Source: a plasmid. From it: 64,000 bases of DNA. Positions within the stretch are counted from its first letter, which is position 1. Every line of letters starts with the position of its first letter. Positions 1 through 64,000 of this stretch are shown here, one piece after another. The stretch lies in the sequence record NZ_CP043850.1. One strand, written 5' to 3'. The notes below the pieces were generated by a model. It searched no databases. It was not told the origin of the DNA and worked only from the letters and a program-made list of their open reading frames with translations. The position numbers were made by a program, and so were the translations under genes.

Positions 1-684
1 GTCTCCTGACAGGCGCATCACACGGGCCGCTTCGGCGAGGTCTGGGACCTGGAGCTGCACGGAGAGCTCTTCGAGCGCGACCCAGGGCTGGACCTTGGAG
101 AAGCGGGCCCGGACGAGTTCCTGGCGGATGCGCTGGAAGGCCCAGGAGTCCCCGATGGCGGCCGCGTTCTCCAGCGCCACCGTGGGCTGGGCGTTGCGGC
201 TGCGCTCGGCCGCCATCAGCTCCACGTACACGGCGACCGCACGGGCGAACTCGCGCCGGGCCTTGGTTGCCTGCTTGCGGGCCTCTGCGTCCGGGGCGAG
301 CCACACGACGGCGACGAGCAGGCCCACCAGCACCAGCGACAGCCACAGGGGCATGGAGTAGAACACCTGCGCACCCACGCTCAGGGACAGGCCGACCACC
401 AGCATCAGGGCCGCGCCGTAGATCTTGGCCCAGGTGTGCCGTGACCGGGTGGTCCCCAGCACATCCAGGTCGGCGTCGCTGAGGCCGTGGATCATGCTGG
501 CGGGCAGATGCGCCATGGCCCACTGGGAAGCCCTCTCCTTCCACGAGAGCGCGGCGCTGGGGGTGATCTCCTGCCCGGGGGCCCCGGGCAGGGCGGCCAG
601 GGACAGGCGCGGGCGCTCCGGCAACAGAGGCCAGAGCAGGGCGGTCAGGGCCAGCCCGAAGAGCATGCCGGCGATGATCATCAT
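1..684 (-). CDS. TadC-like type II secretion system F-domain membrane protein (partial; 3' end beyond window start)
   Basis: Minus-strand translation from the ATG at 684-682 (ATGA overlap with the stop of the tadB-like gene at 681-683) reads MMIIAGMLFGLALTALLWPL... as a hydrophobic polytopic protein with no stop before position 1. Plus-strand ORFs here are short GC artefacts. Position downstream of CpaF/TadB fits a tad operon. Confidence 0.5.
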   Translation of the reverse strand, partial: MMIIAGMLFGLALTALLWPLLPERPRLSLAALPGAPGQEITPSAALSWKERASQWAMAHLPASMIHGLSDADLDVLGTTRSRHTWAKIYGAALMLVVGLSLSVGAQVFYSMPLWLSLVLVGLLVAVVWLAPDAEARKQATKARREFARAVAVYVELMAAERSRNAQPTVALENAAAIGDSWAFQRIRQELVRARFSKVQPWVALEELSVQLQVPDLAEAARVMRLSGD

Positions 685-1547
685 GCGGAGCTCCTTGCGG
701 TGAGCAGCCGGATTTGGGGCTGGGGGGCGACCACGCGGGTCATCCAGAAGATCAGCAGCGCGGTGATCGAGGCCAGGGCAATGAAGATGATCTGCCCGGC
801 CGGGCTCTGGTAGGCGGCCATCGGTCCTCCCATCATCGGTGTCACGCACAGGGCGCCGACCACGAACAGGATCACGATCCGCGCTTCGCGGCGTGCGCCG
901 GCGCGGTCCGAGACGATCGAGCGGCGCTTGGCCACCTCTTCCTCGACCGCGGCGGCCAGGTCCTCCAGGGCGTTGACCAGGCCGCGGCCGCGCTGCATGG
1001 CGGCCAGGTTCAGGTGCATGACGATCAGGTCTCCGGTCTGGTCGGCCAGGTCGTAGCCGAGGTGGCGCAGCGCGTCCGTGGTGCTCCAGCTGGCCCGGAT
1101 GCGCGCCACGAGGCGGCCGATGTCCTCCCGGATCAGGGGGCCGGCGTTGGGCAGGGAGGCGATCAGGGCGGTCTCCAGGCCGGCGCCGGAGGTGAGCAGG
1201 CCGGACAGGGAGCGGGTCCACATCTCCATCTGGGCGAGCTTGTCGATCTGGTTGGTGGTCGAGACGGCACTGAACCCCAAGCGGACCAGGATCACGCAGG
1301 CCGGGAGGATCAGCAGGTACACCAGCAGGTGCGTGAACAGCGCGAGGAAGAAGCCGGCGGCGGCAGCGATGCCGACCGCGATCCAGGTCTTGCGGTCGAA
1401 TCGGGCGGCCAAGCGCTTGGCCATGGCGGTCAGACGGGAGTCCGGGGCGGCCGCCTTCGGCTCCGCCGGCCACCGCCAGTTGACCACGGCCAGGCCGAGT
1501 CCGAGCACGGCCAGTGCAGTGCCCAGGGTGATGAGCAGGGTGTGCAT
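681..1547 (-). CDS. TadB-like Flp pilus assembly protein (T2SS F domain, polytopic membrane)
   Basis: 288-aa ORF with multiple TM segments and a central cytoplasmic domain typical of GspF/TadB. Start overlaps the CpaF stop as ATGA at 1545-1549. Confidence 0.7.
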   Translation of the reverse strand: MHTLLITLGTALAVLGLGLAVVNWRWPAEPKAAAPDSRLTAMAKRLAARFDRKTWIAVGIAAAAGFFLALFTHLLVYLLILPACVILVRLGFSAVSTTNQIDKLAQMEMWTRSLSGLLTSGAGLETALIASLPNAGPLIREDIGRLVARIRASWSTTDALRHLGYDLADQTGDLIVMHLNLAAMQRGRGLVNALEDLAAAVEEEVAKRRSIVSDRAGARREARIVILFVVGALCVTPMMGGPMAAYQSPAGQIIFIALASITALLIFWMTRVVAPQPQIRLLTARSSA

Positions 1548-3130
1548 CAGGCGCCTCCTGCCACTCGGGTCAGGTCGAAGCCCACACGCTCGAGGTCAGC
1601 GCGCAGCCGGGTGTCCCCGGGGGGCTGCACAGGCTGGGCGTGGTCGTCGCCCGGGCGCATCTCGAACAGCGGTGCGACGGAGATGCCATCGGCGCTGTCT
1701 CCAGGCATGACCTCAGCGATGGTCACGACCTTGCGGCGCCACAGCCCCTGGGCGTCCTGGATCTTGCGCATCTGCAGGACGATGTCAAGGTGGTGGCCCA
1801 GCTGCCGGGTCATGAAGGTCTCGGAGAACTCATTCATGCCCAGACCCACCAGACGGTGGACCGCTTCCTGGGCACTGTAGGAGTGGACGGTGCAGAACGT
1901 GCCGGCGCCGGTCTGCATGGCTTGGATCATCGCGGTGATCTCGGTGCCGCGGACCTCGCCGACGAGGATGCGACGGCTGTTCAGTCGCAGGGCCTTCTCC
2001 ATGGCCTGGGCCAGGGTGTACTCCCCGATCCGAGAGCCGTCCGCGGTGCGCTCCCCCACCCCCGGTCGGTACTGCAGCTCGATCGGGGGGACCATCAGCG
2101 AGTCCAGGCGGTCCAGGTGCAGCTCGCGCTCTTTCTCGATGGTCACGATCTGCTCCATGGGAGGGATGCGCCCGGCCAGGGAGCGCATCAGGGTCGTCTT
2201 GCCGTCACCGCCGAAGCCTGAGATCACGATGGTCTTCTGCGCCTTCACGCAGGCGGTGAGGAAGTCGCACGCCAACGGGGAGATCACGCCGGTCTCGACC
2301 ATCTGGTCCAGAGTCACGTTCACGAAGCGGTGGACGCGGAAGACCGCGGTCGGACGCTTGGAGATCGGGGGGGCGGTAGCGGCCAGACGAACCGCGCCGC
2401 GCAGGTCCATGTCCAGGTCCGGGGAGGCGGCGCTGAAGGATCGGGACTCCTCCCCCGCGTGGGATGCCAGGTACTGCAGATCGGCCATCAGCTGCTCGTC
2501 GCTGTCGGCCACCGGGGGGCGAGGTTCCATGCGTCCGCCGGCGAGCTCGACCCAGACGCGGTCGCAGCCGTTGATGTGCACGTTCTCGACCTCGGGCTCG
2601 TCCAGAAGGGCCTGGAACCGGCCCAGGCCGAACATGTCGTCTCGCAGGGCCTGGCGCAGCGCCTGGCGCTCCTGGGAGCTCCAGGCGGCGGCCTGACCGC
2701 CGGTCTGCATGTTCTCCCGGTCCATCTCGTCGATGACGGAGTCGATGTGCTTCCAGCCCATGGACTGCCGCTCGTCCTCGGAGATGCCCTCCCGGCCGGC
2801 CAGCTCATCGGCGTAGCGATCCGAGGCCCGGTCGCGCAGGGTCTTGACGATCGACCAGAACGCGCGCATCTCGGTGTCCGGGGAGGTCCGGGCGGCCTCT
2901 GGTGCCGGCGAGGCCTCCAGAGACGGCTCCTGCACGGCGGAGGGCGCCGGGATGGTGCGTTCCGTGACGGGCGTGACCGAGTTCAGCTGCGATCCGAGCG
3001 GGCGGCTCAGATGGGCCCCCGCCGCTGCCGGGATCAGCGAGACCCGATCGGTCTTCTGCGCCGGCGCCCCGGTCAGGTACGGGCTGTTGAGCAGGTCCAG
3101 GGAGGTGTCGTCGCGGCCGGTGTTGCTCAT
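1547..3130 (-). CDS. CpaF/TadA-type secretion ATPase (VirB11/GspE superfamily) with Pro-rich N-terminal extension
   Basis: 527-aa ORF with Walker A SGFGGDGKTT, VirB11-like core (KTIVISGFGGDGKTTLMRSL, RLNSRRILVGEVRG) and a His-box-like TVHSYSAQEA. Confidence 0.85.
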   Translation of the reverse strand: MSNTGRDDTSLDLLNSPYLTGAPAQKTDRVSLIPAAAGAHLSRPLGSQLNSVTPVTERTIPAPSAVQEPSLEASPAPEAARTSPDTEMRAFWSIVKTLRDRASDRYADELAGREGISEDERQSMGWKHIDSVIDEMDRENMQTGGQAAAWSSQERQALRQALRDDMFGLGRFQALLDEPEVENVHINGCDRVWVELAGGRMEPRPPVADSDEQLMADLQYLASHAGEESRSFSAASPDLDMDLRGAVRLAATAPPISKRPTAVFRVHRFVNVTLDQMVETGVISPLACDFLTACVKAQKTIVISGFGGDGKTTLMRSLAGRIPPMEQIVTIEKERELHLDRLDSLMVPPIELQYRPGVGERTADGSRIGEYTLAQAMEKALRLNSRRILVGEVRGTEITAMIQAMQTGAGTFCTVHSYSAQEAVHRLVGLGMNEFSETFMTRQLGHHLDIVLQMRKIQDAQGLWRRKVVTIAEVMPGDSADGISVAPLFEMRPGDDHAQPVQPPGDTRLRADLERVGFDLTRVAGGA

Positions 3131-3984
3131 CGTTCCCCCTGCATGGGCTCGGTCTTCTCGATGATCTCTCGCCGGCTCAGCAACGCGTCCCCGAGCGAGG
3201 CGTTCAGGGCCTGGACCGCGCGGGTGTAGGGGCGCAGGCGCAGGTGGGACACCCGGGCCCCCCCGCCGAAGTGTGCTGCGGCCTCAGCTGCATGGGGCAG
3301 TCGCCCACGCACCGGGGCGCCCAGGACGGTGGCAACGTCCTTGGAGGGCAGTCGCTGGGCTCGATCCTCCACGAGCGTCAGCGACAACGAGTCCCCGATC
3401 CCTCGCTCAGCGCGGGCAGTGACCAGCTCAGGCAGGTAGGAGCGTGTGGCGGCCACGGAGACCAGATCGCTGCGCAGCACCACGTTCAGGTGATCGGCTT
3501 CGGTCCACAGGCTCTCTCGCCCGTAGGGGGCCTCGGCGCGGCCGGCGTCGATGATCACGTCGACGTCCTGTTCGGAGATCCGGCGCAGCACGGCGAACAA
3601 GTCGGCCCAGAACGAGCGCATCCCGCGCGCGGCACGGGGCTCGGCGATCGCCGGCAGCAACCAGCGGGCGGTGGCCGCCTCGGACCCGGAGAGCTCCACC
3701 GCTTGGTCCCAGACGTCCTGCTCCGAGATCGTGCGGTGGAACGATGCCTGGGCCACACCGATCAGCCCACTGTCCGCGGGGATCGACCCCTGCAGCCAGC
3801 CGGCCAACACCGACGAGGGCTTGGAGGCGTCAGCCTCGACCAGCAACACCGGGCGTGGCCAGGACAGGGTCATGGCCACGGCAGCGGTCGTCACGCCGGG
3901 ACTGGTCCCGAAGGATGCCAGGGTCAACACGCTCACTTCTTCGCTCCCTGCATGACAACGCTCGCAGAGTCCGTGGCGGCCCAC
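3127..3984 (-). CDS. TadZ/CpaE-like (degenerate ParA/MinD-fold) pilus assembly protein
   Basis: 285-aa ORF placed between CpaB-like and CpaF genes as in actinobacterial tad loci. Weak MinD-like fold without a canonical Walker A. Start codon uncertain. Confidence 0.5.
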   Translation of the reverse strand: MGRHGLCERCHAGSEEVSVLTLASFGTSPGVTTAAVAMTLSWPRPVLLVEADASKPSSVLAGWLQGSIPADSGLIGVAQASFHRTISEQDVWDQAVELSGSEAATARWLLPAIAEPRAARGMRSFWADLFAVLRRISEQDVDVIIDAGRAEAPYGRESLWTEADHLNVVLRSDLVSVAATRSYLPELVTARAERGIGDSLSLTLVEDRAQRLPSKDVATVLGAPVRGRLPHAAEAAAHFGGGARVSHLRLRPYTRAVQALNASLGDALLSRREIIEKTEPMQGER

Positions 3985-4628
3985 GAGGCGACAGTGGGGG
4001 CGTCCTTGGTGCTGAGGCGCACATCCACGGTGATCTTGCCGCTGGCTTCATCGACGCCACTGGCCTCCACGACGGCGGCGACCGACTCCCCCCGCTTGTC
4101 CCTGTCGGCGTTGTCATTGCCCGGCGTGAACACGACCAGGACCGGATCGCCCGCATTCAAGTCGCGGGAGGGAGTGCGTCCGGCCTCGAGGGCCAGACCC
4201 ACCAGGGCCTGCCCGTCGTCGACACCGACACGGGCAGCCGTGGAGGTCCGGGTGATGGTGCTGCCCGGCTCCAGGTCAGTCACGGCCACCTGGCCGATCA
4301 CGGTTCCCGACTCGTCGGAGGGCACCAAGGACCCGGGGTCTCCGGCCACGTCCACCGTGGTCAACATCGAGGACTCAATGCGGTCGCCTCGTTCGATCGC
4401 CTGGTTGGCCACCAGGTAGGGGCGCGCGTCATTGGTCAAGGAGGCCGAGTACGCGACCACTCCGCCCACCACGGCCAGCGCAGCAGCGACAGCCACTCCC
4501 CCGACCCGGCGCTTGGCAACCGGTGTGGCCGCAGTCCGACCGCGGCGGGCAGTGCCACCTGCCTCCGGGCCCTCTTGGGGGGCGTCCTCAGCCGTTGCGA
4601 CCGAGGTAGCGCGCTTCTTCAATGCCAC
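3933..4628 (-). CDS. CpaB/RcpC-like Flp pilus assembly protein (N-terminal TM + SAF-like domain)
   Basis: 231-aa ORF with one N-terminal TM helix (VAVAAALAVVGGVVAY) followed by a beta-rich periplasmic domain. First gene of the tad operon. Confidence 0.65.
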   Translation of the reverse strand: MALKKRATSVATAEDAPQEGPEAGGTARRGRTAATPVAKRRVGGVAVAAALAVVGGVVAYSASLTNDARPYLVANQAIERGDRIESSMLTTVDVAGDPGSLVPSDESGTVIGQVAVTDLEPGSTITRTSTAARVGVDDGQALVGLALEAGRTPSRDLNAGDPVLVVFTPGNDNADRDKRGESVAAVVEASGVDEASGKITVDVRLSTKDAPTVASWAATDSASVVMQGAKK

Positions 4629-4768
4629 CGTGGGCGTCCTTTCCGAATGTGTTCCTACGCCGTGAAGGCTACCTCACCTACCATGATCCATGTCAGGTTG
4701 GCGCCTCTTCACTCTGGATAAGGCCGCTGCGGAAGGGTGGTGTCCCTTCCAGGGGGTAGAAAAGTTCC

Positions 4769-5071
4769 ATGACCAGCCCGCCTGCCCCCATGGACCCCCT
4801 GGATGTCGCCGCTACGGCGTTCAGCTCCCGCCTCCGACTCGACATCCTGTCCACCCTCGCCCGCTCGCCCGGCTCCACGGCCCAGCAGCTCGCGGCGGAG
4901 CTCGGGGTCATCCGCTCCACGCTCGGGGTGAACCTGCGCGCGCTGGAGGCGGCTGGAGTGGTCCTGGCTGATGATCCCTCAACTGACCGCAGTGGGCGTC
5001 GGCTCCGCTATCGCCTGAACCTGGCGGTCTACGAGGGCGCTGTGGCCGCCATTCGCCGTCTCATCGCCTGA
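4769..5071 (+). CDS. small winged-helix (ArsR-like) transcriptional regulator
   Basis: 100-aa ORF with an HTH pattern (RLDILSTLARSPGSTAQQLAAELGVIRSTLGVNLRALEAAGVV). Divergent from the tad operon. Confidence 0.5.
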   Translation: MTSPPAPMDPLDVAATAFSSRLRLDILSTLARSPGSTAQQLAAELGVIRSTLGVNLRALEAAGVVLADDPSTDRSGRRLRYRLNLAVYEGAVAAIRRLIA

Positions 5072-5250
5072 CTCGATGCCATAACGCATGCCAGTCTCCC
5101 CGCCATGCCAGCAGGAGCTCGTCCAGGCCTTGTCATGCCATAAATAAGGCCATACAGGGGCCACAACGCACTCGGTAAATCTCTCGTGTTTTCCCGATGG
5201 ATGCAGTAGGCTGATCACACTGTCAGATCACCGAGTGCAGGAGGTCCCTC

Positions 5251-6168
5251 GTGTCCACCCCTACCCCCACACCCCTTGGCCTTGAAGGCGTCATCGCCGT
5301 CGCCAACAACAAGGGCGGCTGCGGCAAGACATCCGTCTGCGCGAACCTCGCCGGGCTGACCGCCGCTGCCGGCATTCGCACCCTCGTCGTCGACTTCGAC
5401 CCCCAGGGCAACCTGGGGCGAGACCTTGGTCTCGAGTCGCAGGATGGCCTGCAGCTCCGCCGGGCACTCGAGGATGGGGCTCCGTTGCCTGTCACTCTGG
5501 ACCCGCGGAGAGAGAACCTGGGGGTCGTGCAGAGCGGACCCCGCCTGGAGGAGATCATCAGCCTCCAGGTCGCCCGCGGATACGGCGCCCCCAGCCTCGC
5601 TGAGCTGCTGCACCAGAGCCTGTCAGCCGTCCTGCCGGACTGGGACCTGATCATCTTCGACACTTCCCCGGGACACCGTCCCCTGGTGGAGGCCGTGTTC
5701 AGCAATGCCCAGGCCGTCGTGCTGGTATCCAAGGCCGATGAGCGCAACTACGACGGCGTCGCCCAGACGGGTCAGTGGTTCCACAACGTCCACGAGACGA
5801 CCAACCCTGGTGTGCAGCTGCTGGGCGTGGCCCTGTTCGACATCGACTCCCAGGCTGTGAAGATCGAGGCCGGCGCGCGGCAGGTCCTGAACGAGATGCT
5901 CGCCGGCCTGGCCTTCGACCCGGCCGTCTTCACGGCCCGCATCCGCCACTCCTCGGCGGCGGCCGTGGATACCCGCCAGCGCGGCAAGCTCATCCACGAG
6001 CTCGAAGGCGACGTCGCCCAGGCCTACCAGGAGCGGTTCGCCGCGATCCGCGACGGGCGCCGACCGGCGTTCCACTCCAGGAGCCTGGACGGTGTGGCCG
6101 GTGACTACGCGGCTCTGGCCGAGGAGATCCTTGGCCGGCTCCAGTCTCTGGAAGGAGGGCAGCGCTGA
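5251..6168 (+). CDS. parA: ParA-family partition ATPase
   Basis: Deviant Walker A box NNKGGCGKTS and motifs A' and B. 305 aa. Confidence 0.9.
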   Translation: MSTPTPTPLGLEGVIAVANNKGGCGKTSVCANLAGLTAAAGIRTLVVDFDPQGNLGRDLGLESQDGLQLRRALEDGAPLPVTLDPRRENLGVVQSGPRLEEIISLQVARGYGAPSLAELLHQSLSAVLPDWDLIIFDTSPGHRPLVEAVFSNAQAVVLVSKADERNYDGVAQTGQWFHNVHETTNPGVQLLGVALFDIDSQAVKIEAGARQVLNEMLAGLAFDPAVFTARIRHSSAAAVDTRQRGKLIHELEGDVAQAYQERFAAIRDGRRPAFHSRSLDGVAGDYAALAEEILGRLQSLEGGQR

Positions 6169-6749
6169 TGTCCACCCACCGCGCCAGCAACCTCGGCAAC
6201 CTCTTCAACGCCCGCCGCGCGGCAGACCGCCCTGCCCAGGCGCCAGAAGCAACGCCATACACTGTGCGTCACTCCATGCCAGAATCTGCACCATCAACCA
6301 CGCCAGAGTTCACGCGGGAAACTGCACGGGAACCTACGGTGGAACCCACGCAGGATCTCACGCACGTCACTGTCTTGGCTGCCACGACCGCCGACCCGCA
6401 GGAGGACGAGCTGGTCGTCTCCAACGTCGCTATCTACCTTCCCGCGCCCGTGCTGGACCGTCTCAAGCGCGAGCGTGGTCGTCGGAAGATGACCTACACC
6501 GACCTGCTGGTCATGGCGTTCGACGAGCTCTCCCAGGAGCAGCTGCTGGAGGCGCTGGGGTACAAGCCGCAGGGCTCTGGGATGCCGCGGCGTCGTGGCG
6601 CCGGCCGCGGGCAGGGGGGTATCCAGGTGCAGTTGCGCCTGGATCAGCTGCAGCGCTCATGGCTGGATCAGCAGGTCCAGGCCTTGGGGGCGCCCTCGCG
6701 CAGCGCCTTGGTGGCCGCGGTGTTCGACTTCTGGCTCCCCAAGCGCTGA
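6168..6749 (+). CDS. partition partner / centromere-binding protein (ParB/ParG-like, unclassified)
   Basis: 193-aa ORF translationally coupled to parA (TGATG overlap at 6165-6170). Basic, low-complexity N-terminus. No canonical ParB box seen. Confidence 0.4.
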   Translation: MSTHRASNLGNLFNARRAADRPAQAPEATPYTVRHSMPESAPSTTPEFTRETAREPTVEPTQDLTHVTVLAATTADPQEDELVVSNVAIYLPAPVLDRLKRERGRRKMTYTDLLVMAFDELSQEQLLEALGYKPQGSGMPRRRGAGRGQGGIQVQLRLDQLQRSWLDQQVQALGAPSRSALVAAVFDFWLPKR

Positions 6750-6761
6750 CGGACCACACCT

Positions 6762-6796
6762 GAGGGGCCCTCGAACCACTGGTTCGAGGGCCCCTC
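6762..6796. terminator. bidirectional GC-rich hairpin terminator between convergent par and rep genes
   Basis: Perfect 16-bp inverted repeat GAGGGGCCCTCGAACC-act-GGTTCGAGGGCCCCTC lying between the stop of the + gene (6749) and the stop of minus-strand repA (6805). No T-tract, as is common in high-GC actinobacteria. Confidence 0.5.
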
Positions 6797-6804
6797 GAGT
6801 GTGT

Positions 6805-7812
6805 TCAGCCGAGCGAGCGCAGAGGGACAGCCCGGTGTGCCGGCTTGGGGACGTGGGTGGGGGAGGGGTGCAGGCGTAGGCCCTTGTCGAGCACGGCCAC
6901 CCGCGCCTTCGGGTAGATCACCTTCACCTGCTCGAGATTCTTGAGGAAGGCGGCCTTGAACTGGCGTCGCTGGCGGTACTCGGCCCCGAACTGCGCCTCC
7001 AGCTGGGCCCAGGAGACGGTCGTGGCCCGATCGAGCGTGGCCATTCGGTAGCACAGCCACACATAGAGGTCCTGTCGCATGGGGCTGCCGCCGAGGGCGC
7101 CCAGCGCGGAAGTGAGCACGGGGACGGGAGAGTGGAGGATCTCGCGGAAGTAGTCCTCGCTGAGTTCGATCACCGCATGGTTATGGCCCGTTTTATGGCC
7201 TGGCTTCTGGTATGTGAGCTGGTAGCGGGAGGAGACCAGGAAGCTCTGCCCGTTGATCGTCTGCGCAGTGCCCTGGTCGCGGATGGTCTCGATCAGAATC
7301 GAGGTCGTGCTCAGGCGGTGCAGCTGGTCCATCACGCGGCGCTGGTTCGCTCCTGAGGGCGCGTAGGTGCCCAAGCTGGACATGAACGAGCGCAGGGAGG
7401 GGCCGGGGTCCAGATGGCGGGAGCGGGTGCGCACCGCCTGGGTCGACATCCAGGTCAGCAGACTCCGAGCCACCACTCCGTAGGGGTAGCCGGCCGGGCC
7501 GGGGGAGAGCGTGACCGTGGTGTTCCCGTTGCGACGTGTCCAGTGCCGGACCTGCTCGCCTGGGTCCTTGTAGGGCAAGGAGAGCTGAGCCCAGATCCGG
7601 GTGGAGAAGGCCAGCTGCCCCGGGGTCTGTTCGATCTCACTGCTGGCCTCGAGCAGACGCAGTCGCCTCTGGCTGACCTGGGGCAGGCCAGCGGTGCTGA
7701 ACTCGGTGAGGTCGGGGGTGTGAACCATGGGGGAGAGGTCTTTCGAGGTGACGGCCGCGGAGACGGCAGGGGTGGGGAAAACCGGCTGCGGGCCGGAGTT
7801 ATCCACGTGCAT
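6805..7812 (-). CDS. repA: plasmid replication initiator RepA-like protein
   Basis: 335-aa ORF with a C-terminal winged-helix-like region (QDLYVWLCYRMATLDR) typical of actinobacterial theta-plasmid Rep proteins. Start codon lies inside the iteron array. Convergent with the par genes. Confidence 0.65.
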   Translation of the reverse strand: MHVDNSGPQPVFPTPAVSAAVTSKDLSPMVHTPDLTEFSTAGLPQVSQRRLRLLEASSEIEQTPGQLAFSTRIWAQLSLPYKDPGEQVRHWTRRNGNTTVTLSPGPAGYPYGVVARSLLTWMSTQAVRTRSRHLDPGPSLRSFMSSLGTYAPSGANQRRVMDQLHRLSTTSILIETIRDQGTAQTINGQSFLVSSRYQLTYQKPGHKTGHNHAVIELSEDYFREILHSPVPVLTSALGALGGSPMRQDLYVWLCYRMATLDRATTVSWAQLEAQFGAEYRQRRQFKAAFLKNLEQVKVIYPKARVAVLDKGLRLHPSPTHVPKPAHRAVPLRSLG

Positions 7813-7975
7813 CTTGTGACACCCGGGGGTGAGAGCCGACGAGGGCGTCGGTGGGGGACGAAAAGGGCGTAATCATGCGGATCGAGCATGTGCATCTTGT
7901 GACGCCCACCCGGTGAGGGCCGGAGTTATCCACGTGCATCTTGTGACGGTGGGCGTGTGCATCTTGTGACGCCCA
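7792..7975. repeat. iteron-like direct repeats (putative oriV / RepA operator)
   Basis: Four copies of GTGCATCTTGTGAC(G)CCCACC-like units at about 7806-7820, 7889-7910, 7933-7947 and 7957-7978. The longer CCGGAGTTATCCACGTGCATCTTGTGAC occurs twice (7792-7820 and 7920-7947). The inner pair forms an inverted repeat (GTGACGGTGGGCG / CGCCCACC). The repA ATG (ATGCACGTGGATAAC) sits within a repeat. Confidence 0.7.
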
Positions 7976-8100
7976 CCCCCTCAGATTCCGCGCCAGCACT
8001 GGGATCGGAGAGGGCCCCCATATAGGAAAACCCATGTAGTTCTCTCCTGTAGTAGGCCCGCTTGTGGTTGGGGATTGGTGGAGAACTCGACGAATGGGGG

Positions 8101-8961
8101 TCATGCGGCGCCCTGCTGCATGAGCGACTCCCAGTCGACGGTGAGATCAGAGCGCTGCAGGGCGTAGTCCTTCAGGGCCTTGGTCAGCCGACTGCGCAGG
8201 ACCGAGACGCGCTTGCACAGGGCGCGACCGTTGTAGCCGCACTCCTGGCTCAGTGCAGCGCGCTCCTGGTCGTCGGCCAGCTGGTAGCGCAGGAACACCG
8301 ACGCGTCTCGACTGGAGAACACGGCCGTGTCGCGGGCCCAGGCGACCAGAGCACACAGCTCCAGCGTTGCCCGGTCGCCGTCCTGTTCGTCGCCGGAGGT
8401 GGTGGCGAGCTCGGGCAGCCAATCAGGCAGGGTGTCGTTGCCGTCGTGGATGTCGTAGATCCGGCGCTCCAGCAGGGAGTCCTTCATCACGTCCATGGCC
8501 AGGTTGCCGATGCACGAGCCGGGCCGGTGCAGGGAGGGCTTACGCACCCAGCGCCACGCGGCGGCGATCACCGCGGCCGCCACCTCCTCCTGAGCGCTTG
8601 AGTCTCCGTGGACGGTGGCCAAGCGCATGCGTGTGTGGCGGGCGGCGATCAGGGTGAACCGCGGGAGCATGAGCTGCAGTACCGCGCGCCCGCAGTGCTC
8701 ATCGCCCTGCGCTGCCTGTTCCAGCAGCCCGCGCATCAGCTGCTCGCGCTCCTCCCGAGGTGCTTCGCTCACGCTCTGGCGCAGCTGGTCGCCGGTCTGC
8801 TCCCCGTGCGGCCAAGCGTGCGGGACATCGGCGTAGCGCACAGCCCACTCGGCGTTGAGTCGGTCGATCACGGTGGGGGCATAGGCCTGGGTGATGGTCA
8901 TGGGGTTACCTCCTGAAGCGGTGGCCCCGGGCAGGGCCGGGCGGATCAGAATCCAGTCCAC
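8101..8961 (-). CDS. hypothetical regulator, possible sigma-70-family (region-4-like HTH) protein
   Basis: 286-aa ORF. C-terminal ...ALSQECGYNGRALCKRVSVLRSRLTKAL resembles a sigma region 4 HTH. True start possibly MTITQAYAP at 8901. Weak assignment. Confidence 0.3.
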   Translation of the reverse strand: MDWILIRPALPGATASGGNPMTITQAYAPTVIDRLNAEWAVRYADVPHAWPHGEQTGDQLRQSVSEAPREEREQLMRGLLEQAAQGDEHCGRAVLQLMLPRFTLIAARHTRMRLATVHGDSSAQEEVAAAVIAAAWRWVRKPSLHRPGSCIGNLAMDVMKDSLLERRIYDIHDGNDTLPDWLPELATTSGDEQDGDRATLELCALVAWARDTAVFSSRDASVFLRYQLADDQERAALSQECGYNGRALCKRVSVLRSRLTKALKDYALQRSDLTVDWESLMQQGAA

Positions 8962-9159
8962 TCAGGGGGTCGGGATACGAGTCTGGACATGAGCCAGCGC
9001 AGCGAAGATCAGCAGATTTCCAGAAGCGATGGGTCTGGAAATCCCCGGATTCATGCGGATCTGAGGGCGCATCCGAAAATCTTGGTCACGCGGGAGGGAC
9101 ACCTGTGCTGCAAGGGGGGCCTTTAGGGCAGTGAGAGACCCCCCGCTAGGAGAGCCGTC

Positions 9160-9411
9160 ATGCCCGAGCAGTGCCCCCACTCCGTGTCCGACCAGGACCA
9201 GATCCCGACGCTGACCGATCAGCAGTGGACGGAGTTCGTCAGCGACGCGCACGCGATGCGTCAGGCCGAGACCACCTTGGAGGCCGGCATGGCCGATCTG
9301 CTGGCGCGCCCGTTCGACGAGAGCGCTCAGCTCCAGCTGCGCCAGGTGCTCGACTCGGACCAGCTGCGCCGGGCCACCCAGATCGCGCGGAGCATGCAGG
9401 AGGGCCGATGA
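9160..9411 (+). CDS. hypothetical protein (first gene of transfer operon)
   Basis: 83-aa acidic ORF with an RBS-like GGAGAG upstream. Its stop overlaps the next start (ATGA at 9408-9411). Confidence 0.4.
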   Translation: MPEQCPHSVSDQDQIPTLTDQQWTEFVSDAHAMRQAETTLEAGMADLLARPFDESAQLQLRQVLDSDQLRRATQIARSMQEGR

Positions 9412-10454
9412 TGGCGTGGGCACGGAAGAAGCGGCCTCGGCAGGAACCGGGTGAGCTGGCGCAGGAGCAGATTCCGACGCCGGCCCGAACCAAGGTCAAC
9501 GACCTGGGGTCCAAGCTTCTGGTGGGGGGCGTCTATGGCGCCATCGCGCTGGGGCTGCTGTCCGGGTGCGGCGCCCTGGGGATGTCCGTGATGTCCTCCG
9601 GCGCTGAGAAGGCTCCGGTGGTGGAGACGATGAACACGGCCACCGCCGAGGGCACCGCGGTCTCCTACGTGACGGCGTGGCTCACGGCCTCCCGGCAGGA
9701 CCAGAGCCTGCTGAGCGCATACGTCAAGGAGGACTCCCGGAAGGTCCCCGAGACGCCGTTGGCCGTGCGCGACGTCGCCGTGGCCGGTGTGGAGAAGACC
9801 GAGGACCCGGACGTGATCTCTGTGCTCGTCGCCGCTCACGTCGAACAGCGCACCGAGCTCGAGCAGGACGGGCAGACGCCCAAGAACACGACGAGCTCGG
9901 CTCCAGCCTCCGCCAGCACGGAGGCCAAGACCAGCGCCAAACCGGCTCCCACCACGTACGCGCTGCGCTACTACCAGGTGGCGGTCAAGCAGACAGAGGG
10001 CACGGTCCAGGTAATCGGATACCCCACACCTGCGCCTGGGCCACGTCAGGGCGAGGCGGTCTCGTTGGGATACCCGCACCGGATCTCCACGACCACCGAT
10101 CTGGGGACCACGCTGGAGGGCTTCCTACAGTCCTACGGCGCCGGCAAGGGGGACGTCACCCGGTACCTGGCTGCCACCGACACGCTCCAGGCGATCACCC
10201 CGGCCCCCTACACCGAACTGGTGATCGAAGACCTGCGCACGAGCACGAAGCTCGAGGAACTTCCCGACGGCGAAGCCGTCCGGGTGCTCATCCAGGCCGA
10301 GGGGGTGCTGCCGGATGCGAACCAGTCACGCATGGGCGCCACCTTCCCGGTCACGGTCGCTCGGCGAGACGGCCGATGGGAGGTGATCTCTCTGGACCCT
10401 GCTCCTCTGCTGGCCCCTGAATCCGAGTCCCGCTCAGCTACCCCCACCTCTTGA
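9408..10454 (+). CDS. conjugation-associated membrane-anchored protein
   Basis: About 348 aa from ATG 9408. N-terminal TM (LLVGGVYGAIALGLLSGCGAL) then a Thr/Ser/Ala-rich extracellular region. Translationally coupled to the upstream gene. Confidence 0.5.
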   Translation: MMAWARKKRPRQEPGELAQEQIPTPARTKVNDLGSKLLVGGVYGAIALGLLSGCGALGMSVMSSGAEKAPVVETMNTATAEGTAVSYVTAWLTASRQDQSLLSAYVKEDSRKVPETPLAVRDVAVAGVEKTEDPDVISVLVAAHVEQRTELEQDGQTPKNTTSSAPASASTEAKTSAKPAPTTYALRYYQVAVKQTEGTVQVIGYPTPAPGPRQGEAVSLGYPHRISTTTDLGTTLEGFLQSYGAGKGDVTRYLAATDTLQAITPAPYTELVIEDLRTSTKLEELPDGEAVRVLIQAEGVLPDANQSRMGATFPVTVARRDGRWEVISLDPAPLLAPESESRSATPTS

Positions 10455-10479
10455 ACCCCCTGTCTGAAAGGAACACCCC

Positions 10480-10773
10480 ATGAACACCTCCCTCACCTCC
10501 ATCACCCAGACCGCCCTGGACGGCATGGTCGTCGGCAACATCTTCGACACCGTCAACGACCTCACCTCCGAGGCGATGATCGCGCTGAAGGCCGTCATCG
10601 TCCTGTTCGGCGTCGTGGTCTTCCTCATCGGTGCCGTCGCCGCCAAGGGCAAGACCGCCGGCACGATCATGGCCGGCATCGGCGGCGGCTTCTTCATCTG
10701 GCTGGGCCTGTTCGGTGTCCAGTGGCTGGCCGAAGAGTTCGGCTCCACCGTCGCCGGCGTGCTGCTGGTCTGA
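10480..10773 (+). CDS. small two-TM membrane protein (VirB2/pilin-like candidate)
   Basis: 97-aa ORF with two hydrophobic helices and a Gly-rich stretch (IMAGIGGGFFIWLGLFG). Good RBS-like AAAGGAACACCCC upstream. Confidence 0.5.
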   Translation: MNTSLTSITQTALDGMVVGNIFDTVNDLTSEAMIALKAVIVLFGVVVFLIGAVAAKGKTAGTIMAGIGGGFFIWLGLFGVQWLAEEFGSTVAGVLLV

Positions 10774-10792
10774 GCCAGGAAGGACACGACCG

Positions 10793-11320
10793 ATGGCCGA
10801 GACCGGACGGTTCTACAGCAGCATCCGCCGCATCCCCACCACCTTGCACCGACTGCCCGACGGCACTCGGATCTGGGGTGGGCCCTACACGCTCGTGCAG
10901 GGCGCCGGAGCGGCGGCGGTCCTTGCTCTGCTGTGGTCCTTCCGCGGTGTCTGGGGCACCCAGACACTGATCGTCGACGTCGTCATCTCGCTGGGCTGGG
11001 CCGCCGCCGCGGTCTGGGCCCTGCGGTACGCCCCGGACAACATCCACGAACTGATCATGCTCTTCACCGGCGCGATCAACGCCTGGTCCAAGCCCAAGAA
11101 CGGGCAGTACGAGGGCGTGAAGTTCGAGCTGACCCGACCGCCGAGGCACCCGCAGGACGACACCTCAGAGACCACGCCCACCGCGGCGGCGCCCCCCTCC
11201 CAGGGAGCCACTCCTGACGAGACACCCCAGCGCCCCACCTACCGGCCCCTGGGCACCTCCTCGGTAACCCGCCTCCTCCACCAGGCCACCGCCCCCACAG
11301 ACCGCAAGGACCACGCATGA
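10793..11320 (+). CDS. membrane protein preceding VirB4 (VirB3/PrgI/TcpD-like candidate)
   Basis: About 175 aa from ATG 10793. Two TM helices, then a Pro/Thr-rich tail. Stop overlaps the VirB4-like start (ATGA at 11317). Confidence 0.45.
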   Translation: MAETGRFYSSIRRIPTTLHRLPDGTRIWGGPYTLVQGAGAAAVLALLWSFRGVWGTQTLIVDVVISLGWAAAAVWALRYAPDNIHELIMLFTGAINAWSKPKNGQYEGVKFELTRPPRHPQDDTSETTPTAAAPPSQGATPDETPQRPTYRPLGTSSVTRLLHQATAPTDRKDHA

Positions 11321-13881
11321 AGAACCCGATCCTGTACATGACACAGAACCTGGTCTGGACCACCTCCGGCACGGTCTGGGCGATGTGGCGTCTGCGCGGT
11401 CTGCCCTACGGCTTCGGCAAGGGCGACCACAAGGAGCGGGCAATGCTCGCCCATCAGGCGCTGTTCCAGGGTCTGCGCGGGGAGGCACTGCTGATGGGCC
11501 TGTGCGCCGAGATCGAGCCGGCCTCCGTCGTCGAGCGCATGCTCGAGGGACTGGACCTGAGCGAGTGCGAGCACTACCTGCACGAGGCCGAGCTCGTCCT
11601 GGACGAACTGGAGCAGATCCCCGTCGGGGAACGCGCCTACTGGCTGGCCGTCCCGCTGCCGGCCCGCTCGGTCATGGACCGGGTTCGGACCCTCGCCAAG
11701 GCCGCGGACGGCAAGCTGCGCGAACAGCTGGCCCTGCCCTCCCGCCGCCCCGACGCCAACGAGATCGACGCGCTGCTCAAGGCCGCCCACCAGATCGCCC
11801 GCAACATCCCCGAGGCCTTCCACGCCAAACCCTCCAGCCCCGCGGAGGTCCTGTGGATCTACTCCCACTCCCACAACCGCGGGCTGGGCTCTGACCCCAC
11901 GGCACCGGCCGGGGAATCCTCAGCACAGCACCTCACCGGCCGCGGGGTGATCCCCGAACCCTGGATCGACGAGGGCGGCCAGTCCGAGGTCAGCGCCAAG
12001 GAGAGGCTCAACCCCTTCCGGCGCCGCTACCTCAAGGTCCGCTCCGATGCCACCGCCGGAGAGGCCAGCTACCAGGTGCTGTTGGCGCTGACCGGCGGAC
12101 CGGCTGAGGGCTTCAACTTCCCAGACGATGAGTTCATCAGCTACCTGGACAGCCTGAACGTCAACGCGGACTGGGTCATGCGGATGAACATCCTGCCGGC
12201 CAAGAAGGCCGCCTCCAGGAACAAGCGCGCTGAAGAGAAGCTCAACGACGAGTACAACCAGCAGTCCGGGGACTCCCACGCCATCACCGGCGGCTCCACC
12301 CGACTGGACCGGATCGCTGAGGACCTCACCGCCTACCACGCGGCCCTGAACAGCTCAGAGTCCGAGGTCTCCGTCGACGCCGCGGTGATCTTCGCTGTCG
12401 GCGCGCCCACGGCAGAGATCGCCCAGGACCATGCCAACGCCATCGTGCGCGCCTACGAGTCCCGCGAGTTCAAGGTCACCACCCCCCTTGGATACCAGGA
12501 GGAGCTGTGGTGGGCCGCTCTGCCTGGCACCCCGAGCTCGGCGACGGTGAAGAAGCTGGAGCTGCTGGCCACCGGGCGGCACCTGGCCTTCGGGGTCCCG
12601 CTGGTCACCGACGCGCTGGGCACCCGCAAGGGTTTCCGCCTGGGAGTGAACATCTCCAGCTCGCGCCGCTCACCGGTCTTCATGGACATCGGCGGCCTGA
12701 TGGAGGCCGACATGTCCGGCTCCTTCGCCGTCACCGGAGAGAACGGCTCCGGCAAGTCCACCCTGCTCAAGATCGTCGCCGGCAACGTCTTCGACCGTGG
12801 CGGTCAGGTGGTGGCCATCGACCGCTCGGACAACACGGAATGGGCAGAGCTAGGAACACTGCTCACCGAGGCCACCGGCATCGAACCGACCGTGGTAGAG
12901 CTGAGCAACACCCACTGGTCCCTGGACCCCCTGCGTCTGTTCCCACCGGCTAACGCCGCACGTGTGACCCGGTCCCTGTGCTCGGTCCTGCTGGGCTTCG
13001 AGGCCAACTCCCCCGAGGGCCGCCTTCTCGGCCAGGTGCTGCACCCCGACTACGCGGCCACCCATCAGATCACCTCCATGGGCGCCCTGGTGGCACACCT
13101 GCATTCCGGTCAGGGGCTGGCCGGCACCGACCCGCAGCAGGCCCGCGACATCGCCTTCGGCCTGCAGAACGTCGAATCCACAGAGTTCGGCCCCCTGCTG
13201 TTCGACGAGCAGCTTCCGACCCTGGATCTGGCCTCCCGCTTCCTGACCTTCTGCACCCGCGGGGTGGAGCTGCCCCGACGCGAGGAGCTCGAGTCCGCCG
13301 CCCTCAAAGCGGAGCTGCCGGTGGAGAAGGTCATCGGCCGCGCCCTGTACTCCCTGATCGTGGCCATCAGCCGTCTGGTGCTCTACGCCGACGACGCCAT
13401 CGAGTCCCTGATGATCGTGGACGAGGCCCACCACGCCACCGGCTCGCCCGAGACCGAGCTGGAGCTGTCGAACGTCGTGCGCTACGGCCGCAAGCACAAG
13501 GCCGCGGTCGCCCTGGGCTCGCATGACGCCTCCACCGACTTCGGTTCCGAGACCCTGCGCGGGCTGATCCCGGTGCGCATCGTCTGCCGGGCCCGGGACG
13601 CCGCCATGGCACGGCGGAACCTGGAGTGGCTGGGCGACATGGGCCAGGAGCAGTGGGTGGAGCTGGTCACCTCCGGGCTCTCGCCCATGGGCTCGGACGA
13701 CAAGGTCCCTGTGGAGCGCCGCGGTGAGGCCCTGATGCGAGACGCCCACGGCAACATCGCCAAGATCAAGGTGCTGCCCCCGCTGACCCCCGAGCGAGCC
13801 AAGGCCGTGATGACGACCCCGCCCAAGCGAGGGACCCCCGCAGCCTCCGCGGCACAGGATCGAGAGCTGGTGCAGGCATGA
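11317..13881 (+). CDS. VirB4/TrbE/TcpF-family conjugative T4SS ATPase
   Basis: 854-aa ORF with Walker A SFAVTGENGSGKSTLLK and Walker B SLMIVDEAHH. Size and architecture fit VirB4-like (DUF87/AAA-like) ATPases of Gram-positive and actinobacterial conjugation systems. Confidence 0.85.
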   Translation: MKNPILYMTQNLVWTTSGTVWAMWRLRGLPYGFGKGDHKERAMLAHQALFQGLRGEALLMGLCAEIEPASVVERMLEGLDLSECEHYLHEAELVLDELEQIPVGERAYWLAVPLPARSVMDRVRTLAKAADGKLREQLALPSRRPDANEIDALLKAAHQIARNIPEAFHAKPSSPAEVLWIYSHSHNRGLGSDPTAPAGESSAQHLTGRGVIPEPWIDEGGQSEVSAKERLNPFRRRYLKVRSDATAGEASYQVLLALTGGPAEGFNFPDDEFISYLDSLNVNADWVMRMNILPAKKAASRNKRAEEKLNDEYNQQSGDSHAITGGSTRLDRIAEDLTAYHAALNSSESEVSVDAAVIFAVGAPTAEIAQDHANAIVRAYESREFKVTTPLGYQEELWWAALPGTPSSATVKKLELLATGRHLAFGVPLVTDALGTRKGFRLGVNISSSRRSPVFMDIGGLMEADMSGSFAVTGENGSGKSTLLKIVAGNVFDRGGQVVAIDRSDNTEWAELGTLLTEATGIEPTVVELSNTHWSLDPLRLFPPANAARVTRSLCSVLLGFEANSPEGRLLGQVLHPDYAATHQITSMGALVAHLHSGQGLAGTDPQQARDIAFGLQNVESTEFGPLLFDEQLPTLDLASRFLTFCTRGVELPRREELESAALKAELPVEKVIGRALYSLIVAISRLVLYADDAIESLMIVDEAHHATGSPETELELSNVVRYGRKHKAAVALGSHDASTDFGSETLRGLIPVRIVCRARDAAMARRNLEWLGDMGQEQWVELVTSGLSPMGSDDKVPVERRGEALMRDAHGNIAKIKVLPPLTPERAKAVMTTPPKRGTPAASAAQDRELVQA

Positions 13882-15749
13882 TCCACGCCCGCACACTGAC
13901 GTTGGCCGCCGGGGTCACCGTCCTGGCCGCCCAGCTCTGGGCCGCTCCGGCCGCCCTCGCAGCCCCCAGGGACGGGGCGCCCGCGCAGGGCTCGGGGGTG
14001 ATGGGCCTGGACGAGTGGCGCGCGCAGGTCACGGACACCGCCGGCGTGCCCATCGAGAAGTACCGTGCTCTGCCTCTGGACCACGGAACCGCGATCGAGC
14101 TCGACATCGAGCACTCCATGAAGCGCTCGGCTCTGGTCTCCATCCTGGACCTGCTGTGGGGGATCCACTACGAGATCGTCACCACCGTGATGTGGCTGTT
14201 GCACACCCTGCTCTCCTTCGAGTGGGTCGGCTGGTTCGCCGCCCCCATGGAGTCCTTCGGGGCTGCGGTGGGCCAGATGGTCGCACAGATCCACTGGATT
14301 CCCCTGGCCTCGATGATCAGCGGTCTGGCGATTGCGTTGCTCTTCGCTGCCCGCAAGCGCGGAGCGGCATGGGGAGAGCTGGCTCTGAGCGTGACGATGG
14401 TCATCGTGGCCACCAACATGGCATTGAACCCGGTGGCCTACGTCACCGGCGACAACGGCGTGCTCACCAAGGCCGAGGAGGCCGCCGGCCAGATCAGCGT
14501 CGAGATCGCCGGCGGCGCCGACCAGCTGGATTCCGGGGCCAGCGCCTCGGAGGTCATGGGGCAGACGCTCACCGCGGATCTGACCGACATGCTCATGCGC
14601 GGACCCTCGCAAGCAGTGGCGTTCGGTGAGTCCCTCACCGGGGAATGTGACGCCGTCTTCACCCAGACCATGAGCGAGTCCGACCCGATGAAGGTCGAGG
14701 AGAAGACGGTGATGGACCCGATCAAGGACTGCAGCGAGTCCGCGGCCAGCTGGTCCGAGTCCATCTCCTTCACTCGCATCGCCCCGATGGTGATGATCAA
14801 CCTGGGGTCCCTGGCGTTCAGTGCCATGGCCTTCGTGCTCGGTCTCGTACTGATCGTGGCTGTGCTGATGGCCCTGTTCTACGCGCTCTACCAAGGGTTG
14901 GCGGTGCTGGTGGCAATCCTGCCCCTCCGCAGCCGACTGGGCTTCTTCAACGCCTTCATCGGCGTGCTGGCCTGCGCGGTGGGCATCGTGGCCGCGATCG
15001 TCACCGTGAGCCTGTGCCTGCAGCTGCTCAAGGAGCTCCTGGCGGTCACCGCGGGGCTGGGCGTGACGGTGCAGATGCTGCTGATGGTCATCGTGCTCGT
15101 CGTGCTGTGCTTCCTGATCTTCCGCGCCTATGGGGCATCCCGGGCCAAGGGGCGCGCTCTGGCCCGGTGGCTGTCGGGGCTGGGCCTGTCCAAGCAGGGC
15201 GGCAGCAACAAGGTCAAGGCACTGGCCGGCGCCGGCGGCGCCGCTGCGGCCGGATACAAGGCCCGCAAGTGGATCGAGCAGCGCAGAGGCAAGACCGAGA
15301 CCGAGGAGACCGGCCGACCTCGGGCGGGCCTGCGCACGGCCGGCGGAGGACCAGATGCCGCAGCCCAGCCTGGCGCCGGACCACGGCGTCCAGGGCCTGG
15401 GCCCACCCGTCCGGGGCTGCCGACAGCCCCGGTGCTGCGGGCCGTCGGCACGGGCGCGGCCGGCGTGGGCGGCCCCTGGGGAGCGGCCGCCGGCGCAGCC
15501 GCTCACCTTGCAGCGTCTCGCCTCGAGAGGGGGGCGCACCGTCGTGAGCTGGCGGCCCCGCGGCCGCGCAAGGTCGAGCGCTTCTCCCGCATCCAGATCG
15601 ACAAGAACGGGCAGGCGGTCGTGAACCCTCCTCGCCGCGAGGTCGTCGAAGGCACTGTCGTGCCCCCGCATCAGGGACCGCGGCCTCGGCAGCAGTCCTC
15701 CGAGGCGACTCGGCGCATGCGTGAGCGGCTGCACCAGGAGCATCCGTGA
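13878..15749 (+). CDS. polytopic membrane protein (VirB6/TrbL/TcpH-like) with Gly/Ala/Pro-rich C-terminus
   Basis: 623-aa ORF with at least 6 TM helices and a low-complexity basic tail. Start overlaps the VirB4 stop (ATGA). Confidence 0.6.
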   Translation: MIHARTLTLAAGVTVLAAQLWAAPAALAAPRDGAPAQGSGVMGLDEWRAQVTDTAGVPIEKYRALPLDHGTAIELDIEHSMKRSALVSILDLLWGIHYEIVTTVMWLLHTLLSFEWVGWFAAPMESFGAAVGQMVAQIHWIPLASMISGLAIALLFAARKRGAAWGELALSVTMVIVATNMALNPVAYVTGDNGVLTKAEEAAGQISVEIAGGADQLDSGASASEVMGQTLTADLTDMLMRGPSQAVAFGESLTGECDAVFTQTMSESDPMKVEEKTVMDPIKDCSESAASWSESISFTRIAPMVMINLGSLAFSAMAFVLGLVLIVAVLMALFYALYQGLAVLVAILPLRSRLGFFNAFIGVLACAVGIVAAIVTVSLCLQLLKELLAVTAGLGVTVQMLLMVIVLVVLCFLIFRAYGASRAKGRALARWLSGLGLSKQGGSNKVKALAGAGGAAAAGYKARKWIEQRRGKTETEETGRPRAGLRTAGGGPDAAAQPGAGPRRPGPGPTRPGLPTAPVLRAVGTGAAGVGGPWGAAAGAAAHLAASRLERGAHRRELAAPRPRKVERFSRIQIDKNGQAVVNPPRREVVEGTVVPPHQGPRPRQQSSEATRRMRERLHQEHP

Positions 15750-17512
15750 GCACGGGTAAGCAGGAAGAGCACCACGAGCCAACCGGTGCCGCAGGGGCAC
15801 GAGCGCGCCGGGCGGTGATCATGGTCGCCGCCTCGATCGTCCTCTGCATCGGACTGCTCATCGTGCTGGTGCTGGGCCTGGTCATGTTCACCGGCGCCGG
15901 CCTGGAGAAGAAGCGACAGCAGGATCTGGCCGCGAGCACCTGTCTGGCCCCGGAGGTGGCAGCAGGGGTCGCCGGCGACGGCTCGGTCGCGGTGCCCGTG
16001 GCGGGGATCGTCACCAGCATGTTCGGCCCCCGAGACAACCCGTTCGGCCCGGGCGGCGGTGGAGGCGGCTCCGGGCTGACCAACCACGTCGCCGTGGACA
16101 TCGGGGCGCCGGAAGGCACCCCGATCTACGCGGCCATGGACGGCACCGTGGACGTGGTCTCTCTCGGCGGGCAGGAGGACGGCAACGGCGTTCTCATCGA
16201 CAGCGGGGGAGGGGTGAAGATCCTGTACTGGCACGCAGCCAACAACACGATCCGGGTCAAGGAAGGCGACGTCGTCAAGGTCGGTCAGCACATCGCCGGA
16301 GTCGGAGACACCGGCGTCGCCACCGGCTACCACCTGCACATGGAGGTGCGAGTCAATGGGGAGAAGATCGACCCGGCGGCCTTCTTCCGGGAGCGCGGTC
16401 TGATCTTCGAGCTGCGCAAGCCTCCCCGGCTGGTGGAGACCGCACGCAAGACGGGCGCCAGCGCCTCATCCTCGGCCACGTCCGCCTCGGCTGAACCCTC
16501 TCAGGGGCAGAACGATCCCACCCAGCTGCAGACCGAGCAGGTGAAGGTGATGTTGCCCGAGGGCATCGAGTACGAGCTCAAGCCCGAGCAGATCCGCAAC
16601 GCCGCGGCCATCATCGGCGCCGGCCAGGCCGCGGAGGTCTCCGACCAGGCGATCATCGTGGCGCTGATGACGGCGCTGCAGGAGAGCATGCTCTACAACC
16701 TCGCCTCCCCTGCGGTCCCGGAGTCGCTGGCCTACCCTCACGACCGGCAAGCGGTGAACAAGGCCTCGGTCGGGTTGTTCCAGCAGCAGTACACGATGGG
16801 GTGGGGTCCGGTGGCGGACCTGATGCAGCCGTCGATCTCAGCGCGGACCTTCTACCTAGGGAGGGAGAACCCGAATGATGCGCCAGCGCTGGGGCTGCTG
16901 GACTACCCCGGATGGGAGAGCATGCACCCGGGAGTGGCCGCGCAGGTCGTGCAGAAGAGCGCCCACCCCGACGCCTACATCAAGTGGGAGCAGACCGCCA
17001 CGCAGATCCTCTCGCAGGTGACCGGAACCGCGCCGGTGCCCTCGGCCTGTTCAGGTCCGGCGGTGCCTGCAGGCGAACAGCCCGGCCCAGCCGATGGAGC
17101 TCGCGCCCGGGACGAGAGCACCCTGGACCTGCAGATCCCTGCTGGTCTCAGCCGTGAGGACATCGTCGCGGCCGCGGAGTCCGGTGTGGGCGGGGCCTTC
17201 ACGTACGGCGCCGCCGACTTCCAGTCCTGGGACTCCAGCGGGTTCGTCTACTGGGTCTACCGGGATCAGGGAATCGAGATGCCGCGCACCTCCCCGTGGG
17301 CGGCCGGTGAGCGCACGCAGACGCCCCAGCCCGGCGACCTGGTCGCTCAGCAGTGGAACGCCCAGCGCCAGCGGTGGGACCACGTCGGGATCTACGTGGG
17401 CGACGGGATGATGATCTCCGCCATCAACGAGGACGCCGGTACCCGCAAGCACCCGGTCACCCAGACCGGTGAGTCTCCCGTCTACTTCACCATCCTCAAG
17501 GAGCAGCAGTGA
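15746..17512 (+). CDS. secreted peptidoglycan hydrolase: M23 metallopeptidase + NlpC/P60-like domains (VirB1/TcpG-like)
   Basis: 588-aa ORF. M23 motifs HVAVDIGAPEGTPIYAAMDG and GYHLHMEV are present. The C-terminal domain has an NlpC/P60-like pattern (...GFVYWVY...HVGIYVGDGMMISA) but reads D-S-S-G where D-C-S-G is canonical. N-terminal TM/signal. Confidence 0.8.
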   Translation: MSTGKQEEHHEPTGAAGARARRAVIMVAASIVLCIGLLIVLVLGLVMFTGAGLEKKRQQDLAASTCLAPEVAAGVAGDGSVAVPVAGIVTSMFGPRDNPFGPGGGGGGSGLTNHVAVDIGAPEGTPIYAAMDGTVDVVSLGGQEDGNGVLIDSGGGVKILYWHAANNTIRVKEGDVVKVGQHIAGVGDTGVATGYHLHMEVRVNGEKIDPAAFFRERGLIFELRKPPRLVETARKTGASASSSATSASAEPSQGQNDPTQLQTEQVKVMLPEGIEYELKPEQIRNAAAIIGAGQAAEVSDQAIIVALMTALQESMLYNLASPAVPESLAYPHDRQAVNKASVGLFQQQYTMGWGPVADLMQPSISARTFYLGRENPNDAPALGLLDYPGWESMHPGVAAQVVQKSAHPDAYIKWEQTATQILSQVTGTAPVPSACSGPAVPAGEQPGPADGARARDESTLDLQIPAGLSREDIVAAAESGVGGAFTYGAADFQSWDSSGFVYWVYRDQGIEMPRTSPWAAGERTQTPQPGDLVAQQWNAQRQRWDHVGIYVGDGMMISAINEDAGTRKHPVTQTGESPVYFTILKEQQ

Positions 17513-18315
17513 CCACTCAGAGCCCCGCCCCCCAGGAGCCTGCTGGCCATGGCCGCGTGTGGCCCTACCTCGCCGGTGCCGCCGCCGCGGCAGCCCTCGG
17601 GGTCAGCCTGTTCGCCATGGGATCAGACCCGGAGCCCTCACCGACCCCAGCGGCCTCCGCGGGGTCAGCGCAGGCGCGCGTCAGCGAGGCGCCCACGGCG
17701 CCGGTCACCTCCCCGGCGACCTCGGCTGCCCCGTCCAGTTCCCCCTCCCCGGCCTCGAGCAGTCGGGACACGGGTCGGGAAAAAAGCTCGCAGACCCCGA
17801 TCGACCTGTCTGGAAAAGGCCAGGTCAGCGAGGAATCGGTCAGTCCTGAGCGGGAGGCGCAGATGCAGGTGGAACAGCAGGCTCAGGCCCGGGCCGTAGC
17901 GGGCGCAGACGCCTCGAGCCGGCAGCGGGCGGAGCAGGTGGCCGAGGCCTTCGTGCTCGCCTCGAATGAGCGCACCTGGCAGACCGGGCGGCAGCAGTGG
18001 GTGCAGCGACTGCAGCAGCTGGCGACCCCTGGGGTGGTGGAGAGCGTGAACGTGGACCAGGACTGGGAGTCGGACAGCCAGCGCCGCTACGTCGAAGCCA
18101 AGGCCGAGACCACCACGCAGATCCAGCAAGTCCAGGCGCAGACGCTCACCAACGATGGGCAGATCGAGGTGGAGGTCGAGTTCGTCACCGAGACCGACAG
18201 CGAGGACCCCTGGGTGAGCAACCCTCCGGTGCGCAAGTCCTTGGTTCTGGTGGTCGATCCAGCCCAGGGCATGGTCGTCGACCAGCTGGACATGACCCCC
18301 AGAGGCGGTTTGTGA
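17509..18315 (+). CDS. membrane-anchored Ser/Pro-rich protein, last gene of transfer operon
   Basis: 268-aa ORF. N-terminal TM, a PS-rich linker, then a C-terminal globular region. GTGA-type overlap with the upstream gene. Confidence 0.45.
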   Translation: MTTQSPAPQEPAGHGRVWPYLAGAAAAAALGVSLFAMGSDPEPSPTPAASAGSAQARVSEAPTAPVTSPATSAAPSSSPSPASSSRDTGREKSSQTPIDLSGKGQVSEESVSPEREAQMQVEQQAQARAVAGADASSRQRAEQVAEAFVLASNERTWQTGRQQWVQRLQQLATPGVVESVNVDQDWESDSQRRYVEAKAETTTQIQQVQAQTLTNDGQIEVEVEFVTETDSEDPWVSNPPVRKSLVLVVDPAQGMVVDQLDMTPRGGL

Positions 18316-18491
18316 GCGCCGACTGAGGCCCCTCGTCTAGGGCGTCCACTCGCACAGGGTGGGCGCCCTTGATGCTGTCCGGGCTGTGGCGATGGGGGAC
18401 GGCGTGGTCAAGCCCCTCGTGATGGCGTAGACGGCCAGGAGCGCCAGGGGTCCTGGGGCCGGGCGAAGCGGGGCACGGGGGAAGGCGCGCC

Positions 18492-18560
18492 GGTTGTCGA
18501 GATGCAGCGAAGAGTTCACACGACGCGCGGTGAACTCTTCGCATATCAGGCGGGATCCGG
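18492..18560. repeat. left-type terminal-inverted-repeat copy (GGTTGTCGAGATGCAGCGAAGAGTTCAC...GCGGGATCCGG) with internal 11-bp stem hairpin
   Basis: About 70% identical over about 70 bp to 57502-57570, and over 25-50 bp to 40752-40800 and 38243-38285. Contains the perfect palindrome GAAGAGTTCAC-N10-GTGAACTCTTC (18509-18540). Confidence 0.6.
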
Positions 18561-18782
18561 TCGGCGTGAAATCTGGGTGTCCCGGTGGGCGCTCCCGCGC
18601 GCCCCAGGGCCCGCCAGAAACGTACGGGCGGCTGCCGCTCTGGCGGGTCGGTTGTGGCGAGTCATGTGGCGGGCGGACAGGGTCGGATGTGGCGCGCACG
18701 GCGCATGGCGGGGTTGTCAACGTCGGCCGAATATTGACCCCTTATCGTCGTTGAATTTTGACCCCCTCGAATTGATGTGTTG

Positions 18783-19562
18783 TTACTTGCCCGCGGGTTG
18801 TGCGGGGGTCTTGAGGAGCTCGCGGCGTGCCCTGGTGCGGTAGGAGTCCCCGCCGAGGGTGAGGACTTCCGCGTGGTGAACGAGTCGGTCGATCATCGCG
18901 GCCGCGACGATGTCGTCGGAGAAGATCTCACCCCATCTGCCGAAGGGCATGTTGCTGGTGAGCACGATCGAGCCTTGCTCGTAGCGGGACGCGATGAGTT
19001 GGAAGAACAGGTTCGCGGCGTCCGCGTCGAATGGCAGGTAGCCGACCTCGTCGATGATCAGCATCCGGTAGCGGCGGAGTCGTTTCAGCTCATGCTCGAG
19101 CCGGCCGGCTGCGTGCGCGGCCTGGAGTCGGCCAGCCCAGCCGGTCGCGGTATCGAACAACACCGGGTATCCAGCGTGCGCGGCTTTGATGCCGAGGCCG
19201 ATCGCGAGGTGTGTTTTGCCGACACCGGGTGGGCCGAGCAGGATCACGTTCTCCGCTTTCGGGATGAACGTTGTCGTCGCGAGGTGAGCGAGGACATCGC
19301 GACGCAGCGAGGGCTGATGGTCGGCGTTGAAGTCGTCCAGGGTCTTCACCGCGGGGAAGTGAGCGCCCGCGATTCGCAGTGTCGTTCCGTTCGCTTCCCG
19401 GTCCGCGACCTGGCGTTACAGGACCGCGGTGAGGTATTCCTCGTGGGACCAGCCCTCGGTGCGGGCTTGATCGCCGAGGGTCTCCCAGACCCGGCCGATC
19501 GTGGGGGTCTTCAACGCCCGGGTCAGGTATCCCATCGTCGCCGCGATCTCCGTTTCGGGCAT
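18783..19562 (-). pseudogene. istB: IstB helper ATPase gene inactivated by nonsense mutation (copy 1)
   Basis: Copy 2 encodes the full 259-aa IstB (GPPGVGKTHLA Walker A). In copy 1 codon CAA is TAA (plus-strand TTACAG at 19417-19422 versus TTGCAG at 24531-24536). This leaves a 71-aa N-terminal ORF and a 188-aa internal-Met ORF (18783-19349). Confidence 0.8.
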
Positions 19563-20821
19563 CAGAGGACCTCACCGGTTCGAGGATCGACAGGGAAATC
19601 GACGCCGAACAACTCGTCGTAGTCGGGCAGTTCCCGAAACACCACGCTGGCCGCTGGCTGCCCGCGATGGTGCAGTCGTTCTCGGTCGCGTTTCGCGGCG
19701 CTGAACGTGGAGCGCAGCCCCCTCGCGATCTCGACGTGGACAGGGTCGATGACGGTCGCGTGTTTCGCCCAACAGCGTTCGTGGTCAGCGACGGTGCGGC
19801 CATCGCAGATCACGATCACTCGTGTCAGCGTGGCCGTCACATCCACCAGCCGCCCAATCACGCGAGGGTCAACGGAGTAGTCGTTGGCATCGATGCGGAC
19901 GTAGTAGTCCCGCGCCAATCGGACCCGGTTTCGCAGCCCCGTCACCGGCGGCAGCGGCGGCAACACGGTCATCGCCTGCAGATCCCGCTCCACCACGTCG
20001 ATAGGTCGCCCGCCCAGCGAGCGGATCGTGCGGGAGTTCGCCCGCGGGAGCCACTCCGCGAGTTGGCTGTTGAAACTGTCCGGTGACGCGAACGACCGCC
20101 CGGGCAGGAACGATGTCTCCATGTACTGGTTGTTGCGTTCGGTCATGCCCTTGAACTCCGGATCCCGCGGAGGGGCGAGCACGATCCTCGTCGCCAACGT
20201 TCCCGCGAACGCGGCCGCGGCCTGCGTGACAGTCCCCTTCCCCCCGATCGCGGCCTCACGATCCCAGACGAGCGTCTTCGAGACCCGCCCGACACGAGAG
20301 ATCAGCTGCCACATCCCCGCGACCAGATCGCCCGCCTGCCGGGACGGGAGCATCACCGCGGACAGGAACCGGGAGAACGTCAACGTCATCACGAGCACCG
20401 GCAGCATCAACGCTTGCCCATGCCCGACAGGGATCCGCGGCTCCGGGAACCACAGATCCATCTGCGCGCTCTCGCCAGGAAGATGAATCAGACGATCCGC
20501 GGGATCGACCCCGGCATACTCCGGACGAATCGTCCGGATCCGATCCTTCAGAATCGTGATCGAGTGTTCCCACCCGATCCGCTCCGCGATCACCGTCGCC
20601 GGCATCCTCGCATCCACCACCAAGAGCTTGCGGATCTCGGGCTCCGCAGCGTCAACGAGTGACCCTTTCCCTGCCCGCTGATACGACGGCGGCGTCTCTG
20701 ACGCCAACGCCGACCGCACCGTATTTCGCGCCACACCGAGCCGACGCACGATCTCCTTGATCGACACGCCCTCCGCCCGATGCAACCGCCTGATCTCTGC
20801 CCACTGTTCCAAATTGATCAC
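19562..20821 (-). CDS. istA: IS21-family transposase IstA
   Basis: 419-aa ORF with N-terminal HTH (MINLEQWAEIRRLHRAEGVSIKEIVRRLGVARNTV) and a DDE catalytic core. Overlaps the istB start. Confidence 0.9.
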   Translation of the reverse strand: MINLEQWAEIRRLHRAEGVSIKEIVRRLGVARNTVRSALASETPPSYQRAGKGSLVDAAEPEIRKLLVVDARMPATVIAERIGWEHSITILKDRIRTIRPEYAGVDPADRLIHLPGESAQMDLWFPEPRIPVGHGQALMLPVLVMTLTFSRFLSAVMLPSRQAGDLVAGMWQLISRVGRVSKTLVWDREAAIGGKGTVTQAAAAFAGTLATRIVLAPPRDPEFKGMTERNNQYMETSFLPGRSFASPDSFNSQLAEWLPRANSRTIRSLGGRPIDVVERDLQAMTVLPPLPPVTGLRNRVRLARDYYVRIDANDYSVDPRVIGRLVDVTATLTRVIVICDGRTVADHERCWAKHATVIDPVHVEIARGLRSTFSAAKRDRERLHHRGQPAASVVFRELPDYDELFGVDFPVDPRTGEVL

Positions 20822-20893
20822 CCTCCAAAGGATGCCCGGAAGGGGTCAAAATTCCCCGACGCTCAGGGGTCAGTATTCACGCGTCGTCGACAG

Positions 20894-21664
20894 CACCCGC
20901 TCGGAAAGCCACCCGTCGCTCCGCTTCTGTCGGCCGTCGCCGCGGAGGCTGCGGGCACGTTCGTCCTCGTGTTCGGAGTCATCGGAGCGGCGACCTTCTC
21001 CGCATCCTTTTCGAAGTCGGATGTCGCGGTGAACATCGGATTCCTCGGCGTCGCCTTCGCGCTCGGGCTCAGCGTGCTCGTCGGCGCCATCGCCTGGGGC
21101 CCCGTGTCGGGCGGCCACTTCAACCCTGCCGTCACGCTCGGATTGGCGACCGCCGGATTCTTCTCGTGGCGCCGCGTCCCGGCCTACATCGCGTCGCAGT
21201 TCGTGGGTGGGCTACTCGCGTCCACCGCACTTGTTCTCGTTGCGGCGGGCACCAGCACGGAATTCCTGTCAGACGCTCGAAAGAGCGGATTCGCGTCCAC
21301 CGGCTGGGGACCGCTCTCACCAAGCGGGGCCTCCTGGGAGGCGGCGTTCCTCATCGAGGCGGTCACCACGGCCGTGCTCATGGCGGTCGTCCTCGCCGTC
21401 TCCACTCGTCGCACGGACGCGACGCTCGCGCCGCTGGCCATCGGGTTCACGCTGACGGTGGCGGCGCTCGTCGCGATCCCGATCTCGAACGGCTCTTTCA
21501 ACCCGGCCCGCTCGATAGCGACCGCCGTCTACGGGGGCCCTGTCGCGCTCGAGCAGTTGTGGCTCTCGCTCGTCGCGCCAACCCTCGGCGCGGCGCTGGT
21601 CGGCCTCGTCGTGACAGCGGTCCGCCACCTCGCGCCGCGAGCGAGGAGAAGCTCCTACATCTGA
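20894..21664 (+). CDS. aquaporin/MIP-family channel (AqpZ/GlpF-like), 5' end replaced by IS21 sequence
   Basis: Two NPA boxes (GHFNPAVT, GSFNPARS) and six TM helices. The in-frame ORF continues 38 codons into IS21 copy 1. No ATG/GTG/TTG start lies between the IS border (20892) and TM1 (AAGTFVLVFG). Confidence 0.65.
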   Translation, partial: HPLGKPPVAPLLSAVAAEAAGTFVLVFGVIGAATFSASFSKSDVAVNIGFLGVAFALGLSVLVGAIAWGPVSGGHFNPAVTLGLATAGFFSWRRVPAYIASQFVGGLLASTALVLVAAGTSTEFLSDARKSGFASTGWGPLSPSGASWEAAFLIEAVTTAVLMAVVLAVSTRRTDATLAPLAIGFTLTVAALVAIPISNGSFNPARSIATAVYGGPVALEQLWLSLVAPTLGAALVGLVVTAVRHLAPRARRSSYI

Positions 21665-22299
21665 GTGCGGTGCGTGTTCCATCCCGGAGATCCGGGACGG
21701 CGTGACGCTTATGCGGCCGCGTCGACGACCTTCGTCGCGCGGTATGTACTCACGGCGCGGAGGACGGCAGGTGTTGCATGCTGGACGACCCTCAAAGCGC
21801 CGGTCGCGATCTGGAGCCGGCGCTGCACGGCCGCGTCGGCAGCCATCTTCAGGCCGATCTCTATGCCACGTTCGATCCCAACGGCAACGCCGCGGTTGAA
21901 GCCGAGACCGTAAACAGGACTTCCCATGAGTGCTCCCCAGATTGAGTGGTGCTGTCGAGCGTAGTGAGATCCGGGAGCGCCAGACCGTGAGGTGGCTGGG
22001 ACTTCAGGCGGAATCGTCAGGCTGTCGGCGCATCCTCGTTCACCGACGGAGGCACCGGCCCACGAGCGGCACGTACGCCAGCCCTGTACGCGCGCATCTC
22101 CCGTCGCGCGAATCGCTGATGGACGAACCATTCCCGAATGGTTCGTCCCAGACGGCGGCGGCGGACGTCGTCGACAAACATCAGCCATCCCACCCGAACC
22201 GACCGTGCCCGCTGCGTGACCTTGTTGTCGGACGGGTCCGAGACGAGCAACCATCGTTGCACCTGCACGTCCGGGCTGGAGCGCGGCTCCGCGAGCTCG

Positions 22300-22785
22300 T
22301 CAACATGGTCTTCCAAAACCCCGACGATGACGTTGCGGCGTTGCTCCGGGTATGCCCATTCCCTCGTGACGCGTTGCGCGCGAGCGAGGGTGAATTCGTA
22401 CTCCGTGCGCGCAATCGGTTCCATGCCCGGTCGGCAGTGCGGGTAGCAACTGCTCCGCGGTGTGACCCAGCTTCCGGAGGAACGCCTCGACCTCGCCCCG
22501 CTGACGTTGCGCGCGAGGAGACGTCACGCGGTCACTCCACAATCGCACCGCGTCACCGTACTGACGGGCGAAGTCCGACCGCGCCAGCCCGTCTTCGCGG
22601 CCGGCGAGCGACAACGCCGACACGGCGATGGCGAACTCGTCTCCGACAGACCGGTCGAGCTGGAAGTCACGATTGGAGCGAGCCTCGCGGCTGGCGTCGC
22701 GTGCGATGACCAATCCGACCAGAGCAAGGATCACCGACAGCAGAGACGCGATGACCTGGATCCAGGTCGCGAAGGCGTTGTCCAC
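22300..22785 (-). CDS. hypothetical membrane-anchored protein (possibly frameshifted with 22017-22424)
   Basis: 161-aa ORF with an N-terminal TM (IQVIASLLSVILALVGLVIA). It overlaps a second same-strand ORF (22017-22424) in another frame. Coding status uncertain. Confidence 0.25.
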   Translation of the reverse strand: MDNAFATWIQVIASLLSVILALVGLVIARDASREARSNRDFQLDRSVGDEFAIAVSALSLAGREDGLARSDFARQYGDAVRLWSDRVTSPRAQRQRGEVEAFLRKLGHTAEQLLPALPTGHGTDCAHGVRIHPRSRATRHEGMGIPGATPQRHRRGFGRPC

Positions 22786-22882
22786 AGACGAACAGTATCG
22801 TCAGGACGCCGCATTCTTCCTTCCAAGAATGCAGAAGAGGTGCACCCGGATCCCGGGTGCACCTCTTCTACTGCGCCGCTTC

Positions 22883-23719
22883 TTACTTCTGGATGAAGGC
22901 GAGGAGGTCAGGGTTGATGACCTCGGCGTGCGTGGTCAGCATGCCGTGCGGGTAGCCGGCGTACAGCTTCAGCTCAGAGTTCTGGAGGAGCTCGTGCTGC
23001 AGGAGCGCGGCGGCCTTGTAGGGAACGACCTGGTCGTCGTCGCCCTGCATGACGAGAACGGGGACCGTGATGGCCTTGAGGTCTTCGGTCTGGTCGGTCT
23101 CGGAGAAGGCCTTGATGCCCTCGTAGTGAGCGAGCGCGCTGCCCGTCATGCCCTGACGCCACCAGTTCGCGACGACCGGCTCGGACACCTCGACACCGTC
23201 GCGGTTGAAGCCGTAGAACGGACCCGACGCCACGGCCTGGAAGAACTCGGCACGGTTGGCGGCGAGAGCGGAACGGAAACCGTCGAGGACCTCGATGGGC
23301 GTGCCCTCGGGGTTGCTGTCGGACTTCAGCATGATGGGAGGAACCGAGGAGACGAGCACGGCCTTGGCGACACGACCCTGGGGCTGACCGTACTTGGCGA
23401 CGTAGCGAGCGACCTGGCCGCCGCCGGTGGAGTGGCCGATGTGGATGGCGTTCTGCAGGTCGAGGTGCTCGACGACGGCGTTCACGTCGCTGGCGTAGTG
23501 GTCCATGTCGTGGCCGGTGCTGATCTGCGACGAACGTCCGTGGCCGCGGCGGTCGCTGGCGACGACGCGGTAGCCCTTCGAGAGGAAGTAGAGCATCTGT
23601 GCGTCCCAGTCGTCGGACGACAGCGGCCAGCCGTGGTGGAACACGATGGGCTGGGCGTTCTTGTCGCCCCAGTCCTTGAAGTAGATCTCTGCGCCGTCTT
23701 CGGTGGTGATGTATCCCAT
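22883..23719 (-). CDS. alpha/beta-hydrolase, non-haem haloperoxidase/esterase-like
   Basis: 278 aa from MGYITTEDGAEIYF. Nucleophile elbow IGHSTGG plus HGWPLSSDDW and C-terminal Asp/His. Typical bromoperoxidase A2 / chloroperoxidase fold. Confidence 0.8.
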   Translation of the reverse strand: MGYITTEDGAEIYFKDWGDKNAQPIVFHHGWPLSSDDWDAQMLYFLSKGYRVVASDRRGHGRSSQISTGHDMDHYASDVNAVVEHLDLQNAIHIGHSTGGGQVARYVAKYGQPQGRVAKAVLVSSVPPIMLKSDSNPEGTPIEVLDGFRSALAANRAEFFQAVASGPFYGFNRDGVEVSEPVVANWWRQGMTGSALAHYEGIKAFSETDQTEDLKAITVPVLVMQGDDDQVVPYKAAALLQHELLQNSELKLYAGYPHGMLTTHAEVINPDLLAFIQK

Positions 23720-23896
23720 GATGAGTCCTTTGTCATGTCGTCGAACGAGCAAGCCCGCGCGACTGGTGGGTAGTTTGCGCCTCGACGATGTGGCGACTGC
23801 ATTCACGGTAACTTTCGGGCGCCCGCGATGTCAACGTCGGCCGAATATTGACCCCTTATCGTCGTTGAATTTTGACCCCCTCGAATTGATGTGTTG

Positions 23897-24676
23897 TTAC
23901 TTGCCCGCGGGTTGTGCGGGGGTCTTGAGGAGCTCGCGGCGTGCCCTGGTGCGGTAGGAGTCCCCGCCGAGGGTGAGGACTTCCGCGTGGTGAACGAGTC
24001 GGTCGATCATCGCGGCCGCGACGATGTCGTCGGAGAAGATCTCACCCCATCTGCCGAAGGGCATGTTGCTGGTGAGCACGATCGAGCCTTGCTCGTAGCG
24101 GGACGCGATGAGTTGGAAGAACAGGTTCGCGGCGTCCGCGTCGAATGGCAGGTAGCCGACCTCGTCGATGATCAGCATCCGGTAGCGGCGGAGTCGTTTC
24201 AGCTCATGCTCGAGCCGGCCGGCTGCGTGCGCGGCCTGGAGTCGGCCAGCCCAGCCGGTCGCGGTATCGAACAACACCGGGTATCCAGCGTGCGCGGCTT
24301 TGATGCCGAGGCCGATCGCGAGGTGTGTTTTGCCGACACCGGGTGGGCCGAGCAGGATCACGTTCTCCGCTTTCGGGATGAACGTTGTCGTCGCGAGGTG
24401 AGCGAGGACATCGCGACGCAGCGAGGGCTGATGGTCGGCGTTGAAGTCGTCCAGGGTCTTCACCGCGGGGAAGTGAGCGCCCGCGATTCGCAGTGTCGTT
24501 CCGTTCGCTTCCCGGTCCGCGACCTGGCGTTGCAGGACCGCGGTGAGGTATTCCTCGTGGGACCAGCCCTCGGTGCGGGCTTGATCGCCGAGGGTCTCCC
24601 AGACCCGGCCGATCGTGGGGGTCTTCAACGCCCGGGTCAGGTATCCCATCGTCGCCGCGATCTCCGTTTCGGGCAT
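23897..24676 (-). CDS. istB: IS21-family helper ATPase IstB (intact)
   Basis: 259 aa with Walker A GPPGVGKTHLA and Walker B LLIIDEVGY. Confidence 0.9.
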   Translation of the reverse strand: MPETEIAATMGYLTRALKTPTIGRVWETLGDQARTEGWSHEEYLTAVLQRQVADREANGTTLRIAGAHFPAVKTLDDFNADHQPSLRRDVLAHLATTTFIPKAENVILLGPPGVGKTHLAIGLGIKAAHAGYPVLFDTATGWAGRLQAAHAAGRLEHELKRLRRYRMLIIDEVGYLPFDADAANLFFQLIASRYEQGSIVLTSNMPFGRWGEIFSDDIVAAAMIDRLVHHAEVLTLGGDSYRTRARRELLKTPAQPAGK

Positions 24677-25935
24677 CAGAGGACCTCACCGGTTCGAGGA
24701 TCGACAGGGAAATCGACGCCGAACAACTCGTCGTAGTCGGGCAGTTCCCGAAACACCACGCTGGCCGCTGGCTGCCCGCGATGGTGCAGTCGTTCTCGGT
24801 CGCGTTTCGCGGCGCTGAACGTGGAGCGCAGCCCCCTCGCGATCTCGACGTGGACAGGGTCGATGACGGTCGCGTGTTTCGCCCAACAGCGTTCGTGGTC
24901 AGCGACGGTGCGGCCATCGCAGATCACGATCACTCGTGTCAGCGTGGCCGTCACATCCACCAGCCGCCCAATCACGCGAGGGTCAACGGAGTAGTCGTTG
25001 GCATCGATGCGGACGTAGTAGTCCCGCGCCAATCGGACCCGGTTTCGCAGCCCCGTCACCGGCGGCAGCGGCGGCAACACGGTCATCGCCTGCAGATCCC
25101 GCTCCACCACGTCGATAGGTCGCCCGCCCAGCGAGCGGATCGTGCGGGAGTTCGCCCGCGGGAGCCACTCCGCGAGTTGGCTGTTGAAACTGTCCGGTGA
25201 CGCGAACGACCGCCCGGGCAGGAACGATGTCTCCATGTACTGGTTGTTGCGTTCGGTCATGCCCTTGAACTCCGGATCCCGCGGAGGGGCGAGCACGATC
25301 CTCGTCGCCAACGTTCCCGCGAACGCGGCCGCGGCCTGCGTGACAGTCCCCTTCCCCCCGATCGCGGCCTCACGATCCCAGACGAGCGTCTTCGAGACCC
25401 GCCCGACACGAGAGATCAGCTGCCACATCCCCGCGACCAGATCGCCCGCCTGCCGGGACGGGAGCATCACCGCGGACAGGAACCGGGAGAACGTCAACGT
25501 CATCACGAGCACCGGCAGCATCAACGCTTGCCCATGCCCGACAGGGATCCGCGGCTCCGGGAACCACAGATCCATCTGCGCGCTCTCGCCAGGAAGATGA
25601 ATCAGACGATCCGCGGGATCGACCCCGGCATACTCCGGACGAATCGTCCGGATCCGATCCTTCAGAATCGTGATCGAGTGTTCCCACCCGATCCGCTCCG
25701 CGATCACCGTCGCCGGCATCCTCGCATCCACCACCAAGAGCTTGCGGATCTCGGGCTCCGCAGCGTCAACGAGTGACCCTTTCCCTGCCCGCTGATACGA
25801 CGGCGGCGTCTCTGACGCCAACGCCGACCGCACCGTATTTCGCGCCACACCGAGCCGACGCACGATCTCCTTGATCGACACGCCCTCCGCCCGATGCAAC
25901 CGCCTGATCTCTGCCCACTGTTCCAAATTGATCAC
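24676..25935 (-). CDS. istA: IS21-family transposase IstA
   Basis: Identical to 19562-20821. Confidence 0.9.
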   Translation of the reverse strand: MINLEQWAEIRRLHRAEGVSIKEIVRRLGVARNTVRSALASETPPSYQRAGKGSLVDAAEPEIRKLLVVDARMPATVIAERIGWEHSITILKDRIRTIRPEYAGVDPADRLIHLPGESAQMDLWFPEPRIPVGHGQALMLPVLVMTLTFSRFLSAVMLPSRQAGDLVAGMWQLISRVGRVSKTLVWDREAAIGGKGTVTQAAAAFAGTLATRIVLAPPRDPEFKGMTERNNQYMETSFLPGRSFASPDSFNSQLAEWLPRANSRTIRSLGGRPIDVVERDLQAMTVLPPLPPVTGLRNRVRLARDYYVRIDANDYSVDPRVIGRLVDVTATLTRVIVICDGRTVADHERCWAKHATVIDPVHVEIARGLRSTFSAAKRDRERLHHRGQPAASVVFRELPDYDELFGVDFPVDPRTGEVL

Positions 25936-26080
25936 CCTCCAAAGGATGCCCGGAAGGGGTCAAAATTCCCCGACGCTCAGGGGTCAGTATTCACGCGTCG
26001 TCGACAGGGGTCCCTCGCCACAAACGACCGAATCTGTCGAGTCAGTTGCAGAGCGCCGGGGTCAAGGGAACGACTCCGCC

Positions 26081-26647
26081 TTAGCGGGGATGGCGGAGGC
26101 CGCGTGACCGTGCGATGAGGCAGACCAGCAGCCCGAGGGCTGCTGCCGTACTGGCAAGGTGGATCGGCCACGCCCACGGGCTGTGGTCGCCCCCGGAGAT
26201 CATGTAGGTGTCGGCCAGGCCCAATCCCATACCGAAGGAGGCCACCCAGTAGGCAGGGGCCGCGGCGGTAAGCAATCCCAGGCCCATGGTCAGGAGCATC
26301 AGAGGGTCGATCCGTGGCCGGCGCCGGGCCAGGCGACCCAGCACGAGGGCGCCGCCGATTCCTGCGAAGAAAGCGAGCGCGGGGAAGGCCGCCAGCTCGA
26401 ACACGCTGACCTGCGGGGCCAAGTCAGCATAGATCTGGGTGAGGCTACGGTCTGCGGGTGCTGCGGCCAGCGGGTTGAGGACGAGGGTCTGCAATGCCCC
26501 GAGGAGGGCCAACATCGCCAGGAGGGAGGGGATCGCAGTGCGTGTCGCCGGACCCATCCACGCAGGCCTAGCGGAGGCGGGTGAGCCGCCAGCGGTGCGG
26601 GGCTCGACCGGGCCCGGGCGGGCAGAAGGCGGGAAAGGGCGCGACAT
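26081..26647 (-). CDS. hypothetical polytopic membrane protein
   Basis: 188-aa ORF with 4-5 predicted TM helices. Start uncertain (Pro/Arg-rich N-terminus may be an over-extension). Confidence 0.4.
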   Translation of the reverse strand: MSRPFPPSARPGPVEPRTAGGSPASARPAWMGPATRTAIPSLLAMLALLGALQTLVLNPLAAAPADRSLTQIYADLAPQVSVFELAAFPALAFFAGIGGALVLGRLARRRPRIDPLMLLTMGLGLLTAAAPAYWVASFGMGLGLADTYMISGGDHSPWAWPIHLASTAAALGLLVCLIARSRGLRHPR

Positions 26648-26799
26648 GGGCTCACTCTAGGGCCATCCCCGCGCCTGGCCCTCGGTGACCAAGCAGGGTG
26701 CAGGCGCATTGGCTGGGCATCTGGCTGAGTTGCAGCGGATGGCCCAACTGGCTTCGCCCACTGGCGCGTCTTCGGGACGACGCAAACGACCGAATCTGC

Positions 26800-27297
26800 C
26801 TAATCGACGGGCTGGAATCCAAGTTTCTGGTAGATCCCCATGGCCGCCTCGGAGGTGCCCTCGCCGAAGCGCAGACTCAGGGCGGGGTCGCCGGCGGCGG
26901 AGCAGACGTCGACGGCGTGCTGCACCAGGGCGCGCCCGACCCCCTTCCCGCGCGCGGCGGGATCGGTGAAGAGGTCAATGATGAACGGCCCCGCGAGGTC
27001 CGCGTCCCAGATCGAGTGGGTGACCACCATGATCGCCCCGGCCAGGCGGCCGTCCACCCACGCCGAGGCGCTCGCGTCGGCGCGCAGCTCCCCGTAGTCG
27101 CCGCGGAAGGTCGCCTCCATCTCCTCCCGCGCTTCGGCCAGGTCGGAGGCGGCGACGCCCGGTGGGTAGGCGGCGAGGTAGCACCGGGCCAGGTCATCGG
27201 CCGTCCCCGCGTCCAGTCCTCGGAGCTCGAGGCTTCCAGGGGCGTGGTCAGCGGAGTGGGTCGGCGGCAGGTGAAGGGTCAGCAGGTCAGTAGACAC
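26800..27297 (-). CDS. GNAT-family N-acetyltransferase
   Basis: 165 aa with acetyl-CoA-binding motif A (RGKGVGRALVQHAVDV) and a C-terminal YQKLGF. Confidence 0.65.
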   Translation of the reverse strand: MSTDLLTLHLPPTHSADHAPGSLELRGLDAGTADDLARCYLAAYPPGVAASDLAEAREEMEATFRGDYGELRADASASAWVDGRLAGAIMVVTHSIWDADLAGPFIIDLFTDPAARGKGVGRALVQHAVDVCSAAGDPALSLRFGEGTSEAAMGIYQKLGFQPVD

Positions 27298-27708
27298 AGG
27301 GGTTCCTCTCGTGATGGTTGGCTACTCACAGTGATGCCGTCACAGAGTGAACATGGTCAGAACGATAACAGCGCACACCTGCTCTCGGAATGAGTCGAGT
27401 CGGTCGGAACATGAGTGACCTATGCATGTCCAAGCAATGCACGCGCTGGCAGTTCGTTTCGGTGGCGGGGATTGGGCCAGCCACAAACAACCGATATGGG
27501 CGTTCAGCGAGGGGGTGAGTCGGTCTCTGCGGATCGGGGGGTCACCGCGGGGAGGTCACAGGGGAGCTTCACGACTGTCCGACTCGCGGCGACGCTTGGT
27601 GATCGCAGTCCGAAAGATGAGCGGCACGATCCCGAGGACGAAAAGACCCCAGCCCACCAGGGCGCGCCATTCCATCTGCGAGTTGGAGAGAACAAGGCTC
27701 CCGGCGAG

Positions 27709-29129
27709 AGTTGAGTCCCGCATAGTGGTGTAGCGCCCGGTGGTCGGGCGTGTCGTCTCAGACGTGGACGCGGCCACCGTGTGATCCGTCGAGTCAACCT
27801 TCCACAGAATCCTCGAATGGAGTCATCACGATGACCGCTCCTCATATTCTCGACCCTGCCGGCCTGCTCGGAGAAGCCCTGTCTGAAGCGTCCCCGGACA
27901 TGATGCGCCATCTGCTGCAGACCATGATCAACACCTTGCTGTCCGCGGATGCCGACGCGGTGGTCGGTGCCGAATGGGGCAAGCCCAGCTCCTCGCGCAC
28001 TGCTCAGCGGAACGGGTACCGCCACCGGGACCTGGACACCCGGGTCGGCACCCTGGACGTGGCCATCCCCAAGCTCAGATCGGGCACGTACTTCCCGGAC
28101 TGGCTACTTGAACGCAGGAAGAGAGCGGAGTCGGCGCTGATCACCGTGGTCGCTGACTGCTACCTCGCCGGGGTCTCGACCCGACGGATGGACAAGCTGG
28201 TCAAGACTCTGGGCGTCAACGCCCTGTCCAAGTCCCAAGTCTCCCGGATGGCCACCGAGCTCGACGAGCAGGTGGAGGCCTTCCGCCACCGGCCGCTCGG
28301 GGAGGCGGGACCGTTCACGTTCGTTGCCGCGGACGCGTTGACGATGAAGGTGCGTGAGGGCGGGCGTGTGGTCAACGCGGTGGTGCTCATCGCCACCGGG
28401 GTCAACGGCGACGGCCACCGCGAAGTGTTGGGCCTGCGGGTGGCCACCAGCGAGACCGGGGCGGCGTGGAACGAGTTCTTCGCCGACCTGGTCGCCCGGG
28501 GCCTGGCCGGGGTCCGGCTGGTCACCTCTGATGCCCACCCCGGGCTCAAGGACGCCATCGCCGCGAACCTGCCCGGTGCGGTGTGGCAACGCTGCCGCAC
28601 CCACTACGCGGCGAACCTGATGGGCATCACCCCGAAGAGCATGTGGCCGGCGGTGAAGGCCATGCTCCACTCGGTCTACGACCAGCCCGATGCCGCCAGC
28701 GTCAACGCCCAGTTCGACCGGCTGCTGGACTACGTGAGCGAGAAACTGCCGGTGGTGGCCGAGCACCTCGATGCTGCCCGGGCCGACATCCTGGCGTTCA
28801 CCACATTCCCCAAGGACGTCTGGACCCAGATCTGGTCGAACAACCCGGCCGAGCGGCTCAACCGCGAGATCCGCCGCCGCACCGACGCGGTGGGCATCTT
28901 CCCCAACCGGGCGGCCATCGTCAGGCTAGTGGGTGCGGTGCTGGCCGAGCAGACCGATGAATGGGCCGAGGGTCGACGCTACCTCGGTCTCGAAGTCCTG
29001 GCCCGCTGCCGACTCACCACCGTGACCAACACCGGAGACGAGGTGGACCCCGACACCGAACTCAACCTCGGCCTCAGCGCCTGACCCCCATGAAGGATCA
29101 GACCGCTACACCATCACGAGGGGCTTGAC
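27709..29129 (+). mobile_element. IS256-family insertion sequence (about 1.42 kb) with 8-bp target-site duplication
   Basis: Imperfect about 27-bp terminal IRs (AGTTGAGTCCCGCATAGTGGTGTAGCG / rc GGTCAAGCCCCTCGTGATGGTGTAGCG). Flanked by the direct repeat CCGGCGAG (27701-27708 and 29131-29138). Encodes a mutator-type transposase. Confidence 0.8.
27831..29084 (+). CDS. IS256-family (mutator-type) transposase
   Basis: 417 aa from MTAPHILDPAGLL, RBS GGAG upstream. Conserved IS256 transposase blocks (DxxVxTxxGxREVLG, ...WQRCxxH, NxxERxNReIRRRT). Confidence 0.85.
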   Translation: MTAPHILDPAGLLGEALSEASPDMMRHLLQTMINTLLSADADAVVGAEWGKPSSSRTAQRNGYRHRDLDTRVGTLDVAIPKLRSGTYFPDWLLERRKRAESALITVVADCYLAGVSTRRMDKLVKTLGVNALSKSQVSRMATELDEQVEAFRHRPLGEAGPFTFVAADALTMKVREGGRVVNAVVLIATGVNGDGHREVLGLRVATSETGAAWNEFFADLVARGLAGVRLVTSDAHPGLKDAIAANLPGAVWQRCRTHYAANLMGITPKSMWPAVKAMLHSVYDQPDAASVNAQFDRLLDYVSEKLPVVAEHLDAARADILAFTTFPKDVWTQIWSNNPAERLNREIRRRTDAVGIFPNRAAIVRLVGAVLAEQTDEWAEGRRYLGLEVLARCRLTTVTNTGDEVDPDTELNLGLSA

Positions 29130-29182
29130 CCCGGCGAGCCATAGCGCCATGGTCAGCAAGGTGAGGCCCCAGTAGGTTCGCT

Positions 29183-30505
29183 GTGATTTTCTCATGTCTC
29201 CACAGCAGAAGAGTGGGAGAGGCCATGGGGAAAGGGCCCGGTGGGAGCATGCAGCAGCGACCGATCCGGGCAGAGACGTGGAGACTCCGTTTCGGGGCCA
29301 GCATGGTGGGGGATGGGCCTGGCACCGCGGATCTGGCCCTCGACGAAGCCTGCGGGCCGGGGGAGGATGGGCCGATGAAGGCGAGCGTGCAGGACCTGCT
29401 GGCCGGCCCGCGTGGGCGGCGTCTGTGTCTGGAGGCGACGAGGATGCTCAGCCTCCGGGTTGCCGAGCTGGTGTTCTGGCTGGGCTATGAGCTGGATCCG
29501 GGCCGGGGCACCTCCCTGGTCGTGTGGTCCCCGGGCGGCGGTGCCCTGGAGGCGGGCGCGCGTCCTGCCGTGTCCATCGAGCAGGCGGCGCAAGCGATGG
29601 CCGACCTCGACCTCTCGGGCCTGACGGATGAGGTGGTCCAGGCGGCCCTGGTCGGTACGGTCATGTCGGCCCGGTACTGGCAGGAGCCCGACGGCGAGGA
29701 TGTGCTCGCCGGGCATCCGGCCGTCCAGGCCGCCCTGGAACCGGTGGCCGAGGGCGTGCTGGGCTCGGCAGTGGCCCGGCACTGGGGGAGTCCGCGCGCA
29801 GCGGCGCAGTGGGTGATCGACTGGCGGGCGTTCGAGGATCCGGCCCCGGTGTCCCGGGATGCTCAAGGGGTCCTGGCGGCCTGGGCTCGGGAAGAACGGC
29901 GGCAGGAAGTCCGGGCTGCCACTGAGCATCCTGCTGATCCGACGGCGAACTTCTCCGGGACCTGGTGGTCCATCCCGCAGGGGGCCGTCGTCAGCGTCGG
30001 GCAGATCCCGGCTGGGTTGGACCTCGTCGAGGACGACATCGGCGCGGAGGCGGCCACGGTGATCCCGGTGCGGGGAGCGGGTCGGACGTATGAGGTCCGT
30101 GGCCCCGGTGACTGGGTCCGGCTGTGTCGGTGGTTCCCGCTGGAGGTCAGTGCCTCGCGTCGGCACGACTGGTACCGGGTGACCGGCCGGTCCGGGCGGT
30201 GGGTCATCCCGGACTGGGAGCAGGTCGCTTCCGAGTGGGACGCGGTGCACCTGACCACCTTGGGCTATCTCGGCGCGGCCACGCGCGCTCTGCCCGTGGA
30301 CGCGGACATGGCCACGGTGCTCGCCGGGTGGAACCCGGACACCACCGTGTGGCTCACCGACACGGTCCGTGAGTCGGAGGAGCCCCGCCAATGTTGGCAG
30401 CGCGTATCCGGCGACGACGGATGGGCCCGTTGCTTGCCCGTCCGTGATGTCGGCTCGGAGGGCCCCGCGCGGGGACGCGGGGCCAGCCCGCCGGTGGAGG
30501 GGTGA
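29183..30505 (+). CDS. hypothetical protein (no recognisable domain)
   Basis: 440-aa ORF, Trp-rich C-terminal half. Start uncertain (candidate Met codons within the first ~65 residues of the 440-aa ORF). Coupled to the next ORF by a GTGA overlap at 30502-30505. Confidence 0.35.
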   Translation: MIFSCLHSRRVGEAMGKGPGGSMQQRPIRAETWRLRFGASMVGDGPGTADLALDEACGPGEDGPMKASVQDLLAGPRGRRLCLEATRMLSLRVAELVFWLGYELDPGRGTSLVVWSPGGGALEAGARPAVSIEQAAQAMADLDLSGLTDEVVQAALVGTVMSARYWQEPDGEDVLAGHPAVQAALEPVAEGVLGSAVARHWGSPRAAAQWVIDWRAFEDPAPVSRDAQGVLAAWAREERRQEVRAATEHPADPTANFSGTWWSIPQGAVVSVGQIPAGLDLVEDDIGAEAATVIPVRGAGRTYEVRGPGDWVRLCRWFPLEVSASRRHDWYRVTGRSGRWVIPDWEQVASEWDAVHLTTLGYLGAATRALPVDADMATVLAGWNPDTTVWLTDTVRESEEPRQCWQRVSGDDGWARCLPVRDVGSEGPARGRGASPPVEG

Positions 30506-30876
30506 GCAAGCGCGGGCCTTCTGCGTCGGGCCAGATGCCTTCCACGGAGGCTGTGCTCAGCATCCTTCGGCGTCTGGAGCGGCGTCACTTCAGCCGTGAT
30601 GTCTATGCGCGGTTGCTTGACGCCGACGTGACCGGGGAGGTGCTCACGGTGGTGGCCTGGCAGGGGGGTCCTTCCCCGGCGGACCCGGAGCGGGTGATCG
30701 CTCACCGCACGGACCTGCGCCAGCGTCTGACCGAATGCCGTGGCGATCTCGAGGCGGTGCTGATGGATGCGTTGCAGTTCGGTGTGTACGAACCAAGCTC
30801 GCCGGGCAGGCCGCCGGCGGGGGATGAGCCTGCCCGGCTGCTGGAGAAGTATCCCGAGGCCACCTGGTACGAGTGA
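30502..30876 (+). CDS. hypothetical protein (no recognisable domain)
   Basis: 124-aa ORF starting with GTG that overlaps the upstream stop. Same strand as the downstream resolvase. Confidence 0.3.
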   Translation: MSKRGPSASGQMPSTEAVLSILRRLERRHFSRDVYARLLDADVTGEVLTVVAWQGGPSPADPERVIAHRTDLRQRLTECRGDLEAVLMDALQFGVYEPSSPGRPPAGDEPARLLEKYPEATWYE

Positions 30877-31019
30877 GGAAGCTGGAGCGACGCGCGGCAA
30901 CATCTGGTCAGCGTCCAGTCGGGTATACCCCTTTACACACCCCCCGCCGCCACGAGAGGATCACGTCAGAGTGGGTTCATTTTGGACCCGTTGGACATAC
31001 CTGACGGAGGGTCTTAGAC

Positions 31020-31598
31020 GTGGTTGGACAGACTGTGGGGTACGTGCGGGTGAGCTCGGCGGAGCAGAACCTGGACCGCCAGCTCGAGGCGGTGGGGGAG
31101 TGCGACCGTGTCTTCCAGGACAAGATCTCCGGCAGCTCCCGCGCCAAGCGCGCCGGGCTGGCGGAGCTGATGCGGTACGTCCGCGAGGGGGATCTGGTGA
31201 AGGTCGCCTCCATGGACCGGCTGGGCCGGGACACCCGGGACCTGTACGCCATCGTGGACGAACTGACCGACAAGGGGTGCGCGGTGCAGTTCGTGTCCGA
31301 GCGGATCACCGTGGACAAGTCCGGCACCTCCCCGGTGGACGGGCTCATGCTGGGCATCCTGGCCGCGTTCGCTGAGTTCGAGCGTCGACGGATCAAGGAG
31401 CGCCAGGCAGAAGGCATCGCCCTGGCCAAGACGAGAGGCAAGTACGTGCAGGCCCCGAAGCTCTCGGACACCGACGTGGAGCAGGCCCGGGTGATGATCG
31501 AGATGGGGATCCCGAAGGCTGAGGTCGCTCGCACCTTCGGGGTCAGCCGGCAAACCCTGTACACCTCCCTCGCTCGCGGAGCAACGATGTTGCCTTGA
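31020..31598 (+). CDS. serine recombinase (resolvase/invertase family)
   Basis: 192 aa with catalytic-Ser motif GYVRVSSAEQNLDRQ, the resolvase core (DRLGRD) and a C-terminal HTH (VARTFGVSRQTLYTSL). Confidence 0.9.
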   Translation: MVGQTVGYVRVSSAEQNLDRQLEAVGECDRVFQDKISGSSRAKRAGLAELMRYVREGDLVKVASMDRLGRDTRDLYAIVDELTDKGCAVQFVSERITVDKSGTSPVDGLMLGILAAFAEFERRRIKERQAEGIALAKTRGKYVQAPKLSDTDVEQARVMIEMGIPKAEVARTFGVSRQTLYTSLARGATMLP

Positions 31599-31866
31599 GT
31601 GCCCCAAGGGGAGAGTCAGACCCCTGCTAGTAAGCTTCACGGGTAGGGGTAATGGTGAACCACCAACGGCTCGACTGTAGGGCATTTTTGTGCAGTCCGT
31701 GCATTTACCAAATTGGTTTAGAAAATCCTACGGACCCGCCCGACGCAGATATCTTTATATCGGTCCTCTCCTCCTTTAATCTCCATGCCCCTTGGGTCAC
31801 GGCAGTCGGCGTGGCGGCTATGAAATACCCCAGCGCTTTAGCGACACGCTGACGAACATCGAAAGA

Positions 31867-33693
31867 TCAATCAGTCGCCATCTCATTGAGCTTCTGCAGC
31901 CAACTCTTCACGTCCCCCGCAGGGTCTGCTTCTTTTAATCTATCCAATGTCATTTTTTCAAATGCTTCGTCCGCGAGGCGCCTCTTTACGATTTCCTCCT
32001 TTATGGGTCTGTGATCAGGCGCGTTTTTGGTAGCGTCGCTTACGAGCTTAGGGACGTTGCAGTCGTCTGTAACTTCAACCCGCACCCCCAGCGCTTCGAA
32101 AATGGCCTCCGGGTGTAGATAGTTCTCCATCATCTTCTTTGAAGTGAGTGTTGCAAACGATCCGTCACCGCGATTGTTTACCGCGTCGACGGATTGTTGG
32201 TATTTACTAACGTCATTGTCATAAAGATGAAACTCGCGGCGTCGTAAATCTTTTAGGTACCGCTTGCTTACCCACTGGCCCAGAGTGCCCCCTCCCTGGG
32301 GAACAAATGCAAAACGATGGTCTGCCATGAGATCTGGGTACGCTCCGGGATCTTCCTCATGCAACTTTCTAGAGATCTTCTGGAGCGACGTAACGTCATG
32401 TGGGCCCTCAACGCATATGAGAACTTTAACTCGATTGTCCGGCTGCACACCGAGTTCATCAGCGAGCTCTGCCCACATATCGTCATTTCCTTGTAAGATT
32501 GAGGGCTCTTCTGAGTAAATGTCCTTACGTATATACCGAATACTCTTTGCTGGCAAATGGGAAACGAATCCGGGACTATGGGAAGTGAGGATGACCTGAG
32601 TTCCGGGAACTTCGGCCATGAGCTGGAATGAGTCGAGCAGGATTTTCTGATTACGGGGGTGCTGTGATGTCTCTGGCTCTTCGAGTGCGTAGATTACAGA
32701 TGATTTATCACTGGACTCAAGCATGCGCTGGGCCTCAGCTTTGAAGAAGCTCACCAGGATTAGCCGACGAACTCCAGAGCCACGCTTGTTTATGGCCACC
32801 CCATTGGAGCCATGCAATGCGACAGAGAAGAGACTATGCCAGCGAGGGTCACTCTTAAACTCGGGGACTAACCCTTCGGCGATAGCGGGGTCGATCTCTG
32901 AGAGGGCCTCGTGAGTTCGAGACGCCAAATCCGTCGCCTTGCCTCGAACTGCTTCTACGACCTCCTCCAGGAGCTTCTGGACAGAGTCTTCAGCTAGCGC
33001 GGCTGTGATCGCCATTTTCATGGGTTCCTGGACTTCGTCATCTGCATCAGTACTTTTGCGATCTGACTGGAACAGGGCAAAGTAAGGCAGATAACCGGTC
33101 AATTTGGTGAATATTTTACCGCCATCTTCTTTACCTAGAGAGATTTCGGATTCTGACAAATTTAGATCTTCGCATCCCCATAGGGCGGCTCTTAGGTCAG
33201 GGTTAGAAGCCTTGTTGACATGGTTGTATTCTGACGGGTCAAGACGAGTTCTGGCCAGTGACTTAAGTGCCGTATTTGTTAGAGAGAGTAGGTTATCTAG
33301 CTCCTTATTTATAGGATGTTGGCATACTACATACGTCTCTTCTTTCGGCTTGGAGCTGGTGCATACCCACCGCTTTCTGAGCTGAAGGCATCCGTCCTTG
33401 TCCAACAGGTGTTCCTGGGCGAGGCTCGTTTCTGCCTGCGCATCGAGGACTAGGGAAGGGGGAAGCTCGGAAAACTTACATGTAATTTGGAAAAAATTTT
33501 CCGATGTGGAGACATTTTTATCGGTGATATCCGGTTTTACGACATTTCCTCCAAAGAATATATCTAGAGCCTCTAGTATCGTTGACTTGCCAACGTCGTT
33601 ACGGCCAACGATTGTGGTCAGGTCTTCGAAGCTAACCCATTTCTCTTCTCGGTAGCCACGGAAATTTTTTAATGAGACGGCAATGAGCTTCAT
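31867..33693 (-). CDS. OLD-family ATP-dependent nuclease (N-terminal ABC/AAA_21 ATPase + C-terminal Toprim), class 1 (no helicase partner)
   Basis: Walker A GRNDVGKSTILEAL near the N-terminus (start probably MKLIAVSLKNF at 33693; the ORF extends to 33783). Signature/Walker B region ...VIYALEEPETSQHP. C-terminal Toprim-like block VLICVEGPHD...FHLYDNDVS. This gene and its flanks are about 45% GC versus about 68-70% elsewhere. Confidence 0.75.
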   Translation of the reverse strand: MKLIAVSLKNFRGYREEKWVSFEDLTTIVGRNDVGKSTILEALDIFFGGNVVKPDITDKNVSTSENFFQITCKFSELPPSLVLDAQAETSLAQEHLLDKDGCLQLRKRWVCTSSKPKEETYVVCQHPINKELDNLLSLTNTALKSLARTRLDPSEYNHVNKASNPDLRAALWGCEDLNLSESEISLGKEDGGKIFTKLTGYLPYFALFQSDRKSTDADDEVQEPMKMAITAALAEDSVQKLLEEVVEAVRGKATDLASRTHEALSEIDPAIAEGLVPEFKSDPRWHSLFSVALHGSNGVAINKRGSGVRRLILVSFFKAEAQRMLESSDKSSVIYALEEPETSQHPRNQKILLDSFQLMAEVPGTQVILTSHSPGFVSHLPAKSIRYIRKDIYSEEPSILQGNDDMWAELADELGVQPDNRVKVLICVEGPHDVTSLQKISRKLHEEDPGAYPDLMADHRFAFVPQGGGTLGQWVSKRYLKDLRRREFHLYDNDVSKYQQSVDAVNNRGDGSFATLTSKKMMENYLHPEAIFEALGVRVEVTDDCNVPKLVSDATKNAPDHRPIKEEIVKRRLADEAFEKMTLDRLKEADPAGDVKSWLQKLNEMATD

Positions 33694-34135
33694 CGAGGGC
33701 CTGAATTCTTTGAAGGTGGCGGTACTTTGCGTGGGTTGTGTGAGTATAAAAGAACGATGACGGAAGGCCTGTTGAAAAATCACGACACTACATGCGCGAC
33801 GATCAAGACCATCTGGTATGGGCCATCGTGCCAGGCGCCCTGAGTAGAGGCAAGACTTTGGTGAGGGGAGTTCTGAGAGCGGGTGCTGTTCCTTCAGATC
33901 GAGTGGCGACAGCGGCGACGCTCGTGTAGGTCGAGGCCCACCTGAAGGGCCTGCATAACTGGCCGGGGCGAGTATCTGAGGATGCCGTCGCCTGCTTGCC
34001 CCGGGTAAGAGCGTCAGAGGGCAGCGGCAACTCGAAGAGGGGACGCTGTAAAAAAATGCACTTCAGAAGAGGAGCGCATTTGACCCGTGCGGGCACAACT
34101 CGAGCACCAACCTGCTCCTGCTACTCCCATGGGTG

Positions 34136-36976
34136 TCAGGCCGTTAACTCGGCGTAGCGGGTGAAGAGCAGTTCCTGACGCTCCAGCTCGGTGCGGCAAC
34201 GCCGTGCGGCGCCGAAGGCCTTGTCCACCTCCGTGTCCAGCGCGTCGTGGGCCTTCACCAAAGCCGGGTCCATGCCTAGTGCCGTGTAGTGCTGAGCTAG
34301 GGAGCGTCCGGGGTGCAGAGCGCGTGCGGCCAGCACCTTCTGGCCGGCGGCAATGATCTTCTCCCGTTGTCCCTCGGCCAGAGGCGGTAGGGGCAGGGTG
34401 GTCCACGTCAACGTGGAACCGAACCGCAAGTCCGACTTGAGGCGGCCGCCGACGGTCTTCTGCCAGGTCAGGAACATGCTCGAGGAGAGCATGGCGAACT
34501 GGAACCCGTCTGGGTCCGGGCACTGGAAGGTCGCATCGCTGGCGATCACCGTCTGCGGCAGTAACTGAACGGGGAAGTAGGGACGTTCCTCGGAGACATG
34601 GCGTGGGATGCACACGTAATCCGTGGCCAACGCCTGCACCTGACGGAACAGGTGGTGATGACGGTAATCGCGGGTAGACGCTGCGGCAGAGCGGCCCCGG
34701 AACTGTCGGACCGCCTCCACGCGCTCGTGCAACACCGGGGAGGCGTGGATCTCCGCCCCGGTCGCCTGGACCAGCCACAGGCACCATCGCTCTTCAGAAT
34801 GCAACAGCTCACGGGCACCGACGTAGGGCCGCAGGTACTTCGCGGCGATCGGATCTGCTCGTACCTGCTCCACCTCCGTAGCACCGACCAGCAGATGCCC
34901 ATCGTCCGTGGGCTTGGATCCGTACATCGGCATGTTTAGCTCCGCCGAGATCGGCCGGCTGCGCTTGGTCACCAACACGTTGGGCCCGTCCACCAGGTAG
35001 GCGTTGATCGTCTTCACCCCGGGCACTTCGCGGGCCTCACTGCGCGCGTGCTCGTATTTGAACAGGCGCGCCTTGGCATCGGGGTCGCGGGTGAAGCCGA
35101 TGATCACGCAGTGCACCGCGGCCTTGCCGGGGGCCTGGGAGTCCCACGCGAAAGTGCGGTGGGCGAACTTGATCCGCCAGCCGGCGGCGAAGATCGGGGC
35201 GAACAATCGAGCCGGCTGGTCCCCCTGCACGATCGAGTTCGTGGTCACGAACGCCCACTCCCCATCCCGATCGGTGAACAAGCGCAAGGTGAGCGCGTGC
35301 CAGGCGGTGACGTAGTCCAGGCGAGAGAGATCCTTGTTGCCACCCCAGGCGGCGTGCATCAAGGCGAGCTGCGCCCTGGTTCGGGTGGTGTCACCCAGGA
35401 ACGGGGGGTTGCCGAACACGAACGTGCGCCCGGCCGGGGCGGGGAGGGCCTGAGACCAGTCGAGGGTGAGCGCGTCGTGCTGGTAGATCGTGGCGGTGAT
35501 CTTGATCGGCAGACGCACCGGGGCCTGGCCGAGCGCGGCGGCCAGCTGCCGATTGGCCTGATGGTCCACGAGGAACATGGCGGTCTCGGCGATCTTGGCC
35601 GGCCACCAGTTGATCTCGACCCCGTAGAACCGGTCGATGTGGATCCGCTGGTCCAAGCTCACGTCCAGGGACAGGTCCAGGGACCCGGTGCGGCGGCGCT
35701 GGTCGGCCAGCAGGTCCGTCTCGATCTCGCGCAGCTTGGCGTAGGCCAGGTTCAAGAAGTTGCCGGCCCCGCAGGCCGGGTCGACGTAGATGTTGGCGGC
35801 CATCTCCTCGATCAGCCCGATCACCTCACGCCGGGTGGTGGTCTTGTTCTGGATGAGCCGGTCCGCGCGGGCGCGGTACTCGTCCAGGAAGAGCGGGCCG
35901 ATGGTCTTGAGGATGTTCTCCTCGGAGGTGTAGTGCTCCCCGTCCCCGCGGCGGGCCTGCTTGGACTTGACCAGTTGGAACATGGAGCCGAATACGGCCG
36001 GGGAGATCTGGGTCCACCGGAACCGGCAGGCTGCCACGAGCGCGTCCCGGAAGTCGTTGGTGAGGAAGCCGGCCGTGGAGGTGCCGTCGAAGATGCCGCC
36101 GTTGACGTAGGGGAAGCGGGCCAGAGAGTCCGGCACACCGCGGCGCCGGTTCTCGGGGGTGTTGAGCACGCGGAAGAGCGCGTCGAGCTGGGGGCCGAGG
36201 TTGTCGGCGGTGGTGTCCCACTCCACCCAACGCTGGAACAGGTCGGCCTCCCACAGGCCGGCGTCGTCTCCGTAGAGCAGGAACAGCAGCCGGGTGAGCA
36301 GGATCGAGGCCTGCTGGGTGGCGAACTCCTCCTCTTCGGCGTCCTCGGGGGCCTCCTCGCCCACGGGTACGTCCACCTCGTCCCCGACGAGGGCGGTGAA
36401 CATGGAGGCCATCAGCTGCGCGGCCGCGATGGAGGCCTCTTGTTCCTCGGTCTTGGTCACGGTGTCCCGGCCGGCCAGGAACATCAGCTGGTCCACGTGA
36501 TCGGTGGCCTCTTGCACGGTGAACTCGGACACCCAGCCGGCCTCGCCCAGACGTTCGACGCGGATGCGGGCGAAGTCTGTGACGAGCACGTACTTGGGCC
36601 ACTCGTGCTGACCGATGGATCCGCCGGCCAGGTAGTCCAGGGCCTGGGCGTGGGCGACGTCGAGGTCGGCACCCAGGGACTTGGCCTCGCCCAGGGCGAC
36701 GCCGGACCAGAAGAAGTCGATGTAGCCGGCCCCGCCGGTGGAGGCGCGCGCGGCCCCGCGCTCGAACAGGTCGATGCGCTCGGGGATCACCCCGAAGGTT
36801 CGCAGCAGGTCGGACCAGAACTGCTGGGCGAAGGACTTCTCCGTGTGGGTCTGTCCATCGGCGCGCCAGCGGTCGATGCGCTGACCCCAGGCATGTCCGA
36901 AGTCGTCCAGGGCTGTGCGGATGACGCCGCGATCTGCAAGTTGCTCCACAGGCACAACGTACAGCGACCTGAGCAA
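34136..36976 (-). CDS. MmeI-family Type IIL restriction-modification enzyme (fused endonuclease + N6-adenine methyltransferase + TRD)
   Basis: 946 aa. N-terminal PD-ExK block with MmeI-like spacing, D-X9-E-X-K (IDFFWSGVALGEAKS). SAM-binding motif I (DPACGAGNFL) and motif IV (NPPFLGD) in the central MTase. Long C-terminal target-recognition region. Confidence 0.75.
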   Translation of the reverse strand: MLRSLYVVPVEQLADRGVIRTALDDFGHAWGQRIDRWRADGQTHTEKSFAQQFWSDLLRTFGVIPERIDLFERGAARASTGGAGYIDFFWSGVALGEAKSLGADLDVAHAQALDYLAGGSIGQHEWPKYVLVTDFARIRVERLGEAGWVSEFTVQEATDHVDQLMFLAGRDTVTKTEEQEASIAAAQLMASMFTALVGDEVDVPVGEEAPEDAEEEEFATQQASILLTRLLFLLYGDDAGLWEADLFQRWVEWDTTADNLGPQLDALFRVLNTPENRRRGVPDSLARFPYVNGGIFDGTSTAGFLTNDFRDALVAACRFRWTQISPAVFGSMFQLVKSKQARRGDGEHYTSEENILKTIGPLFLDEYRARADRLIQNKTTTRREVIGLIEEMAANIYVDPACGAGNFLNLAYAKLREIETDLLADQRRRTGSLDLSLDVSLDQRIHIDRFYGVEINWWPAKIAETAMFLVDHQANRQLAAALGQAPVRLPIKITATIYQHDALTLDWSQALPAPAGRTFVFGNPPFLGDTTRTRAQLALMHAAWGGNKDLSRLDYVTAWHALTLRLFTDRDGEWAFVTTNSIVQGDQPARLFAPIFAAGWRIKFAHRTFAWDSQAPGKAAVHCVIIGFTRDPDAKARLFKYEHARSEAREVPGVKTINAYLVDGPNVLVTKRSRPISAELNMPMYGSKPTDDGHLLVGATEVEQVRADPIAAKYLRPYVGARELLHSEERWCLWLVQATGAEIHASPVLHERVEAVRQFRGRSAAASTRDYRHHHLFRQVQALATDYVCIPRHVSEERPYFPVQLLPQTVIASDATFQCPDPDGFQFAMLSSSMFLTWQKTVGGRLKSDLRFGSTLTWTTLPLPPLAEGQREKIIAAGQKVLAARALHPGRSLAQHYTALGMDPALVKAHDALDTEVDKAFGAARRCRTELERQELLFTRYAELTA

Positions 36977-37112
36977 GCCCCCTCATCTGAGATAACCGGT
37001 TCGGGAGCCACGCCGCCGGCGTAGAGGGGGCAGGGGGGTGGTGTAGCTCTGCCTAGGATCGGTGGCGATGCACCCTCGCATCGCGTCATCTGCTCGAGCA
37101 AGGAACTCGCCC

Positions 37113-37778
37113 ATGTCACGACGCTCTCTGGCTTCTCTGGCCACTGCTGCTGCTTTAGTCGCCACCGCTGTCCTCGGGGGTGCGGGATCGGCGGCAGCCG
37201 GCACCACGTACTCGGCCCCGTTGCGCACGGCTGTGGCGTCGTTGCCGGTCGCGGCGGAGAACAATGCCGGCTATGACCGGGCCGCCCAGTTCGGGGACTG
37301 GAAGGATGCGAACAGGGACTGCCAGAACACTCGGGCAGAGGTGTTGATCGCAGAGTCCAAGACCACCCCGAAGTTCACGACGGCCCGTAAGTGCACGGTG
37401 GCCACGGGCAAGTGGGTGAGCAGCTGGGATCTGCGCACGCACACGTCTGCATCGACGGTGCAGATCGATCACATGGTGCCCGTGCATGAGGCGTGGGGCT
37501 CGGGAGCCCGGTACTGGACCAAGGCCAAGCGGGTGGCGTTCTACAACGACTTGGGGGATGCCCGGTCGCTGAACGCGCAGACCTCGGCGTTGAACTCGGC
37601 CAAGCAGGCCCGCGGTCCGGAGCAGTGGCTGCCGCCGAAGAACCAGTGCAAGTACATCGCTGACTGGACCGCGGTGAAGATCCGCTGGGGGTTGAAGGCT
37701 GACGCCACGGAGAAGGCGTTCTTGGTGAAGAAGGCCGCCTCCTGCGCAAACACCACCCTGAAGGTGACCCGGTACTGA
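37113..37778 (+). CDS. secreted DUF1524/HNH-type nuclease
   Basis: Signal peptide MSRRSLASLATAAALVATAVLGGAGSAAA, RBS AAGGAA. DUF1524 His-Me-finger pattern (QIDHMVPVHEAW...NDLGDARSLNAQTSALNSAKQ). The ORF track extends 17 codons upstream. Confidence 0.6.
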   Translation: MSRRSLASLATAAALVATAVLGGAGSAAAGTTYSAPLRTAVASLPVAAENNAGYDRAAQFGDWKDANRDCQNTRAEVLIAESKTTPKFTTARKCTVATGKWVSSWDLRTHTSASTVQIDHMVPVHEAWGSGARYWTKAKRVAFYNDLGDARSLNAQTSALNSAKQARGPEQWLPPKNQCKYIADWTAVKIRWGLKADATEKAFLVKKAASCANTTLKVTRY

Positions 37779-38242
37779 GGCTGCACGGCCGCAATGGTGC
37801 CCATTCCCTAGACGTTGACGGCTGCGCGTGTGGGCATTGGTCTGTACGGGGGCTGGCTCGAGGACTTGTGTTCGTACGCATGTCTGTCAGCGCCGCCCCT
37901 CTCCTGGAGCTTGCCGAGAGTCGAGGCGTCTGCTTCCTGCTGCGAGCCCGTCGGCTACCCCCGCCACCCTGTCCAGAGGTCTCGAGGCACCCGCCGTATG
38001 GGGCTTCTGCCGTCTTGAGCAGGCGTGGTCCTGGAGCTCCGGTCGTCCGGAGAGCGCGAACCTGCTACGGGGGTCTTACCTCGCGGCAGGGGACCGCTTC
38101 ACCGTGCGGGTCGGGGTGTCGTTGTCGGCATTGGGAAGGTGGCGGTGCAGGACGCGTGGAGTCGGGGCGGCCCGCGGCAGGAGGCCCGGAACGCCGGCCA
38201 CAAACGACCGTTTGCGGCGCTCGAGGGGGAGTGGTGGCTGAC

Positions 38243-38285
38243 TGTCAAGACGCGGCGAAGATCGCACGCGACTCGTGAAGGGCAG
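38243..38285. repeat. degenerate left-type TIR copy (TGTCAAGACGCGGCGAAGATCGCACGCGACTCGTGAAGGG)
   Basis: Matches the consensus TGTCGAGATGCAGCGAAGAT with 3 mismatches, and the subterminal GCACGCGACTCG of the 57505 copy. Preceded at 38200 by CCACAAACGACCG, a motif also found at 26024, 26766 and 27478. Confidence 0.4.
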
Positions 38286-38323
38286 TTCCTTGGAGGGCTC
38301 TGGGGCGGAGAGTGTCAGACGAC

Positions 38324-38941
38324 TCAGCTCCGGTTGGACTCGATCCATCCGTGGCGGCGTACGCCGGCGTCCTGCCGTGTGCCACAGTCGAGCACGGTGA
38401 ATCCCGCCGTGATCAACAGGCGGGAGAGCCCATCGACCGGCCAGTGCCACGCCGTGGTGACGGCGTGGTCGAAGGCCTCCACCTGGTTTGACGCGAAGAA
38501 GCCCAGCAGCAGTGACCCGCCAGGGCGCAGTGCCTGGTGCGCGCGCTCCAGGAGGGTAGGCATCTCCACCGGCGGCGTGTGGATGATTGAGTACCAGCCC
38601 AGGATCCCGTTGAAGGCGGCTACGGGCAGGGTCTGGAACGAGCCCGGCTCCACGCGTACCTCCGGGTGGGTTCGGTGTGCGTGGGTCACGAACTCTTCGA
38701 CCGGCTCGATGCCCGTCACCTCATGGCCCCGCGAGGCCAGGTGCGCGGTCCAGTGGGCCGGCCCGCAGCCGACGTCGGCCAGAACCCCATCCACCCGGTC
38801 GGCCCAGGCTTCGACCAGGAGCCTGTCGTCCTCGGCGACGGCGGCCATGGTCCCCAGCAGCTCCGTGTACTCGGCCGCGCGGGCGTCATAGGCGGCCGAG
38901 CTGGTGGAAAGTCCTTCCCGGGCGGCGTCGTCAGGGGTCAC
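38324..38941 (-). CDS. class I SAM-dependent methyltransferase
   Basis: 205 aa with motif I VLADVGCGPAHWTAHL and a Rossmann-fold pattern. Confidence 0.65.
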   Translation of the reverse strand: MTPDDAAREGLSTSSAAYDARAAEYTELLGTMAAVAEDDRLLVEAWADRVDGVLADVGCGPAHWTAHLASRGHEVTGIEPVEEFVTHAHRTHPEVRVEPGSFQTLPVAAFNGILGWYSIIHTPPVEMPTLLERAHQALRPGGSLLLGFFASNQVEAFDHAVTTAWHWPVDGLSRLLITAGFTVLDCGTRQDAGVRRHGWIESNRS

Positions 38942-39472
38942 CGCTGCCCCCCCCCGCCGGCGCGAGGACCTGCCAGAGCTCGTGGTCCTGCCAGCGACCG
39001 GCGATCTTCAGGTACTGCGGGGCCAGGCCGTAACGCTCGAACCCGTGGCGCTGCAGCACCCGACGCGACGCATGGTTGTGGTGCAGGATCTCAGCCTGCA
39101 CCCGGTGCAGTCCGAGCTCGCCGAAGGCGACCTCCAGGGCCTGCCCGACGGCGGCGGTCGCCACGCCGCGGCCCGTCGCCTCGCGGGCGACCCAGTAGCC
39201 GATCGAGCAGAACTGGCCGGCCCCGCGGACCACGCTGGCCAGGGTGAGACGACCGAAGATCGAGCCCACCTCGTCGGTGATGAGGTACGCGTAGGAGCGG
39301 TCCGCGGCGCGGTCACGGTCTGCCTGCTCGAGGGTCTCGCGTTGGCCGGCCTCGGTGAACCATCGGGCGGGGCGCTTCGGCTCCCACGGGGCCAGATGCT
39401 CGCGCTGCGACACGGCCAGCGCCGCGAGAGTCGGGGCGTCTGCGGGAACGGCGGGACGCAGATGGATGGTCA
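38931..39472 (-). CDS. GNAT-family acetyltransferase (RimJ/RimL-like)
   Basis: About 180 aa from MTIHLRPAVPADAPTLA (the ORF track over-extends to 39764). Motif A RGVATAAVGQALEVAF. Confidence 0.6.
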
Positions 39473-40024
39473 TGGTCGGAGTGTAAGGACCCGCCGCGGT
39501 TGGGCAGAGACGCCCGTGGGCCGCGTCAGGAGGATTCCGACGCCGCCGTCGAACTCGATGCCGGCGAAGCGCGGACCGGTCTCCAGGGTCGTGAAGCCGA
39601 GCGAGTGGTGCAACGCGAGCGATGGTGCATTGCGGGCATTCACAACGCTGTGGAGGGTGTCTCCGTGGAGCGCTCCGACGGCCTCGATCACAGCCTGCAG
39701 CAGACGGTGACCGATGCCTCGGTGGCGAAAGGCGGGATCCACGGTGAGCCCGGCAGTGAGCCACTGCGCTGGGCCTCCAGGATGCAGAGGGGTCCGGGTG
39801 GCACCAGACCAGCCCACGACCTCGGTCCCCTCGGGCAGGGCGGCCTCGGCCACGACCAGGACGGGGGCCCGGTCGAGCAACCAGTGAGCGGCCGGAGCGT
39901 GGTCCGACGGTGTGCCGCCACGGGCCGCCATGACGACCGCCAGGGCCGGGCCGTCGTCAGGACGTGCCGGACGGATCGCCACGTTCGGTTGCGGGGCGAT
40001 GTGATTCTGCGGCTGCGTGGTCAT
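39470..40024 (-). CDS. GNAT-family acetyltransferase
   Basis: 184 aa with motif A FRHRGIGHRLLQAVIEAV. Start overlaps the stop of the downstream GNAT gene. Confidence 0.65.
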   Translation of the reverse strand: MTTQPQNHIAPQPNVAIRPARPDDGPALAVVMAARGGTPSDHAPAAHWLLDRAPVLVVAEAALPEGTEVVGWSGATRTPLHPGGPAQWLTAGLTVDPAFRHRGIGHRLLQAVIEAVGALHGDTLHSVVNARNAPSLALHHSLGFTTLETGPRFAGIEFDGGVGILLTRPTGVSAQPRRVLTLRP

Positions 40025-40035
40025 GCCGAGGGAAT

Positions 40036-40515
40036 CTACGCGTGGAGCAGGATGCGCTCCACGACCTCCTCCGGGGTCTCTGCAGCCGTGATGCGGTGCT
40101 CGGCCACGAAGTCGAGGGGCTGCCAGCCGTGGTGCCAGCTGGCCATCTCCTCGGCGCTGAAGTCGCCGGCCTTGGGGCGTGTTGCGTGGCGGCGGACGGT
40201 CTCCGCGAAGGTGAGGTCGAAGGCGTAGAAGCGGGCGTCGTCGCTGGCGGCGGCGATCCGTTGGAGCATTGGCCCGTAGCGGCCGGCGTGGAAGATTCCG
40301 TCCAGGATCACGTGATGGCCCCGGGCCAGGCAGTGGCGCGCGGCCGCCTCGAGCAGGTCCGCATGGGCGAGGCTCTCCTGCTCCCGCTCGGCGTACACAT
40401 CCCGTCGGAAGTGGTCCTGGCTGAGCACGGCGACCGGACCGTCCAACTGGGATTGGAGCAGACGGGCGACGGTGGTCTTGCCGGAGGCCGCGTTGCCGCG
40501 GAGCACGACGAGCAT
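40036..40515 (-). CDS. P-loop kinase (AAA_33 / gluconokinase-chloramphenicol-phosphotransferase-like)
   Basis: 159 aa with Walker A VVLRGNAASGKTTVA at the N-terminus. Confidence 0.6.
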   Translation of the reverse strand: MLVVLRGNAASGKTTVARLLQSQLDGPVAVLSQDHFRRDVYAEREQESLAHADLLEAAARHCLARGHHVILDGIFHAGRYGPMLQRIAAASDDARFYAFDLTFAETVRRHATRPKAGDFSAEEMASWHHGWQPLDFVAEHRITAAETPEEVVERILLHA

Positions 40516-40590
40516 TCAGTGAATCTCCAGTTCTATGTGCGGTTCCGGGAGTTCGTCAATGACACCCGGGTCTACAGAGCGTCAAGCGTT

Positions 40591-40714
40591 CAGGCGCTTC
40601 CTGGCGTATGAAACATATTTGCGCGTTTCTGAAATCTTCACTGCATCTCGACAGGCGCTTCCTGGCGTATGAAACATATTTGCGCGTTTCTGAAATCTTC
40701 ACTGCATCTCGACA
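40591..40714. repeat. tandem duplication (2 x about 61 bp) of right-type TIR end (rc TGTCGAGATGCAGTGAAGATTTCAGAAACGCGCAAATATGTTTCATACGCCAGGAAGCGCCTG)
   Basis: The unit CAGGCGCTTCCTGGCGTATGAAACATATTTGCGCGTTTCTGAAATCTTCACTGCATCTCGACA occurs at 40591-40653 and again at 40652-40714. Its outer about 50 bp also occur at 58839-58897. The first ~25 nt of its reverse complement match the left-type copies. Confidence 0.7.
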
Positions 40715-40751
40715 TGGGCGATGGCGCAGGGCACAAGGGAAGGCGAGGTGG

Positions 40752-40800
40752 TGTTGTAGAGATGCAGCGAAGATTTCACACGACACGCGGTGAACCCTTC
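40752..40800. repeat. left-type TIR copy in inverted orientation relative to 40591-40714 (TTGTAGAGATGCAGCGAAGATTTCACACGACACGCGGTGAACCCTTC)
   Basis: One mismatch to the TGTCGAG terminus. Hairpin-capable GAAGATTTCAC...GTGAACCCTTC. Together with the tandem right-type copies it gives an end-to-end junction of element termini. Confidence 0.55.
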
Positions 40801-41166
40801 TCGGAGCAAAACCTTCAGCGGGGTCTGTGAAATGTACCCCTCGGCCGCCGAGAGAGTCATCAACGCCCAGGGTCAGTACATCTAGCCGACCACCCTGACC
40901 GCTGCGTCGCGGACATGTCCCAGGCGCGCGCCTGACAGTGCGCTCATGCCGGGAAGGCGATTCTGAGGCCGTGCCACCTGCCGCTCGACTTCCGCCTCAG
41001 GCACCGGGTGCAGAGGAGTCACCTCTCGTGGTCGACGGCGGGCTATCAGTCGGGGATGCTCTCGCGTGCAGCCTTGCGAATCTGTGCTGAAGCGTGCTGC
41101 GAGGCAAAGGTCAGCAGTTGAGAAACAGCTGGCGGGCGTGAAGCAGGAACTGGTGACAGCTGATCG

Positions 41167-41295
41167 TTAGTGCCGGGAGGCTGAGGATGAGTCGTTGGCG
41201 GCCGTGCATCCGGTGAGCAGGAAAGCACCGACCACGACGGTGATTGCAGCGGTTTTCGTTCCGCCGTACTTCGGGAATGGCCTGAAGTTTTTCAT
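41167..41295 (-). CDS. unannotated 42-aa lipoprotein ORF downstream of a CsoR-type operator
   Basis: Minus-strand ATG at 41295 with RBS AAGGAATCCC gives MKNFRPFPKYGGTKTAAITVVVGAFLLTGCTAANDSSSASRH* (signal peptide with lipobox LTGC). Too short for the supplied ORF track. The perfect palindrome TACCCCATAGGGGTA lies 42 bp upstream. Confidence 0.4.
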   Translation of the reverse strand: MKNFRPFPKYGGTKTAAITVVVGAFLLTGCTAANDSSSASRH

Positions 41296-41335
41296 GGGAT
41301 TCCTTCCCGTGTCTGCCCGTGGTGCCAATTGGCCT

Positions 41336-41352
41336 TACTACCCCATAGGGGT
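41336..41352. promoter_or_regulatory. CsoR-type operator (perfect palindrome TACCCCATAGGGGTA)
   Basis: Same TACCCC-N3-GGGGTA architecture as the sites at 45979, 49974 and 57070, and as the known B. subtilis CsoR operator TACCCTACGGGGGTA. Confidence 0.55.
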
Positions 41353-41415
41353 AGTGCCTACCTGCGTGACGCGGAAGCGCCCCCGCCCGGAACGAGCCCG
41401 GGAGGGGCACTGCGT

Positions 41416-42357
41416 TCAGTCGTGCTTGCTGATTTCCGGTTCATGTTCGGCAATGTGCTCGGTCTCGATCTGGAAGGTCGAGTGATGGATGGAGACCTCG
41501 AAGTGTCCTGCGACGCAATCTTTGATCTCGTGGAGCGTCTGCGCGGCACGACCGTCGGTGAAACACTCGTCCTCGACGACGACGTGGGCGGTCAGGATCG
41601 GCAGGCCGGTCGCCACAGTGGAGGCGTGCAGGTCATGGACATCTTTGACATGGTCAAGTTCGAGGATGTGCGAACGCACCTTGTCGAGGTCGAGGCCCTT
41701 GGGAGTGAACTCCATAAGGACGCCAGTGGTCTCGCGCATGAGCTTGAACGCGCGAGGCACGATCAATGCGGCGATAAGCAGTCCGGCGATGGCATCGGCC
41801 TGCATGAACCCGGTCGTGGCGATGACGATCGCCGCGATGATCACTCCGAGCGACCCGAGGGCATCATTGAGAACTTCGAGGAACGCGGCACGCATGTTGA
41901 AGTTCGAGCCGCGGCTGGAGGCGAGGATGGTGATGGCGATGATGTTCGCGACCAGGCCGATGATGCCGAATATCAGCAGTTCGCTTGCGGGCACCTCCGG
42001 CGGCTCGAACAGTCGCCGGATGCCTTCGATGGCGGCGTAGGTGCCCACCGCCAGCAGCAGTGCCGACTGTCCGAGGGCTGCGATCACTTCAATACGCCGG
42101 AACCCCCAGGTGCGCTTGGAGTTGGCGGGCTTGAGCATCAGCGTCGCGGCGATCAGTGCGACCAGCAGGCCGGACGCATCGGTAATGGCATGGGCGGTGT
42201 CGGTCAGCAATGCGAGGCTGCCGGTGATGACCGAGCCCATGGCCTGGGCAACGACGATCGTCGCGGTGATCGAGAATGCGATCCAGAGTTTCTTGCGGAA
42301 ATCTCCGGGGTGACCGGTCTCGCTGGCGGCGGGGCCGTGATTGTGTCCTGCGCCCAT
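41416..42357 (-). CDS. cation diffusion facilitator (CzcD/ZitB-like) metal efflux transporter
   Basis: About 313 aa from MGAGHNHGPAAS (His-rich N-terminus). Six TM helices with a CDF signature region and a C-terminal cytoplasmic domain. The ORF track over-extends upstream into the arsR gene. Confidence 0.8.
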   Translation of the reverse strand: MGAGHNHGPAASETGHPGDFRKKLWIAFSITATIVVAQAMGSVITGSLALLTDTAHAITDASGLLVALIAATLMLKPANSKRTWGFRRIEVIAALGQSALLLAVGTYAAIEGIRRLFEPPEVPASELLIFGIIGLVANIIAITILASSRGSNFNMRAAFLEVLNDALGSLGVIIAAIVIATTGFMQADAIAGLLIAALIVPRAFKLMRETTGVLMEFTPKGLDLDKVRSHILELDHVKDVHDLHASTVATGLPILTAHVVVEDECFTDGRAAQTLHEIKDCVAGHFEVSIHHSTFQIETEHIAEHEPEISKHD

Positions 42358-42359
42358 GT

Positions 42360-42749
42360 CTACTTCTTGTCCGTATCTGACGCGTGGTGGGTATGTGGGA
42401 GTCGCAGGTGCGTGCAGAGCAGGGCCTGCGTGCCGGTGGCATCGAGGAGGCGTTCGGCAGCGGCGATGAGGGTACGCAGGAGCTCGGACTGTGCCAGCGA
42501 GTACCAGGTGGAGCGCCCTTCCGGGCGCATCGTCGCCAGGCCGCACTCGACGAGGAAGCCGACATGCTTGCTCACCGTGGACTGGGCCAGGCCCATGTGC
42601 TCGACCAGGTCCCGGACCCGGTGCTCCCCGGAGGCGAGGTGCTGCACGATCGCTAACCTCGTCGGCTCCGCAAATGCCTGGAACAGGTGGGCGTACGCTA
42701 CCGTCGCCACTTCGTCGAGGGTTGCCCCCTTCTCTTGAATCATCGCCAT
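42360..42749 (-). CDS. ArsR/SmtB-family metal-sensing transcriptional repressor
   Basis: 129 aa with HTH LFQAFAEPTRLAIVQHLASGEHRVRDLVEHMGLAQSTVSKHVGFLVECGL. C-terminal His/Cys-containing tail (CTHLRLPHTHH). Immediately upstream of the CDF gene. Confidence 0.8.
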   Translation of the reverse strand: MAMIQEKGATLDEVATVAYAHLFQAFAEPTRLAIVQHLASGEHRVRDLVEHMGLAQSTVSKHVGFLVECGLATMRPEGRSTWYSLAQSELLRTLIAAAERLLDATGTQALLCTHLRLPHTHHASDTDKK

Positions 42750-42885
42750 AAGCCGATCATATCGCTCTAGAGCGATATTGTCGAGTGTGATATGTCGCTC
42801 CGACGCGGAATGAAGCTCAGGGGTCCCGTCGCACCCGAGGATGGGCTACCTGGGGGATGGTCGGTCGCATAGCTGCAGTGGGAAG

Positions 42886-43383
42886 CTACGCCAGCTGACC
42901 ATCGGCCCCGGTGGAGAGCAGGCGGGGTGGGGAGCCGATGTCGATGAGTCGGGTGAAGTAGTCCTGTGCGCAGGTGGCGACGACCCCCACCTGCGGGTGG
43001 CTCCTCCTCTGCCCTGGCCAGGTCAGCGCCACGGTCACCGGTGGGGCATCCTCGATGGGCAGATAGACCACCTCCGGCGCGCGGTGATTGTGCGTTGTCG
43101 CCTCTGCAGTGATGCCGATGGCGTCGCCGACAGCGATGCGGGTTAACCACTCGCCCGTGTTCGCCACCGAGATCGTGCGCGGCATGTGAGCAGTCGTACT
43201 CCACAGCTCCCCGGTGGCCGTCGGAGCGGTCGCGCAGACCGCCACCGGCCCGTCAGCGAGATCGGCTAGGGTCACCGACTCCTGCCGGGCACGGGAGTCG
43301 CTGCTCGTCACCGATACAACCAGGCGTTCGGTGAACAGCGGTAACCGCTCCAAACCCGGACCAATGGCACGTTTGGGTGGAGA
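42886..43383 (-). pseudogene. LysR-family regulator fragment (substrate-binding domain only), truncated by the IS3-family insertion
   Basis: C-terminal LysR pattern LERLPLFTERLVVSVTSSDS...VTLADLADGPVAV.... The upstream part of the ORF is encoded by the IS terminal repeat (TYGCISP from TGGGTGCATCAGTCCC). No LysR HTH on the far side of the IS. Confidence 0.55.
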
Positions 43384-43415
43384 GGGACTGATGCACCCAT
43401 AGGTGACAGCCGTCT

Positions 43416-44477
43416 TCACGCCGCGTCTGCGGGCGTGTGGTCCATGATCAACTCGTACTCGACCGGCGTCAATCGGCCCAGGCGCACCTGCCGGCGGCGG
43501 CGGTGGTAGGTCCGCTCGATCCAGGTGATGATCCCGGCCCGCAGCTCGTCCCGGGTGTCCCAGTCGCGTCGGTCCAGCACGTTCTTCTGCAGCAACGCGA
43601 AGAAGGACTCCATAGCCGCGTTGTCCCCTGCAGCACCGACCTGTCCCATGGACCCGATCAGCCCGTGGGCGGTCAGGGCGTCCTGGAATAGGGCCGAGCG
43701 GAATTGCGAGCCGCGGTCCGAGTGCACGATGCACCCGGCCACCACGTCGGTGCCTCCGCGGCGGGCCACGGCCTGCTCGAGCGCGTTCACGGCCAACGAG
43801 GCCTGCATCCGGTCGGCCATGGAGTACCCCACGATCCGTCCGGCGTAGAGATCCTTGATCGCGCAGAGGTAGAGCTTGCCCTCACCGGTGGGGTGTTCGG
43901 TGATGTCGGTCAACCACAGCCGGTTGGGCTCCTCGGCAGAGAAGTCCCGGCGGACGTGGTCATCGTGCACGGGCGGGCCTGGGCGGGTCCCGTTCTTGCC
44001 GCGCTTGGCCCCGAACGCGCAGTGCCACTGGTTCTCGTGGCAGAGCCGCCAGGCGGTACGGGCCGCCATCGGAGCGCCAGCATTCTCGGCCTCGTCGCGC
44101 AGCAGCCGGTACCCGAACTCGGGATCGTTCTGGTGGGCGTCGTGGAGGGCGTTGGCCCGGTGAGCGGCCTCCACCTCCGCGGTGGTGACAGGGTTCTGGA
44201 GCCAGCGGTAGTAGGGCTGGCGGGCGAGCTTGAGGACCCGCAAGGACACCACGACCGGGATCTGGTCGGCGGCGAGCTCGGACACGAGCGGGTACATCAT
44301 TTTTTCGGCAGGTTCGCCTGGGAGAGGTAGGCCGCGGCGCGGCGTAGGACTTCGTTCTCCTGCTCGAGCAGCCGGATCCTGCGGCGGGCTGCGCGGAGTT
44401 CTTCGGCCTCGGCCTTGGTGGGGCCGGGCTTGTTCCCAGCTTCGATCTCGGCCTGGCGCATCCAGTTCGTCAGACAA
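43416..44477 (-). CDS. IS3-family transposase OrfB (DDE integrase core), expressed as an OrfAB fusion by -1 frameshift
   Basis: DDE motifs (WLTDITEH..., HSDRGSQFRS, ...ESFFALLQKNV). Frame -1 relative to orfA through the AAAAAAT run near 44300-44312. Confidence 0.85.
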   Translation of the reverse strand: MSDELDAPGRDRSWEQARPHQGRGRRTPRSPPQDPAARAGERSPTPRRGLPLPGEPAEKMMYPLVSELAADQIPVVVSLRVLKLARQPYYRWLQNPVTTAEVEAAHRANALHDAHQNDPEFGYRLLRDEAENAGAPMAARTAWRLCHENQWHCAFGAKRGKNGTRPGPPVHDDHVRRDFSAEEPNRLWLTDITEHPTGEGKLYLCAIKDLYAGRIVGYSMADRMQASLAVNALEQAVARRGGTDVVAGCIVHSDRGSQFRSALFQDALTAHGLIGSMGQVGAAGDNAAMESFFALLQKNVLDRRDWDTRDELRAGIITWIERTYHRRRRQVRLGRLTPVEYELIMDHTPADAA

Positions 44478-44599
44478 GAGAAGCTGATCCCGAAGTCCTT
44501 CGCGATCTGCTTCAAGTGGGTGCCGGGCTCACGGTTCTGGGCGACGCGGACGACGTCATCGCGGAACTCTTGGGGGTAGGGGGCGGGCATGGTGCACAT
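44297..44599 (-). CDS. IS3-family transposase OrfA (HTH/leucine-zipper)
   Basis: 100 aa ending ...AAYLSQANLPKK* at the A-run CTGCCGAAAAAATGATG (minus strand), the typical -1 frameshift window. Confidence 0.85.
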   Translation of the reverse strand: MCTMPAPYPQEFRDDVVRVAQNREPGTHLKQIAKDFGISFSCLTNWMRQAEIEAGNKPGPTKAEAEELRAARRRIRLLEQENEVLRRAAAYLSQANLPKK

Positions 44600-44650
44600 C
44601 CTTCCCTGCGGTGTGGGAACACCACAGATCGTATGTCACCTATACGTGCA

Positions 44651-44932
44651 TCAGTCCCGTTCAAGTGAGTAGATCCTGGAACGGCCGAACTTCAGACGGA
44701 TGCCGTAGCCGCCGTTGGGTCCGTCAGGCAGAAACTCTGCCCCCAATTCTTCGAGGGCGGCCCGCACACGCTCCTGCTTCTTCTCCGACAAGTCGTGTCG
44801 CCCCTTCTCGAAGTCGCGCAACTCTTCCTTGGTCACGTTGGCTTCGCGGGCGATATATTGGGCGCTCACCTTCACGAGGATGCGCGCGGCGCGTGTCATG
44901 TCCCCGTTGGAGATGTGCTGGCTCTCCATCAC
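44651..44932 (-). CDS. XRE-like HTH protein; C-terminus and stop codon supplied by the IS3 terminal repeat
   Basis: 93-aa ORF with an HTH-like MTRAARILVKVSAQYIAREANVTKEELRDFEKG. Its last codons (...LERD*) are GAACGGGACTGA, which is the IS end GGGACTGA. Possibly 3'-truncated by the insertion. Confidence 0.35.
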   Translation of the reverse strand: MMESQHISNGDMTRAARILVKVSAQYIAREANVTKEELRDFEKGRHDLSEKKQERVRAALEELGAEFLPDGPNGGYGIRLKFGRSRIYSLERD

Positions 44933-44973
44933 TCGCCTCCTGCGACGTGTGTCCTATTGGGCTCAGCGGGAAG

Positions 44974-45047
44974 TGGAGGTGCCTACGGGATTCGAACCCG
45001 TGTAAACGGTTTTGCAGGCCGCTGCCTATCCTCTCGGCCAAGGCACC
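44974..45047 (-). tRNA. tRNA-Cys (anticodon GCA)
   Basis: Minus-strand sequence GGTGCCTTGGCCGAGAGGATAGGCAGCGGCCTGCAAAACCGTTTACACGGGTTCGAATCCCGTAGGCACCTCCA. 7-bp acceptor stem GGTGCCT/AGGCACC, T-arm ACGGG-TTCGAAT-CCCGT, anticodon loop CUGCAAA with U33-GCA, encoded CCA. Confidence 0.85.
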
Positions 45048-45062
45048 AAGTCGCCGGCGAAG

Positions 45063-45581
45063 TCAGTCGCCCGGCGTGAGGCCAGCAACCAGGTTGAAGG
45101 CGCCGGTGAGAATGTTCAGCGACACGACCCCGACGACATCAGAGATCTCACGGTCGCTGTACCCGTATCCCCGAAGCTCGTCAATCTGCTCGTCGGTGAT
45201 CGACGTAGGCTCACGGTAGACCTGGAGGCCGAGCGCGATCATCGCCGCGACCGGGCTGGTCATCGCCGTACCCTGCTGGGCGAGTGCGATCTCGTCATCG
45301 CTGACCCCGAGCGATCGTGCCGCGCTGATGTGCGAGGCCAGGCACATTCCGCATCCCTGCTTCGACTGCACGGCGATCGAAACGAGCTCGCTGACTTTAC
45401 GGTCGAGCTTGGCGCGACGCATGGCTTTGCTCAGGTCGAGATAACCGCCGAGCACCGCCGGGGAGTGCGCCATCGTCGAGACCATGTCTCCGACCTGGCC
45501 GTGCCGCTCGACGAGATCGCCGAGCAAGTCTCGTGAGGCCCCCACTGCGGTCTCAGGGGTTAATCGGGAAAAACGGGGCAT
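45063..45581 (-). CDS. carboxymuconolactone decarboxylase / AhpD-like (CMD family) protein
   Basis: About 172 aa from MPRFSRLTPE with the AhpD-like CxxxH motif (QGCGMCLASH). The ORF track over-extends 40 codons. Confidence 0.7.
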   Translation of the reverse strand: MPRFSRLTPETAVGASRDLLGDLVERHGQVGDMVSTMAHSPAVLGGYLDLSKAMRRAKLDRKVSELVSIAVQSKQGCGMCLASHISAARSLGVSDDEIALAQQGTAMTSPVAAMIALGLQVYREPTSITDEQIDELRGYGYSDREISDVVGVVSLNILTGAFNLVAGLTPGD

Positions 45582-45594
45582 GATGCCTCCTCTG

Positions 45595-45966
45595 TCAGTT
45601 CGGTCGCAAGTTCGAGGTGGGAGAACCTGCACGAGTGCGTTCCTGCTGCTGATGTTCGGCATGGAAGATCGCAGCCTCAGCCAGCGCCCCGGCATGCACA
45701 CCGTTCAATAGGTAGAAGTCGCGGGACTCGCGTCGCTGCCGACTCACGATCCCGGCCGACTCCAGGCGGTGAAGCTCGTGGGAGGTCTGGTCGACGGGAA
45801 GGTCGACGATGTCCGCCAGATGATTGGCAGAGACCTCGATGTCGCGAATGGCGAGGATCATCTTCACACTCACCAGATTCGCCAGCAACGCGAAGACTCC
45901 GACCGCCGCATTCAGATGCGGTGTGTCATACGTGGCGTGCGCGTGCTCAACCTCTTTCATAGTCAT
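45595..45966 (-). CDS. ArsR-family HTH regulator
   Basis: 123 aa with a winged HTH pattern (LHRLESAGIVSRQRRESRDFYLLN). Preceded by a CsoR-type palindrome at 45979-45995. Confidence 0.6.
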   Translation of the reverse strand: MTMKEVEHAHATYDTPHLNAAVGVFALLANLVSVKMILAIRDIEVSANHLADIVDLPVDQTSHELHRLESAGIVSRQRRESRDFYLLNGVHAGALAEAAIFHAEHQQQERTRAGSPTSNLRPN

Positions 45967-45978
45967 TAATACTACCCT

Positions 45979-45995
45979 ATACCCCTATAGGGTAT
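45979..45995. promoter_or_regulatory. CsoR-type operator-like palindrome (TACCCCTATAGGGTA) with upstream ACCCTATA half-site
   Basis: ATACCCTATACCCCTATAGGGTAT lies directly upstream of the arsR-like/CMD operon start (45966). Confidence 0.45.
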
Positions 45996-46001
45996 CAAGG
46001 G

Positions 46002-46667
46002 TTATTCAATCGATGTGACGGACTTGGAGACGCGTGGCCGGGTGCGGCGGATCGGGGTGAGGCCAGAGGCGACGGGTCCGCGCAGGAGCACGTGTCCAGT
46101 CGGGAGGGTCAACCGCGTCCAACGGCCGGCGGTTGAGATCGTGGCCCCGTTTCCTCGGCTGAGGAACCCGAAGACGTAGGCGGCGAACGCAACGCCTTGT
46201 GGCAGCGATGCGAGTGCCGTGTCCGGGGTGCCCCAGACCGTGCCCCGGATCTTGCGGACGACATCGTCGCCGGGTTTGTCGGGAAGTGCTTGGGCGACGG
46301 CCTCGATGCCGGCACGGGCGCTGCGCATCAGCGTCAGGCTGGTCACATCGGCAATAAGTCTCCACCCGTGTTGCGGGGGTTCGACGCTGGTCCAGGCGGG
46401 TGCCAGCGCGGTCTCCGGCAGCGCCAGGGTCAGGGGGTCGGCGGTCGCGGTCAGGGTGTCGACGGTGACGTCGCACTGCAGCTCGGGGTCGGAGCGGAGC
46501 GTGCGAAGGACGAGGATCGTAGGAGTGCGGTCGAGCGGGCCACGGGGCGTTAGCGCGGCTGCGGCCTGCAAGCGCACGCCATGGGCACCGGCCTGCGCGG
46601 CCCGCTGAGCGAAGGTGAGCGCGTCGCGGGCGGGCGGCGCGTCGGCGAGGATCAAGCGCGCTGGCAT
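46002..46667 (-). CDS. hypothetical protein
   Basis: 221-aa ORF with consistent minus-strand coding orientation. No recognisable motif. Confidence 0.35.
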   Translation of the reverse strand: MPARLILADAPPARDALTFAQRAAQAGAHGVRLQAAAALTPRGPLDRTPTILVLRTLRSDPELQCDVTVDTLTATADPLTLALPETALAPAWTSVEPPQHGWRLIADVTSLTLMRSARAGIEAVAQALPDKPGDDVVRKIRGTVWGTPDTALASLPQGVAFAAYVFGFLSRGNGATISTAGRWTRLTLPTGHVLLRGPVASGLTPIRRTRPRVSKSVTSIE

Positions 46668-46719
46668 CCTGAGGGTTTGTGCCCGCCGTGTCCTGGAACG
46701 CGGTGGTCAGGGGCCGGGT

Positions 46720-47031
46720 TCAGGAGCGAACGAGCCGGTTGATGGCGTCGGTGGCTTCCTGGATCTTCTCGACGGCCGCCTCGTCGCTGAGCTTGGCGGC
46801 ATCAAGCACGCAGTGCTTGAGATGGTCGTCGAGCAGACCAGTCGCGACCCCCTGGAGGGCACGGGTCAGGGCGGAGACCTGGGTGAGGATGTCGATGCAG
46901 TACTTCTCCTCATCGATCATCTTCGCGATCCCACGCGCCTGTCCTTCGATGCGCTTCATGCGGCCGAGATAGCGCTCCTTGTCGCTGATGTAGCCGTGCT
47001 GGTGGGAATCGTTATCGACAGACATGGGCAT
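46720..47031 (-). CDS. csoR: CsoR/RcnR-family copper-sensing repressor
   Basis: About 103 aa from MPMSVDNDSHQHGYI. Signature HGYISDKERYLGRMKRIEGQARGIAKMIDEEKYCIDILTQ...H..C (Cys-His-Cys ligand pattern). Directly downstream of the CopB-like ATPase. Confidence 0.8.
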   Translation of the reverse strand: MPMSVDNDSHQHGYISDKERYLGRMKRIEGQARGIAKMIDEEKYCIDILTQVSALTRALQGVATGLLDDHLKHCVLDAAKLSDEAAVEKIQEATDAINRLVRS

Positions 47032-47035
47032 GTCC

Positions 47036-49273
47036 TTACTTCTGGCGCTCCAGGACGGAACGCGTGCTAGCTTCGGGTGTAAGGTCGATGCGCCGCAGCA
47101 GCTGGGCGTTGAGCGCGACAACCACGGTGGAGGCTGACATCAGGATCGCGCCGATCGACATTGGCAGGACGAGTCCCACCGGTGCGAGGATACCGGCCGC
47201 CAACGGCACCGAAAGAAGGTTGTAGCCGGCGGCCCACCACAGGTTCTGCTTCATCTTGCCGTATGCGCGTCGCGACAGCTGGATGATCGAGAGCACGCTG
47301 CGTGGGTCGGAACTGGCCAGGATCACCCCGGCCGAGGCGATGGCGACATCGGTGCCAGCGCCGATCGCGATGCCGACATCGGCCTGCGCCAGAGCCGGGG
47401 CGTCGTTGACGCCGTCGCCGACCATCGCGACCCTCTTGCCCTCTTCCTGCAGCTGGGAGACCTTCGCGGACTTGTCCTCCGGGCGCACGCCGGCGAAGAC
47501 GCGGTCGATGCCGAGCTCCTTGCCGACCTCGTTCGCGACCGCCTCGGCATCGCCGGTGATCATGACGACCTCGACGCCGAGGGCGTGGAGGGCGTCGACG
47601 GCGTAGCGGGATTCTGGCCGGACCTCGTCGGCGAGCCTCAGCCCGCCGACCACCTGGCCGCCGCGGAGAACGTGCAGAATGATCGCGCCCTCGGAGCGCC
47701 ATGCCTCGGCCGTGCCGACCTCGTGCTGACCGGTCTCCTCGAGCAGCCGGGGCCCGCCGACGCGGACCTCCTGGCCGGAGACGGTCGCAGTGACGCCGAC
47801 GGCGGGCGAGGATGAGAAGCCGCTGGCCTGCTGGAGGGCAAAACCCTTGTCCTTGGCGGCGGTGACGATGGCCTTGGCGAGCGGGTGCTCGCTGTCGGCC
47901 TCGGCCGAGGCAGCGAGGGCGAGGACCTGGTCGGCGTCGAGTTCGCCGGTCGGCTCGACGCCGGTGACGGTGGGCTCGCCCTTGGTCAGCGTGCCGGTCT
48001 TGTCGAACAGGACCGCGTCGACCTGCCGCATGGACTCCAGCGCCAGGCGGTCCTTCACTAGGACGCCGCCGCGGGCGGCTCGCTCGGTGGCGATGGAGAC
48101 GACCAGCGGGATCGCCAGGCCGAGGGCGTGGGGGCAGGCGATGACGAGCACGGTGATGGTGCGCACGACGGCCTCGTCGGGCATGCCGATGAGCGTCCAG
48201 ACGACCGCAGTGACCAGCGCCGCGCCAAGAGCGAACCAGAACAGCCAGGCCGCGGCCTTGTCGGCGATCCGCTGGGCGCGGGAGGATGAGTTCTGCGCCT
48301 CGGCGACGAGCCGGTTGATGCCGGCCAGGGCGGTGTCGTCACCGGTGGCGGTGATCTCCACCCGCAGGCCGGAGTCGGTGGCGACGGTGCCGGCGGTGAC
48401 GGTCTGGCCCTCGCCGCGAGAGACCGGGCGGGACTCGCCGGTGATCATGGACTCGTCCATCTCGGCGCGGCCGTCGACGATGGTTCCGTCAGCCGGGACG
48501 CTGCCGCCGGGGCGCACGAGGACCACGTCGCCCACGTCGAGGTCGGCTGGGGCCACCTTGACGACGTTCTCGCCCTCGACGCGCTCGGCCTCGTCTGGCA
48601 GCAGTGCCGCCAACGAGTCGAGCGCCGAGGTGGTCTGGGCCAGGGAGCGCATCTCGATCCAATGGCCCAGCAGCATGATTACGATCAGCAGCGCCAGTTC
48701 CCACCAGAATTCGAGCTCATGATGGACGAGCCCGAGCGTGGCGGCCCAGGAAGCGAAGAAGGCCACCGTGATCGCCAGAGCGATGAGCAGCATCATCCCG
48801 GGCTTGCGGGACTTCAACTCGCTGACGGCACCGGTGAGGAAGGGCCTGCCGCCCCAGACGTACATGACGGTGCCCAGTGCCGCGGCGACCCAGCCCGCCC
48901 AGCCGGGGACCTCGTAGCCCAGCAGCATGGCGAACATCGGTGAGAGGGCGACCGCGGGGATGGCGATGACGAGGTTGATCCAAAACAGTCGGCGGAACTG
49001 GCCAACGTGGTCCCCGTGCCCGCCATGGCCGCTGTGATCTCCGTACCCACCGTGCTGGGCATGCTCATCGTGGCCGCCGTGCTCGTCGAGGCCCGTGTGG
49101 CCTGAGTGCTGCCCGTGGTCCATGGCGTGGCCCTGATGCCCGGTGTGCTGACCCTCGCGCGTGCCGTGCGCATCCGCCGAGGCGTGCGCGGACACAGACC
49201 CGTGGTGATGCTCGCCGTGGGCGGGTGTATCGGTTTCGTGACCGTGATGCTGTTGTGAGTTCGGGTCCGTCAT
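47036..49273 (-). CDS. P1B-type heavy-metal ATPase, CopB-like (His-rich N-terminus, CPH motif)
   Basis: 745 aa with His-rich N-terminal MBD (HGHETDTPAHGEHHHGS...), TM6 CPH (IACPHALGLAIP), DKTGTLT, the HP motif and [10 protein letters not shown]. Confidence 0.9.
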   Translation of the reverse strand: MTDPNSQQHHGHETDTPAHGEHHHGSVSAHASADAHGTREGQHTGHQGHAMDHGQHSGHTGLDEHGGHDEHAQHGGYGDHSGHGGHGDHVGQFRRLFWINLVIAIPAVALSPMFAMLLGYEVPGWAGWVAAALGTVMYVWGGRPFLTGAVSELKSRKPGMMLLIALAITVAFFASWAATLGLVHHELEFWWELALLIVIMLLGHWIEMRSLAQTTSALDSLAALLPDEAERVEGENVVKVAPADLDVGDVVLVRPGGSVPADGTIVDGRAEMDESMITGESRPVSRGEGQTVTAGTVATDSGLRVEITATGDDTALAGINRLVAEAQNSSSRAQRIADKAAAWLFWFALGAALVTAVVWTLIGMPDEAVVRTITVLVIACPHALGLAIPLVVSIATERAARGGVLVKDRLALESMRQVDAVLFDKTGTLTKGEPTVTGVEPTGELDADQVLALAASAEADSEHPLAKAIVTAAKDKGFALQQASGFSSSPAVGVTATVSGQEVRVGGPRLLEETGQHEVGTAEAWRSEGAIILHVLRGGQVVGGLRLADEVRPESRYAVDALHALGVEVVMITGDAEAVANEVGKELGIDRVFAGVRPEDKSAKVSQLQEEGKRVAMVGDGVNDAPALAQADVGIAIGAGTDVAIASAGVILASSDPRSVLSIIQLSRRAYGKMKQNLWWAAGYNLLSVPLAAGILAPVGLVLPMSIGAILMSASTVVVALNAQLLRRIDLTPEASTRSVLERQK

Positions 49274-49343
49274 GATTCCTCTCCTCCGTCATCGAGCCAG
49301 GCCGATTGCCGCTCACCCGGTGGCCGGGCAAGCGAACGTCGGC

Positions 49344-49961
49344 TCAGGACGCTGGTTGGATCTCGCTCTCGACGACCCACTTGTGGTTCGTCATCTTCAT
49401 GCCGTCCGTCTCGTAGTCGACCATGTAGACCGTCTCATCGGTGGACGAAGCAATGATGGCCTTTACGCCTTCCATGCCTTCCATGTGCTCGGCGAGCAGA
49501 GTCACCTCTGTGCCGTCGGCCAGGCGCGCGTCGCCGGCATCCTCAATTTCTTCCTGCACGACCCACTTGTGATCAGTGACGGGGTCGCCGCCACCTGCGG
49601 GCGTGTAGTTCACGGAGTACGTGTACGTGTCGAATGCGCCGGAAATCGTTGCTGTAGCCCCTTCCATGCCTTCCATGTGGTCGGCCGTGAGCTGCACCTC
49701 GGTACCGACAGGGTAGGTGGGCTCACTGGCTTCGGCGATACCCTCGGGTGCCGGTCCGCCGTCCATCGGGTGCTCCATCTCTTCATCACCGCTTTCTGCG
49801 TTGTTGCCGCCGTGGCCCTGATGCTCCTCAGTAGCCGAGGGGTCGGTCTGCTGGTTGTCGTCTGCTCCGCTGGCGCAACCGGCGAGCACGAGCGCCACTC
49901 CGAGGGCTCCCGCTGCCAGTCCTGTTCGCAGTCTCCTCTGCATGTCATTTCCTTTCATCAA
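49344..49961 (-). CDS. DUF1541/YdhK-like copper-associated lipoprotein (duplicated domain)
   Basis: Lipobox LAGC. Two repeats carrying HMEGMEG...Y.V.Y and a Met/His-rich linker. This family typically sits next to copper ATPases. Confidence 0.6.
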   Translation of the reverse strand: MMKGNDMQRRLRTGLAAGALGVALVLAGCASGADDNQQTDPSATEEHQGHGGNNAESGDEEMEHPMDGGPAPEGIAEASEPTYPVGTEVQLTADHMEGMEGATATISGAFDTYTYSVNYTPAGGGDPVTDHKWVVQEEIEDAGDARLADGTEVTLLAEHMEGMEGVKAIIASSTDETVYMVDYETDGMKMTNHKWVVESEIQPAS

Positions 49962-49973
49962 TATGCCTACCCT

Positions 49974-49990
49974 ATACCCCTAGGGGGTAC
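49974..49990. promoter_or_regulatory. CsoR-type operator (TACCCCTAGGGGGTA) followed by shared TACTAGTCAA box
   Basis: Lies between the ydhK-like start (49961) and the ferredoxin stop. The same GGGTAC...TACTAGTCAA arrangement recurs upstream of copZ (57070-57100). Confidence 0.55.
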
Positions 49991-50040
49991 TAGTCAAGAC
50001 TTGTGTGTTGTGTCGGTATGGATCAATCGGAAACCCCTTC

Positions 50041-50370
50041 TCAGAGGGTCTGCTCGTGTTGGATGGGCAATGCGGCGATGAGGGGATGGTCGAAGCCCGT
50101 CGGTCCGGTCTTCGCGGCTCCTCCGGGAGAACCCAACTCGTCGAAGAACTCGACGTTGGCCTTGGAGTAGTCAGACCATTCGTCGGGCAGGTCGTCTTCG
50201 TAGTAGATGGCCTCGACGGGGCAGACCGGTTCGCAGGCTCCGCAGTCGACGCATTCGTCGGGGTGGATGTAGAGCGAGCGTTCGCCCTCGTAGATGCAGT
50301 CGACAGGACATTCGTCGATGCAGGCGCGGTCCTTGACGTCCACGCAGGGAAGCGCGATCACGTAGGTCAT
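50041..50370 (-). CDS. 7Fe ferredoxin (FdxA-type, 3Fe-4S + 4Fe-4S)
   Basis: 109 aa with CxxDxxCxxxCP and CxxCxxCxxxCP cluster motifs ([21 protein letters not shown]). Confidence 0.85.
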
Positions 50371-51644
50371 GGCTGCTCCTCTCGGTCGGGTGCGGATCGG
50401 CGGTGAGAGCCGGTGGGAGGCTCGGGGAAGTCGTCAGCCTCTGCCGGGCCTGCGGCCGGGTGCGGGATGCGCAGGCGCAGGACGGTGGCGACGAGGCTGA
50501 GGGCGATGATGATCGCACCGAGGATCGTCATCGTCCCCGACAGGGTGAGCACCGGCACGAGCAATCCGGCGACGATGGTGGGCACGCCGAATGCCAGGTA
50601 GGCAACTGTGTAGATCACAGCCATCACGGCGGCGCGTTCCGACGATGCCGTGTGGGGCATGAGTGTGCGCAGTACCCCGAGGAACGCTGTGCCGAACCCG
50701 GAACCGACGATCGCGACCGAGGCGACATAGGCTGGGTAGGAACCGAGTGCGAGGGCGCCGATGCTCACTGCGGTGCCGAACGCCAGGGCACTGGTCGCAT
50801 ACAGGCTGATGGTGCGGGCGGAACGCCGCTGTAGGACGGAGGAGGCGGTGACTCCGGAGATCGCCAGTGCGAAGAGGACGATCCCAGCTTGGGTGTGCGT
50901 GGAGCCCCCAAGCTCACTGCCGACGAGGTCGGCTCCGAGCGCAAGGAAGAGTCCGTTGGTCGCCCACCCGGCGATGATCACGGGCACTCCGACGGTGAAC
51001 ATGCGGCGTAGGTGCGGTGGCACGGTGAACCGCGGACGGAGGTCGCCACGTCGTATCTGGGTCTTCGGGACCAGTTCCGGTGTGCTCCACACGACCGTTG
51101 CCACGATGAGGAAGGCAAGCACGAGCGACCCGAAGACGGCAGTTGTCGGTTCGGAGGTGAGATCGAGGAGAAGTGCAGCACCGAGAGCCCCGGCCCCAAG
51201 GCCAATCATCGGGCCGATCGTGTTCCACAGGGCTGCGATGTTCCGATGTGACGGGGACTCGAAGTCGATCATCATCGCCGACAGCGCCGGGATCAGCAGA
51301 CCCGCTGCGAGCCCTTGCAAGGCTCGGGCGACCAGGAGCGCCGCGAGGCTACCGGCGAACCAGAACATGGCCACGCTCAGCGCCAGCGCCAAAGAACCGG
51401 CGGCCACGACCGGACGTCGGCCGACGTGGTCGGAGAGTGGTCCGAGGTAGAGCAGCGCGGCCAGGAGGGTGAAGGTGTAGACCGCGAACACGAGTGTGGT
51501 GGCGACGGGGATGAGTCCGAGCCGTTCGGCGATCTGGGGATAGAACAAGGACGGCGCGCTGGCAGCGGCCATCATGAGAATGGTCGCTGCCAGCGAGAGC
51601 ACGAAGCCCCACCGTGGGATCTGCCTAATACAGTCTCCCGCCAT
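50367..51644 (-). CDS. MFS transporter
   Basis: 425 aa with 12 predicted TM helices and an MFS-like GRR/PxxP motif pattern. Confidence 0.75.
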
Positions 51645-51647
51645 TGC

Positions 51648-52793
51648 CTATGCCCGCACGCCGTGGAGCTGCTGCCCCCACTGGTAGACGGTGCCGACTG
51701 CGTCGATGCCAGTGACGCCGACGACGATGCCGTCGATCTCGTGGCGGACGATGAACTCCTCACCCGCTTCCAGGTGGGCGTCTGCGCCGGCTGTGTACCC
51801 GACTCCGGAGATCATCTGACCGTAGACCATTGCCATGTAAGGGCTGCGTGGCAGGTAGGCGCCCGGATCGTCGCTAACGCCGAGGTCGTGCAATGCGGCC
51901 CGCGCGGCATGCGCACCCTGTGCGGCGGCGTCTTCCCAATGGTCGATGCGCCAGGCGTCCAGTGCTTCGTCGTGGTGCGTGGCCACGCCTCCGGCTGCGT
52001 AGACGTGGTCTGCCGCGGCGCGGAGGTGATCGTCGACGTCGATACCGTTCGTCCACGGTGACGGGGCTGCGGGCGTCGTGCCGAGCGCGAGGAGAAGGAA
52101 GTCAGCCACGACGGGATTTCCGTCGTTGAGGGTGATGGTGACACCGGATTCTGTTTCGTCGACATGCTGGAGAGTGCGACCGAATCGGGCCTGCACCTTG
52201 GCGGCATGGTCGGCGGCGAGGCGCTCAGCCACGGGCGCCCCAAACGCTCCGACGCCGGGAACTGAACTGCGGGAGACCAGCGTGACCATGTGTCCGTCGG
52301 CTTGCAGAGACGAGGCCGTCTCGGCTGCGATGATTCCACCGCCGTAGATCGCTACCCGCGCGGGTCGCCCCAGTCCGGTCAGCAGCTTTCGGATGCCCAG
52401 GGCATCCCCCACGGAGTGAAGAGCGGTGACCCGCCCTTGTCCGGCGTCGTCGCCGCCGAACACGTCAGCGGGCAGGGAGCGGGGCATGCTCCCGGTCGCG
52501 ACGATGAGCGCGTCGTAGGAGACTTGTGCGCCGGAGGTCAACTGGGCCTGCTTCGCCGAGGTATCGACTTTAAGCACGGTGTCGGCGATGACCTCGATCT
52601 GAGGCAGCGGGAGCTTGATCATCTCCGGCGGTGTCTGACCGAACGCGATTCCCTTGATGAGCATCCGCGTATAGGGCGTCTCCCCGGTGCGGGTCACCAG
52701 CGTCACCCGGACATCGTCGCGTGAGGCGAGAGTGCGGGCGGCTGCGGCCCCGGCTGCTCCCGATCCGAGGATGAGGACGTGCTGTGGGGTCAT
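51648..52793 (-). CDS. FAD-dependent pyridine nucleotide-disulfide oxidoreductase (ferredoxin reductase-like)
   Basis: 381 aa with an N-terminal FAD GxGxxG (ILGSGAAGAAAAR), a second NAD(P) GxGxxA (AIYGGGIIAAE) and a C-terminal dimerisation region. Confidence 0.8.
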   Translation of the reverse strand: MTPQHVLILGSGAAGAAAARTLASRDDVRVTLVTRTGETPYTRMLIKGIAFGQTPPEMIKLPLPQIEVIADTVLKVDTSAKQAQLTSGAQVSYDALIVATGSMPRSLPADVFGGDDAGQGRVTALHSVGDALGIRKLLTGLGRPARVAIYGGGIIAAETASSLQADGHMVTLVSRSSVPGVGAFGAPVAERLAADHAAKVQARFGRTLQHVDETESGVTITLNDGNPVVADFLLLALGTTPAAPSPWTNGIDVDDHLRAAADHVYAAGGVATHHDEALDAWRIDHWEDAAAQGAHAARAALHDLGVSDDPGAYLPRSPYMAMVYGQMISGVGYTAGADAHLEAGEEFIVRHEIDGIVVGVTGIDAVGTVYQWGQQLHGVRA

Positions 52794-52839
52794 AGAAGAA
52801 CTCCTGGATGCTGGTCGTGATCGAACTGATGCGCCGGCG

Positions 52840-53193
52840 TCAGGAGCGCACGAGGCGGGCGATGGCCTCGGACGCCTCGCCGAGCCTCTGCTCGCTGACT
52901 GGTCCGCCGGCGAGTGCGGCGTCGAGGACGCAATGCTTGAGGTGATCGTCGAGCAGGCCGAGGGCGACGTTTTCGAGTGCCCTGGTGACTGCGGAGATCT
53001 GGGTGAGGATGTCGATGCAGTAGCGGTCCTCGTCGACCATCCGATCGATGCCGCGGATTTGGCCTTCCAGGCGGCGCAGGCGATTGCGGTACTTCGTCTT
53101 ATCGCTGATGTATCCGTGGACGGACGCGTCGCCGTCGCCTCCTGCGGGGCAGGTGTCGAGATGGGTTTCGGTGGTGGGAGTCGTAGTGGTCAT
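52840..53193 (-). CDS. csoR: CsoR/RcnR-family copper-sensing repressor (second paralogue)
   Basis: 117 aa with HGYISDKTKYRNRLRRLEGQIRGIDRMVDEDRYCIDILTQ...H..C. Confidence 0.8.
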   Translation of the reverse strand: MTTTTPTTETHLDTCPAGGDGDASVHGYISDKTKYRNRLRRLEGQIRGIDRMVDEDRYCIDILTQISAVTRALENVALGLLDDHLKHCVLDAALAGGPVSEQRLGEASEAIARLVRS

Positions 53194-53259
53194 GTCGGCT
53201 CGCTCCGATCAGGTGGCGGGGTGCCGCAGCGGTGCCGCGGCACCCCGCACGCTGGTGGA

Positions 53260-53568
53260 TTACGCCATGTTGGCGGCGTACTTGGCTGGGTCCGAATCGA
53301 ACGCGGGCCCACAGCCAGCGCAGCAGAAGTAGTAGCGCTCATCCTCGAAGTCGCGGTAGAGGCCGGCGGCCTCGGCGGTCTTCTTGCTGACCGGGGTGCC
53401 GACCATGACCGGGCAGGTAGTCATGTCATCGGCGCCCCCGCCAAGAAGGTTCTCGCGTCCACCGTTCTCCACGGCCGGGTTGGTCTCGTTCGTGCTGCAG
53501 CAGCTGCTCATTCTCTGGTGTTCCTTCGTTATTGGATTCGTGTGGATGGGTGGGTTCTCGTACGTCAC
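53260..53568 (-). CDS. YHS-domain (TRASH-like) copper-binding protein
   Basis: 102 aa with the C-terminal motif [10 protein letters not shown]...YYFCCAGC. Start overlaps the copA stop. Confidence 0.6.
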
Positions 53569-55835
53569 TTCGAGGCGACGCTCGTGAACCCGCGCAGGCG
53601 GAGGCTGTTGCCGACGACGAAGACGCTGGAGAACGCCATCGCCGCACCTGCGAGCATGGGGTTGAGCATGCCGAGCGCAGCGACCGGGATCGCGGCGGTG
53701 TTGTAAGCGAATGCCCAGAACAGGTTGGTCTTGATCGTCGACAGGGTCTTCCTGGACAGGCGGATCGCGTCGACGGCGGCCCGCAGGTCACCGCGCACGA
53801 GCGTGATGTCGGAGGCCTCGATCGCGACGTCCGTGCCGGTGCCCATCGCGAGGCCCAGGTCGGCCTGCGCGAGCGCGGGGGCGTCGTTGACGCCGTCGCC
53901 GACCATCGCGACGATCTTGCCCTCTTCCTGGAGGCGGGTGACGACGTCGACCTTGTCCTTGGGTAGCACTTCGGCGATGACCTCGTCGATGCCGACCTCG
54001 GACGCGATCTGGCGGGCCACGGCCTCGTTGTCACCGGTGAGCAGCACCGGGGTCAGGCCGATCTCCTTGAGCCCGCGGATCGCCTCGGCGCTCGTGGGCT
54101 TGACGGTGTCGGCGACGACCAGGATGCCACGCGCAGCACCGTCCCAGCCGATCGCGACGACCGTCTTGCCCTCGCCCTCGGCCTGGGCCTTCGCCTGTGC
54201 GACCTCCGGAGAGAGCTTCTGCGACCAGTCCGCCAGCAGAGACTCGCGGCCGACGACGACCGGGGTCCCCTCGACGATGCCCTGCACGCCCTTGCCCTCG
54301 ACATTGGCGAAGTCCTCTGGAGTAGGCAGCTGGCCGACTTCCTGGGTCGCGCCCTTGGCGATCGCCTGCGCAATCGGATGCTCGGAAGAGTCTTCCAGTG
54401 CACCGGCGAAACGCAGCAGCTCCGCACGATCCACACCGGGCTCAGTGATCACGTCGGTCAGAGTCATCTTGCCGCTGGTGACGGTGCCGGTCTTATCGAG
54501 CACGACGGTGTCGACCTTGCGAGTGGACTCCAGCACCTCCGGACCCTTGATGAGGACGCCCATCTGCGCACCGCGCCCGGTGCCGACGAGCAGCGCGGTC
54601 GGGGTTGCCAGACCCAGCGCGCAGGGGCAGGCGATGACGAGCACGGCGACCGCTGCGGTGAACGCGGCGGCGACGGGGAACCCGCCTCCCAGCCAGGCGC
54701 CGAGGGTGATGAACGCGACGACGATGACGATCGGCACGAAGATGCCGGAGATGCGATCGGCCAGACGCTGCACCTCGGCCTTGCCGGTCTGCGCGTCCTC
54801 GACGAGCTTCGCCATCTGTGCGAGCTGTGTGTCCGAACCCACACGAGTCGCCCGCACGACCAGGCGGCCGCCGGCGTTGACGGTGGCACCGGTGACCGAG
54901 TCGCCCTCGCGGACCTCGACCGGCACGGACTCGCCGGTGAGCATCGAGGCGTCCACCGCGGAGGAGCCGGAGGTCACGAGACCGTCGGTGGCGATCTTCT
55001 CGCCTGGACGGACGATGAACTCGTCGCCGACCGCCAGCTCAGAGGTGGGGATCTTCACCTCTACGCCGTCGCGGAGTACGGCGACTTCCTTCGCGCCCAG
55101 CTCCAGGAGGGCGCGCAGCGCGGCCCCGGCCTGGCGCTTGGATCGCTTCTCGAAGTAGCGGCCGGCGAGGATGAACATCGTCACGCCCGCGCCGACTTCG
55201 AGGTAGATGTTCGCCGCGCCATCCGACGGAGCGATCGTGAACTCGAAGGGGTGCGTCATGCCGGGAGTGCCGGCAGTGCCGAGGAAGAGCGCGTAGAGCG
55301 ACCAGAGCAGTGCGACGGAGGTGCCCATCGAGATGAGCGTGTCCATCGTCGCCGCACCGTGCTTGAGGTTTGTCCACGCCGCCTTGTGGAACGGCCAAGC
55401 TCCCCAGATGATCACCGGTGCGGCCAGGGCGAGTGAGGCCCACTGCCAATACGTGAACTGCAGCGCGGGGATCATCGCCATCGCGATTACGGGAACAGTG
55501 AGCACGATCGCGCCGATCAGCCGATGCCGCAGCGAGGTGAGCTCACTGTCTTCCTCCTCCCCGGCCTCGGTCTCCGACGTGTTCGCCGTAGTGTCCTTGG
55601 GCTTGGGCAGTGCGGCCGTGTACCCGGTCTTCTCGACCTCGGCGACCAGCAGTGACGGATCGTAGCCGGCAGGCACGGTGACCTTAGCCTTCTCAGTGGC
55701 GTAGTTGACGGTGGCCGCGACGCCATCGAGCTTGTTCAGCTTCTTCTCGATCCGGTTCGCGCAGGAGGCGCAGGTCATCCCGCCGATCTCCAACTCGATG
55801 TCCGGCCCACCCGTTGGGGGCGCTGATGTGCTCAT
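53565..55835 (-). CDS. copA: copper-translocating P1B-1 ATPase CopA
   Basis: 756 aa with N-terminal HMA domain ([15 protein letters not shown]), CPC ([12 protein letters not shown]), DKTGTVT, HP and [10 protein letters not shown]. Confidence 0.9.
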
Positions 55836-55881
55836 CCTCTTCCTTCTTTCTCAGCTCTCGTGCGACGCCGGGCCCTGCGGG

Positions 55882-56823
55882 TCAGTGGCCGTCGGAATGC
55901 GAATCGTCTGTCTTCGTGCCGTCACCATGCTCGGCGTCGATCACGAACTCGGCGGTGTGCACCTGCCCGTCGACCTGGAAGTCCAGGTAGAGCAGGTAAC
56001 GGTCGGCGGTCGGGGCCTCCGCTGCGAATCCGATGTCGGGTCCGGCCGTGTCCCCGGCCTGGGGCTGGTCGCCCTCGGCGTGGACGTGCAGGTAGGCGAG
56101 GTCACCCTCGCGCAGCGCCACTAAGTGGCCGAACGCGCCCAGGTAAGGCTCCAGCGTGGTCACCGGCTGACCGTCACGCTCGACCGAGATGGTGAGCTCG
56201 CTTGAGGTGCCCGCAGTGAGGTCGCCGTTGAGGGAGACGGTGTATCCGTCGACCTCGTCGGTGGGCTGCGCCTCGGTCTCGACAGGGGTGAAGTCGCCCG
56301 CGACCTCGATTGCGCGGGTGAGAGTGATGCCTTCGGCTTCCTCGCCCGCGGGTGTGAAGTCGGCGTACACGCGGTAGGTGCCCGCCTCGTCCCAGGTCCA
56401 CGGCACCGACCAGGTGCCTGTGCTCGTGTCGAGTTCGGGGTGCACGTGCTGGAAGCCGGCGCCGTCGGTGCGCACGGCGATCAGGTGCAGGTCCTTCTCG
56501 TGCGCGGTGGTGTATTCGGTCACCGGTTCGCCGGACTCGTCGAGGATCTGGAAGCTCAGGTCTCCATCCTCGCCTGCGGCCGTGGGGGCCTGGACCGGAG
56601 AGAGCACGAAGCCGTCCGCGCTTGCGGAGACCCCGTTCAGAGCGGGCTCCGCGGTTTCCTGCGCAGCGTCGCCGTGCCCTTCACCGTGTGCGTTCACGCC
56701 GCTTCCTTCTGCCCATGCTGCTGCGAAGCTATCGGGAATGACGGCGCCGGCGAGGCCGAAGGCCCCGCCGAACGCCACCACCAACCCGGCCCCGTAGAGC
56801 GCGAGCCGTCCTCCGGCCTTCAT
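55882..56823 (-). CDS. secreted His/Asp-rich protein of the cop operon (possible periplasmic copper-binding protein)
   Basis: 313 aa with N-terminal TM/signal, His-rich segments (HGEGHGDAAQE, HVHPE, HVHAEGD) and a C-terminal ...HGDGTKTDDSHSDGH. Confidence 0.45.
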   Translation of the reverse strand: MKAGGRLALYGAGLVVAFGGAFGLAGAVIPDSFAAAWAEGSGVNAHGEGHGDAAQETAEPALNGVSASADGFVLSPVQAPTAAGEDGDLSFQILDESGEPVTEYTTAHEKDLHLIAVRTDGAGFQHVHPELDTSTGTWSVPWTWDEAGTYRVYADFTPAGEEAEGITLTRAIEVAGDFTPVETEAQPTDEVDGYTVSLNGDLTAGTSSELTISVERDGQPVTTLEPYLGAFGHLVALREGDLAYLHVHAEGDQPQAGDTAGPDIGFAAEAPTADRYLLYLDFQVDGQVHTAEFVIDAEHGDGTKTDDSHSDGH

Positions 56824-57032
56824 CAGACGCGCACCGCCGAGTAGCCGGCCTCCTCGACCGCCGCGAGGACCTTGGCGTCGTCGATCTCGCCCTCGGCGGT
56901 GACGTTGAGCTTGCCGGTCTGCGCGCTGACTTGGATGTCCTGGACGCCGGGGATCTCGCTGACCTCCTCGCGGATCGACATCTCGCAGTGGCCGCAGGTC
57001 ATGCCCGTCACCTGGTAATCGTTCGAAGCCAT
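56823..57032 (-). CDS. copZ: CopZ-type heavy-metal-associated copper chaperone
   Basis: 69 aa with MTCGHC metal-binding motif and ferredoxin-like HMA fold. Confidence 0.85.
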   Translation of the reverse strand: MASNDYQVTGMTCGHCEMSIREEVSEIPGVQDIQVSAQTGKLNVTAEGEIDDAKVLAAVEEAGYSAVRV

Positions 57033-57069
57033 CAGGTGTCCTCCTTGTATGTCGGGTTGTACGTCGGGA

Positions 57070-57086
57070 GTACCCCTACCGGGTAC
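57070..57086. promoter_or_regulatory. CsoR-type operator (GTACCCCTACCGGGTAC) upstream of copZ-copA
   Basis: Palindrome GTACCC-N5-GGGTAC about 38 bp upstream of the copZ ATG, followed by a TACTAGTCAA box. Confidence 0.55.
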
Positions 57087-57657
57087 GTGTACTAGTCAAA
57101 CGTATACCCATGTCAGGTATTCCGCAAGGAGGGAGGCGATCGTGTGAGCTGCATTGCGCAAGTGCTGCAAACAATGGTTGGAGCGTCCGAGGTGTGCCTT
57201 GTGGTGCACCGATGCTGCGGGGCGATCCGCTGGGTTCTGGCGCTGCGCGTCGGAGAGTAGTGACCCCTCGGCTCATCAGAACCGTGGACTGCCTTGCCGC
57301 ATCGACGAAGGCAGCGAAGACTGGTACGAAACCGACTCGCGCCCAGACCCGTCAGTGAGTGGGGTCAACGCTCGGGAAGCGCGGTGCCGGAGACCCCAGG
57401 CAGGGGTCTCTGACGGTGACCCTGGTGAAGGCGCGCGGGCGCAGCAGCACGGGGACAGTCAGTGGCCGGGCCGATCCCGTGGAGGACGTCGTCACCCTCG
57501 GGGTTGTCGAGATGCAGCAAAGACTGCACGCGACTCGCCGTGAACCGTTCGGAGAGGGGGCGGGATCCGGTGTGTGAGGGAGCCTGGCCGGACGCCCCTG
57601 CCGTGCTGGGGCGGGGAGCAGGCTGGGGTATCGAGTCGACAACTCTAGGCTGTCACC

Positions 57658-58014
57658 GTGACCACTGTTTTAGATCACCTCCGCGCTGATGACCGCGAGC
57701 ACGTCGGGTACATCGAGATGACCGACGAAGGCCTCTTCATCCCCTACGACCTCCTGCGTCGGCGATGCGGTGAACCCATGGAGTCGACCGAGGCCGAAGA
57801 ACTGCTTGACACCGTCGGTTTGCAGGCGTTGGGCGAACAGTGGCTGCTTCGCACCGAGGGTGACGCATGGGTGCCCGTGGGCATCCAGGAGTTCTCACGA
57901 GAGGCCGTCACAGTGGCGCCGCGGCTCGATGACAGGGCGGTGGCCAAGGCGCCGGATCTCACCGCGACGGTGATGTTGTCGTTGCCGACGGATCGGCTCC
58001 GTTCCGCCGAATGA
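57658..58014 (+). CDS. hypothetical protein (cargo of TIR-flanked module)
   Basis: 118-aa acidic ORF. No recognisable motif. Confidence 0.3.
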   Translation: MTTVLDHLRADDREHVGYIEMTDEGLFIPYDLLRRRCGEPMESTEAEELLDTVGLQALGEQWLLRTEGDAWVPVGIQEFSREAVTVAPRLDDRAVAKAPDLTATVMLSLPTDRLRSAE

Positions 58015-58032
58015 GGCTGGGCGGTTCCCTTC

Positions 58033-58779
58033 TCAGGCGAAGATCTCCCGCAAGGGTGTCCACCCCACGGGAAGCGGCCCGCAGATGGCGGCTCGTTGCC
58101 TGTCTGCCTCATGGGACCAGCCCTGAGCTTGTCCCGGGCTGCCGACCAGACCCCGGGCCAGGCGGAGTCCCACGTCCTCCAGGACGGCGTCCGGGGCGCT
58201 GCCCCGGCGCACTGAGGCGCGCACGCTCCAGGGTTCATCCGCCCAGCCACCCCCGCGCAGACTGCGGTAGTCGCCGTAGCGGGCGGGATCGGCGTAGTCC
58301 CAGCACCATTCCCAGATGTTGCCGAGCATGTCGTGCAGACCGTGCGGGTTGGCTTTCTTCATGCCGACGGGCTGGGGGCCCTCAAGGTGGTCGAGGCTGG
58401 TCCAGGCGATGTCTTCAAGCGGCCCGTAGGTGGGCGAGGTCGTTCCGGCGCGGCAGGCGTACTCCCACTCGGCCTCGGTGGGCAATCGGTACCCGTCAGC
58501 GCTCGTGTTCCAGGTGACGGAGCGTCCGTCCCCAGCATGCGTGTAGGCCGGCTGCAGCTCTTCAGCATTGGATAGCTCGTTGCAGAGGTTGATGGTCTCG
58601 AACCATGTCAGAGGCGTGAGCGGGCGTCCGGTGCTCCGGTCACGGAGGGGGTGCACGGCCATCTCGAAGGGCTCCAGTTCCACATCCCGTGTGGTCCCGC
58701 GACGGGCGTCACGCAGGGTGATTTTTCCCGAAGACAGGGTGGCCATGGAGGGCTGGTTCATGGCGTCAGCGTCGCACAC
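58033..58779 (-). CDS. formylglycine-generating-enzyme (FGE-sulfatase / SUMF1) domain protein
   Basis: 248 aa with conserved FGE-sulfatase domain blocks (YRLPTEAEWEYACRAGT, HDMLGNIWEWCWD, SLRGGGWADEP). Confidence 0.75.
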   Translation of the reverse strand: MCDADAMNQPSMATLSSGKITLRDARRGTTRDVELEPFEMAVHPLRDRSTGRPLTPLTWFETINLCNELSNAEELQPAYTHAGDGRSVTWNTSADGYRLPTEAEWEYACRAGTTSPTYGPLEDIAWTSLDHLEGPQPVGMKKANPHGLHDMLGNIWEWCWDYADPARYGDYRSLRGGGWADEPWSVRASVRRGSAPDAVLEDVGLRLARGLVGSPGQAQGWSHEADRQRAAICGPLPVGWTPLREIFA

Positions 58780-59192
58780 GGGCTGACTGGAGAACCACGA
58801 GCTGCACCCGGACAGGGTTCAACTGTCAATACCTAAGTGGCTCGTGGTCGTATGAAACATATTTGCGCGTTTGTGAAATCTTCGCTGCATCTCGACAGGT
58901 GTCCATGCCAGAACCGGCGCCAGTCTGAGGCGTGATCTCCCGCCCCATCCCTGAGGGAAATGAGGCAGGAAGTCGCGGGATATTTCCCTCTGGAACGGGC
59001 TGGCCTGGAGGTGGTCGCTTGCGTCCGTTCGACTGCGTCGCTCAGCCGCAAGCGTACCCCCCATGTCAAGCGCGTGGAAGGGGGTGGGACCGGATCTGCC
59101 CTGGACGAGGGACATCACGGCGAGGATCGGGCCTTCTGGCTGGTGAGGGGCCCGTGCCCCGCGGTCATCGTCAAGAAGTGGAAGGGCAGAAG

Positions 59193-61355
59193 ATGAGCAC
59201 CTCCGTGCAAGCCCCTGTGGGGCACGTGGAAGTTGACGCCGGCATTCGCCGCCTTGTCCCGCAGCCCCAGCCGATGCGGTACGTGGGGGTGGCCACTGGG
59301 CTGGGAGCGTGCGCGTGCGTGGGGATGGGCATCCTCTCGATGGGCGACCCGTCGGCGGCGTATGGGATCGGTGGAGCTTCGGCCGTGGTCTCGGCCGGAG
59401 CTCTCGTGGCGGGGGAGCGCTCGCGGCAGCGCGCGGAGATCGCGGATCACCTCACCGAACAGGTCTGCCCGGCGATGGCGCTGGGGCGTCCGGCGCGGGC
59501 CGCGGTTCGGCTCTCGAAGTGGTCGGGTGGGTTCGTGGGGCAGCCGGCGAGGGTGCAGCTGATCTATCACGCCTCGGTGGTGCCGGACCTGGAGTGGCTG
59601 GGGAAGGTGGTCCACATCGTGCAGACCAGCCTGGGCGGCCGGTACACCGTGGCCAAGCACCACGAGCGCAAGCACAGGTTGTGGTTGGAGATGGTGCCCG
59701 AGGAGGCCGGTCAGGGGCCCGAGCAGGCGCCGGTGGTGGAGCGGACCACCACGGTGGTTCAGGAGCTGCTGGGGGAGTCCGCGCGGGTGCAGGTCGATCT
59801 GGACGAGGACGGGCAGGCCCAGCGGATCACGGTGCGCCACAACCAGGGCACCAACATGGCCTTCGGGAACAAGCGCCAGAGGGTGGAACGGGTGATGGCC
59901 ACGCGCATCCCGGGGGACTGGGTGCCGAAGTGGGATCTGCAGAACGATGTGGTCGAGTTCGTCACCCGGGTGCCGATGCCTACCCTGGTGCTGCCGCCTA
60001 CGGCGCACTCCCCGCTGGCCACCACCCATGAGGACTACTCGGATTTCCAGATCCCGCTGGGCATCGACGAAGACAACGAGCAGCTGTCCTGGACCCCGCG
60101 GAAACAGCCCCACGCCGTGGTGGTAGGCACGACGGGCTCTGGAAAAACCGTGGTGCAGCACAACGTGGTGCAGCGGGTGACCCAGGCCGGCTGGCGGGTC
60201 TGGATTCTCGACGGCAAGCGCATCGAGTTCATCGGATTCCGGCACTGGCCGAACGTGGAGCGGATCGCCTCCCGCATCGAGCACCAGGTGAAGATGATCT
60301 ACGACGCCCACCAGCTGATGGAGGAGCGGTACGGGCTGATCGAACAGGGCGAAGCCACTGTCGCTGACTTCGAGCCCCTGGTGCTCGTGATCGACGAGGC
60401 CACCACGTTCCTCGAAGGCGCGGACCGCTGGTGGAAGGAGGTCAAGCCCAAGGGCGGCACGGCCAAGGCCCCCTGCCTCGGGTTGATCGCCGACATCGCC
60501 CGCCTGGGCCGCTCAGCGAAGATCCACATGCTCATCGGACTGCAGCGCCCGGACACCGCGTTCATCTCCGGTGAGATGCGCGACAACCTGTCCATGCGCG
60601 TGGCCATGAGCAGGCTCAGCCCCGACGGGGCCAAGATGATGTGGGAGTCCTACGCCATCGGCACCGCCATCCCCCGGCACATCAAGGGCCGGGGTATGGC
60701 GATGAACGCCGCCGGCGTTCCGGTGCAGATCCAGACCATCTACGCCCCCAACCCCGACCCGGGCTCTCCCGACTTCGACCCGGCCAAGACCGCCGCGGTG
60801 CGCCCGCGCACCCTGCTGCACAAGAAGATGCTCGTGGAGATCCTCGAACCGGCCCCGGATCTCGACGATGAGGTCCAGCCGCTGGGGTACTGGGACTACA
60901 TGCAGGCCCGGGTGTACGAGGACCCTGACCAGCCCGAGGTGCAGGGCCCTGCGATTGCTGGGGCTCAGCCGCCGGCCGCCGCCCTGGCGGCGCTGCGCTC
61001 TTTGAACACCGGCCCGGCGGCAGTGTCCGAGCAGCAGGAGGGGGGGTCGAGCTCGCCGGTGATCGCCGAGCGAGCTGCTGCTGCGGTTGATCCCGGGACG
61101 TACCAGGGCGCCGAGGACGACGACTTCGAGGGCTATGGGGAGGAGTCGGTCTGCGCAGCTGGCGAGCTCGAGCCGGGGGACCTGGCCCAGGTCGATCCCG
61201 ACGGCGGGTGGGTGGTGATCACCGAGTACCCCGAGGCCGACGGGGACGACGTCTATCTGGAGTACACCGACCGGTTCACCGGCGAACCGGCGACCTGCAC
61301 CATCTCCGCCCAGGAGATGGTGCCGACCATGCATGTGATGCAGGAGGAGAACTGA
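59193..61355 (+). CDS. FtsK/SpoIIIE-family DNA-translocase-like conjugative transfer ATPase (TraB/TcpA-type coupling protein)
   Basis: About 720 aa from MSTSVQAPVG (RBS GGAAGG). The ORF track extends to 58932, across the TIR. Two N-terminal TM helices. Walker A VVVGTTGSGKTV, Walker B LVLVIDEATTF and an FtsK gamma-less motor core. Confidence 0.8.
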   Translation: MSTSVQAPVGHVEVDAGIRRLVPQPQPMRYVGVATGLGACACVGMGILSMGDPSAAYGIGGASAVVSAGALVAGERSRQRAEIADHLTEQVCPAMALGRPARAAVRLSKWSGGFVGQPARVQLIYHASVVPDLEWLGKVVHIVQTSLGGRYTVAKHHERKHRLWLEMVPEEAGQGPEQAPVVERTTTVVQELLGESARVQVDLDEDGQAQRITVRHNQGTNMAFGNKRQRVERVMATRIPGDWVPKWDLQNDVVEFVTRVPMPTLVLPPTAHSPLATTHEDYSDFQIPLGIDEDNEQLSWTPRKQPHAVVVGTTGSGKTVVQHNVVQRVTQAGWRVWILDGKRIEFIGFRHWPNVERIASRIEHQVKMIYDAHQLMEERYGLIEQGEATVADFEPLVLVIDEATTFLEGADRWWKEVKPKGGTAKAPCLGLIADIARLGRSAKIHMLIGLQRPDTAFISGEMRDNLSMRVAMSRLSPDGAKMMWESYAIGTAIPRHIKGRGMAMNAAGVPVQIQTIYAPNPDPGSPDFDPAKTAAVRPRTLLHKKMLVEILEPAPDLDDEVQPLGYWDYMQARVYEDPDQPEVQGPAIAGAQPPAAALAALRSLNTGPAAVSEQQEGGSSSPVIAERAAAAVDPGTYQGAEDDDFEGYGEESVCAAGELEPGDLAQVDPDGGWVVITEYPEADGDDVYLEYTDRFTGEPATCTISAQEMVPTMHVMQEEN

Positions 61356-61657
61356 TGGCACAGGACAACGGACAGCTGGACCCCGCGGAGACCATGGCGA
61401 TGGTCTTCATGGGCATGCTCATCCTGGGCTCAGGGGCCGGGGCCGCGCTGGCCGCGCGGTTCCTGACCCCCGTGCAGCAGGCACTGCTCGAGTACGGCGT
61501 GCTCGTGCCAGCCGGAGAGGCAGCGTTCCCCCTGGGAGAGACCGGCCTGGGCGTGCCGTTGTGGGTGGCCCTGACCCTGGTGCTGGTGCTGGTGGCAGGC
61601 ATGGGCCTGATGTTCTACGTGTTCGCGCGCAAGCGGGCTGCGCAGGCCCAGCGCTGA
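61355..61657 (+). CDS. small two-TM membrane protein coupled to the FtsK-like gene
   Basis: 100 aa from an ATG overlapping the upstream TGA (CTGATGG at 61352-61358). Two hydrophobic helices. Confidence 0.45.
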   Translation: MAQDNGQLDPAETMAMVFMGMLILGSGAGAALAARFLTPVQQALLEYGVLVPAGEAAFPLGETGLGVPLWVALTLVLVLVAGMGLMFYVFARKRAAQAQR

Positions 61658-61760
61658 GGGCGTCTGCCCCACCTGATGATTCTGATGGCCGCTCGGGACA
61701 TCCCGGGCGGCCATCGGGCTTTCTGCCAGAGGAAGCAGGTCGAGCAGAAGAGGTGGGCAG

Positions 61761-62993
61761 ATGTGCAGGGCGGCGGGATCACCGGGGGCACCGCATGGCA
61801 GGCGGTGCAACCTCTCCCAGCACAAGCGGGACGCTGCGCAGCAGCGGCGTCGGGAGAACCGGGCCATCGCCCAGCAGATCAACCGCTGGGCCAAGGACGC
61901 CGGCCGGGGAGACGAGCTCGCAGCGCTGCAGGCCGCGCGCAAGCCGGTGAACGAGATCAAGGAGTGGGCGGAGGCTGCAGGGGCGCCGACGGCGGTGTAC
62001 GCCCGGGCTGCGGCGCCGGCGAAGAAGGGCTGGGCTGCCCGGGCCGAGAAGGTGGACGCCGCGGCGCAGGCGGTCCCCTCGGCACAACGGCCGCAGCCGC
62101 AGCGACCGGCGCCCATCGCCCGCAAGAAGGACCCGGCCGTCCAGACGCTCTCGCCTGAAGAGCGCGCCGAGGCGGCACGCCGGAGTCTGGAGGCGCAGGA
62201 GCGAGAGGAGCTGACGGGCCAGTTCGGTGCGGAAGAGGCTGAGCGCATCCAGCGGTTGCGTGCTCGGCAGGGCGCAGACGCCCAGGAGCAGCAGCTGCTG
62301 GCCACACACGAGGCGCACGAGAACACCTCCAGCTACCTCGGAGGCGTCAACGACGTGAAGCAGCTGCGGTACAACGACGGCACGATCGGCTACTTCAAGG
62401 GCTACGACGACATCGACTCCAGCACCGCCCTCGCCTACGGGCACAACAGCTCCTACCTGCAGCCCACCCATGAGGTGGCCGCCTCCCAGTTCGCACAAGC
62501 CCTGGGGCCGCGGTACGGGGCGCTGGTGCCGCCGGCCGTGATCGCCGAGTACGACGGGCAGTGGGGGTCGATCTCCTACGGGGTGCCCGGCCAGCCGGTG
62601 CGCACCATGCCCCAGCTGAGCAAGCTCAACGAGCACTCCTCCCAGGCCAGCGACCTCGCCTTCTTCGACTGCCTGATCGGACAAGTCGACCGCCACGGCG
62701 GCAACGTGCTGATGGACCGCCGCGGGATCAGCGCCATCGACCACGGCTTCGCCTTCACCGACGGCGTCGGCGGGGTCAACGCCTCCCTGTTCGTCATGGC
62801 CCGATCAAAGAACAGCGCCGACGCCCGTCTCACCCCGGAGGAGCGCCAGGTCCTGCAGCGGTTCCTGGACTCCGGCGACGGCCTGGGCCTACGCGGAACG
62901 ATCCAGGATGACCGCTTTTTCGAGGTCCGCCGGCGGGCCAAGCTCATGCTGACCAAGGGGAGGGTCTTCGCGCTCGAAGAGCTCTACAGATAA
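61761..62993 (+). CDS. atypical protein-kinase-like protein with a PI3/PI4-kinase-type catalytic loop
   Basis: C-terminal half carries GQVDRHGGNVLMD (compare the PI3K/PI4K GDRHxDN catalytic loop) and SAIDHGFAF (compare the DFG-equivalent HIDFG). N-terminal coiled-coil/low-complexity region. Start uncertain. Confidence 0.4.
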   Translation: MCRAAGSPGAPHGRRCNLSQHKRDAAQQRRRENRAIAQQINRWAKDAGRGDELAALQAARKPVNEIKEWAEAAGAPTAVYARAAAPAKKGWAARAEKVDAAAQAVPSAQRPQPQRPAPIARKKDPAVQTLSPEERAEAARRSLEAQEREELTGQFGAEEAERIQRLRARQGADAQEQQLLATHEAHENTSSYLGGVNDVKQLRYNDGTIGYFKGYDDIDSSTALAYGHNSSYLQPTHEVAASQFAQALGPRYGALVPPAVIAEYDGQWGSISYGVPGQPVRTMPQLSKLNEHSSQASDLAFFDCLIGQVDRHGGNVLMDRRGISAIDHGFAFTDGVGGVNASLFVMARSKNSADARLTPEERQVLQRFLDSGDGLGLRGTIQDDRFFEVRRRAKLMLTKGRVFALEELYR

Positions 62994-63023
62994 GATTAGG
63001 CAAGATCAACATAAGGAGGGGCC

Positions 63024-63278
63024 ATGCCCACCATCACCATCCGCGAGCTAGACGCCCACGGCGACGCGCAAGAGGTCGCCTGGGTTCACATCGACGGCGA
63101 CCAGGTCACCATCAAGGACCCCGAGGGCCACCTTGACACCTCTGTGCCCACCCCCGTCATCGACGACCTCGGCCGCGGCGACCGTCGCCGCGTTCGTTTC
63201 GAGGAGGACCAGAAGCTGTGGGCCTGGAACCTGCCCTACCTGCTGCGCGGGCCCTACCTGCTGGCCACTCGCGCCTGA
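63024..63278 (+). CDS. hypothetical small protein
   Basis: 84 aa with strong RBS AAGGAGGGG 6 bp upstream of the ATG. Confidence 0.45.
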   Translation: MPTITIRELDAHGDAQEVAWVHIDGDQVTIKDPEGHLDTSVPTPVIDDLGRGDRRRVRFEEDQKLWAWNLPYLLRGPYLLATRA

Positions 63279-63336
63279 GCCCTCGGCAAGGAGGGGACGT
63301 GTCGCCAAGATGCGACGCTTGCACCGCTCGCGCCAG

Positions 63337-63358
63337 ACATGTATAGTTGGACATGTCA
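63337..63358. promoter_or_regulatory. promoter/operator motif GACATGTATAGTTGGACATGTC (copy 1)
   Basis: Direct GACATG repeats around an extended -10-like TATAGT, 46 bp upstream of the 63404 gene. A related TGTATGGTTAGACATG box lies upstream of the next gene. Confidence 0.35.
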
Positions 63359-63403
63359 GCGGGGCCCAGCAGGGGCCCTGCACCCCAGTGAAGGGAGCCG
63401 GCC

Positions 63404-63646
63404 ATGCCGCGCAACATCGAAGACCGGATCTACAACCTCACCGCCCCGGATGCCGCCGACATCGAGTGCACCTGCCCGACCTGCGGCGCCGTGGACTACG
63501 TGACCGTCACCGAGGAGGAGGGTGACCGCCTGATCGACGGCGAGCTGATCCAGGATGTCCTGCCCCATCGCTCCATCGTGGAGCGCGAGCGCATCATCTC
63601 CGGCATGTGCCCGACCTGCCAGGACGTGCTGACCCCGGCCGCATGA
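63404..63646 (+). CDS. small zinc-ribbon protein (two CxxC pairs)
   Basis: 80 aa with CTCPTC...CPTC. RBS GAAGGGAG upstream. Confidence 0.45.
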   Translation: MPRNIEDRIYNLTAPDAADIECTCPTCGAVDYVTVTEEEGDRLIDGELIQDVLPHRSIVERERIISGMCPTCQDVLTPAA

Positions 63647-63747
63647 GCCTCACGGGAGGGGGCCGCCGCCCAGCGGCCCTCTCCGCCCGGTTAGACGGAA
63701 CCGAAAAGAGCACCCGTCGAAGACTTGCGCACCCGCATAACAGGTGT

Positions 63748-63765
63748 GTATGGTTAGACATGCCA
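63748..63765. promoter_or_regulatory. promoter/operator motif TGTATGGTTAGACATGCC (copy 2)
   Basis: Shares TGTATRGTTRGACATG with 63341-63356. 56 bp upstream of the HicA-like gene. Confidence 0.3.
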
Positions 63766-63820
63766 AAGGAACCCGGGCGGGAACCGGCGGCACCGACAAC
63801 CGAACAGAGAACGGAGCCGC

Positions 63821-64000
63821 ATGGCGAACAAGGAACTCAAGAAGCTCCTGAAGTCACTCGAAGCCCAAGGCTGGCGAGTGGAACGCCGGAAGAAGGGCTG
63901 GATGGCCTACCCGCCAGACACCGATCAGACGATGGTGACCATCCACGAAACGCTCTCCGACCACCGCTCCTGGAAGAACCAAATGGCCCAGCTGAAACGG
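63821..64000 (+). CDS. YcfA/HicA-like small protein (partial, runs off window end)
   Basis: MANKELKKLLKSLEAQGWRVERRKKGWMAYPPDTDQTMVTIHE... resembles the HicA-family N-terminus (xELIKLLEKxGWxxVRxKGSHHxF). No stop within the window. Confidence 0.4.
   Translation, partial: MANKELKKLLKSLEAQGWRVERRKKGWMAYPPDTDQTMVTIHETLSDHRSWKNQMAQLKR

What the first reader, a model, noticed from the sequence alone, without database searches (positions are those of the whole stretch)
31600..34135. Compositional island: the OLD-family gene and flanks are about 45% GC in a roughly 69% GC replicon
The whole window is GC-rich with strong third-position GC bias. The sequence from about 31.6 to 34.1 kb is different: A/T-rich codons (AAA, TTT, ATT), homopolymer A/T runs and an AT-rich convergent intergenic region at 31.6-31.87 kb. 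This is a sharp amelioration boundary that marks very recent acquisition from a low-GC donor. The borders sit next to a resolvase gene on one side and the RM gene stop on the other.
Basis: seen in the sequence. Interest (0 to 1): 0.6.

Follow-up and report, generated by a model that had tools for sequence, protein, structure and literature searches.

The report
Foreign low-GC OLD nuclease gene cassette
A single anti-phage nuclease gene of the OLD family, about 50% GC, sits as a recently imported cassette between a restriction-modification gene and a resolvase gene on a 67% GC Micrococcus plasmid-like element; this is a clear but ordinary case of horizontal gene transfer.

Summary
The interval 31600-34135 is 51.4% GC and the OLD ORF is 49.5% (GC3 52%). 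The rest of the window is 67.3% (z = -9.6). Codon adaptation is 0.30 against 0.68 +/- 0.07 for the other ORFs.

A maximum-likelihood fit places the low-GC core at 31631-33820. The segment with no counterpart in related backbones is about 31580-34147.

The gene (31867-33693, minus strand, 608 aa) encodes a stand-alone, Class 1-type OLD-family ABC-ATPase/Toprim nuclease. The identical protein is recorded from Micrococcus luteus.

The flanking MmeI-type IIG restriction-modification gene and the resolvase gene have host-like composition. Both occur on related Micrococcus plasmids without OLD. One related contig carries four unrelated genes in the same MmeI-resolvase slot.

The donor is not a classical low-GC organism. 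The nearest relatives (68-75% aa) are all Micrococcales, and in them the gene stays at 50-54% GC whatever the host GC. I found no repeats or site remnants at the borders. The resolvase's probable res site lies on the far side of the resolvase gene from OLD.

Verdict: a real horizontally acquired defence cassette, a new member of a known kind, of modest interest.

The parts
31631..33820 (.). Low-GC core of the island (49.8% GC)
   Evidence: A maximum-likelihood single-segment fit on the whole window gives these boundaries. The 200-nt GC profile agrees.
31867..33693 (-). OLD-family gene, 608 aa. [quoted passage not shown] The true start is the ATG at 33693, not the GTG at 33783.
   Evidence: Pfam AAA_15 matches at 2.3e-73 over residues 1-377. 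PADLOC GajA and Old models match, one of them spanning residues 289-605. The AlphaFold2 model has pLDDT 80.6, and the top Foldseek PDB hits are 6P74 (TsOLD), then GajA. The acidic residues are invariant in alignment A1. The 29 closest homologues are 608-631 aa (most exactly 608) and all cover 100% of the 608-aa query that starts at this ATG. GC is 49.5%, GC3 0.52 and CAI 0.30.
31599..31866 (.). Convergent intergenic region between the resolvase stop and the OLD stop, 53.7% GC
   Evidence: Coordinates and GC are. It has no homologue in PLSDB or in any fetched locus. It shows only weak hairpins and no convincing terminator.
33694..34135 (-). Orphan 442-nt spacer between the MmeI stop and the OLD start. 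It presumably holds the OLD promoter. It also contains a terminator-like hairpin plus U-run for MmeI at about 34046-34082, and a doubtful 97-aa ORF (33803-34096).
   Evidence: GC is 60.5% for 33784-34135. No homologue was found anywhere. The hairpin comes from the fold. The ORF has non-coding-like GC1/2/3 of 0.56/0.63/0.63 and no Pfam hit.
34136..36976 (-). MmeI-family Type IIG restriction-modification gene, with host-like composition (GC3 0.89). It forms the right wall of the slot.
   Evidence: All five MmeI Pfam domains are present. PADLOC REase_MTase_IIG scores 1033 bits. An 81% nt orthologue sits on Micrococcus plasmid pLMV7 without OLD. Its homologues are all high-GC actinobacteria.
31020..31598 (+). 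Small serine resolvase (192 aa), with host-like composition (GC3 0.90). It forms the left wall of the slot.
   Evidence: Pfam Resolvase plus HTH_7. Orthologues at 88-90% nt identity occur on the M. luteus plasmid NZ_CP101529 and on contig L102, without OLD.
30921..30930 (.). Palindrome GGGTATACCC, a probable res crossover point of the resolvase, on the side away from OLD
   Evidence: The window, L002 and L091 are alignable from exactly this point rightwards. To the left they carry three unrelated sequences.
37062..37778 (+). GmrSD_C-type HNH endonuclease gene, a further defence gene of the same neighbourhood
   Evidence: Pfam GmrSD_C at 5e-6. On plasmid NZ_CP101529 it lies about 350 nt from the resolvase, with OLD and MmeI absent.

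Best explanation
The low-GC stretch is a horizontally acquired single-gene defence cassette.

The gene. It encodes a stand-alone (Class 1-type) OLD-family enzyme. By homology, an ABC-type ATPase head controls a Toprim two-metal nuclease. That nuclease damages nucleic acid during phage infection and aborts the infection.

The location. The cassette occupies a replaceable cargo slot on a Micrococcus (luteus-type) conjugative, metal-resistance plasmid-like element. The slot is bounded by the 3' ends of a resident MmeI-type IIG restriction-modification gene and a resident serine resolvase gene.

The origin. The gene belongs to a Micrococcales lineage of OLD genes that sit at 50-54% GC in every host examined. 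It most likely came from a mid-GC relative such as a Glutamicibacter- or Arthrobacter-like bacterium. It arrived too recently to have drifted towards the 67-73% GC of its present host and replicon.

What is shown:
- The composition and codon anomaly.
- The domain architecture and intact catalytic residues.
- The lack of a conserved partner gene.
- Presence/absence polymorphism of the cassette in related backbones.
- The near-clonality of the cassette.

What is inferred:
- The anti-phage role.
- The nuclease mechanism.
- The donor group.
- That the cassette entered or is exchanged by homologous recombination in the flanking conserved genes rather than by a site-specific or transpositional event.
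For: Composition:
- 49.5-51.4% GC versus 67.3%, z = -9.6.
- Maximum-likelihood segment 31631-33820.
- CAI 0.30 versus 0.68 +/- 0.07.
- It is the only ORF with GC3 below 0.76 in the window.

Identity:
- AAA_15 at 2.3e-73, and PADLOC GajA and Old hits reaching residue 605.
- The fold search is topped by Class 1 TsOLD (6P74) and then GajA.
- E429/D433 and D492/D494 are invariant. They match the spacing of the TsOLD metal ligands E377/D381 and D431/D433 (PMC7049728).

Stand-alone status:
- No neighbour family occurs in more than 8 of 84 related loci.
- No MmeI homologue lies next to OLD in any of those loci.

Host and replicon:
- The identical protein is annotated from M. luteus.
- The window carries VirB4-like, M23/NlpC and FtsK-like genes, metal-transporting ATPases and IS elements.
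- It shares 92-96% nt segments with Micrococcus plasmids.

The slot:
- Plasmid NZ_CP101529 has the resolvase and the GmrSD gene adjacent, with OLD and MmeI absent.
- pLMV7 has MmeI without OLD, and its homology ends at 34140.
- Contig L102 has MmeI, then four unrelated genes at 62-66% GC, then a convergent resolvase. Its homology to the window stops at 34148 and resumes at 31579.

Lineage composition (gene GC / flank GC):
- Window 49.5/67.3.
- Kocuria 50.7/63.9.
- Leucobacter 54.4/63.4.
- Brevibacterium 54.2/62.3.
- Glutamicibacter spp. 51.8-53.8 / 53.8-61.4.
- Arthrobacter glacialis 52.7/57.7.

Recency:
- Zero differences in the OLD coding sequence among six contigs, versus SNP clusters in MmeI, GmrSD and the resolvase.
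- The protein cluster has 2 member sequences.
Against: - No donor sequence is known. The closest relative is 75% aa and about 70% nt identical, homology ends at the start codon, and the flanks are orphan.
- The contigs compared for SNPs were retrieved by exact protein identity, so only synonymous variation could have shown up.
- Low GC is common across this gene family: the gene is below its flanks in 61 of 75 loci, by a mean of 9.4 points in hosts above 60% GC. Composition alone therefore overstates recency.
- No Pfam Toprim or DUF4435 model matches the C-terminal domain. The Toprim call rests on PADLOC models, the fold match and the motifs.
- TM-scores for the full-length fold matches are low (0.32-0.38), as expected for a flexible multi-domain model.
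- No experiment shows expression. The gene has 19 ATA, AGA and TTA codons, which are almost absent from the other genes here.
- The insertion mechanism is not demonstrated.
Confidence: 0.8

Rival explanations
1. The low GC is a maintained property of the gene lineage and not a sign of a recent import or of donor composition. Selection could favour weak expression of a toxic nuclease through rare codons, or silencing of AT-rich DNA. Alternatively, constant hopping between hosts could keep these genes near 50-54% GC everywhere.
For: - Gene GC is flat at 50-54% across eight Micrococcales loci whose flanks range from 54% to 67%.
- Synonymous sites between these copies are near saturation. Only 35-41% of identical residues use the same codon. 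The copies are therefore old relative to one another, yet none has ameliorated.
- Family-wide, the gene is below its flanks in 61 of 75 loci, and it never exceeds about 60% GC even in a 72% GC host.
- Kocuria shows the same one-gene dip in a different context.
Against: - Rare ATA, AGA and TTA codons are scattered and not positionally conserved.
- In the mid-GC Glutamicibacter JC586 the gene nearly matches its flanks (51.8 vs 53.8). That fits a mid-GC reservoir with repeated export.
- The cassette is absent from related Micrococcus backbones and is clonal, which points to recent arrival here anyway.
- Across the whole family, gene GC tracks flank GC with slope 0.73 and r = 0.85, so amelioration does happen.
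Confidence: 0.3
2. OLD works together with the adjacent MmeI-type restriction enzyme as a two-layer unit. Restriction is the first line. OLD is a latent back-up that fires when a phage disables restriction, in the manner of PrrC within type I RM loci or of PARIS.
For: - OLD lies directly downstream of the RM gene on the same strand.
- The five closest non-actinobacterial orthologues (50-52% identity, from several different phyla) all sit between hsdM and hsdS of type I RM operons.
- Every contig long enough to show it has MmeI, OLD and the resolvase together.
Against: - The two genes are separated by 442 nt that include a terminator-like hairpin after MmeI.
- MmeI orthologues occur without OLD, and OLD orthologues occur without MmeI in all 84 related loci.
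- The two genes have quite different compositions and histories.
- Linkage among contigs that were retrieved by identity is expected for a young clone.
Confidence: 0.2
3. The cassette is a discrete mobile element that was inserted by the neighbouring resolvase or by a transposase, and its ends lie at the compositional borders.
For: - A resolvase gene abuts the left border.
- A 26-nt imperfect inverted repeat brackets the gene at 31670-31695 and 34046-34071.
- Serine recombinase genes lie within 10 kb of OLD in 4 of the 84 related loci, one of them in a similar convergent arrangement (L065).
Against: - The inverted repeat is no better than chance. Its score was reached in 115 of 300 dinucleotide shuffles of the two flanks, and no direct repeat was found.
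- One arm of the repeat is simply the U-run of the MmeI terminator-like hairpin.
- The probable res site, where three backbones diverge, is upstream of the resolvase at 30921, on the side away from OLD.
- There is no transposase inside the island.
- The flanks have no copies elsewhere.
Confidence: 0.08
4. The whole MmeI-OLD-resolvase block was imported together, or the dip is an assembly chimera.
For: The three genes are always found together in the contigs that carry this exact OLD protein.
Against: - MmeI and the resolvase have host-like GC3 of 0.89-0.90.
- Both have 81-95% nt orthologues on other Micrococcus-type backbones that lack OLD.
- The same junctions recur at 99.6-100% identity in 21 contigs read from independent isolate and metagenome assemblies, which rules out a chimera.
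Confidence: 0.02

Closest known systems
Class 1 OLD family nucleases (P2 Old, Thermus scotoductus OLD PDB 6P74, Vibrio cholerae Vc OLD, E. coli YbjD)
   Same: [quoted passage not shown]
- It has no adjacent helicase, reverse transcriptase or split Toprim gene.
- TsOLD is the best hit in both the PDB sequence search and the fold search.
- The Walker A lysine and the E...D / DxD acidic ligands are conserved.
- It gives a weak DUF2813 (PF11398) signal.
   Different: - It is only distantly related in sequence to TsOLD (E = 4.5e-8 over about 90 residues, 17% identity in the fold alignment).
- At 608 aa it is longer than TsOLD (525 aa).
- It sits inside a defence cluster next to RM and GmrSD-type genes, whereas the 2023 review describes Class 1 genes as isolated (PMC10568477). 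Vc OLD, however, also lies beside DarTG (PMC12392090).
- No activity data exist for this subfamily.
Gabija GajA (Class 2 OLD)
   Same: It has the same two-domain architecture. Many PADLOC GajA models match, one across residues 289-605. GajA structures rank 2-5 in the fold search.
   Different: There is no GajB/UvrD-like helicase gene next to it, either here or in 84 related loci.
PARIS (AriA/AriB, Class 4 OLD)
   Same: The best PADLOC hit is an AriA model (2.1e-60) over the ATPase region.
   Different: - That model covers only the generic AAA_15 region (residues 1-377).
- Here the Toprim domain is fused to the ATPase, not encoded separately.
- No DUF4435 signal was found in the C-terminal part.
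- No separate AriB gene is present.
Compositionally atypical genomic islands and defence-gene hotspots flanked by conserved genes
   Same: - It has a sharp GC, GC3 and codon-usage departure.
- It shows presence/absence polymorphism in related replicons.
- Different cargo occupies the same slot (OLD here, a peptidase/PIN set in L102).
- Mobility genes lie nearby.
   Different: - The island is a single gene.
- It has no tRNA target, no integrase of its own and no flanking repeats.
- Its boundaries fall at the 3' ends of two convergently arranged resident genes.
PrrC-type latent nucleases embedded in type I RM loci
   Same: OLD orthologues at 50-52% identity lie between hsdM and hsdS in five loci from several different phyla. 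Here OLD follows an RM gene.
   Different: The protein family differs. The partner here is a Type IIG enzyme, and a terminator-like spacer separates the two genes. No functional coupling has been shown.

Membership tests
OLD family nuclease | N-terminal ABC-type ATPase domain with Walker A, Walker B and H-loop | tested here: met
   Pfam AAA_15 matches at 2.3e-73 over its full length, with AAA_21 and AAA_23 also matching. G30, K36 and S37 (Walker A), E338/E339 and H372 are invariant in 24 homologues. The fold matches OLD, GajA, SMC and Rad50 heads.
OLD family nuclease | C-terminal Toprim domain with conserved acidic metal ligands (Glu...Asp and DxD) | tested here: met
   E429, D433, D492 and D494 are invariant. 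They match the pattern of TsOLD E377/D381 and D431/D433 (PMC7049728). A PADLOC GajA model aligns to residues 289-605. Full-length fold hits go to 6P74 and GajA. Caveat: no Pfam Toprim or DUF4435 hit was obtained on residues 382-608.
OLD family nuclease | ATP hydrolysis and metal-dependent nuclease activity | not testable with these tools
   This needs purified protein. Only conservation of the residues was shown.
Class 1 OLD (stand-alone) | Single gene without an adjacent UvrD-like helicase, retron reverse transcriptase/ncRNA or separate Toprim gene | tested here: met
   The neighbours here are MmeI and the resolvase. No neighbour family is shared by more than 8 of 84 related loci. No Rfam retron or other RNA was found in the window.
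Class 1 OLD (stand-alone) | Not proximal to other defence genes (as described in PMC10568477) | tested here: not met
   It is flanked by a Type IIG RM gene, with a GmrSD_C HNH gene nearby. This descriptor is already relaxed by Vc OLD, which lies next to DarTG (PMC12392090).
Gabija (GajA/GajB) | [quoted passage not shown] | tested here: not met
   Downstream is a 268-nt spacer and then the convergent resolvase gene. No helicase is conserved in the related loci.
PARIS (AriA/AriB) | Separate or fused DUF4435 Toprim effector AriB | tested here: not met
   No DUF4435 hit was obtained for the C-terminal 227 residues, even at E up to 10. The AriA hit covers only the generic ATPase region.
Horizontally acquired genomic island | Base composition and codon usage deviate from the host replicon | tested here: met
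   The GC departure has z = -9.6. GC3 is 0.52 versus 0.76-0.97. CAI has z = -5.3.
Horizontally acquired genomic island | Presence/absence polymorphism among closely related replicons | tested here: met
   OLD is absent from NZ_CP101529, pLMV7 and L102, which share the flanking genes at 81-95% nt identity. No Micrococcus plasmid in PLSDB carries it.
Horizontally acquired genomic island | Flanking direct repeats, att sites or terminal inverted repeats | tested here: not met
   The best inverted repeat is reached by 115 of 300 shuffles, and the best direct repeat is below every shuffle.
Horizontally acquired genomic island | Identifiable donor lineage | tested here: inconclusive
   The nearest relatives are all Micrococcales, at 75% aa or less and about 70% nt. 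Nothing lies between 75% and 100% identity in 5.8 billion protein clusters. The gene is absent from phage records, and an exact 34-mer finds nothing in JGI metagenome contigs.

The most novel reading that the evidence does not exclude
On this reading, the AT-richness is functional rather than a leftover. The gene carries 8 AUA, 6 AGA and 5 UUA codons, starting at codon 8. AUA and AGA are reported as vanished or unassigned in Micrococcus luteus. A potentially self-toxic nuclease would therefore be barely translated in the uninfected host. It would become translatable only when the tRNA supply changes, for example when a lower-GC phage brings its own tRNAs. Alternatively, the gene could be held silent by an Lsr2-type binder of AT-rich DNA. 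This would explain why the whole Micrococcales lineage of this gene stays at 50-54% GC in hosts whose local flanks reach 67% GC.
Probability: 0.08. Interest if true: 0.7.

Novelty: new member of a known kind. Interest (0 to 1): 0.3.

Why it matters
- It is a textbook-clean example of a one-gene defence cassette dropped into a plasmid cargo slot, with filled, differently filled and empty versions of the slot all available for comparison.
- It adds a well-populated but uncharacterised subfamily to the stand-alone OLD nucleases. More than 5000 homologues were found, many on conjugative plasmids. Very few members of the stand-alone class have been studied.
- It shows that for this gene family, low GC is a poor guide to donor identity, because the gene is AT-shifted in most hosts.
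- Two side observations could be followed up experimentally. The first is the recurrent placement of orthologues inside type I RM operons. The second is the load of codons that M. luteus is reported hardly to decode.
- None of this overturns current understanding.

Tried and rejected
1. Inverted repeat 31670-31695 / 34046-34071 as cassette ends: rejected as chance (115 of 300 shuffles reach its score). No direct repeat was found either.
2. Homologues of the two orphan flanks (31590-31870 and 33694-34140): none in PLSDB by sensitive blastn, and none by tblastx or short-word blastn against all fetched loci and the rest of the window.
3. Sigma-70-like promoter and intrinsic-terminator scans of 31400-34400: nothing above shuffle expectation. 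RNA folds gave only a plausible MmeI terminator hairpin, and no fold was significantly more stable than its shuffles.
4. Rfam scan of the whole window: only tRNA-Cys.
5. Pfam and NCBIfam on the C-terminal 227 residues: no Toprim or DUF4435 hit. The Toprim assignment had to come from PADLOC, the fold match and the motifs.
6. Look-up of the exact MmeI protein: not on record. The exact resolvase protein was found only in contigs that also carry OLD, so no empty site exists at 100% identity.
7. Phage carriers of the gene: one partial, 43%-identical hit only.
8. An exact 34-mer from the gene in JGI metagenome contigs: no match.
9. An Lsr2 gene in the window, as a possible silencer: none found. Plasmid pLMV7 does have one.
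10. Positional conservation of rare codons among eight orthologues: none.
11. The M. luteus genome paper and the original unassigned-codon papers are not held in the library. That claim rests on reviews (PMC4695839 and PMC6356944).
12. L010, which appeared to give a second context for OLD, is merely an ISL3-type insertion 17 nt inside the MmeI 3' end.
Full report

Yes, but the figures need correcting. The window is 66.7% GC overall. The stated interval 31600-34135 is 51.4% and the rest of the window is 67.3%. The ORF 31867-33783 is 49.5%, with GC at codon positions 1/2/3 of 0.58/0.38/0.52. The neighbouring resolvase and RM genes have GC3 of 0.90 and 0.89.

Among all 2536-nt windows that do not overlap the interval, the mean is 67.3%, the sd is 1.7 and the minimum is 62.2%. 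The interval is therefore 9.6 sd below the rest. The 1-kb and 200-nt profiles show no comparable dip anywhere else in the 64 kb. Every other likely gene has GC3 between 0.76 and 0.97.

A maximum-likelihood single-segment fit places the low-GC block at 31631-33820, at 49.8% GC. The right compositional edge falls about 300 nt before the RM stop codon, and 33821-34135 is intermediate at about 60-62%.

- AAA, TTT and ATT are 4- to 30-fold enriched.
- A/T runs of 5 or more occur at 3.15 per kb versus 0.11 per kb elsewhere.
- The codon adaptation index, measured against 33 other ORFs of the window, is 0.30 versus 0.68 +/- 0.07, z = -5.3.

**2. What is encoded?**

On the minus strand, 31867-33693 encodes a 608-aa protein. 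The longer GTG-initiated ORF in the mechanical list is not the real start. The closest homologues are almost all 608 aa and begin at the MKL... methionine.

Evidence for an OLD-family protein:
- Pfam AAA_15 covers residues 1-377 at E = 2.3e-73.
- PADLOC models for AriA (ATPase region only), many GajA models and Old all match. One GajA model aligns across residues 289-605.
- An AlphaFold2 model built from 24 homologues has mean pLDDT 80.6.
- Its best PDB matches are the Class 1 OLD nuclease of Thermus scotoductus (6P74), then Gabija GajA and retron Eco8 OLD proteins, followed by SMC/Rad50 heads.
- In the 24-sequence alignment, the Walker A lysine (K36), E338/E339, H372 and the acidic residues E429, D433, D492 and D494 are invariant.
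- The E-x3-D and D-x-D pattern corresponds to the metal ligands E377/D381 and D431/D433 of TsOLD (PMC7049728).
- No Pfam or NCBIfam Toprim model hits the C-terminal domain, so this subfamily is remote from the curated models.

The neighbours:
- The upstream neighbour on the same strand, 34136-36976, has all five MmeI-family domains. It is a Type IIG restriction-modification enzyme.
- The convergent neighbour, 31020-31598, is a 192-aa serine resolvase with an HTH_7 domain.
- Further right is a GmrSD_C-type HNH gene.

**3. What replicon and host?**

The identical protein is annotated from Micrococcus luteus and was found on 21 contigs from isolates and metagenomes. All of them align to the window at 99.6-100% identity.

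The window carries VirB4-like (AAA_10), M23/NlpC and FtsK-like genes. It also carries two P-type metal ATPases, a cation-efflux gene, two IS21 copies, an IS256-family element and an IS3-type integrase. It shares 92-96% identical segments with several Micrococcus plasmids.

It therefore looks like a conjugative, metal-resistance plasmid-like element. At 66.7% GC it is already below the roughly 73% of the M. luteus chromosome (PMC5502858).

**4. Is OLD alone the foreign part?**

Yes. MmeI and the resolvase are compositionally host-like, and both have independent histories on Micrococcus-type backbones:
- Plasmid pLMV7 has an 81% nt MmeI orthologue with no OLD. Its homology ends at window position 34140.
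- The M. luteus plasmid NZ_CP101529 has the resolvase (88% nt) about 350 nt from the GmrSD-type gene (95% nt), with both OLD and MmeI missing. Its homology stops at 31567 and resumes at 37051.
- Most telling is the metagenome contig L102. It has an MmeI gene that is 95% nt identical over its first two thirds, then four unrelated genes (M78 peptidase/HTH, an unknown, a PIN/VapC-like gene and an HTH_17 gene, at 62-66% GC), and then a convergent resolvase at 89.6% nt. Its homology to the window ends at 34148 and resumes at 31579.

The interval between the 3' ends of MmeI and the resolvase is therefore a cargo slot whose content differs between related backbones. The window's content is OLD.

**5. 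Where did it come from?**

The protein search shows a gap between 100% and 75% identity. Every relative at 66% identity or more that carries an organism name or title is a Micrococcales actinobacterium: Glutamicibacter, Leucobacter, Brevibacterium, Arthrobacter, Specibacter or Kocuria. At the DNA level, homology to those copies is about 70%. It is confined to the coding sequence and ends at the ATG. The two flanks are orphan sequences.

In that clade the gene is 50-54% GC whatever the surroundings:

| Locus | Gene GC (%) | Flank GC (%) |
|---|---|---|
| Window | 49.5 | 67.3 |
| Kocuria (plasmid-like contig) | 50.7 | 63.9 |
| Leucobacter | 54.4 | 63.4 |
| Brevibacterium | 54.2 | 62.3 |
| Glutamicibacter X7 | 52.2 | 61.4 |
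| G. arilaitensis | 53.8 | 59.4 |
| A. glacialis | 52.7 | 57.7 |
| Glutamicibacter JC586 | 51.8 | 53.8 |

Only 35-41% of identical residues use the same codon between these copies. The copies are therefore old relative to one another.

Across 75 loci of the wider family:
- The gene is below its flanks in 61 loci, by a mean of 5 points.
- In hosts above 60% GC the mean deficit is 9.4 points.
- Gene GC tracks flank GC with slope 0.73.
- Only two loci have a larger deficit than the window's 17.8 points.

The sensible reading is a mid-GC Micrococcaceae reservoir, in which the gene is near equilibrium, with export into higher-GC hosts. 'Low-GC donor' in the usual sense is not supported, and no donor can be named. 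No phage in the collection carries a close copy.

**6. How recent?**

GC3 of 0.52 in a replicon with GC3 near 0.9 shows no amelioration. This copy is in fact the most AT-rich of its clade. Among six independent contigs there is not one difference in the 1827-nt coding sequence. MmeI (14 SNPs within 35658-36383), the GmrSD gene and the resolvase all carry SNP clusters.

One caveat applies. The contigs were retrieved by exact protein identity, so only synonymous changes could have appeared. However, the 90%-identity cluster contains just two sequences. Recent arrival and clonal spread are therefore well supported, though they cannot be dated.

**7. How did it get in?**

Nothing at the borders looks like a recombination scar:
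- The longest inverted repeat bracketing the gene (31670-31695 and 34046-34071) is matched or beaten in 115 of 300 dinucleotide shuffles of the two flanks.
- No direct repeat stands out.
- One arm of that repeat is the U-run of a terminator-like hairpin that follows MmeI.

The resolvase is unlikely to be responsible. The window, L002 and NZ_CP101529 become alignable at exactly the palindrome GGGTATACCC (30921-30930), about 90 nt upstream of the resolvase start. To its left they have three unrelated sequences. That is the behaviour expected of a res crossover site, and it lies on the far side of the resolvase gene from OLD.

My inference is that cargo in this slot is exchanged by homologous recombination within the conserved flanking genes. 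How OLD first entered remains unknown.

**8. How does the gene product most likely work?**

By homology with characterised OLD proteins, it has a dimeric ABC ATPase head with an inserted dimerisation region. This head regulates a Toprim two-metal nuclease. Characterised members show these activities:
- TsOLD and P2 Old degrade DNA.
- Vc OLD nicks DNA and blocks phage replication.
- P2 Old has been reported to cut tRNA.

These come from PMC7049728, PMC10568477, PMC12392090 and PMC12445682.

No neighbour family recurs in more than 8 of 84 related loci, and none has an MmeI gene nearby. That fits the stand-alone Class 1 definition.

There is a side observation. The five closest non-actinobacterial orthologues (Sideroxydans, Nitrosospira, Nitrospira, Anaerolineae and Dehalococcoidia) all lie between hsdM and hsdS of type I RM operons. 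Together with the position just after a Type IIG gene here, this keeps open a role as a restriction-linked back-up. However, the 442-nt spacer, the terminator-like hairpin and the independent distributions of the two genes argue against obligate coupling.

**9. An oddity worth recording**

The gene contains 8 ATA, 6 AGA and 5 TTA codons, which is 31 per 1000. The 33 other ORFs have 1.7 per 1000. The first of these codons in OLD is at codon 8.

Reviews cite AUA and AGA as codons that have vanished from, or are unassigned in, M. luteus (PMC4695839; PMC6356944 speaks of six unassigned codons). I could not inspect the host's tRNA set. The only tRNA gene in the window is tRNA-Cys.

Arguing against a hard translation block, AGA occurs 15 times and ATA 3 times in other ORFs here. 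These include an IS256-family transposase whose element is inserted here but absent from a related contig, and an FtsK-like gene. The rare codons are also not positionally conserved among orthologues. Poor translation is likely. Codon-gated expression is only a low-probability speculation.

**10. Verdict**

The finding is a genuine, statistically overwhelming compositional island caused by horizontal acquisition of one defence gene into a plasmid cargo slot. It is not right about a low-GC donor or about recombination remnants.

The gene is a new, uncharacterised member of the known stand-alone OLD nucleases, and the phenomenon is a familiar one. Interest is modest.

Noticed in passing
window 30921-30930 (and 30913-31019): The palindrome GGGTATACCC lies about 90 nt upstream of the resolvase start. 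The window, contig L002 and plasmid NZ_CP101529 share sequence from exactly this point rightwards. To its left they carry three unrelated sequences. It is probably the res crossover site.
   Followed up: partly
window 34148-34958 and 35658-36383 (MmeI gene): The MmeI gene is mosaic. Against contig L102 it is 95% nt identical over 34958-36963, but only 72% or unalignable over the target-recognition and C-terminal third. That suggests a specificity-domain swap. Otherwise identical contigs carry a cluster of 14 SNPs in 35658-36383.
   Followed up: partly
L016-L020 (OLD at about 10001-11800 in each; 8108-9895 in L016): OLD orthologues at 50-52% identity occur in Sideroxydans, Nitrosospira, Nitrospira, Anaerolineae and Dehalococcoidia. 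All of them sit between hsdM and hsdS of type I restriction-modification operons, with hsdR downstream.
   Followed up: partly
L104 10001-11851 (Kocuria sp. cx-116 plasmid-like contig): A 68%-identical OLD orthologue forms the same one-gene GC dip (50.7% in 64-70% GC flanks). Its neighbours are different: PLDc_2, a flavin reductase and a relaxase. A second, unexamined block at about 41% GC lies at about 19-20 kb, overlapping the 5' part of a 524-aa unknown gene that sits next to an SRA/ScoMcrA-like gene.
   Followed up: partly
window 31867-33693: The gene has 8 ATA, 6 AGA and 5 TTA codons, whereas 13,408 other codons in the window have 23 in total. AUA and AGA are described in reviews as vanished or unassigned in M. 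luteus. The host's tRNA set could not be checked.
   Followed up: partly
window 27709-29129: An IS256/Mutator-family element (transposase at 27750-29084) is inserted here relative to the otherwise identical M. luteus contig L001. The window and L001 also differ by rearrangements of large blocks.
   Followed up: no
window 18715-20893 and 23829-26007: Two directly repeated IS21-family copies (2179 nt, 99.95% identical) share an IstA-like transposase ORF. An IstB gene (23897-24676) lies in the right-hand copy. The two copies bracket an alpha/beta-hydrolase gene, which looks like a composite transposon.
   Followed up: no
window 44974-45047 (-): A tRNA-Cys(GCA) gene sits on this plasmid-like element, next to an IS3-type integrase gene.
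   Followed up: no
L010 1-807 (junction at window-equivalent 34153): In one metagenome contig, an ISL3-like transposase gene and its end abut the OLD upstream region 17 nt inside the 3' end of MmeI. This is an IS insertion that truncates or displaces the RM gene while keeping OLD.
   Followed up: partly
window 33803-34096 (-): A 97-aa ORF lies in the spacer between MmeI and OLD. Some metagenome annotations call it a gene. It has no family hit and a GC-by-position pattern that does not look coding, so it is probably not a gene.
   Followed up: partly
L096 6598-12000 (Glutamicibacter sp. X7 chromosome): The 75%-identical OLD orthologue lies in a roughly 7-kb block at about 51% GC, downstream of ispH-ychF. 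The block also holds a 534-aa AAA_21 protein with a weak DUF4435 signal, which could be a fused PARIS-like protein. In G. arilaitensis, ispH and ychF again lie upstream of OLD, and the genes between them and OLD are instead a DUF5677 protein and a 1244-1273-aa unknown protein.
   Followed up: no
plasmid collection hits H26-H43: Homologues of this OLD subfamily at about 35% identity lie on many large conjugative enterobacterial plasmids. In total 362 plasmid records match, 291 of them predicted to be conjugative.
   Followed up: no

What the first reader, a model, noticed from the sequence alone, without database searches (positions are those of the whole stretch)
40591..40800. Head-to-head junction: tandem-duplicated right-type end facing an inverted left-type end 40 bp away
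A 61-bp unit ending in CATCTCGACA is duplicated in perfect tandem (40591-40653, 40652-40714). An oppositely oriented left-type terminus (TTGTAGAGATGCAGCGAAGATTTCAC, one mismatch to the terminus) starts at 40754. Abutting termini of this kind are what IS circle junctions, or sequential insertions of the same element next to each other, leave behind. The duplication could also be a footprint of replicative slippage at the hairpin.
Basis: seen in the sequence. Interest (0 to 1): 0.6.

Follow-up and report, generated by a model that had tools for sequence, protein, structure and literature searches.

The report
Junction of two Tn7-like cargo transposons
The repeat marks where two gene-carrying transposons of a little-studied actinobacterial Tn7-like family lie next to each other at an insertion hot spot on a Micrococcus-type plasmid; this is ordinary transposon biology, but it shows how these plasmids collect resistance genes.

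Summary
A perfect 61-bp x2 tandem sits at 40591-40714, and an inverted related terminus starts at 40755, 40 bp away. These are not IS ends. The shared tip, TGTCGAGATGCAGCGAAGA, is the terminus of a widespread actinobacterial Tn7-like transposon family. Full copies (Gordonia pGKT2) carry TnsA-like, TnsB, TniB and two TniQ genes, with TGT...ACA tips and a 5-bp target duplication.

The window has no tns genes, so its modules are cargo-only derivatives. Element B (40755-58897, 18.1 kb, metal resistance) is flanked by GGTGT. A metagenome contig carries the same plasmid backbone with this site empty, which shows that the 40-bp "spacer" is backbone.

At least five independent insertions fall within 62 bp of this backbone upstream of the FtsK/TraB-like gene. 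All have the right end facing the gene.

Tip-to-tip junctions (23) and direct tandem ends (23) recur among about 200 ends in other genomes.

The 61-bp duplication covers two of the three conserved right-end blocks and ends exactly at the tip. Its origin is unresolved: insertion of a sister copy into the end followed by recombination, replication slippage, or an assembly artefact.

Verdict: a new member of a known kind, of moderate interest.

The parts
18495..18714 (+). Left-type end L1, the outer left boundary of cargo module A. It is interrupted at 18715 by an IS21 copy.
   Evidence: It is 100% identical to M. lacusdianchii locus L099 from exactly the TGT tip inward for 220 nt, and the outside flanks are unrelated. 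Tip match.
38243..38275 (+). Degenerate left-type end L2, internal to module A. It starts a conserved module of degenerate L end, methyltransferase and R end.
   Evidence: 3 mismatches in the 19-nt tip. The same degenerate end, with the same outer flank, occurs 1.36 kb from an R tip in L125, L126 and L140. Window 38199-39491 is 88% identical to that module.
40575..40592 (-). Third conserved block of the right end of module A (TTGAC, read on the minus strand). It lies outside the duplicated unit.
   Evidence: A gapless alignment of 16 Micrococcus-type right ends has an invariant TTGAC at positions 69-73 from the tip. GCGTCAAGCG is at 40579-40588.
40593..40653 (-). Inner copy of the 61-bp terminal unit of the right end R_A. 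It covers conserved block 1 (tip, 1-33) and block 2 (TATGTTTCATAC, 37-48).
40654..40714 (-). Outer, identical copy of the 61-bp unit. Its ...CTCGACA tip at 40714 abuts plasmid backbone.
   Evidence: Identity between the two units is 100%.
40715..40754 (.). 40 bp of plasmid backbone trapped between the two elements. Its last 5 bp (40750-40754, GGTGT) are the left copy of element B's target-site duplication.
   Evidence: L143 reads ...ACAAGGGAAGGCGAGGTGGTGTCCATGCCAGAACC... without interruption. This joins window 40733-40754 directly to 58903 onward.
40755..40885 (+). Left end of element B (L3).
   Evidence: Tip match. About 130 nt are nearly identical to M. lacusdianchii L031, where the same end sits 5-6 bp from a different, single-copy right end.
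40755..58897 (+). Element B, an 18,143-bp cargo-only Tn7-like element. Cargo: CDF transporter, ArsR, IS3, two CsoR-type repressors, two P-type ATPases, an MFS transporter, a ferredoxin, an oxidoreductase and an FGE-like protein. It has no tns genes.
   Evidence: TSD GGTGT on both sides. Empty site in L143. Cargo. No tns genes.
57505..57571 (+). Left-type end L4, internal to element B.
   Evidence: L142 carries the same L4...R_B unit (1393 bp) with the same outer flank at L4 but a different flank at R_B. L4 is therefore not the mobile boundary.
58823..58897 (-). Right end of element B (R_B), with all three conserved blocks.
   Evidence: 49 nt are 100% identical to the right end in pLMV7. The same end has at least 4 different outside flanks in metagenome contigs.
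58898..58902 (.). Right copy of element B's 5-bp target-site duplication, GGTGT.
   Evidence: The chance of a matching pentamer for a random pair of ends is 0.33%.
58903..59192 (+). Backbone upstream of the FtsK/SpoIIIE (TraB-like) gene. Together with 40715-40754 it forms the insertion hot spot. It contains the inverted repeat GAGGGAAAT/ATTTCCCTC at 58953-58990.
   Evidence: Independent insertions at -35, -17, 0, +5 and +27 relative to GGTGT, all with the R tip toward the gene. The motif also occurs in pLMV7 and pSGAir0127.
59193..61355 (+). FtsK/SpoIIIE-domain (TraB-like) plasmid gene, which the right ends face.
   Evidence: ORF. About 72% identical to the FtsK/SpoIIIE genes of Micrococcus linear plasmids. 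The start at 59193 is inferred from the RBS-ATG context.

Best explanation
The region is where two cargo-carrying, transposase-less derivatives of an actinobacterial Tn7-like transposon family meet. The family is the TnsA-like heteromeric transposase clade, with TGT...ACA tips and a 5-bp target duplication. Both elements sit in an insertion hot spot about 300 bp upstream of the FtsK/TraB-like gene of a Micrococcus-type conjugative plasmid.

Reading left to right: the right end of module A (with its terminal 61 bp present twice), then 40 bp of original plasmid backbone, then the left end of element B. Element B (40755-58897) integrated into the pentamer GGTGT, 35 bp from A's tip, in the same orientation as A, with its right end toward the FtsK-like gene. 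The order of the A and B insertions is not determinable.

Both elements must have been moved by TnsA/TnsB/TnsC/TniQ supplied in trans, or have lost those genes. This step is inferred.

The 61-bp tandem is a recent, local duplication of the outermost two of the three conserved right-end blocks. I consider three origins. (a) About 0.45: a transposase-made joint. A sister copy of the same element inserts 61 bp inside the resident right end in the same orientation, which is the 'stacking' seen many times in relatives, and homologous recombination between the two bodies then leaves only the extra tip. (b) About 0.3: replication slippage or unequal exchange at the CA microhomology. (c) About 0.1: an assembly artefact.
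For: - Tip identity and family. The 19-nt tip is found in more than 120 actinobacterial loci. Next to it, in Gordonia L106/L062/pGKT2, lie TnsA_like_Actin (NF033179, 5.9e-35), a 730-aa DDE protein that matches solved TnsB structures (5e-8), TniB (PF05621) and two TniQ proteins.
- Full-length relative. The pGKT2 element runs from tip to tip over 25.4 kb, with a perfect TSD CGATG.
- Mobile boundary. Identity to M. lacusdianchii begins exactly at the TGT of L1, and likewise for L3.
- Element B. TSD GGTGT is on both sides, and the empty site is present in L143. The pLMV7 element has TSD GTGGT. The random-pair match rate is 0.33%.
- Hot spot. Five independent insertion points lie within 62 bp of the same backbone, all with the same orientation. 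The right end faces the FtsK-like gene in pLMV7, pCW.Ay, pLMA7, pJD12 and pSGAir0127, although their backbones are only about 72% identical.
- Recurrence. There are 23 tip-to-tip junctions, with a spacer mode of 5 bp, and 23 direct tandem end pairs with periods of 19-290 bp. Most of the direct pairs are heterologous, meaning a different element is nested inside a resident end.
- The duplication. Its border coincides with the tip, and it covers conserved blocks 1-2 of the right end.
Against: - No tns gene is present in the window or in any Micrococcus locus fetched. Mobilisation in trans is therefore inferred, not shown.
- Module A has no matching target duplication (CCGGT versus TGGGC) and is a mosaic. 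'Module A' may not be one element.
- The expected partner structure for a nested self-insertion has been erased if it ever existed, so model (a) cannot be told apart from slippage using this sequence alone.
- One comparable homologous duplication (L083) includes 5 bp of flank and an N. That fits slippage or misassembly, not transposase chemistry.
- Classical Tn7 shows target immunity, which should disfavour insertions this close to a resident end (paper PMC11014353).
Confidence: 0.8

Rival explanations
1. The 61-bp tandem arose by replication slippage or unequal sister exchange between the CA at 40591-40592 and the CA of the tip, with no transposase involved. The rest of the junction is as in the best explanation.
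For: There is a 2-nt microhomology at the borders. Both copies are perfectly identical. L083 has a 78-bp tandem of an end that includes 5 bp of flank, which transposase chemistry would not produce. The opposed tips can pair (z = -3.9), and such pairing could stall replication.
Against: The right border falls exactly on the transposon tip, the one nucleotide where transposase joins DNA; I estimate the chance of that at about 1 in 60. Most of the 23 direct tandem pairs in relatives are heterologous, so they were made by insertion and not by slippage. No strong hairpin is predicted inside the unit.
Confidence: 0.3
2. The tandem copy is an assembly artefact caused by near-identical transposon ends elsewhere in the replicon.
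For: Three right ends and four left-type ends share 19-49 nt in this window. Metagenome contigs often break exactly at these tips (L129, L056). L083's duplicated end contains an N.
Against: The whole array is 124 bp, short enough to be spanned by single reads. The flanks on both sides are unique sequence. Homologous tandem ends also occur in a finished plasmid, pSGAir0127 (201 bp, 96%). No reads are available to test this.
Confidence: 0.1
3. The opposed termini are an IS circle junction or an IS dimer junction.
For: Opposed termini a short distance apart resemble IS junctions.
Against: No transposase lies between any pair of ends. The ends belong to a TnsA/TnsB/TniB/TniQ element family. The 40-bp spacer is backbone that is contiguous with the far flank of element B in L143. 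The two ends flank 18 kb and 22 kb of cargo, not one IS.
Confidence: 0.02
4. The repeats are plasmid regulatory or recombination sites, not transposon ends: operators of the traB-like gene, or sites for the resolvase at 31020-31598.
For: A right-type copy always lies upstream of the FtsK-like gene. A resolvase is encoded in module A.
Against: The same tips occur in chromosomes of Mycobacterium, Rhodococcus, Gordonia, Nocardioides and others, next to tns genes. Sequence identity between replicons starts exactly at the tip. 5-bp duplications and an empty site are seen. The position relative to the gene varies by 62 bp within one backbone.
Confidence: 0.02

Closest known systems
Tn7 and Tn7-like elements that build islands at an attachment site (for example Tn6022/AbaR in Acinetobacter; PMC11014353)
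   Same: TGT...ACA tips, a 5-bp target duplication and asymmetric ends with several conserved subterminal blocks. Relatives carry TnsA, TnsB, a TnsC-type ATPase and TniQ selectors. The right end faces the target gene. Several elements or remnants pile up at one site, and cargo islands persist after the transposition genes are gone.
   Different: The tip sequence and proteins belong to a separate actinobacterial clade (NCBIfam TnsA_like_Actin). The target here is a roughly 60-bp zone upstream of a plasmid FtsK/TraB-like gene, not one exact position. Insertions within 14-290 bp inside a resident right end are common, which is not what strong target immunity would give. The window's elements have no tns genes at all.
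Tn7706 of Rhodococcus erythropolis NI86/21 (PMC12915292)
   Same: An actinobacterial Tn7-like transposon with tnsA, tnsB, tniQ and tniB. It is 19 kb, mostly cargo, and is found on linear plasmids, where recombination between copies scrambles the flanks.
   Different: Tn7706 is autonomous. Its end sequences are not given in the text I could read, so I could not test whether they share the tip. No hot spot or end stacking is described for it.
Tn5053/Tn402 family 'res-site hunters' (recalled from my own knowledge)
   Same: Termini begin TGTC, the target duplication is 5 bp, TniB and TniQ are used, and insertions cluster regionally in one orientation near a plasmid maintenance site.
   Different: That family lacks TnsA and resolves cointegrates with a resolvase. 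Relatives of the present ends encode a TnsA-like endonuclease, so this is not that family.
Non-autonomous (cargo-only or miniature) derivatives of DNA transposons
   Same: Element B and the pLMV7 element have both ends and a target duplication but no transposase. L083 holds a 179-bp two-ended mini element.
   Different: They are 10-18 kb long and full of resistance genes, not miniature.

Membership tests
Tn7-like transposons (heteromeric TnsA/TnsB type) | Termini 5'-TGT...ACA-3' | tested here: met
   All seven ends in the window and about 200 ends in relatives start with TGT (TGTCGAG or TGTAGAG), or end with ACA on the other strand.
Tn7-like transposons (heteromeric TnsA/TnsB type) | 5-bp target-site duplication | tested here: met
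   Element B has GGTGT, with the empty site seen in L143. pLMV7 has GTGGT. pGKT2 has CGATG. The random-pair expectation is 0.33%. Not met for module A (CCGGT versus TGGGC).
Tn7-like transposons (heteromeric TnsA/TnsB type) | Asymmetric left and right ends, each with several transposase-binding repeats | tested here: inconclusive
   The left and right types share only the first 26-33 nt. 16 right ends align without gaps, with conserved blocks at 1-33, 37-48 and 69-73. Left ends carry an inverted copy of the GTTCAC block. Binding by TnsB was not tested.
Tn7-like transposons (heteromeric TnsA/TnsB type) | Encodes TnsA, TnsB, a TnsC/TniB ATPase and a TniQ/TnsD selector | tested here: not met
   None is present in the window (tblastn, profile search, Pfam/NCBIfam). 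The feature is met in relatives with the same tips: L106, L062 and pGKT2. The window's elements are therefore derivatives, not autonomous members.
Tn7-like transposons (heteromeric TnsA/TnsB type) | Orientation-specific insertion at a preferred attachment site, right end toward the target gene | tested here: met
   Five independent insertions lie within 62 bp of one backbone, and six plasmids have the right end facing the FtsK-like gene. The right-end type is the tnsA-proximal one in L100. The specificity is regional, not exact.
Tn7-like transposons (heteromeric TnsA/TnsB type) | Target immunity: no second insertion near a resident end | tested here: inconclusive
   46 of about 200 ends lie within 300 bp of another end. 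This argues that immunity is weak or specific to each element, but sequence data cannot measure it.
Insertion sequences that form circle or dimer junctions (IS3, IS21, IS30, IS256 types) | A transposase gene between the two inverted repeats, and junction spacer DNA that comes from the donor flank | tested here: not met
   No transposase is bounded by these ends. The spacer is target backbone.
Tn5053/Tn402 family | TniA/TniB/TniQ with a resolvase and no TnsA | tested here: not met
   Autonomous relatives encode a TnsA-like endonuclease directly upstream of the transposase.

The most novel reading that the evidence does not exclude
In this actinobacterial Tn7-like clade, target immunity is absent or even reversed. 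A resident right end, or a plasmid site just upstream of the TraB/FtsK-like transfer gene, attracts further insertions in the same orientation. Cargo-only derivatives moved in trans then stack and nest there, and this process builds the 'variable regions' of Micrococcaceae linear plasmids. On this reading, the perfect 61-bp tip duplication is the scar of an element inserting into its own sister copy.
Probability: 0.3. Interest if true: 0.6.

Novelty: new member of a known kind. Interest (0 to 1): 0.4.

Why it matters
It gives a mechanistic label to the accessory regions of Micrococcus-type linear plasmids. Published comparisons describe these regions only as variable, IS-rich blocks (PMC11707576, PMC2974207). 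Here they turn out to be bounded by Tn7-like ends and assembled at one hot spot next to the transfer gene.

It also points to a Tn7-like clade that carries 10-25 kb of resistance and defence cargo, leaves many transposase-less derivatives, and tolerates or prefers insertion next to resident ends. This bears on how target selection and immunity vary across Tn7-like systems, and the hot spot is a candidate new protein-guided target. The specific 61-bp duplication is, by itself, a minor scar.

Tried and rejected
- **IS element with its own transposase.** The unit 57505-58897 holds only a 118-aa ORF and an FGE-like protein.
- **tns genes in the window.** None were found by tblastn or by a profile search.
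- **A conserved gene inside the ends across 120 loci.** Clustering the ORFs gave no common gene except a few TnsA-like hits. Most ends are therefore not next to tns genes within the 8-kb loci.
- **The empty site in plasmid records.** The reconstructed empty site gave no match in PLSDB. It was later found in metagenome contig L143. The first 21 nt of the spacer were not found in any locus.
- **A known RNA family.** No Rfam match at E <= 1 in 40300-41100.
- **A hairpin within the 61-bp unit as a driver of slippage.** The only strong predicted pairing is between the two opposed tips.
- **A target duplication for module A.** No pairing of L1 or L2 with either R_A tip gives one.
- **Nested self-insertion with L2 as the incoming left end.** L2's outer flank is a conserved internal sequence, not right-end sequence.
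- **Literature.** No paper I could search describes these ends in the Micrococcus plasmids.

Full report
**1. The observation**

The sequence at 40591-40714 is a perfect two-copy tandem of a 61-bp unit (Tandem Repeats Finder: period 61, 2.0 copies, 100% matches, score 248). It reads ...gcgttCA[GGCGC...CATCTCGACA][GGCGC...CATCTCGACA]TGGGCG. The right border of the repeat is therefore exactly the ...ACA at 40714. The left border has only a CA microhomology.

Forty base pairs further on, at 40755, an inverted relative begins: TGTAGAGATGCAGCGAAGATTTCACA. The shared 19-nt tip, TGTCGAGATGCAGCGAAGA, occurs seven times in the window at 3 or fewer mismatches, against 0.02 expected:
- In one orientation at 18495, 38243 (degenerate), 40755 and 57505 ('left-type').
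- In the other orientation, ending at 40653, 40714 and 58897 ('right-type').

The two types share the first 26-33 nt and then differ consistently.

**2. These are not IS ends**

- The shortest pair (57505-58897) encloses only a 118-aa ORF and an FGE/sulfatase-modifying-like protein.
- Between 18495 and 40714 lie two IS21 copies, GNAT genes, an IS256, a resolvase, an MmeI-family restriction enzyme, a methyltransferase and a small kinase.
- Between 40755 and 58897 lie a CDF transporter, ArsR, an IS3, two CsoR-type repressors, two P-type ATPases, an MFS transporter, a ferredoxin and an oxidoreductase.
- The rest of the window is plasmid backbone: ParA, RepA, a VirB4-like ATPase, TcpC, an M23/NlpC peptidase and an FtsK/SpoIIIE (TraB-like) gene. 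It is about 72% identical to the linear plasmids of Micrococcus.

**3. What the ends belong to**

A scan of one genome per species for the tip found more than 120 loci in Mycobacterium, Rhodococcus, Gordonia, Nocardioides, Micrococcus, Dermatophilaceae and others.

In Gordonia loci L106 and L062 the tip is followed by three genes:
- a TnsA-like heteromeric transposase endonuclease (NCBIfam TnsA_like_Actin, 5.9e-35);
- a 730-aa DDE protein whose catalytic region matches solved TnsB structures (5e-8);
- a TniB/TnsC-type ATPase.

In plasmid pGKT2 of Gordonia sp. KTR9 the whole element can be read. It has tips at both ends, spans 25.4 kb, carries tnsA-like, tnsB (interrupted by an IS3), tniB and two TniQ-domain genes, and has a perfect 5-bp duplication CGATG. 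A further tip-like end lies 7 bp beyond its distal end.

The ends in the window are therefore termini of a Tn7-like transposon family. In Phycicoccus locus L100, the right-type end is the one on the tnsA side.

**4. The tips are true mobile boundaries**

- Window 18495-18714 is 100% identical to a Micrococcus lacusdianchii contig starting exactly at the TGT, while the outside flanks are unrelated.
- The left end at 40755 recurs in the same species for about 130 nt, there lying 5-6 bp from a different, single-copy right end.
- The right end at 58897 is found with at least four different outside flanks in metagenome contigs.

**5. Element B and the 40-bp spacer**

The pentamer before 40755 and the pentamer after 58897 are both GGTGT. 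Metagenome contig L143 carries the same FtsK-upstream backbone with the site empty...ACAAGGGAAGGCGAGGTGGTGTCCATGCCAGAACCGG.... Three conclusions follow:
- The 40 bp between the opposed tips are original plasmid DNA.
- GGTGT was present once and was duplicated.
- Element B (18,143 bp) is a genuine insertion.

The pLMV7 element likewise has GTGGT on both sides. A random pair of ends from different loci shows a matching pentamer in only 0.33% of cases.

Neither element contains tns genes, and none is present anywhere in the window. They are cargo-only derivatives that were moved in trans or lost their genes later. This last step is inferred.

**6. The hot spot**

In this same backbone, independent elements have their right tip at five positions relative to GGTGT:

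| Position | Element | Source |
|---|---|---|
| -35 | module A | window |
| -17 | resident element | L143 |
| 0 | element B | window |
| +5 | resident element | L132 |
| +27 | inserted element | L128, L133 |

In every case the right end faces the FtsK-like gene. In pLMV7, pCW.Ay, pLMA7, pJD12 and pSGAir0127 a right end also lies upstream of the FtsK-like gene.

A motif with a 9-bp inverted repeat (58953-58990) recurs in that intergenic region in diverged plasmids. It is a candidate target determinant, but this is speculation.

The published comparisons of these plasmids describe variable, IS-rich regions and do not mention these ends.

**7. How unusual the junction is**

Among about 200 ends in the fetched loci:
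- 23 are tip-to-tip junctions. The commonest spacer is 5 bp (9 cases), which is what two insertions into the same pentamer would leave. The window's 40 bp is at the long end of the range. Three genera share the same spacer pentamer TCTGA/TCAGA.
- 23 pairs are direct tandem ends, with periods of 19-290 bp. Most are heterologous beyond the tip (25-58% identity). That pattern means a different element inserted inside the subterminal region of a resident end, in the same orientation.
- Homologous tandems are rarer: the window (61 bp, 100%), pSGAir0127 (201 bp, 96%), L132 (32 bp), L142 (19 bp) and L083 (78 bp).

**8. The 61-bp duplication**

Sixteen Micrococcus-type right ends align without gaps. 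They show conserved blocks at 1-33 and 37-48 and an invariant TTGAC at 69-73. The duplicated unit contains blocks 1 and 2 but not block 3.

Because the duplication ends exactly at the tip, and because stacking by insertion is common in this family, my preferred model (about 0.45) is this: a sister copy inserts 61 bp inside the resident right end, and recombination between the two bodies then removes the extra body.

Slippage at the CA microhomology (about 0.3) cannot be excluded. L083's tandem includes 5 bp of flank and an N, so non-transposase duplications or misassemblies of such ends do occur. An assembly artefact (about 0.1) cannot be tested without reads. Folding shows only the pairing of the opposed tips (z = -3.9), not a hairpin inside the unit. 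No Rfam family matches.

Single-copy relatives of this right end exist: L143 has the same 49-nt tip variant, and L129 has the same kinase-side sequence. The duplication is therefore local and recent.

**9. Module A is a mosaic**

Module A's outer ends have no matching pentamer. Window 38199-39491 is 88% identical to a 1.36-kb module (degenerate left end, methyltransferase, right end) seen in six other contigs. The window then has an extra 1.09 kb (GNAT and kinase) starting 72-116 nt from the right tip. The internal left-type ends at 38243 and 57505 always keep the same outer flank, so they are relics and not active boundaries.

**10. Comparison and verdict**

The closest known systems are:
- Tn7-like elements that build islands at an attachment site, such as Tn6022/AbaR, where degraded ends, cargo persistence and occasional proximal insertions are described, and where immunity is strong in assays (PMC11014353).
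- The actinobacterial Tn7706 (PMC12915292).
- The 'res-site hunter' Tn5053 family, for its regional targeting. This comparison rests on my own knowledge. Membership is excluded because relatives encode TnsA.

The window's elements meet the structural tests for Tn7-like derivatives (tips, 5-bp duplication, asymmetric ends, oriented site preference). They fail the gene-content test, so they are non-autonomous members.

The finding is a new member of a known kind. The wider pattern gives it moderate interest: a plasmid hot spot, stacking of ends, and cargo-only derivatives that build the variable regions.

Noticed in passing
window 18715-26006: Two IS21 copies (18715-20897 and 23829-26006) start 5114 bp apart and have 100% identical first 300 nt. 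They bracket a MIP-family channel and an alpha/beta hydrolase, like a composite transposon, and are inserted 220 bp inside the L1 end. IstB reads 188 aa in the first copy and 259 aa in the second.
   Followed up: partly
window 31000-37800: GC falls to 0.50-0.52 at 32-34 kb, against about 0.67 elsewhere. The dip lies next to a serine resolvase (31020-31598), an MmeI-family restriction-modification enzyme (34136-36976) and a GmrSD-like nuclease (37062-37778). This looks like a foreign defence block inside module A.
   Followed up: no
window 58953-58998: A 9-bp inverted repeat, GAGGGAAAT...ATTTCCCTC, lies inside a motif (CCAGAGGGnAATATCYCG on the other strand). The motif recurs upstream of the FtsK-like gene in pLMV7 and pSGAir0127, although the backbones are only about 72% identical. 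It may be an operator of the transfer gene or the determinant of the insertion hot spot.
   Followed up: partly
L083 500-756 (Rhodococcus sp. CH91): A 179-bp two-ended mini element of the same family is followed by a 78-bp tandem copy of its end. The copy includes 5 bp of flank and an N.
   Followed up: partly
L100 121-127, L102 149-155, L088 743-749: Tip-to-tip junctions in Phycicoccus, Janibacter and Nostocoides all have the same 5-bp spacer (TCTGA/TCAGA) between different ends. This suggests an exact chromosomal attachment position that is reused by different elements. The site itself was not identified.
   Followed up: no
L125 1465-1690 (metagenome contig): Three different right ends are stacked in direct orientation, 71 and 133 nt apart, next to an opposed left end 20 bp away. 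This is the most extreme nesting I saw.
   Followed up: partly
window 41172-42500: The CDF transporter, ArsR and CueP segment of element B is 93% identical to plasmids of Rothia terrae and Rothia amarae. The cargo is therefore shared across genera of Micrococcaceae.
   Followed up: no
pLMA1 (paper PMC2974207, not in the window): The five 29-bp 'iterons' spaced 61 bp apart that were reported for pLMA1 (GGAAGCCCCGCGCACGCAGGGATGAGCCC) look to me like a CRISPR repeat array rather than replication iterons. This rests on my own knowledge and was not tested.
   Followed up: no

Follow-up and report, generated by a model that had tools for sequence, protein, structure and literature searches.

The 42-codon open reading frame on the minus strand at 41167..41295 of the window, which is the whole 64,000-nucleotide stretch of plasmid DNA (NZ_CP043850.1) that was analysed, is, with a probability of roughly 0.9, what a rearrangement has left of the 5' part of a cueP-family lipoprotein gene under CsoR control. 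At the level of sequence comparison, tblastn searches and DNA alignments establish the homology of this stump to a truncated CueP-family lipoprotein gene, the position of the breakpoint and the loss of the CueP domain. The original prediction is supported as regards the operator, the regulon logic and the lipoprotein signal, but it had described a dedicated 42-aa lipoprotein gene; the reading frame actually joins codons 1 to ~39 of a cueP gene for 204 aa to unrelated non-coding DNA. Both the gene family and the operator type are known, and the stump is an ordinary pseudogene remnant instead of a novel tiny gene.

Taken by itself, the stump looks like a purpose-built small lipoprotein gene because it carries a complete signal for expression and export. 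The reading frame extends from an ATG at 41295-41293 to a TAA at 41169-41167 (minus strand) and encodes the product MKNFRPFPKYGGTKTAAITVVVGAFLLTGCTAANDSSSASRH. Its start codon is preceded, at a distance of 4 nt, by the ribosome-binding site GGGAAGGAA (41300..41308, minus strand), which is conserved in intact cueP loci. Substrates of Lgt and LspA are characterized by a charged n-region, a hydrophobic h-region and a lipobox of the form [LVI][ASTVI][GAS]C within residues 15-35, and the 42-aa product has these features of a lipoprotein precursor, with K2, R5, K9 and K14 in the n-region of its signal peptide, the hydrophobic core TAAITVVVGAFLL and the lipobox L27-T28-G29-C30. The start codon, ribosome-binding site, encoded sequence, signal peptide and lipobox (ORF 41295..41167) had thus been described correctly in the original prediction. 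The predicted mature lipopeptide comprises 13 residues, Cys-TAANDSSSASRH (Cys30 and a 12-residue tail), and lacks a Cys/His metal-binding cluster. Profile searches with the 42-aa product found no match to an NCBIfam family, the CueP domain included, and a sigma-70 promoter scan at the stump detected no consensus promoter, a result that is uninformative for a high-G+C actinobacterium, as actinobacterial promoters fit the sigma-70 consensus poorly. Past the TAA of the stump (41167-40885, minus strand) the same frame stays open for 93 further codons, the composition of which is not of the coding type, so that a natural TAA-to-Tyr variant yields a product of 137 aa (P0112).

The characterised prototype of the CueP proteins is the periplasmic CueP of Salmonella, and CdCueP of C. 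diphtheriae has been studied biochemically. An intact relative of the stump was found when positions 40500-42800 were compared with plasmids by megablast, which yielded matches of ~93% identity to Rothia terrae p3 and to a Rothia amarae plasmid. These matches cover only window positions 41172-42800 and enter an annotated gene for a 204-aa 'CueP family metal-binding protein', which in R. terrae p3 forms part of the gene order ArsR, CDF, CueP (204 aa), thioredoxin and RepA. The Rothia and window DNAs are near-identical over the CDF stop, a hairpin, the operator palindrome, the ribosome-binding site, the ATG and ~38 codons, after which they diverge totally. Likewise, the stretch comprising ArsR, CDF, hairpin, palindrome, ribosome-binding site and ATG is 92-95% identical to intact cueP loci on Rothia plasmids and, in other Micrococcales, on elements that are chromosomal or conjugative. 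When the Rothia CueP was searched against the 64-kb window by tblastn, residues 1-35 alone matched, with 80% identity at 41295-41191; the missing 3' part of cueP, which might have been displaced by an insertion, was searched for in the whole window and nothing past these residues was found. The Rothia protein belongs unambiguously to the CueP family, scoring 169.8 bits against NF038094 (cutoff 60), with the domain spanning residues 58-203. In an alignment of the CueP family (n=24), the lipobox cysteine C30 as well as H117, C119, H122, C127 and C197 are invariant, and L27 is nearly invariant. Since the break lies at residue ~39, H117, C119, H122, C127 and C197 are all absent from the stump. The copper site of CueP is formed by a Cys/His cluster in the C-terminal domain (PMC4546943, PMC7558416). 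The stump resembles the CueP lipoproteins of Actinomycetota (NF038094, PF21172) in its N-terminal 35-39 residues, its upstream DNA and the ArsR-CDF synteny, but differs from them in that the export and lipidation signal alone survives, while the domain 58-203 with its Cys/His cluster is gone.

A similar gene arrangement was found in eight further loci (L092-L099), whose 204-aa CueP shares 94% identity with the Rothia protein and whose genes follow the order CopA, CsoR, DUF8010/8185, a 123-aa protein, CMD, a LysR fragment, ArsR, CDF, CueP and thioredoxin. The window shares this order up to the CDF gene with a DNA identity of 92-97%. A TrwC relaxase is encoded beyond thioredoxin in seven of these eight loci (the exception being L097), and such a locus constitutes a copper/metal module of the conjugative or integrative kind. 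In the window, the cation diffusion facilitator gene (41416..42357, minus strand; 313 aa as called elsewhere; Pfam PF01545/PF16916) lies immediately upstream of the stump and is itself preceded by an ArsR/SmtB-family regulator gene (42360..42749, minus strand; Pfam PF01022). Past the CDF stop, a G+C-rich hairpin at 41377..41410 (minus strand; -33 kcal/mol for 41356-41420), which is conserved in Rothia, probably acts as a terminator between the CDF gene and the cueP promoter. At 43383-44658 the window has ~1 kb of DNA in excess of other Micrococcus strains, including a 353-aa reading frame (43416-44477, minus strand) that by eye resembles an IS3-type transposase and is inserted beside a fragment with a LysR substrate domain (42886-43734). 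Elsewhere in the window, two copies of a set of a 281-aa and a 419-aa reading frame with identical layout (18777-20821 and 23891-25935), located 5,114 nt apart, probably represent duplicated IS21-type elements; at the equivalent position, L007 and L010 have an IstB/transposase pair.

The similarity to intact cueP modules ends at a rearrangement breakpoint at 41172..41181, within codons 38-41, and all eight of L092-L099 lose their similarity to the window at 41172. A base-by-base comparison demonstrated that the terminal Arg-His-stop of the 42-codon reading frame is supplied by foreign DNA; what cueP contributes to the stump is the signal peptide, the lipobox with Cys30 and a linker of ~9 residues, and the stop together with the 2-3 codons before it derives from the foreign DNA. 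The non-coding DNA that is joined to the stump (40790..41171) has stops in all six frames and is found only in Micrococcus loci with the same truncation. Its codon-position GC is flat (0.58/0.66/0.66) compared with a GC3 of 0.81-0.91 in the neighbouring genes, and neither an open frame nor a codon bias was detected in it. In the plasmid collection, searches with this segment retrieved a short repeat and nothing else; they gave no counterpart in 88 intact-cueP loci (blastn, tblastx) and no family in Rfam. The short repeat elements at 40591..40790 consist of a 61-nt tandem duplication and an inverted copy, are located exactly where the collinearity between Micrococcus strains ends and strain-specific genes start, and are strongly self-complementary at 40630-40778; they may represent an IS or MITE end or a recombination hot spot. 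The consensus of this repeat family reads ...CGTATGAAACATATTTGCGCGTTT(C/G)TGAAATCTTC(A/G)CTGCATCTCGACA, the inverted copy being partial. Further copies are present in the window at 58854-58897 (plus strand) and 18499-18518 (minus strand), and several Micrococcus plasmids carry one to three unannotated copies each.

The truncated reading frame is widespread in Micrococcus. The exact 42-aa product occurs in 1,020 indexed blocks of the assembly collection and was seen on 511 Micrococcus contigs, and it has already been deposited as a Micrococcus 'hypothetical protein' (UniRef A0A7W7M416_9MICC), so that the description of the gene as unannotated does not hold in general. All ten Micrococcus-type loci that were examined have an identical junction, one of them on a 2.49-Mb chromosome, and also share the next ~420 nt, until collinearity stops at ~40753 at a short repeat element. 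Because the junction is identical in ten loci and the product is present on 511 contigs, the truncation is real and old enough to have become fixed in the Micrococcus lineage, where it lies at the edge of a variable region.

Upstream of the stump, the window contains a perfect CsoR-type (type-2) operator palindrome, TACCCCATAGGGGTA, at 41339..41353, in which the arms TACCCC and GGGGTA are separated by a 3-nt spacer (minus-strand reading TACCCCTATGGGGTA). The original prediction had recognized a perfect palindrome here, but had placed it at 41336-41352, 1-3 nt off, and 42 bp upstream of the ATG, while the actual gap between box and ATG is 43 nt. Type-2 CsoR operators have been defined experimentally as 5'-TAC-X9-GTA-3' inverted repeats around C/G tracts (PMC3902906). 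The sequence TAC-CCCTATGGG-GTA of 41339-41353 fits this dyad with its C4/G4 tracts and closely resembles the CsoR sites of S. lividans copZA (PMC3902906). In line with the predicted CsoR-type operator, two genes for CsoR proteins of the copper type (PF02583) are present in the window, one at 46720..47031 (minus strand), downstream of copA (47036-49273), and a second at 52840..53193 (minus strand), whose product is 60% identical to the first; both paralogues contain the Cu(I)-sensor signature Cys...His-x3-Cys (YC...DDHLKHC). When up to one mismatch was allowed, the motif TACCCC-N3-GGGGTA was found at four sites in the window (41339, 45980, 49975 and 57071) compared with 0.04 expected, and none of 100 shuffles reached four sites; the motif is thus not a chance occurrence. 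The other three sites lie directly upstream of copper-type genes, as had been proposed. The box at 45980..45994 (one mismatch) is located ahead of the 123-aa ArsR-like and CMD genes of the copper module, the perfect box at 49975..49989, between TTGACT and TAGGGT, precedes a DUF1541 lipoprotein-copA-csoR operon, and the box at 57071..57085 (one mismatch) precedes an operon of copZ (56823-57032), a gene for a 313-aa protein and copA2, with the second csoR just downstream. The DUF1541 protein (49344-49961, minus strand) is encoded directly behind the perfect box at 49975, and the 313-aa protein (55882-56823, minus strand), encoded between copZ and copA2, is rich in His and Asp and has no Pfam match; both proteins, as products of the two cop operons, are likely to handle copper outside the cytoplasm. 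The box at 41339-41353 is similar to the type-2 CsoR operators of S. lividans csoR/copZA and B. subtilis copZA in being a promoter-region site with a Cu-type csoR nearby. In contrast to these operators, the predicted site is orphaned, the gene that it controlled having been destroyed.

The same box is located at -57/-58 of the start codon in the eight closest intact cueP loci (L012-L019), which derive from Corynebacterium, Brachybacterium, Rothia, Gulosibacter, Brevibacterium and one metagenome bin. A survey of 80 intact cueP loci from various Actinomycetota found a box inside the zone -260..+60 in 15 of them, compared with a background of 0.025 per equivalent stretch. Since the same box fronts intact cueP genes elsewhere, this comparison identifies the box at 41339-41353 as the native operator of cueP, orphaned by the truncation. 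In many of the other, more distant cueP loci (L020-L091) a CsoR-type box is instead located at the start of the operon, ~1.3-1.5 kb upstream of cueP, which suggests that CsoR often controls cueP as one of the later genes of an operon. Overall, cueP of Actinomycetota is predicted to belong to the CsoR regulon; in Salmonella, cueP is controlled by CueR. A literature search on CsoR control of cueP in Actinobacteria and on the stump locus in Micrococcus found nothing specific. Intact modules also contain a second CsoR-type box (TACCCCCACCGGGTA or TACCCCCAGGGGGTA) between cueP and the thioredoxin gene, which is located ~21 nt past the cueP stop in L012-L017 (locus position 3633; 2244 in L015) and is also present in L092-L099. 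The cysteines of CueP need to be kept reduced (PMC4546943), and a copper-regulated pair of cueP and trx, as predicted from these boxes, would fit this need.

The ancestral mobile module would accordingly have had the order CopA-CsoR-DUF8010/8185-123aa-CMD-(LysR fragment)-ArsR-CDF, followed by the terminator hairpin, the CsoR box with promoter and ribosome-binding site, cueP(204 aa), trx and, further on, the TrwC relaxase. In the Micrococcus lineage, to which the window belongs, a rearrangement would then have severed this module within codons 38-41 of cueP and joined it to unrelated non-coding DNA, which by chance provided Arg-His-stop, so that the operator, probably the promoter, the ribosome-binding site, the signal peptide, the lipobox and the 12-residue tail would have remained. 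We infer that apo-CsoR, provided by either paralogue, would still occupy the box and that copper would still derepress a short transcript. Its translation, if it occurs, would give a precursor from which export, lipidation at Cys30 and cleavage would produce a 13-residue lipopeptide without metal ligands. As far as can be judged from its sequence, the orphaned promoter/operator may still be copper-responsive, and the product of the stump is most likely a functionless relic. As a counterpoint, the start codon, ribosome-binding site, signal peptide and lipobox are intact in most Micrococcus assemblies and could have been retained for a function.

Among the alternative explanations, it is conceivable but improbable that the stump itself is irrelevant and that its orphan operator and promoter have been co-opted, either for copper-inducible read-through into downstream genes or as a site that titrates CsoR. 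The operator is indeed perfect and conserved, the genes that follow beyond ~40753 are mostly co-oriented with the stump across strains, and no canonical terminator was detected on the minus strand over the stretch that leads from the stump to the next gene. However, ~650 nt of non-coding DNA, including the self-complementary repeats, separate the stump from this next gene (40515), and the downstream genes vary by strain and have no link to copper, so that there is no consistent regulatory target.

That the stump is, as envisaged in the original prediction, a bona fide gene of the CsoR regulon for a copper-responsive 42-aa lipoprotein, and that it is maintained by selection, appears very improbable, although operator, ribosome-binding site, ATG, signal peptide and lipobox are all intact and the product is identical on the 511 Micrococcus contigs. 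The reading frame corresponds by homology to codons 1-39 of a gene with a 204-aa product, its last codons and stop are foreign, and the mature peptide lacks a metal-binding Cys/His cluster. A check for conservation of the small reading frame behind the palindrome found full-length cueP instead in Rothia, Corynebacterium, Brachybacterium, Gulosibacter, Brevibacterium and L092-L099, so that, in genomes other than those of the Micrococcus lineage, this upstream region with its palindrome fronts the full-length 204-aa gene. Moreover, the uniformity of the stump in Micrococcus equals that of the adjacent non-coding DNA and thus reflects recent common descent. Across eight Micrococcus-type alleles the reading frame shows not a single substitution and the 420 nt downstream show two, a divergence that is too low for dN/dS. 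Two 42-aa alleles that appeared to be 86% identical (L010 and L011) are mosaics, which are plasmid-like up to codon 23 and from there on identical to the window; their sequences point to recombination with an intact module, and not to long-term conservation. Over codons 1-23, Micrococcus-type and plasmid-type alleles differ by six non-synonymous and two synonymous substitutions, an approximately neutral proportion. In addition, the database cluster contains rare variants: one has lost the stop (137 aa), others are shortened to 36 aa or to 30 aa, the latter without the lipobox Cys, and still others carry T28N in the lipobox or one of several missense changes; stop-loss, frameshift and lipobox variants all argue against a selected gene, but most of these variants stem from metagenome assemblies, and some may be sequencing errors. 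Neither the comparison of alleles nor the rare variants point to constraint on the stump. It is likewise very doubtful that the truncation created a new copper-inducible micro-lipoprotein, in which the Cys-TAANDSSSASRH lipopeptide or read-through transcription gained a function and was kept in Micrococcus. An assembly or sequencing artefact, such as a chimeric join or a frameshift in an intact cueP, for which nothing speaks beyond the abrupt loss of homology, was rejected with near certainty because the same junction recurs in 10/10 independent loci, including that on the complete 2.49-Mb chromosome, and no cueP-like sequence was found past the junction in any frame.

The stump of a truncated cueP gene shares with other gene remnants at the edges of mobile elements the abrupt break in homology, an adventitious stop, a lineage-fixed junction, a strain-variable flank and the label 'hypothetical protein'. 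Unlike typical remnants of this kind, it keeps a complete and plausible signal for expression and export. A short open reading frame with a textbook operator, ribosome-binding site, signal peptide and lipobox can thus turn out to be what is left of a larger gene, a question that a comparison with intact relatives quickly settles. For the 42-aa 'hypothetical protein' entries, such as A0A7W7M416_9MICC, partial cueP pseudogene would be a better label. The breakpoint marks the edge of a plasmid- or ICE-derived copper module that has become fixed in Micrococcus and adjoins a strain-variable region. With regard to the CueP family, the CsoR-type operator at the fixed position of -57/-58 places the cueP-family lipoprotein genes of several genera of Actinomycetota in the predicted CsoR regulon.
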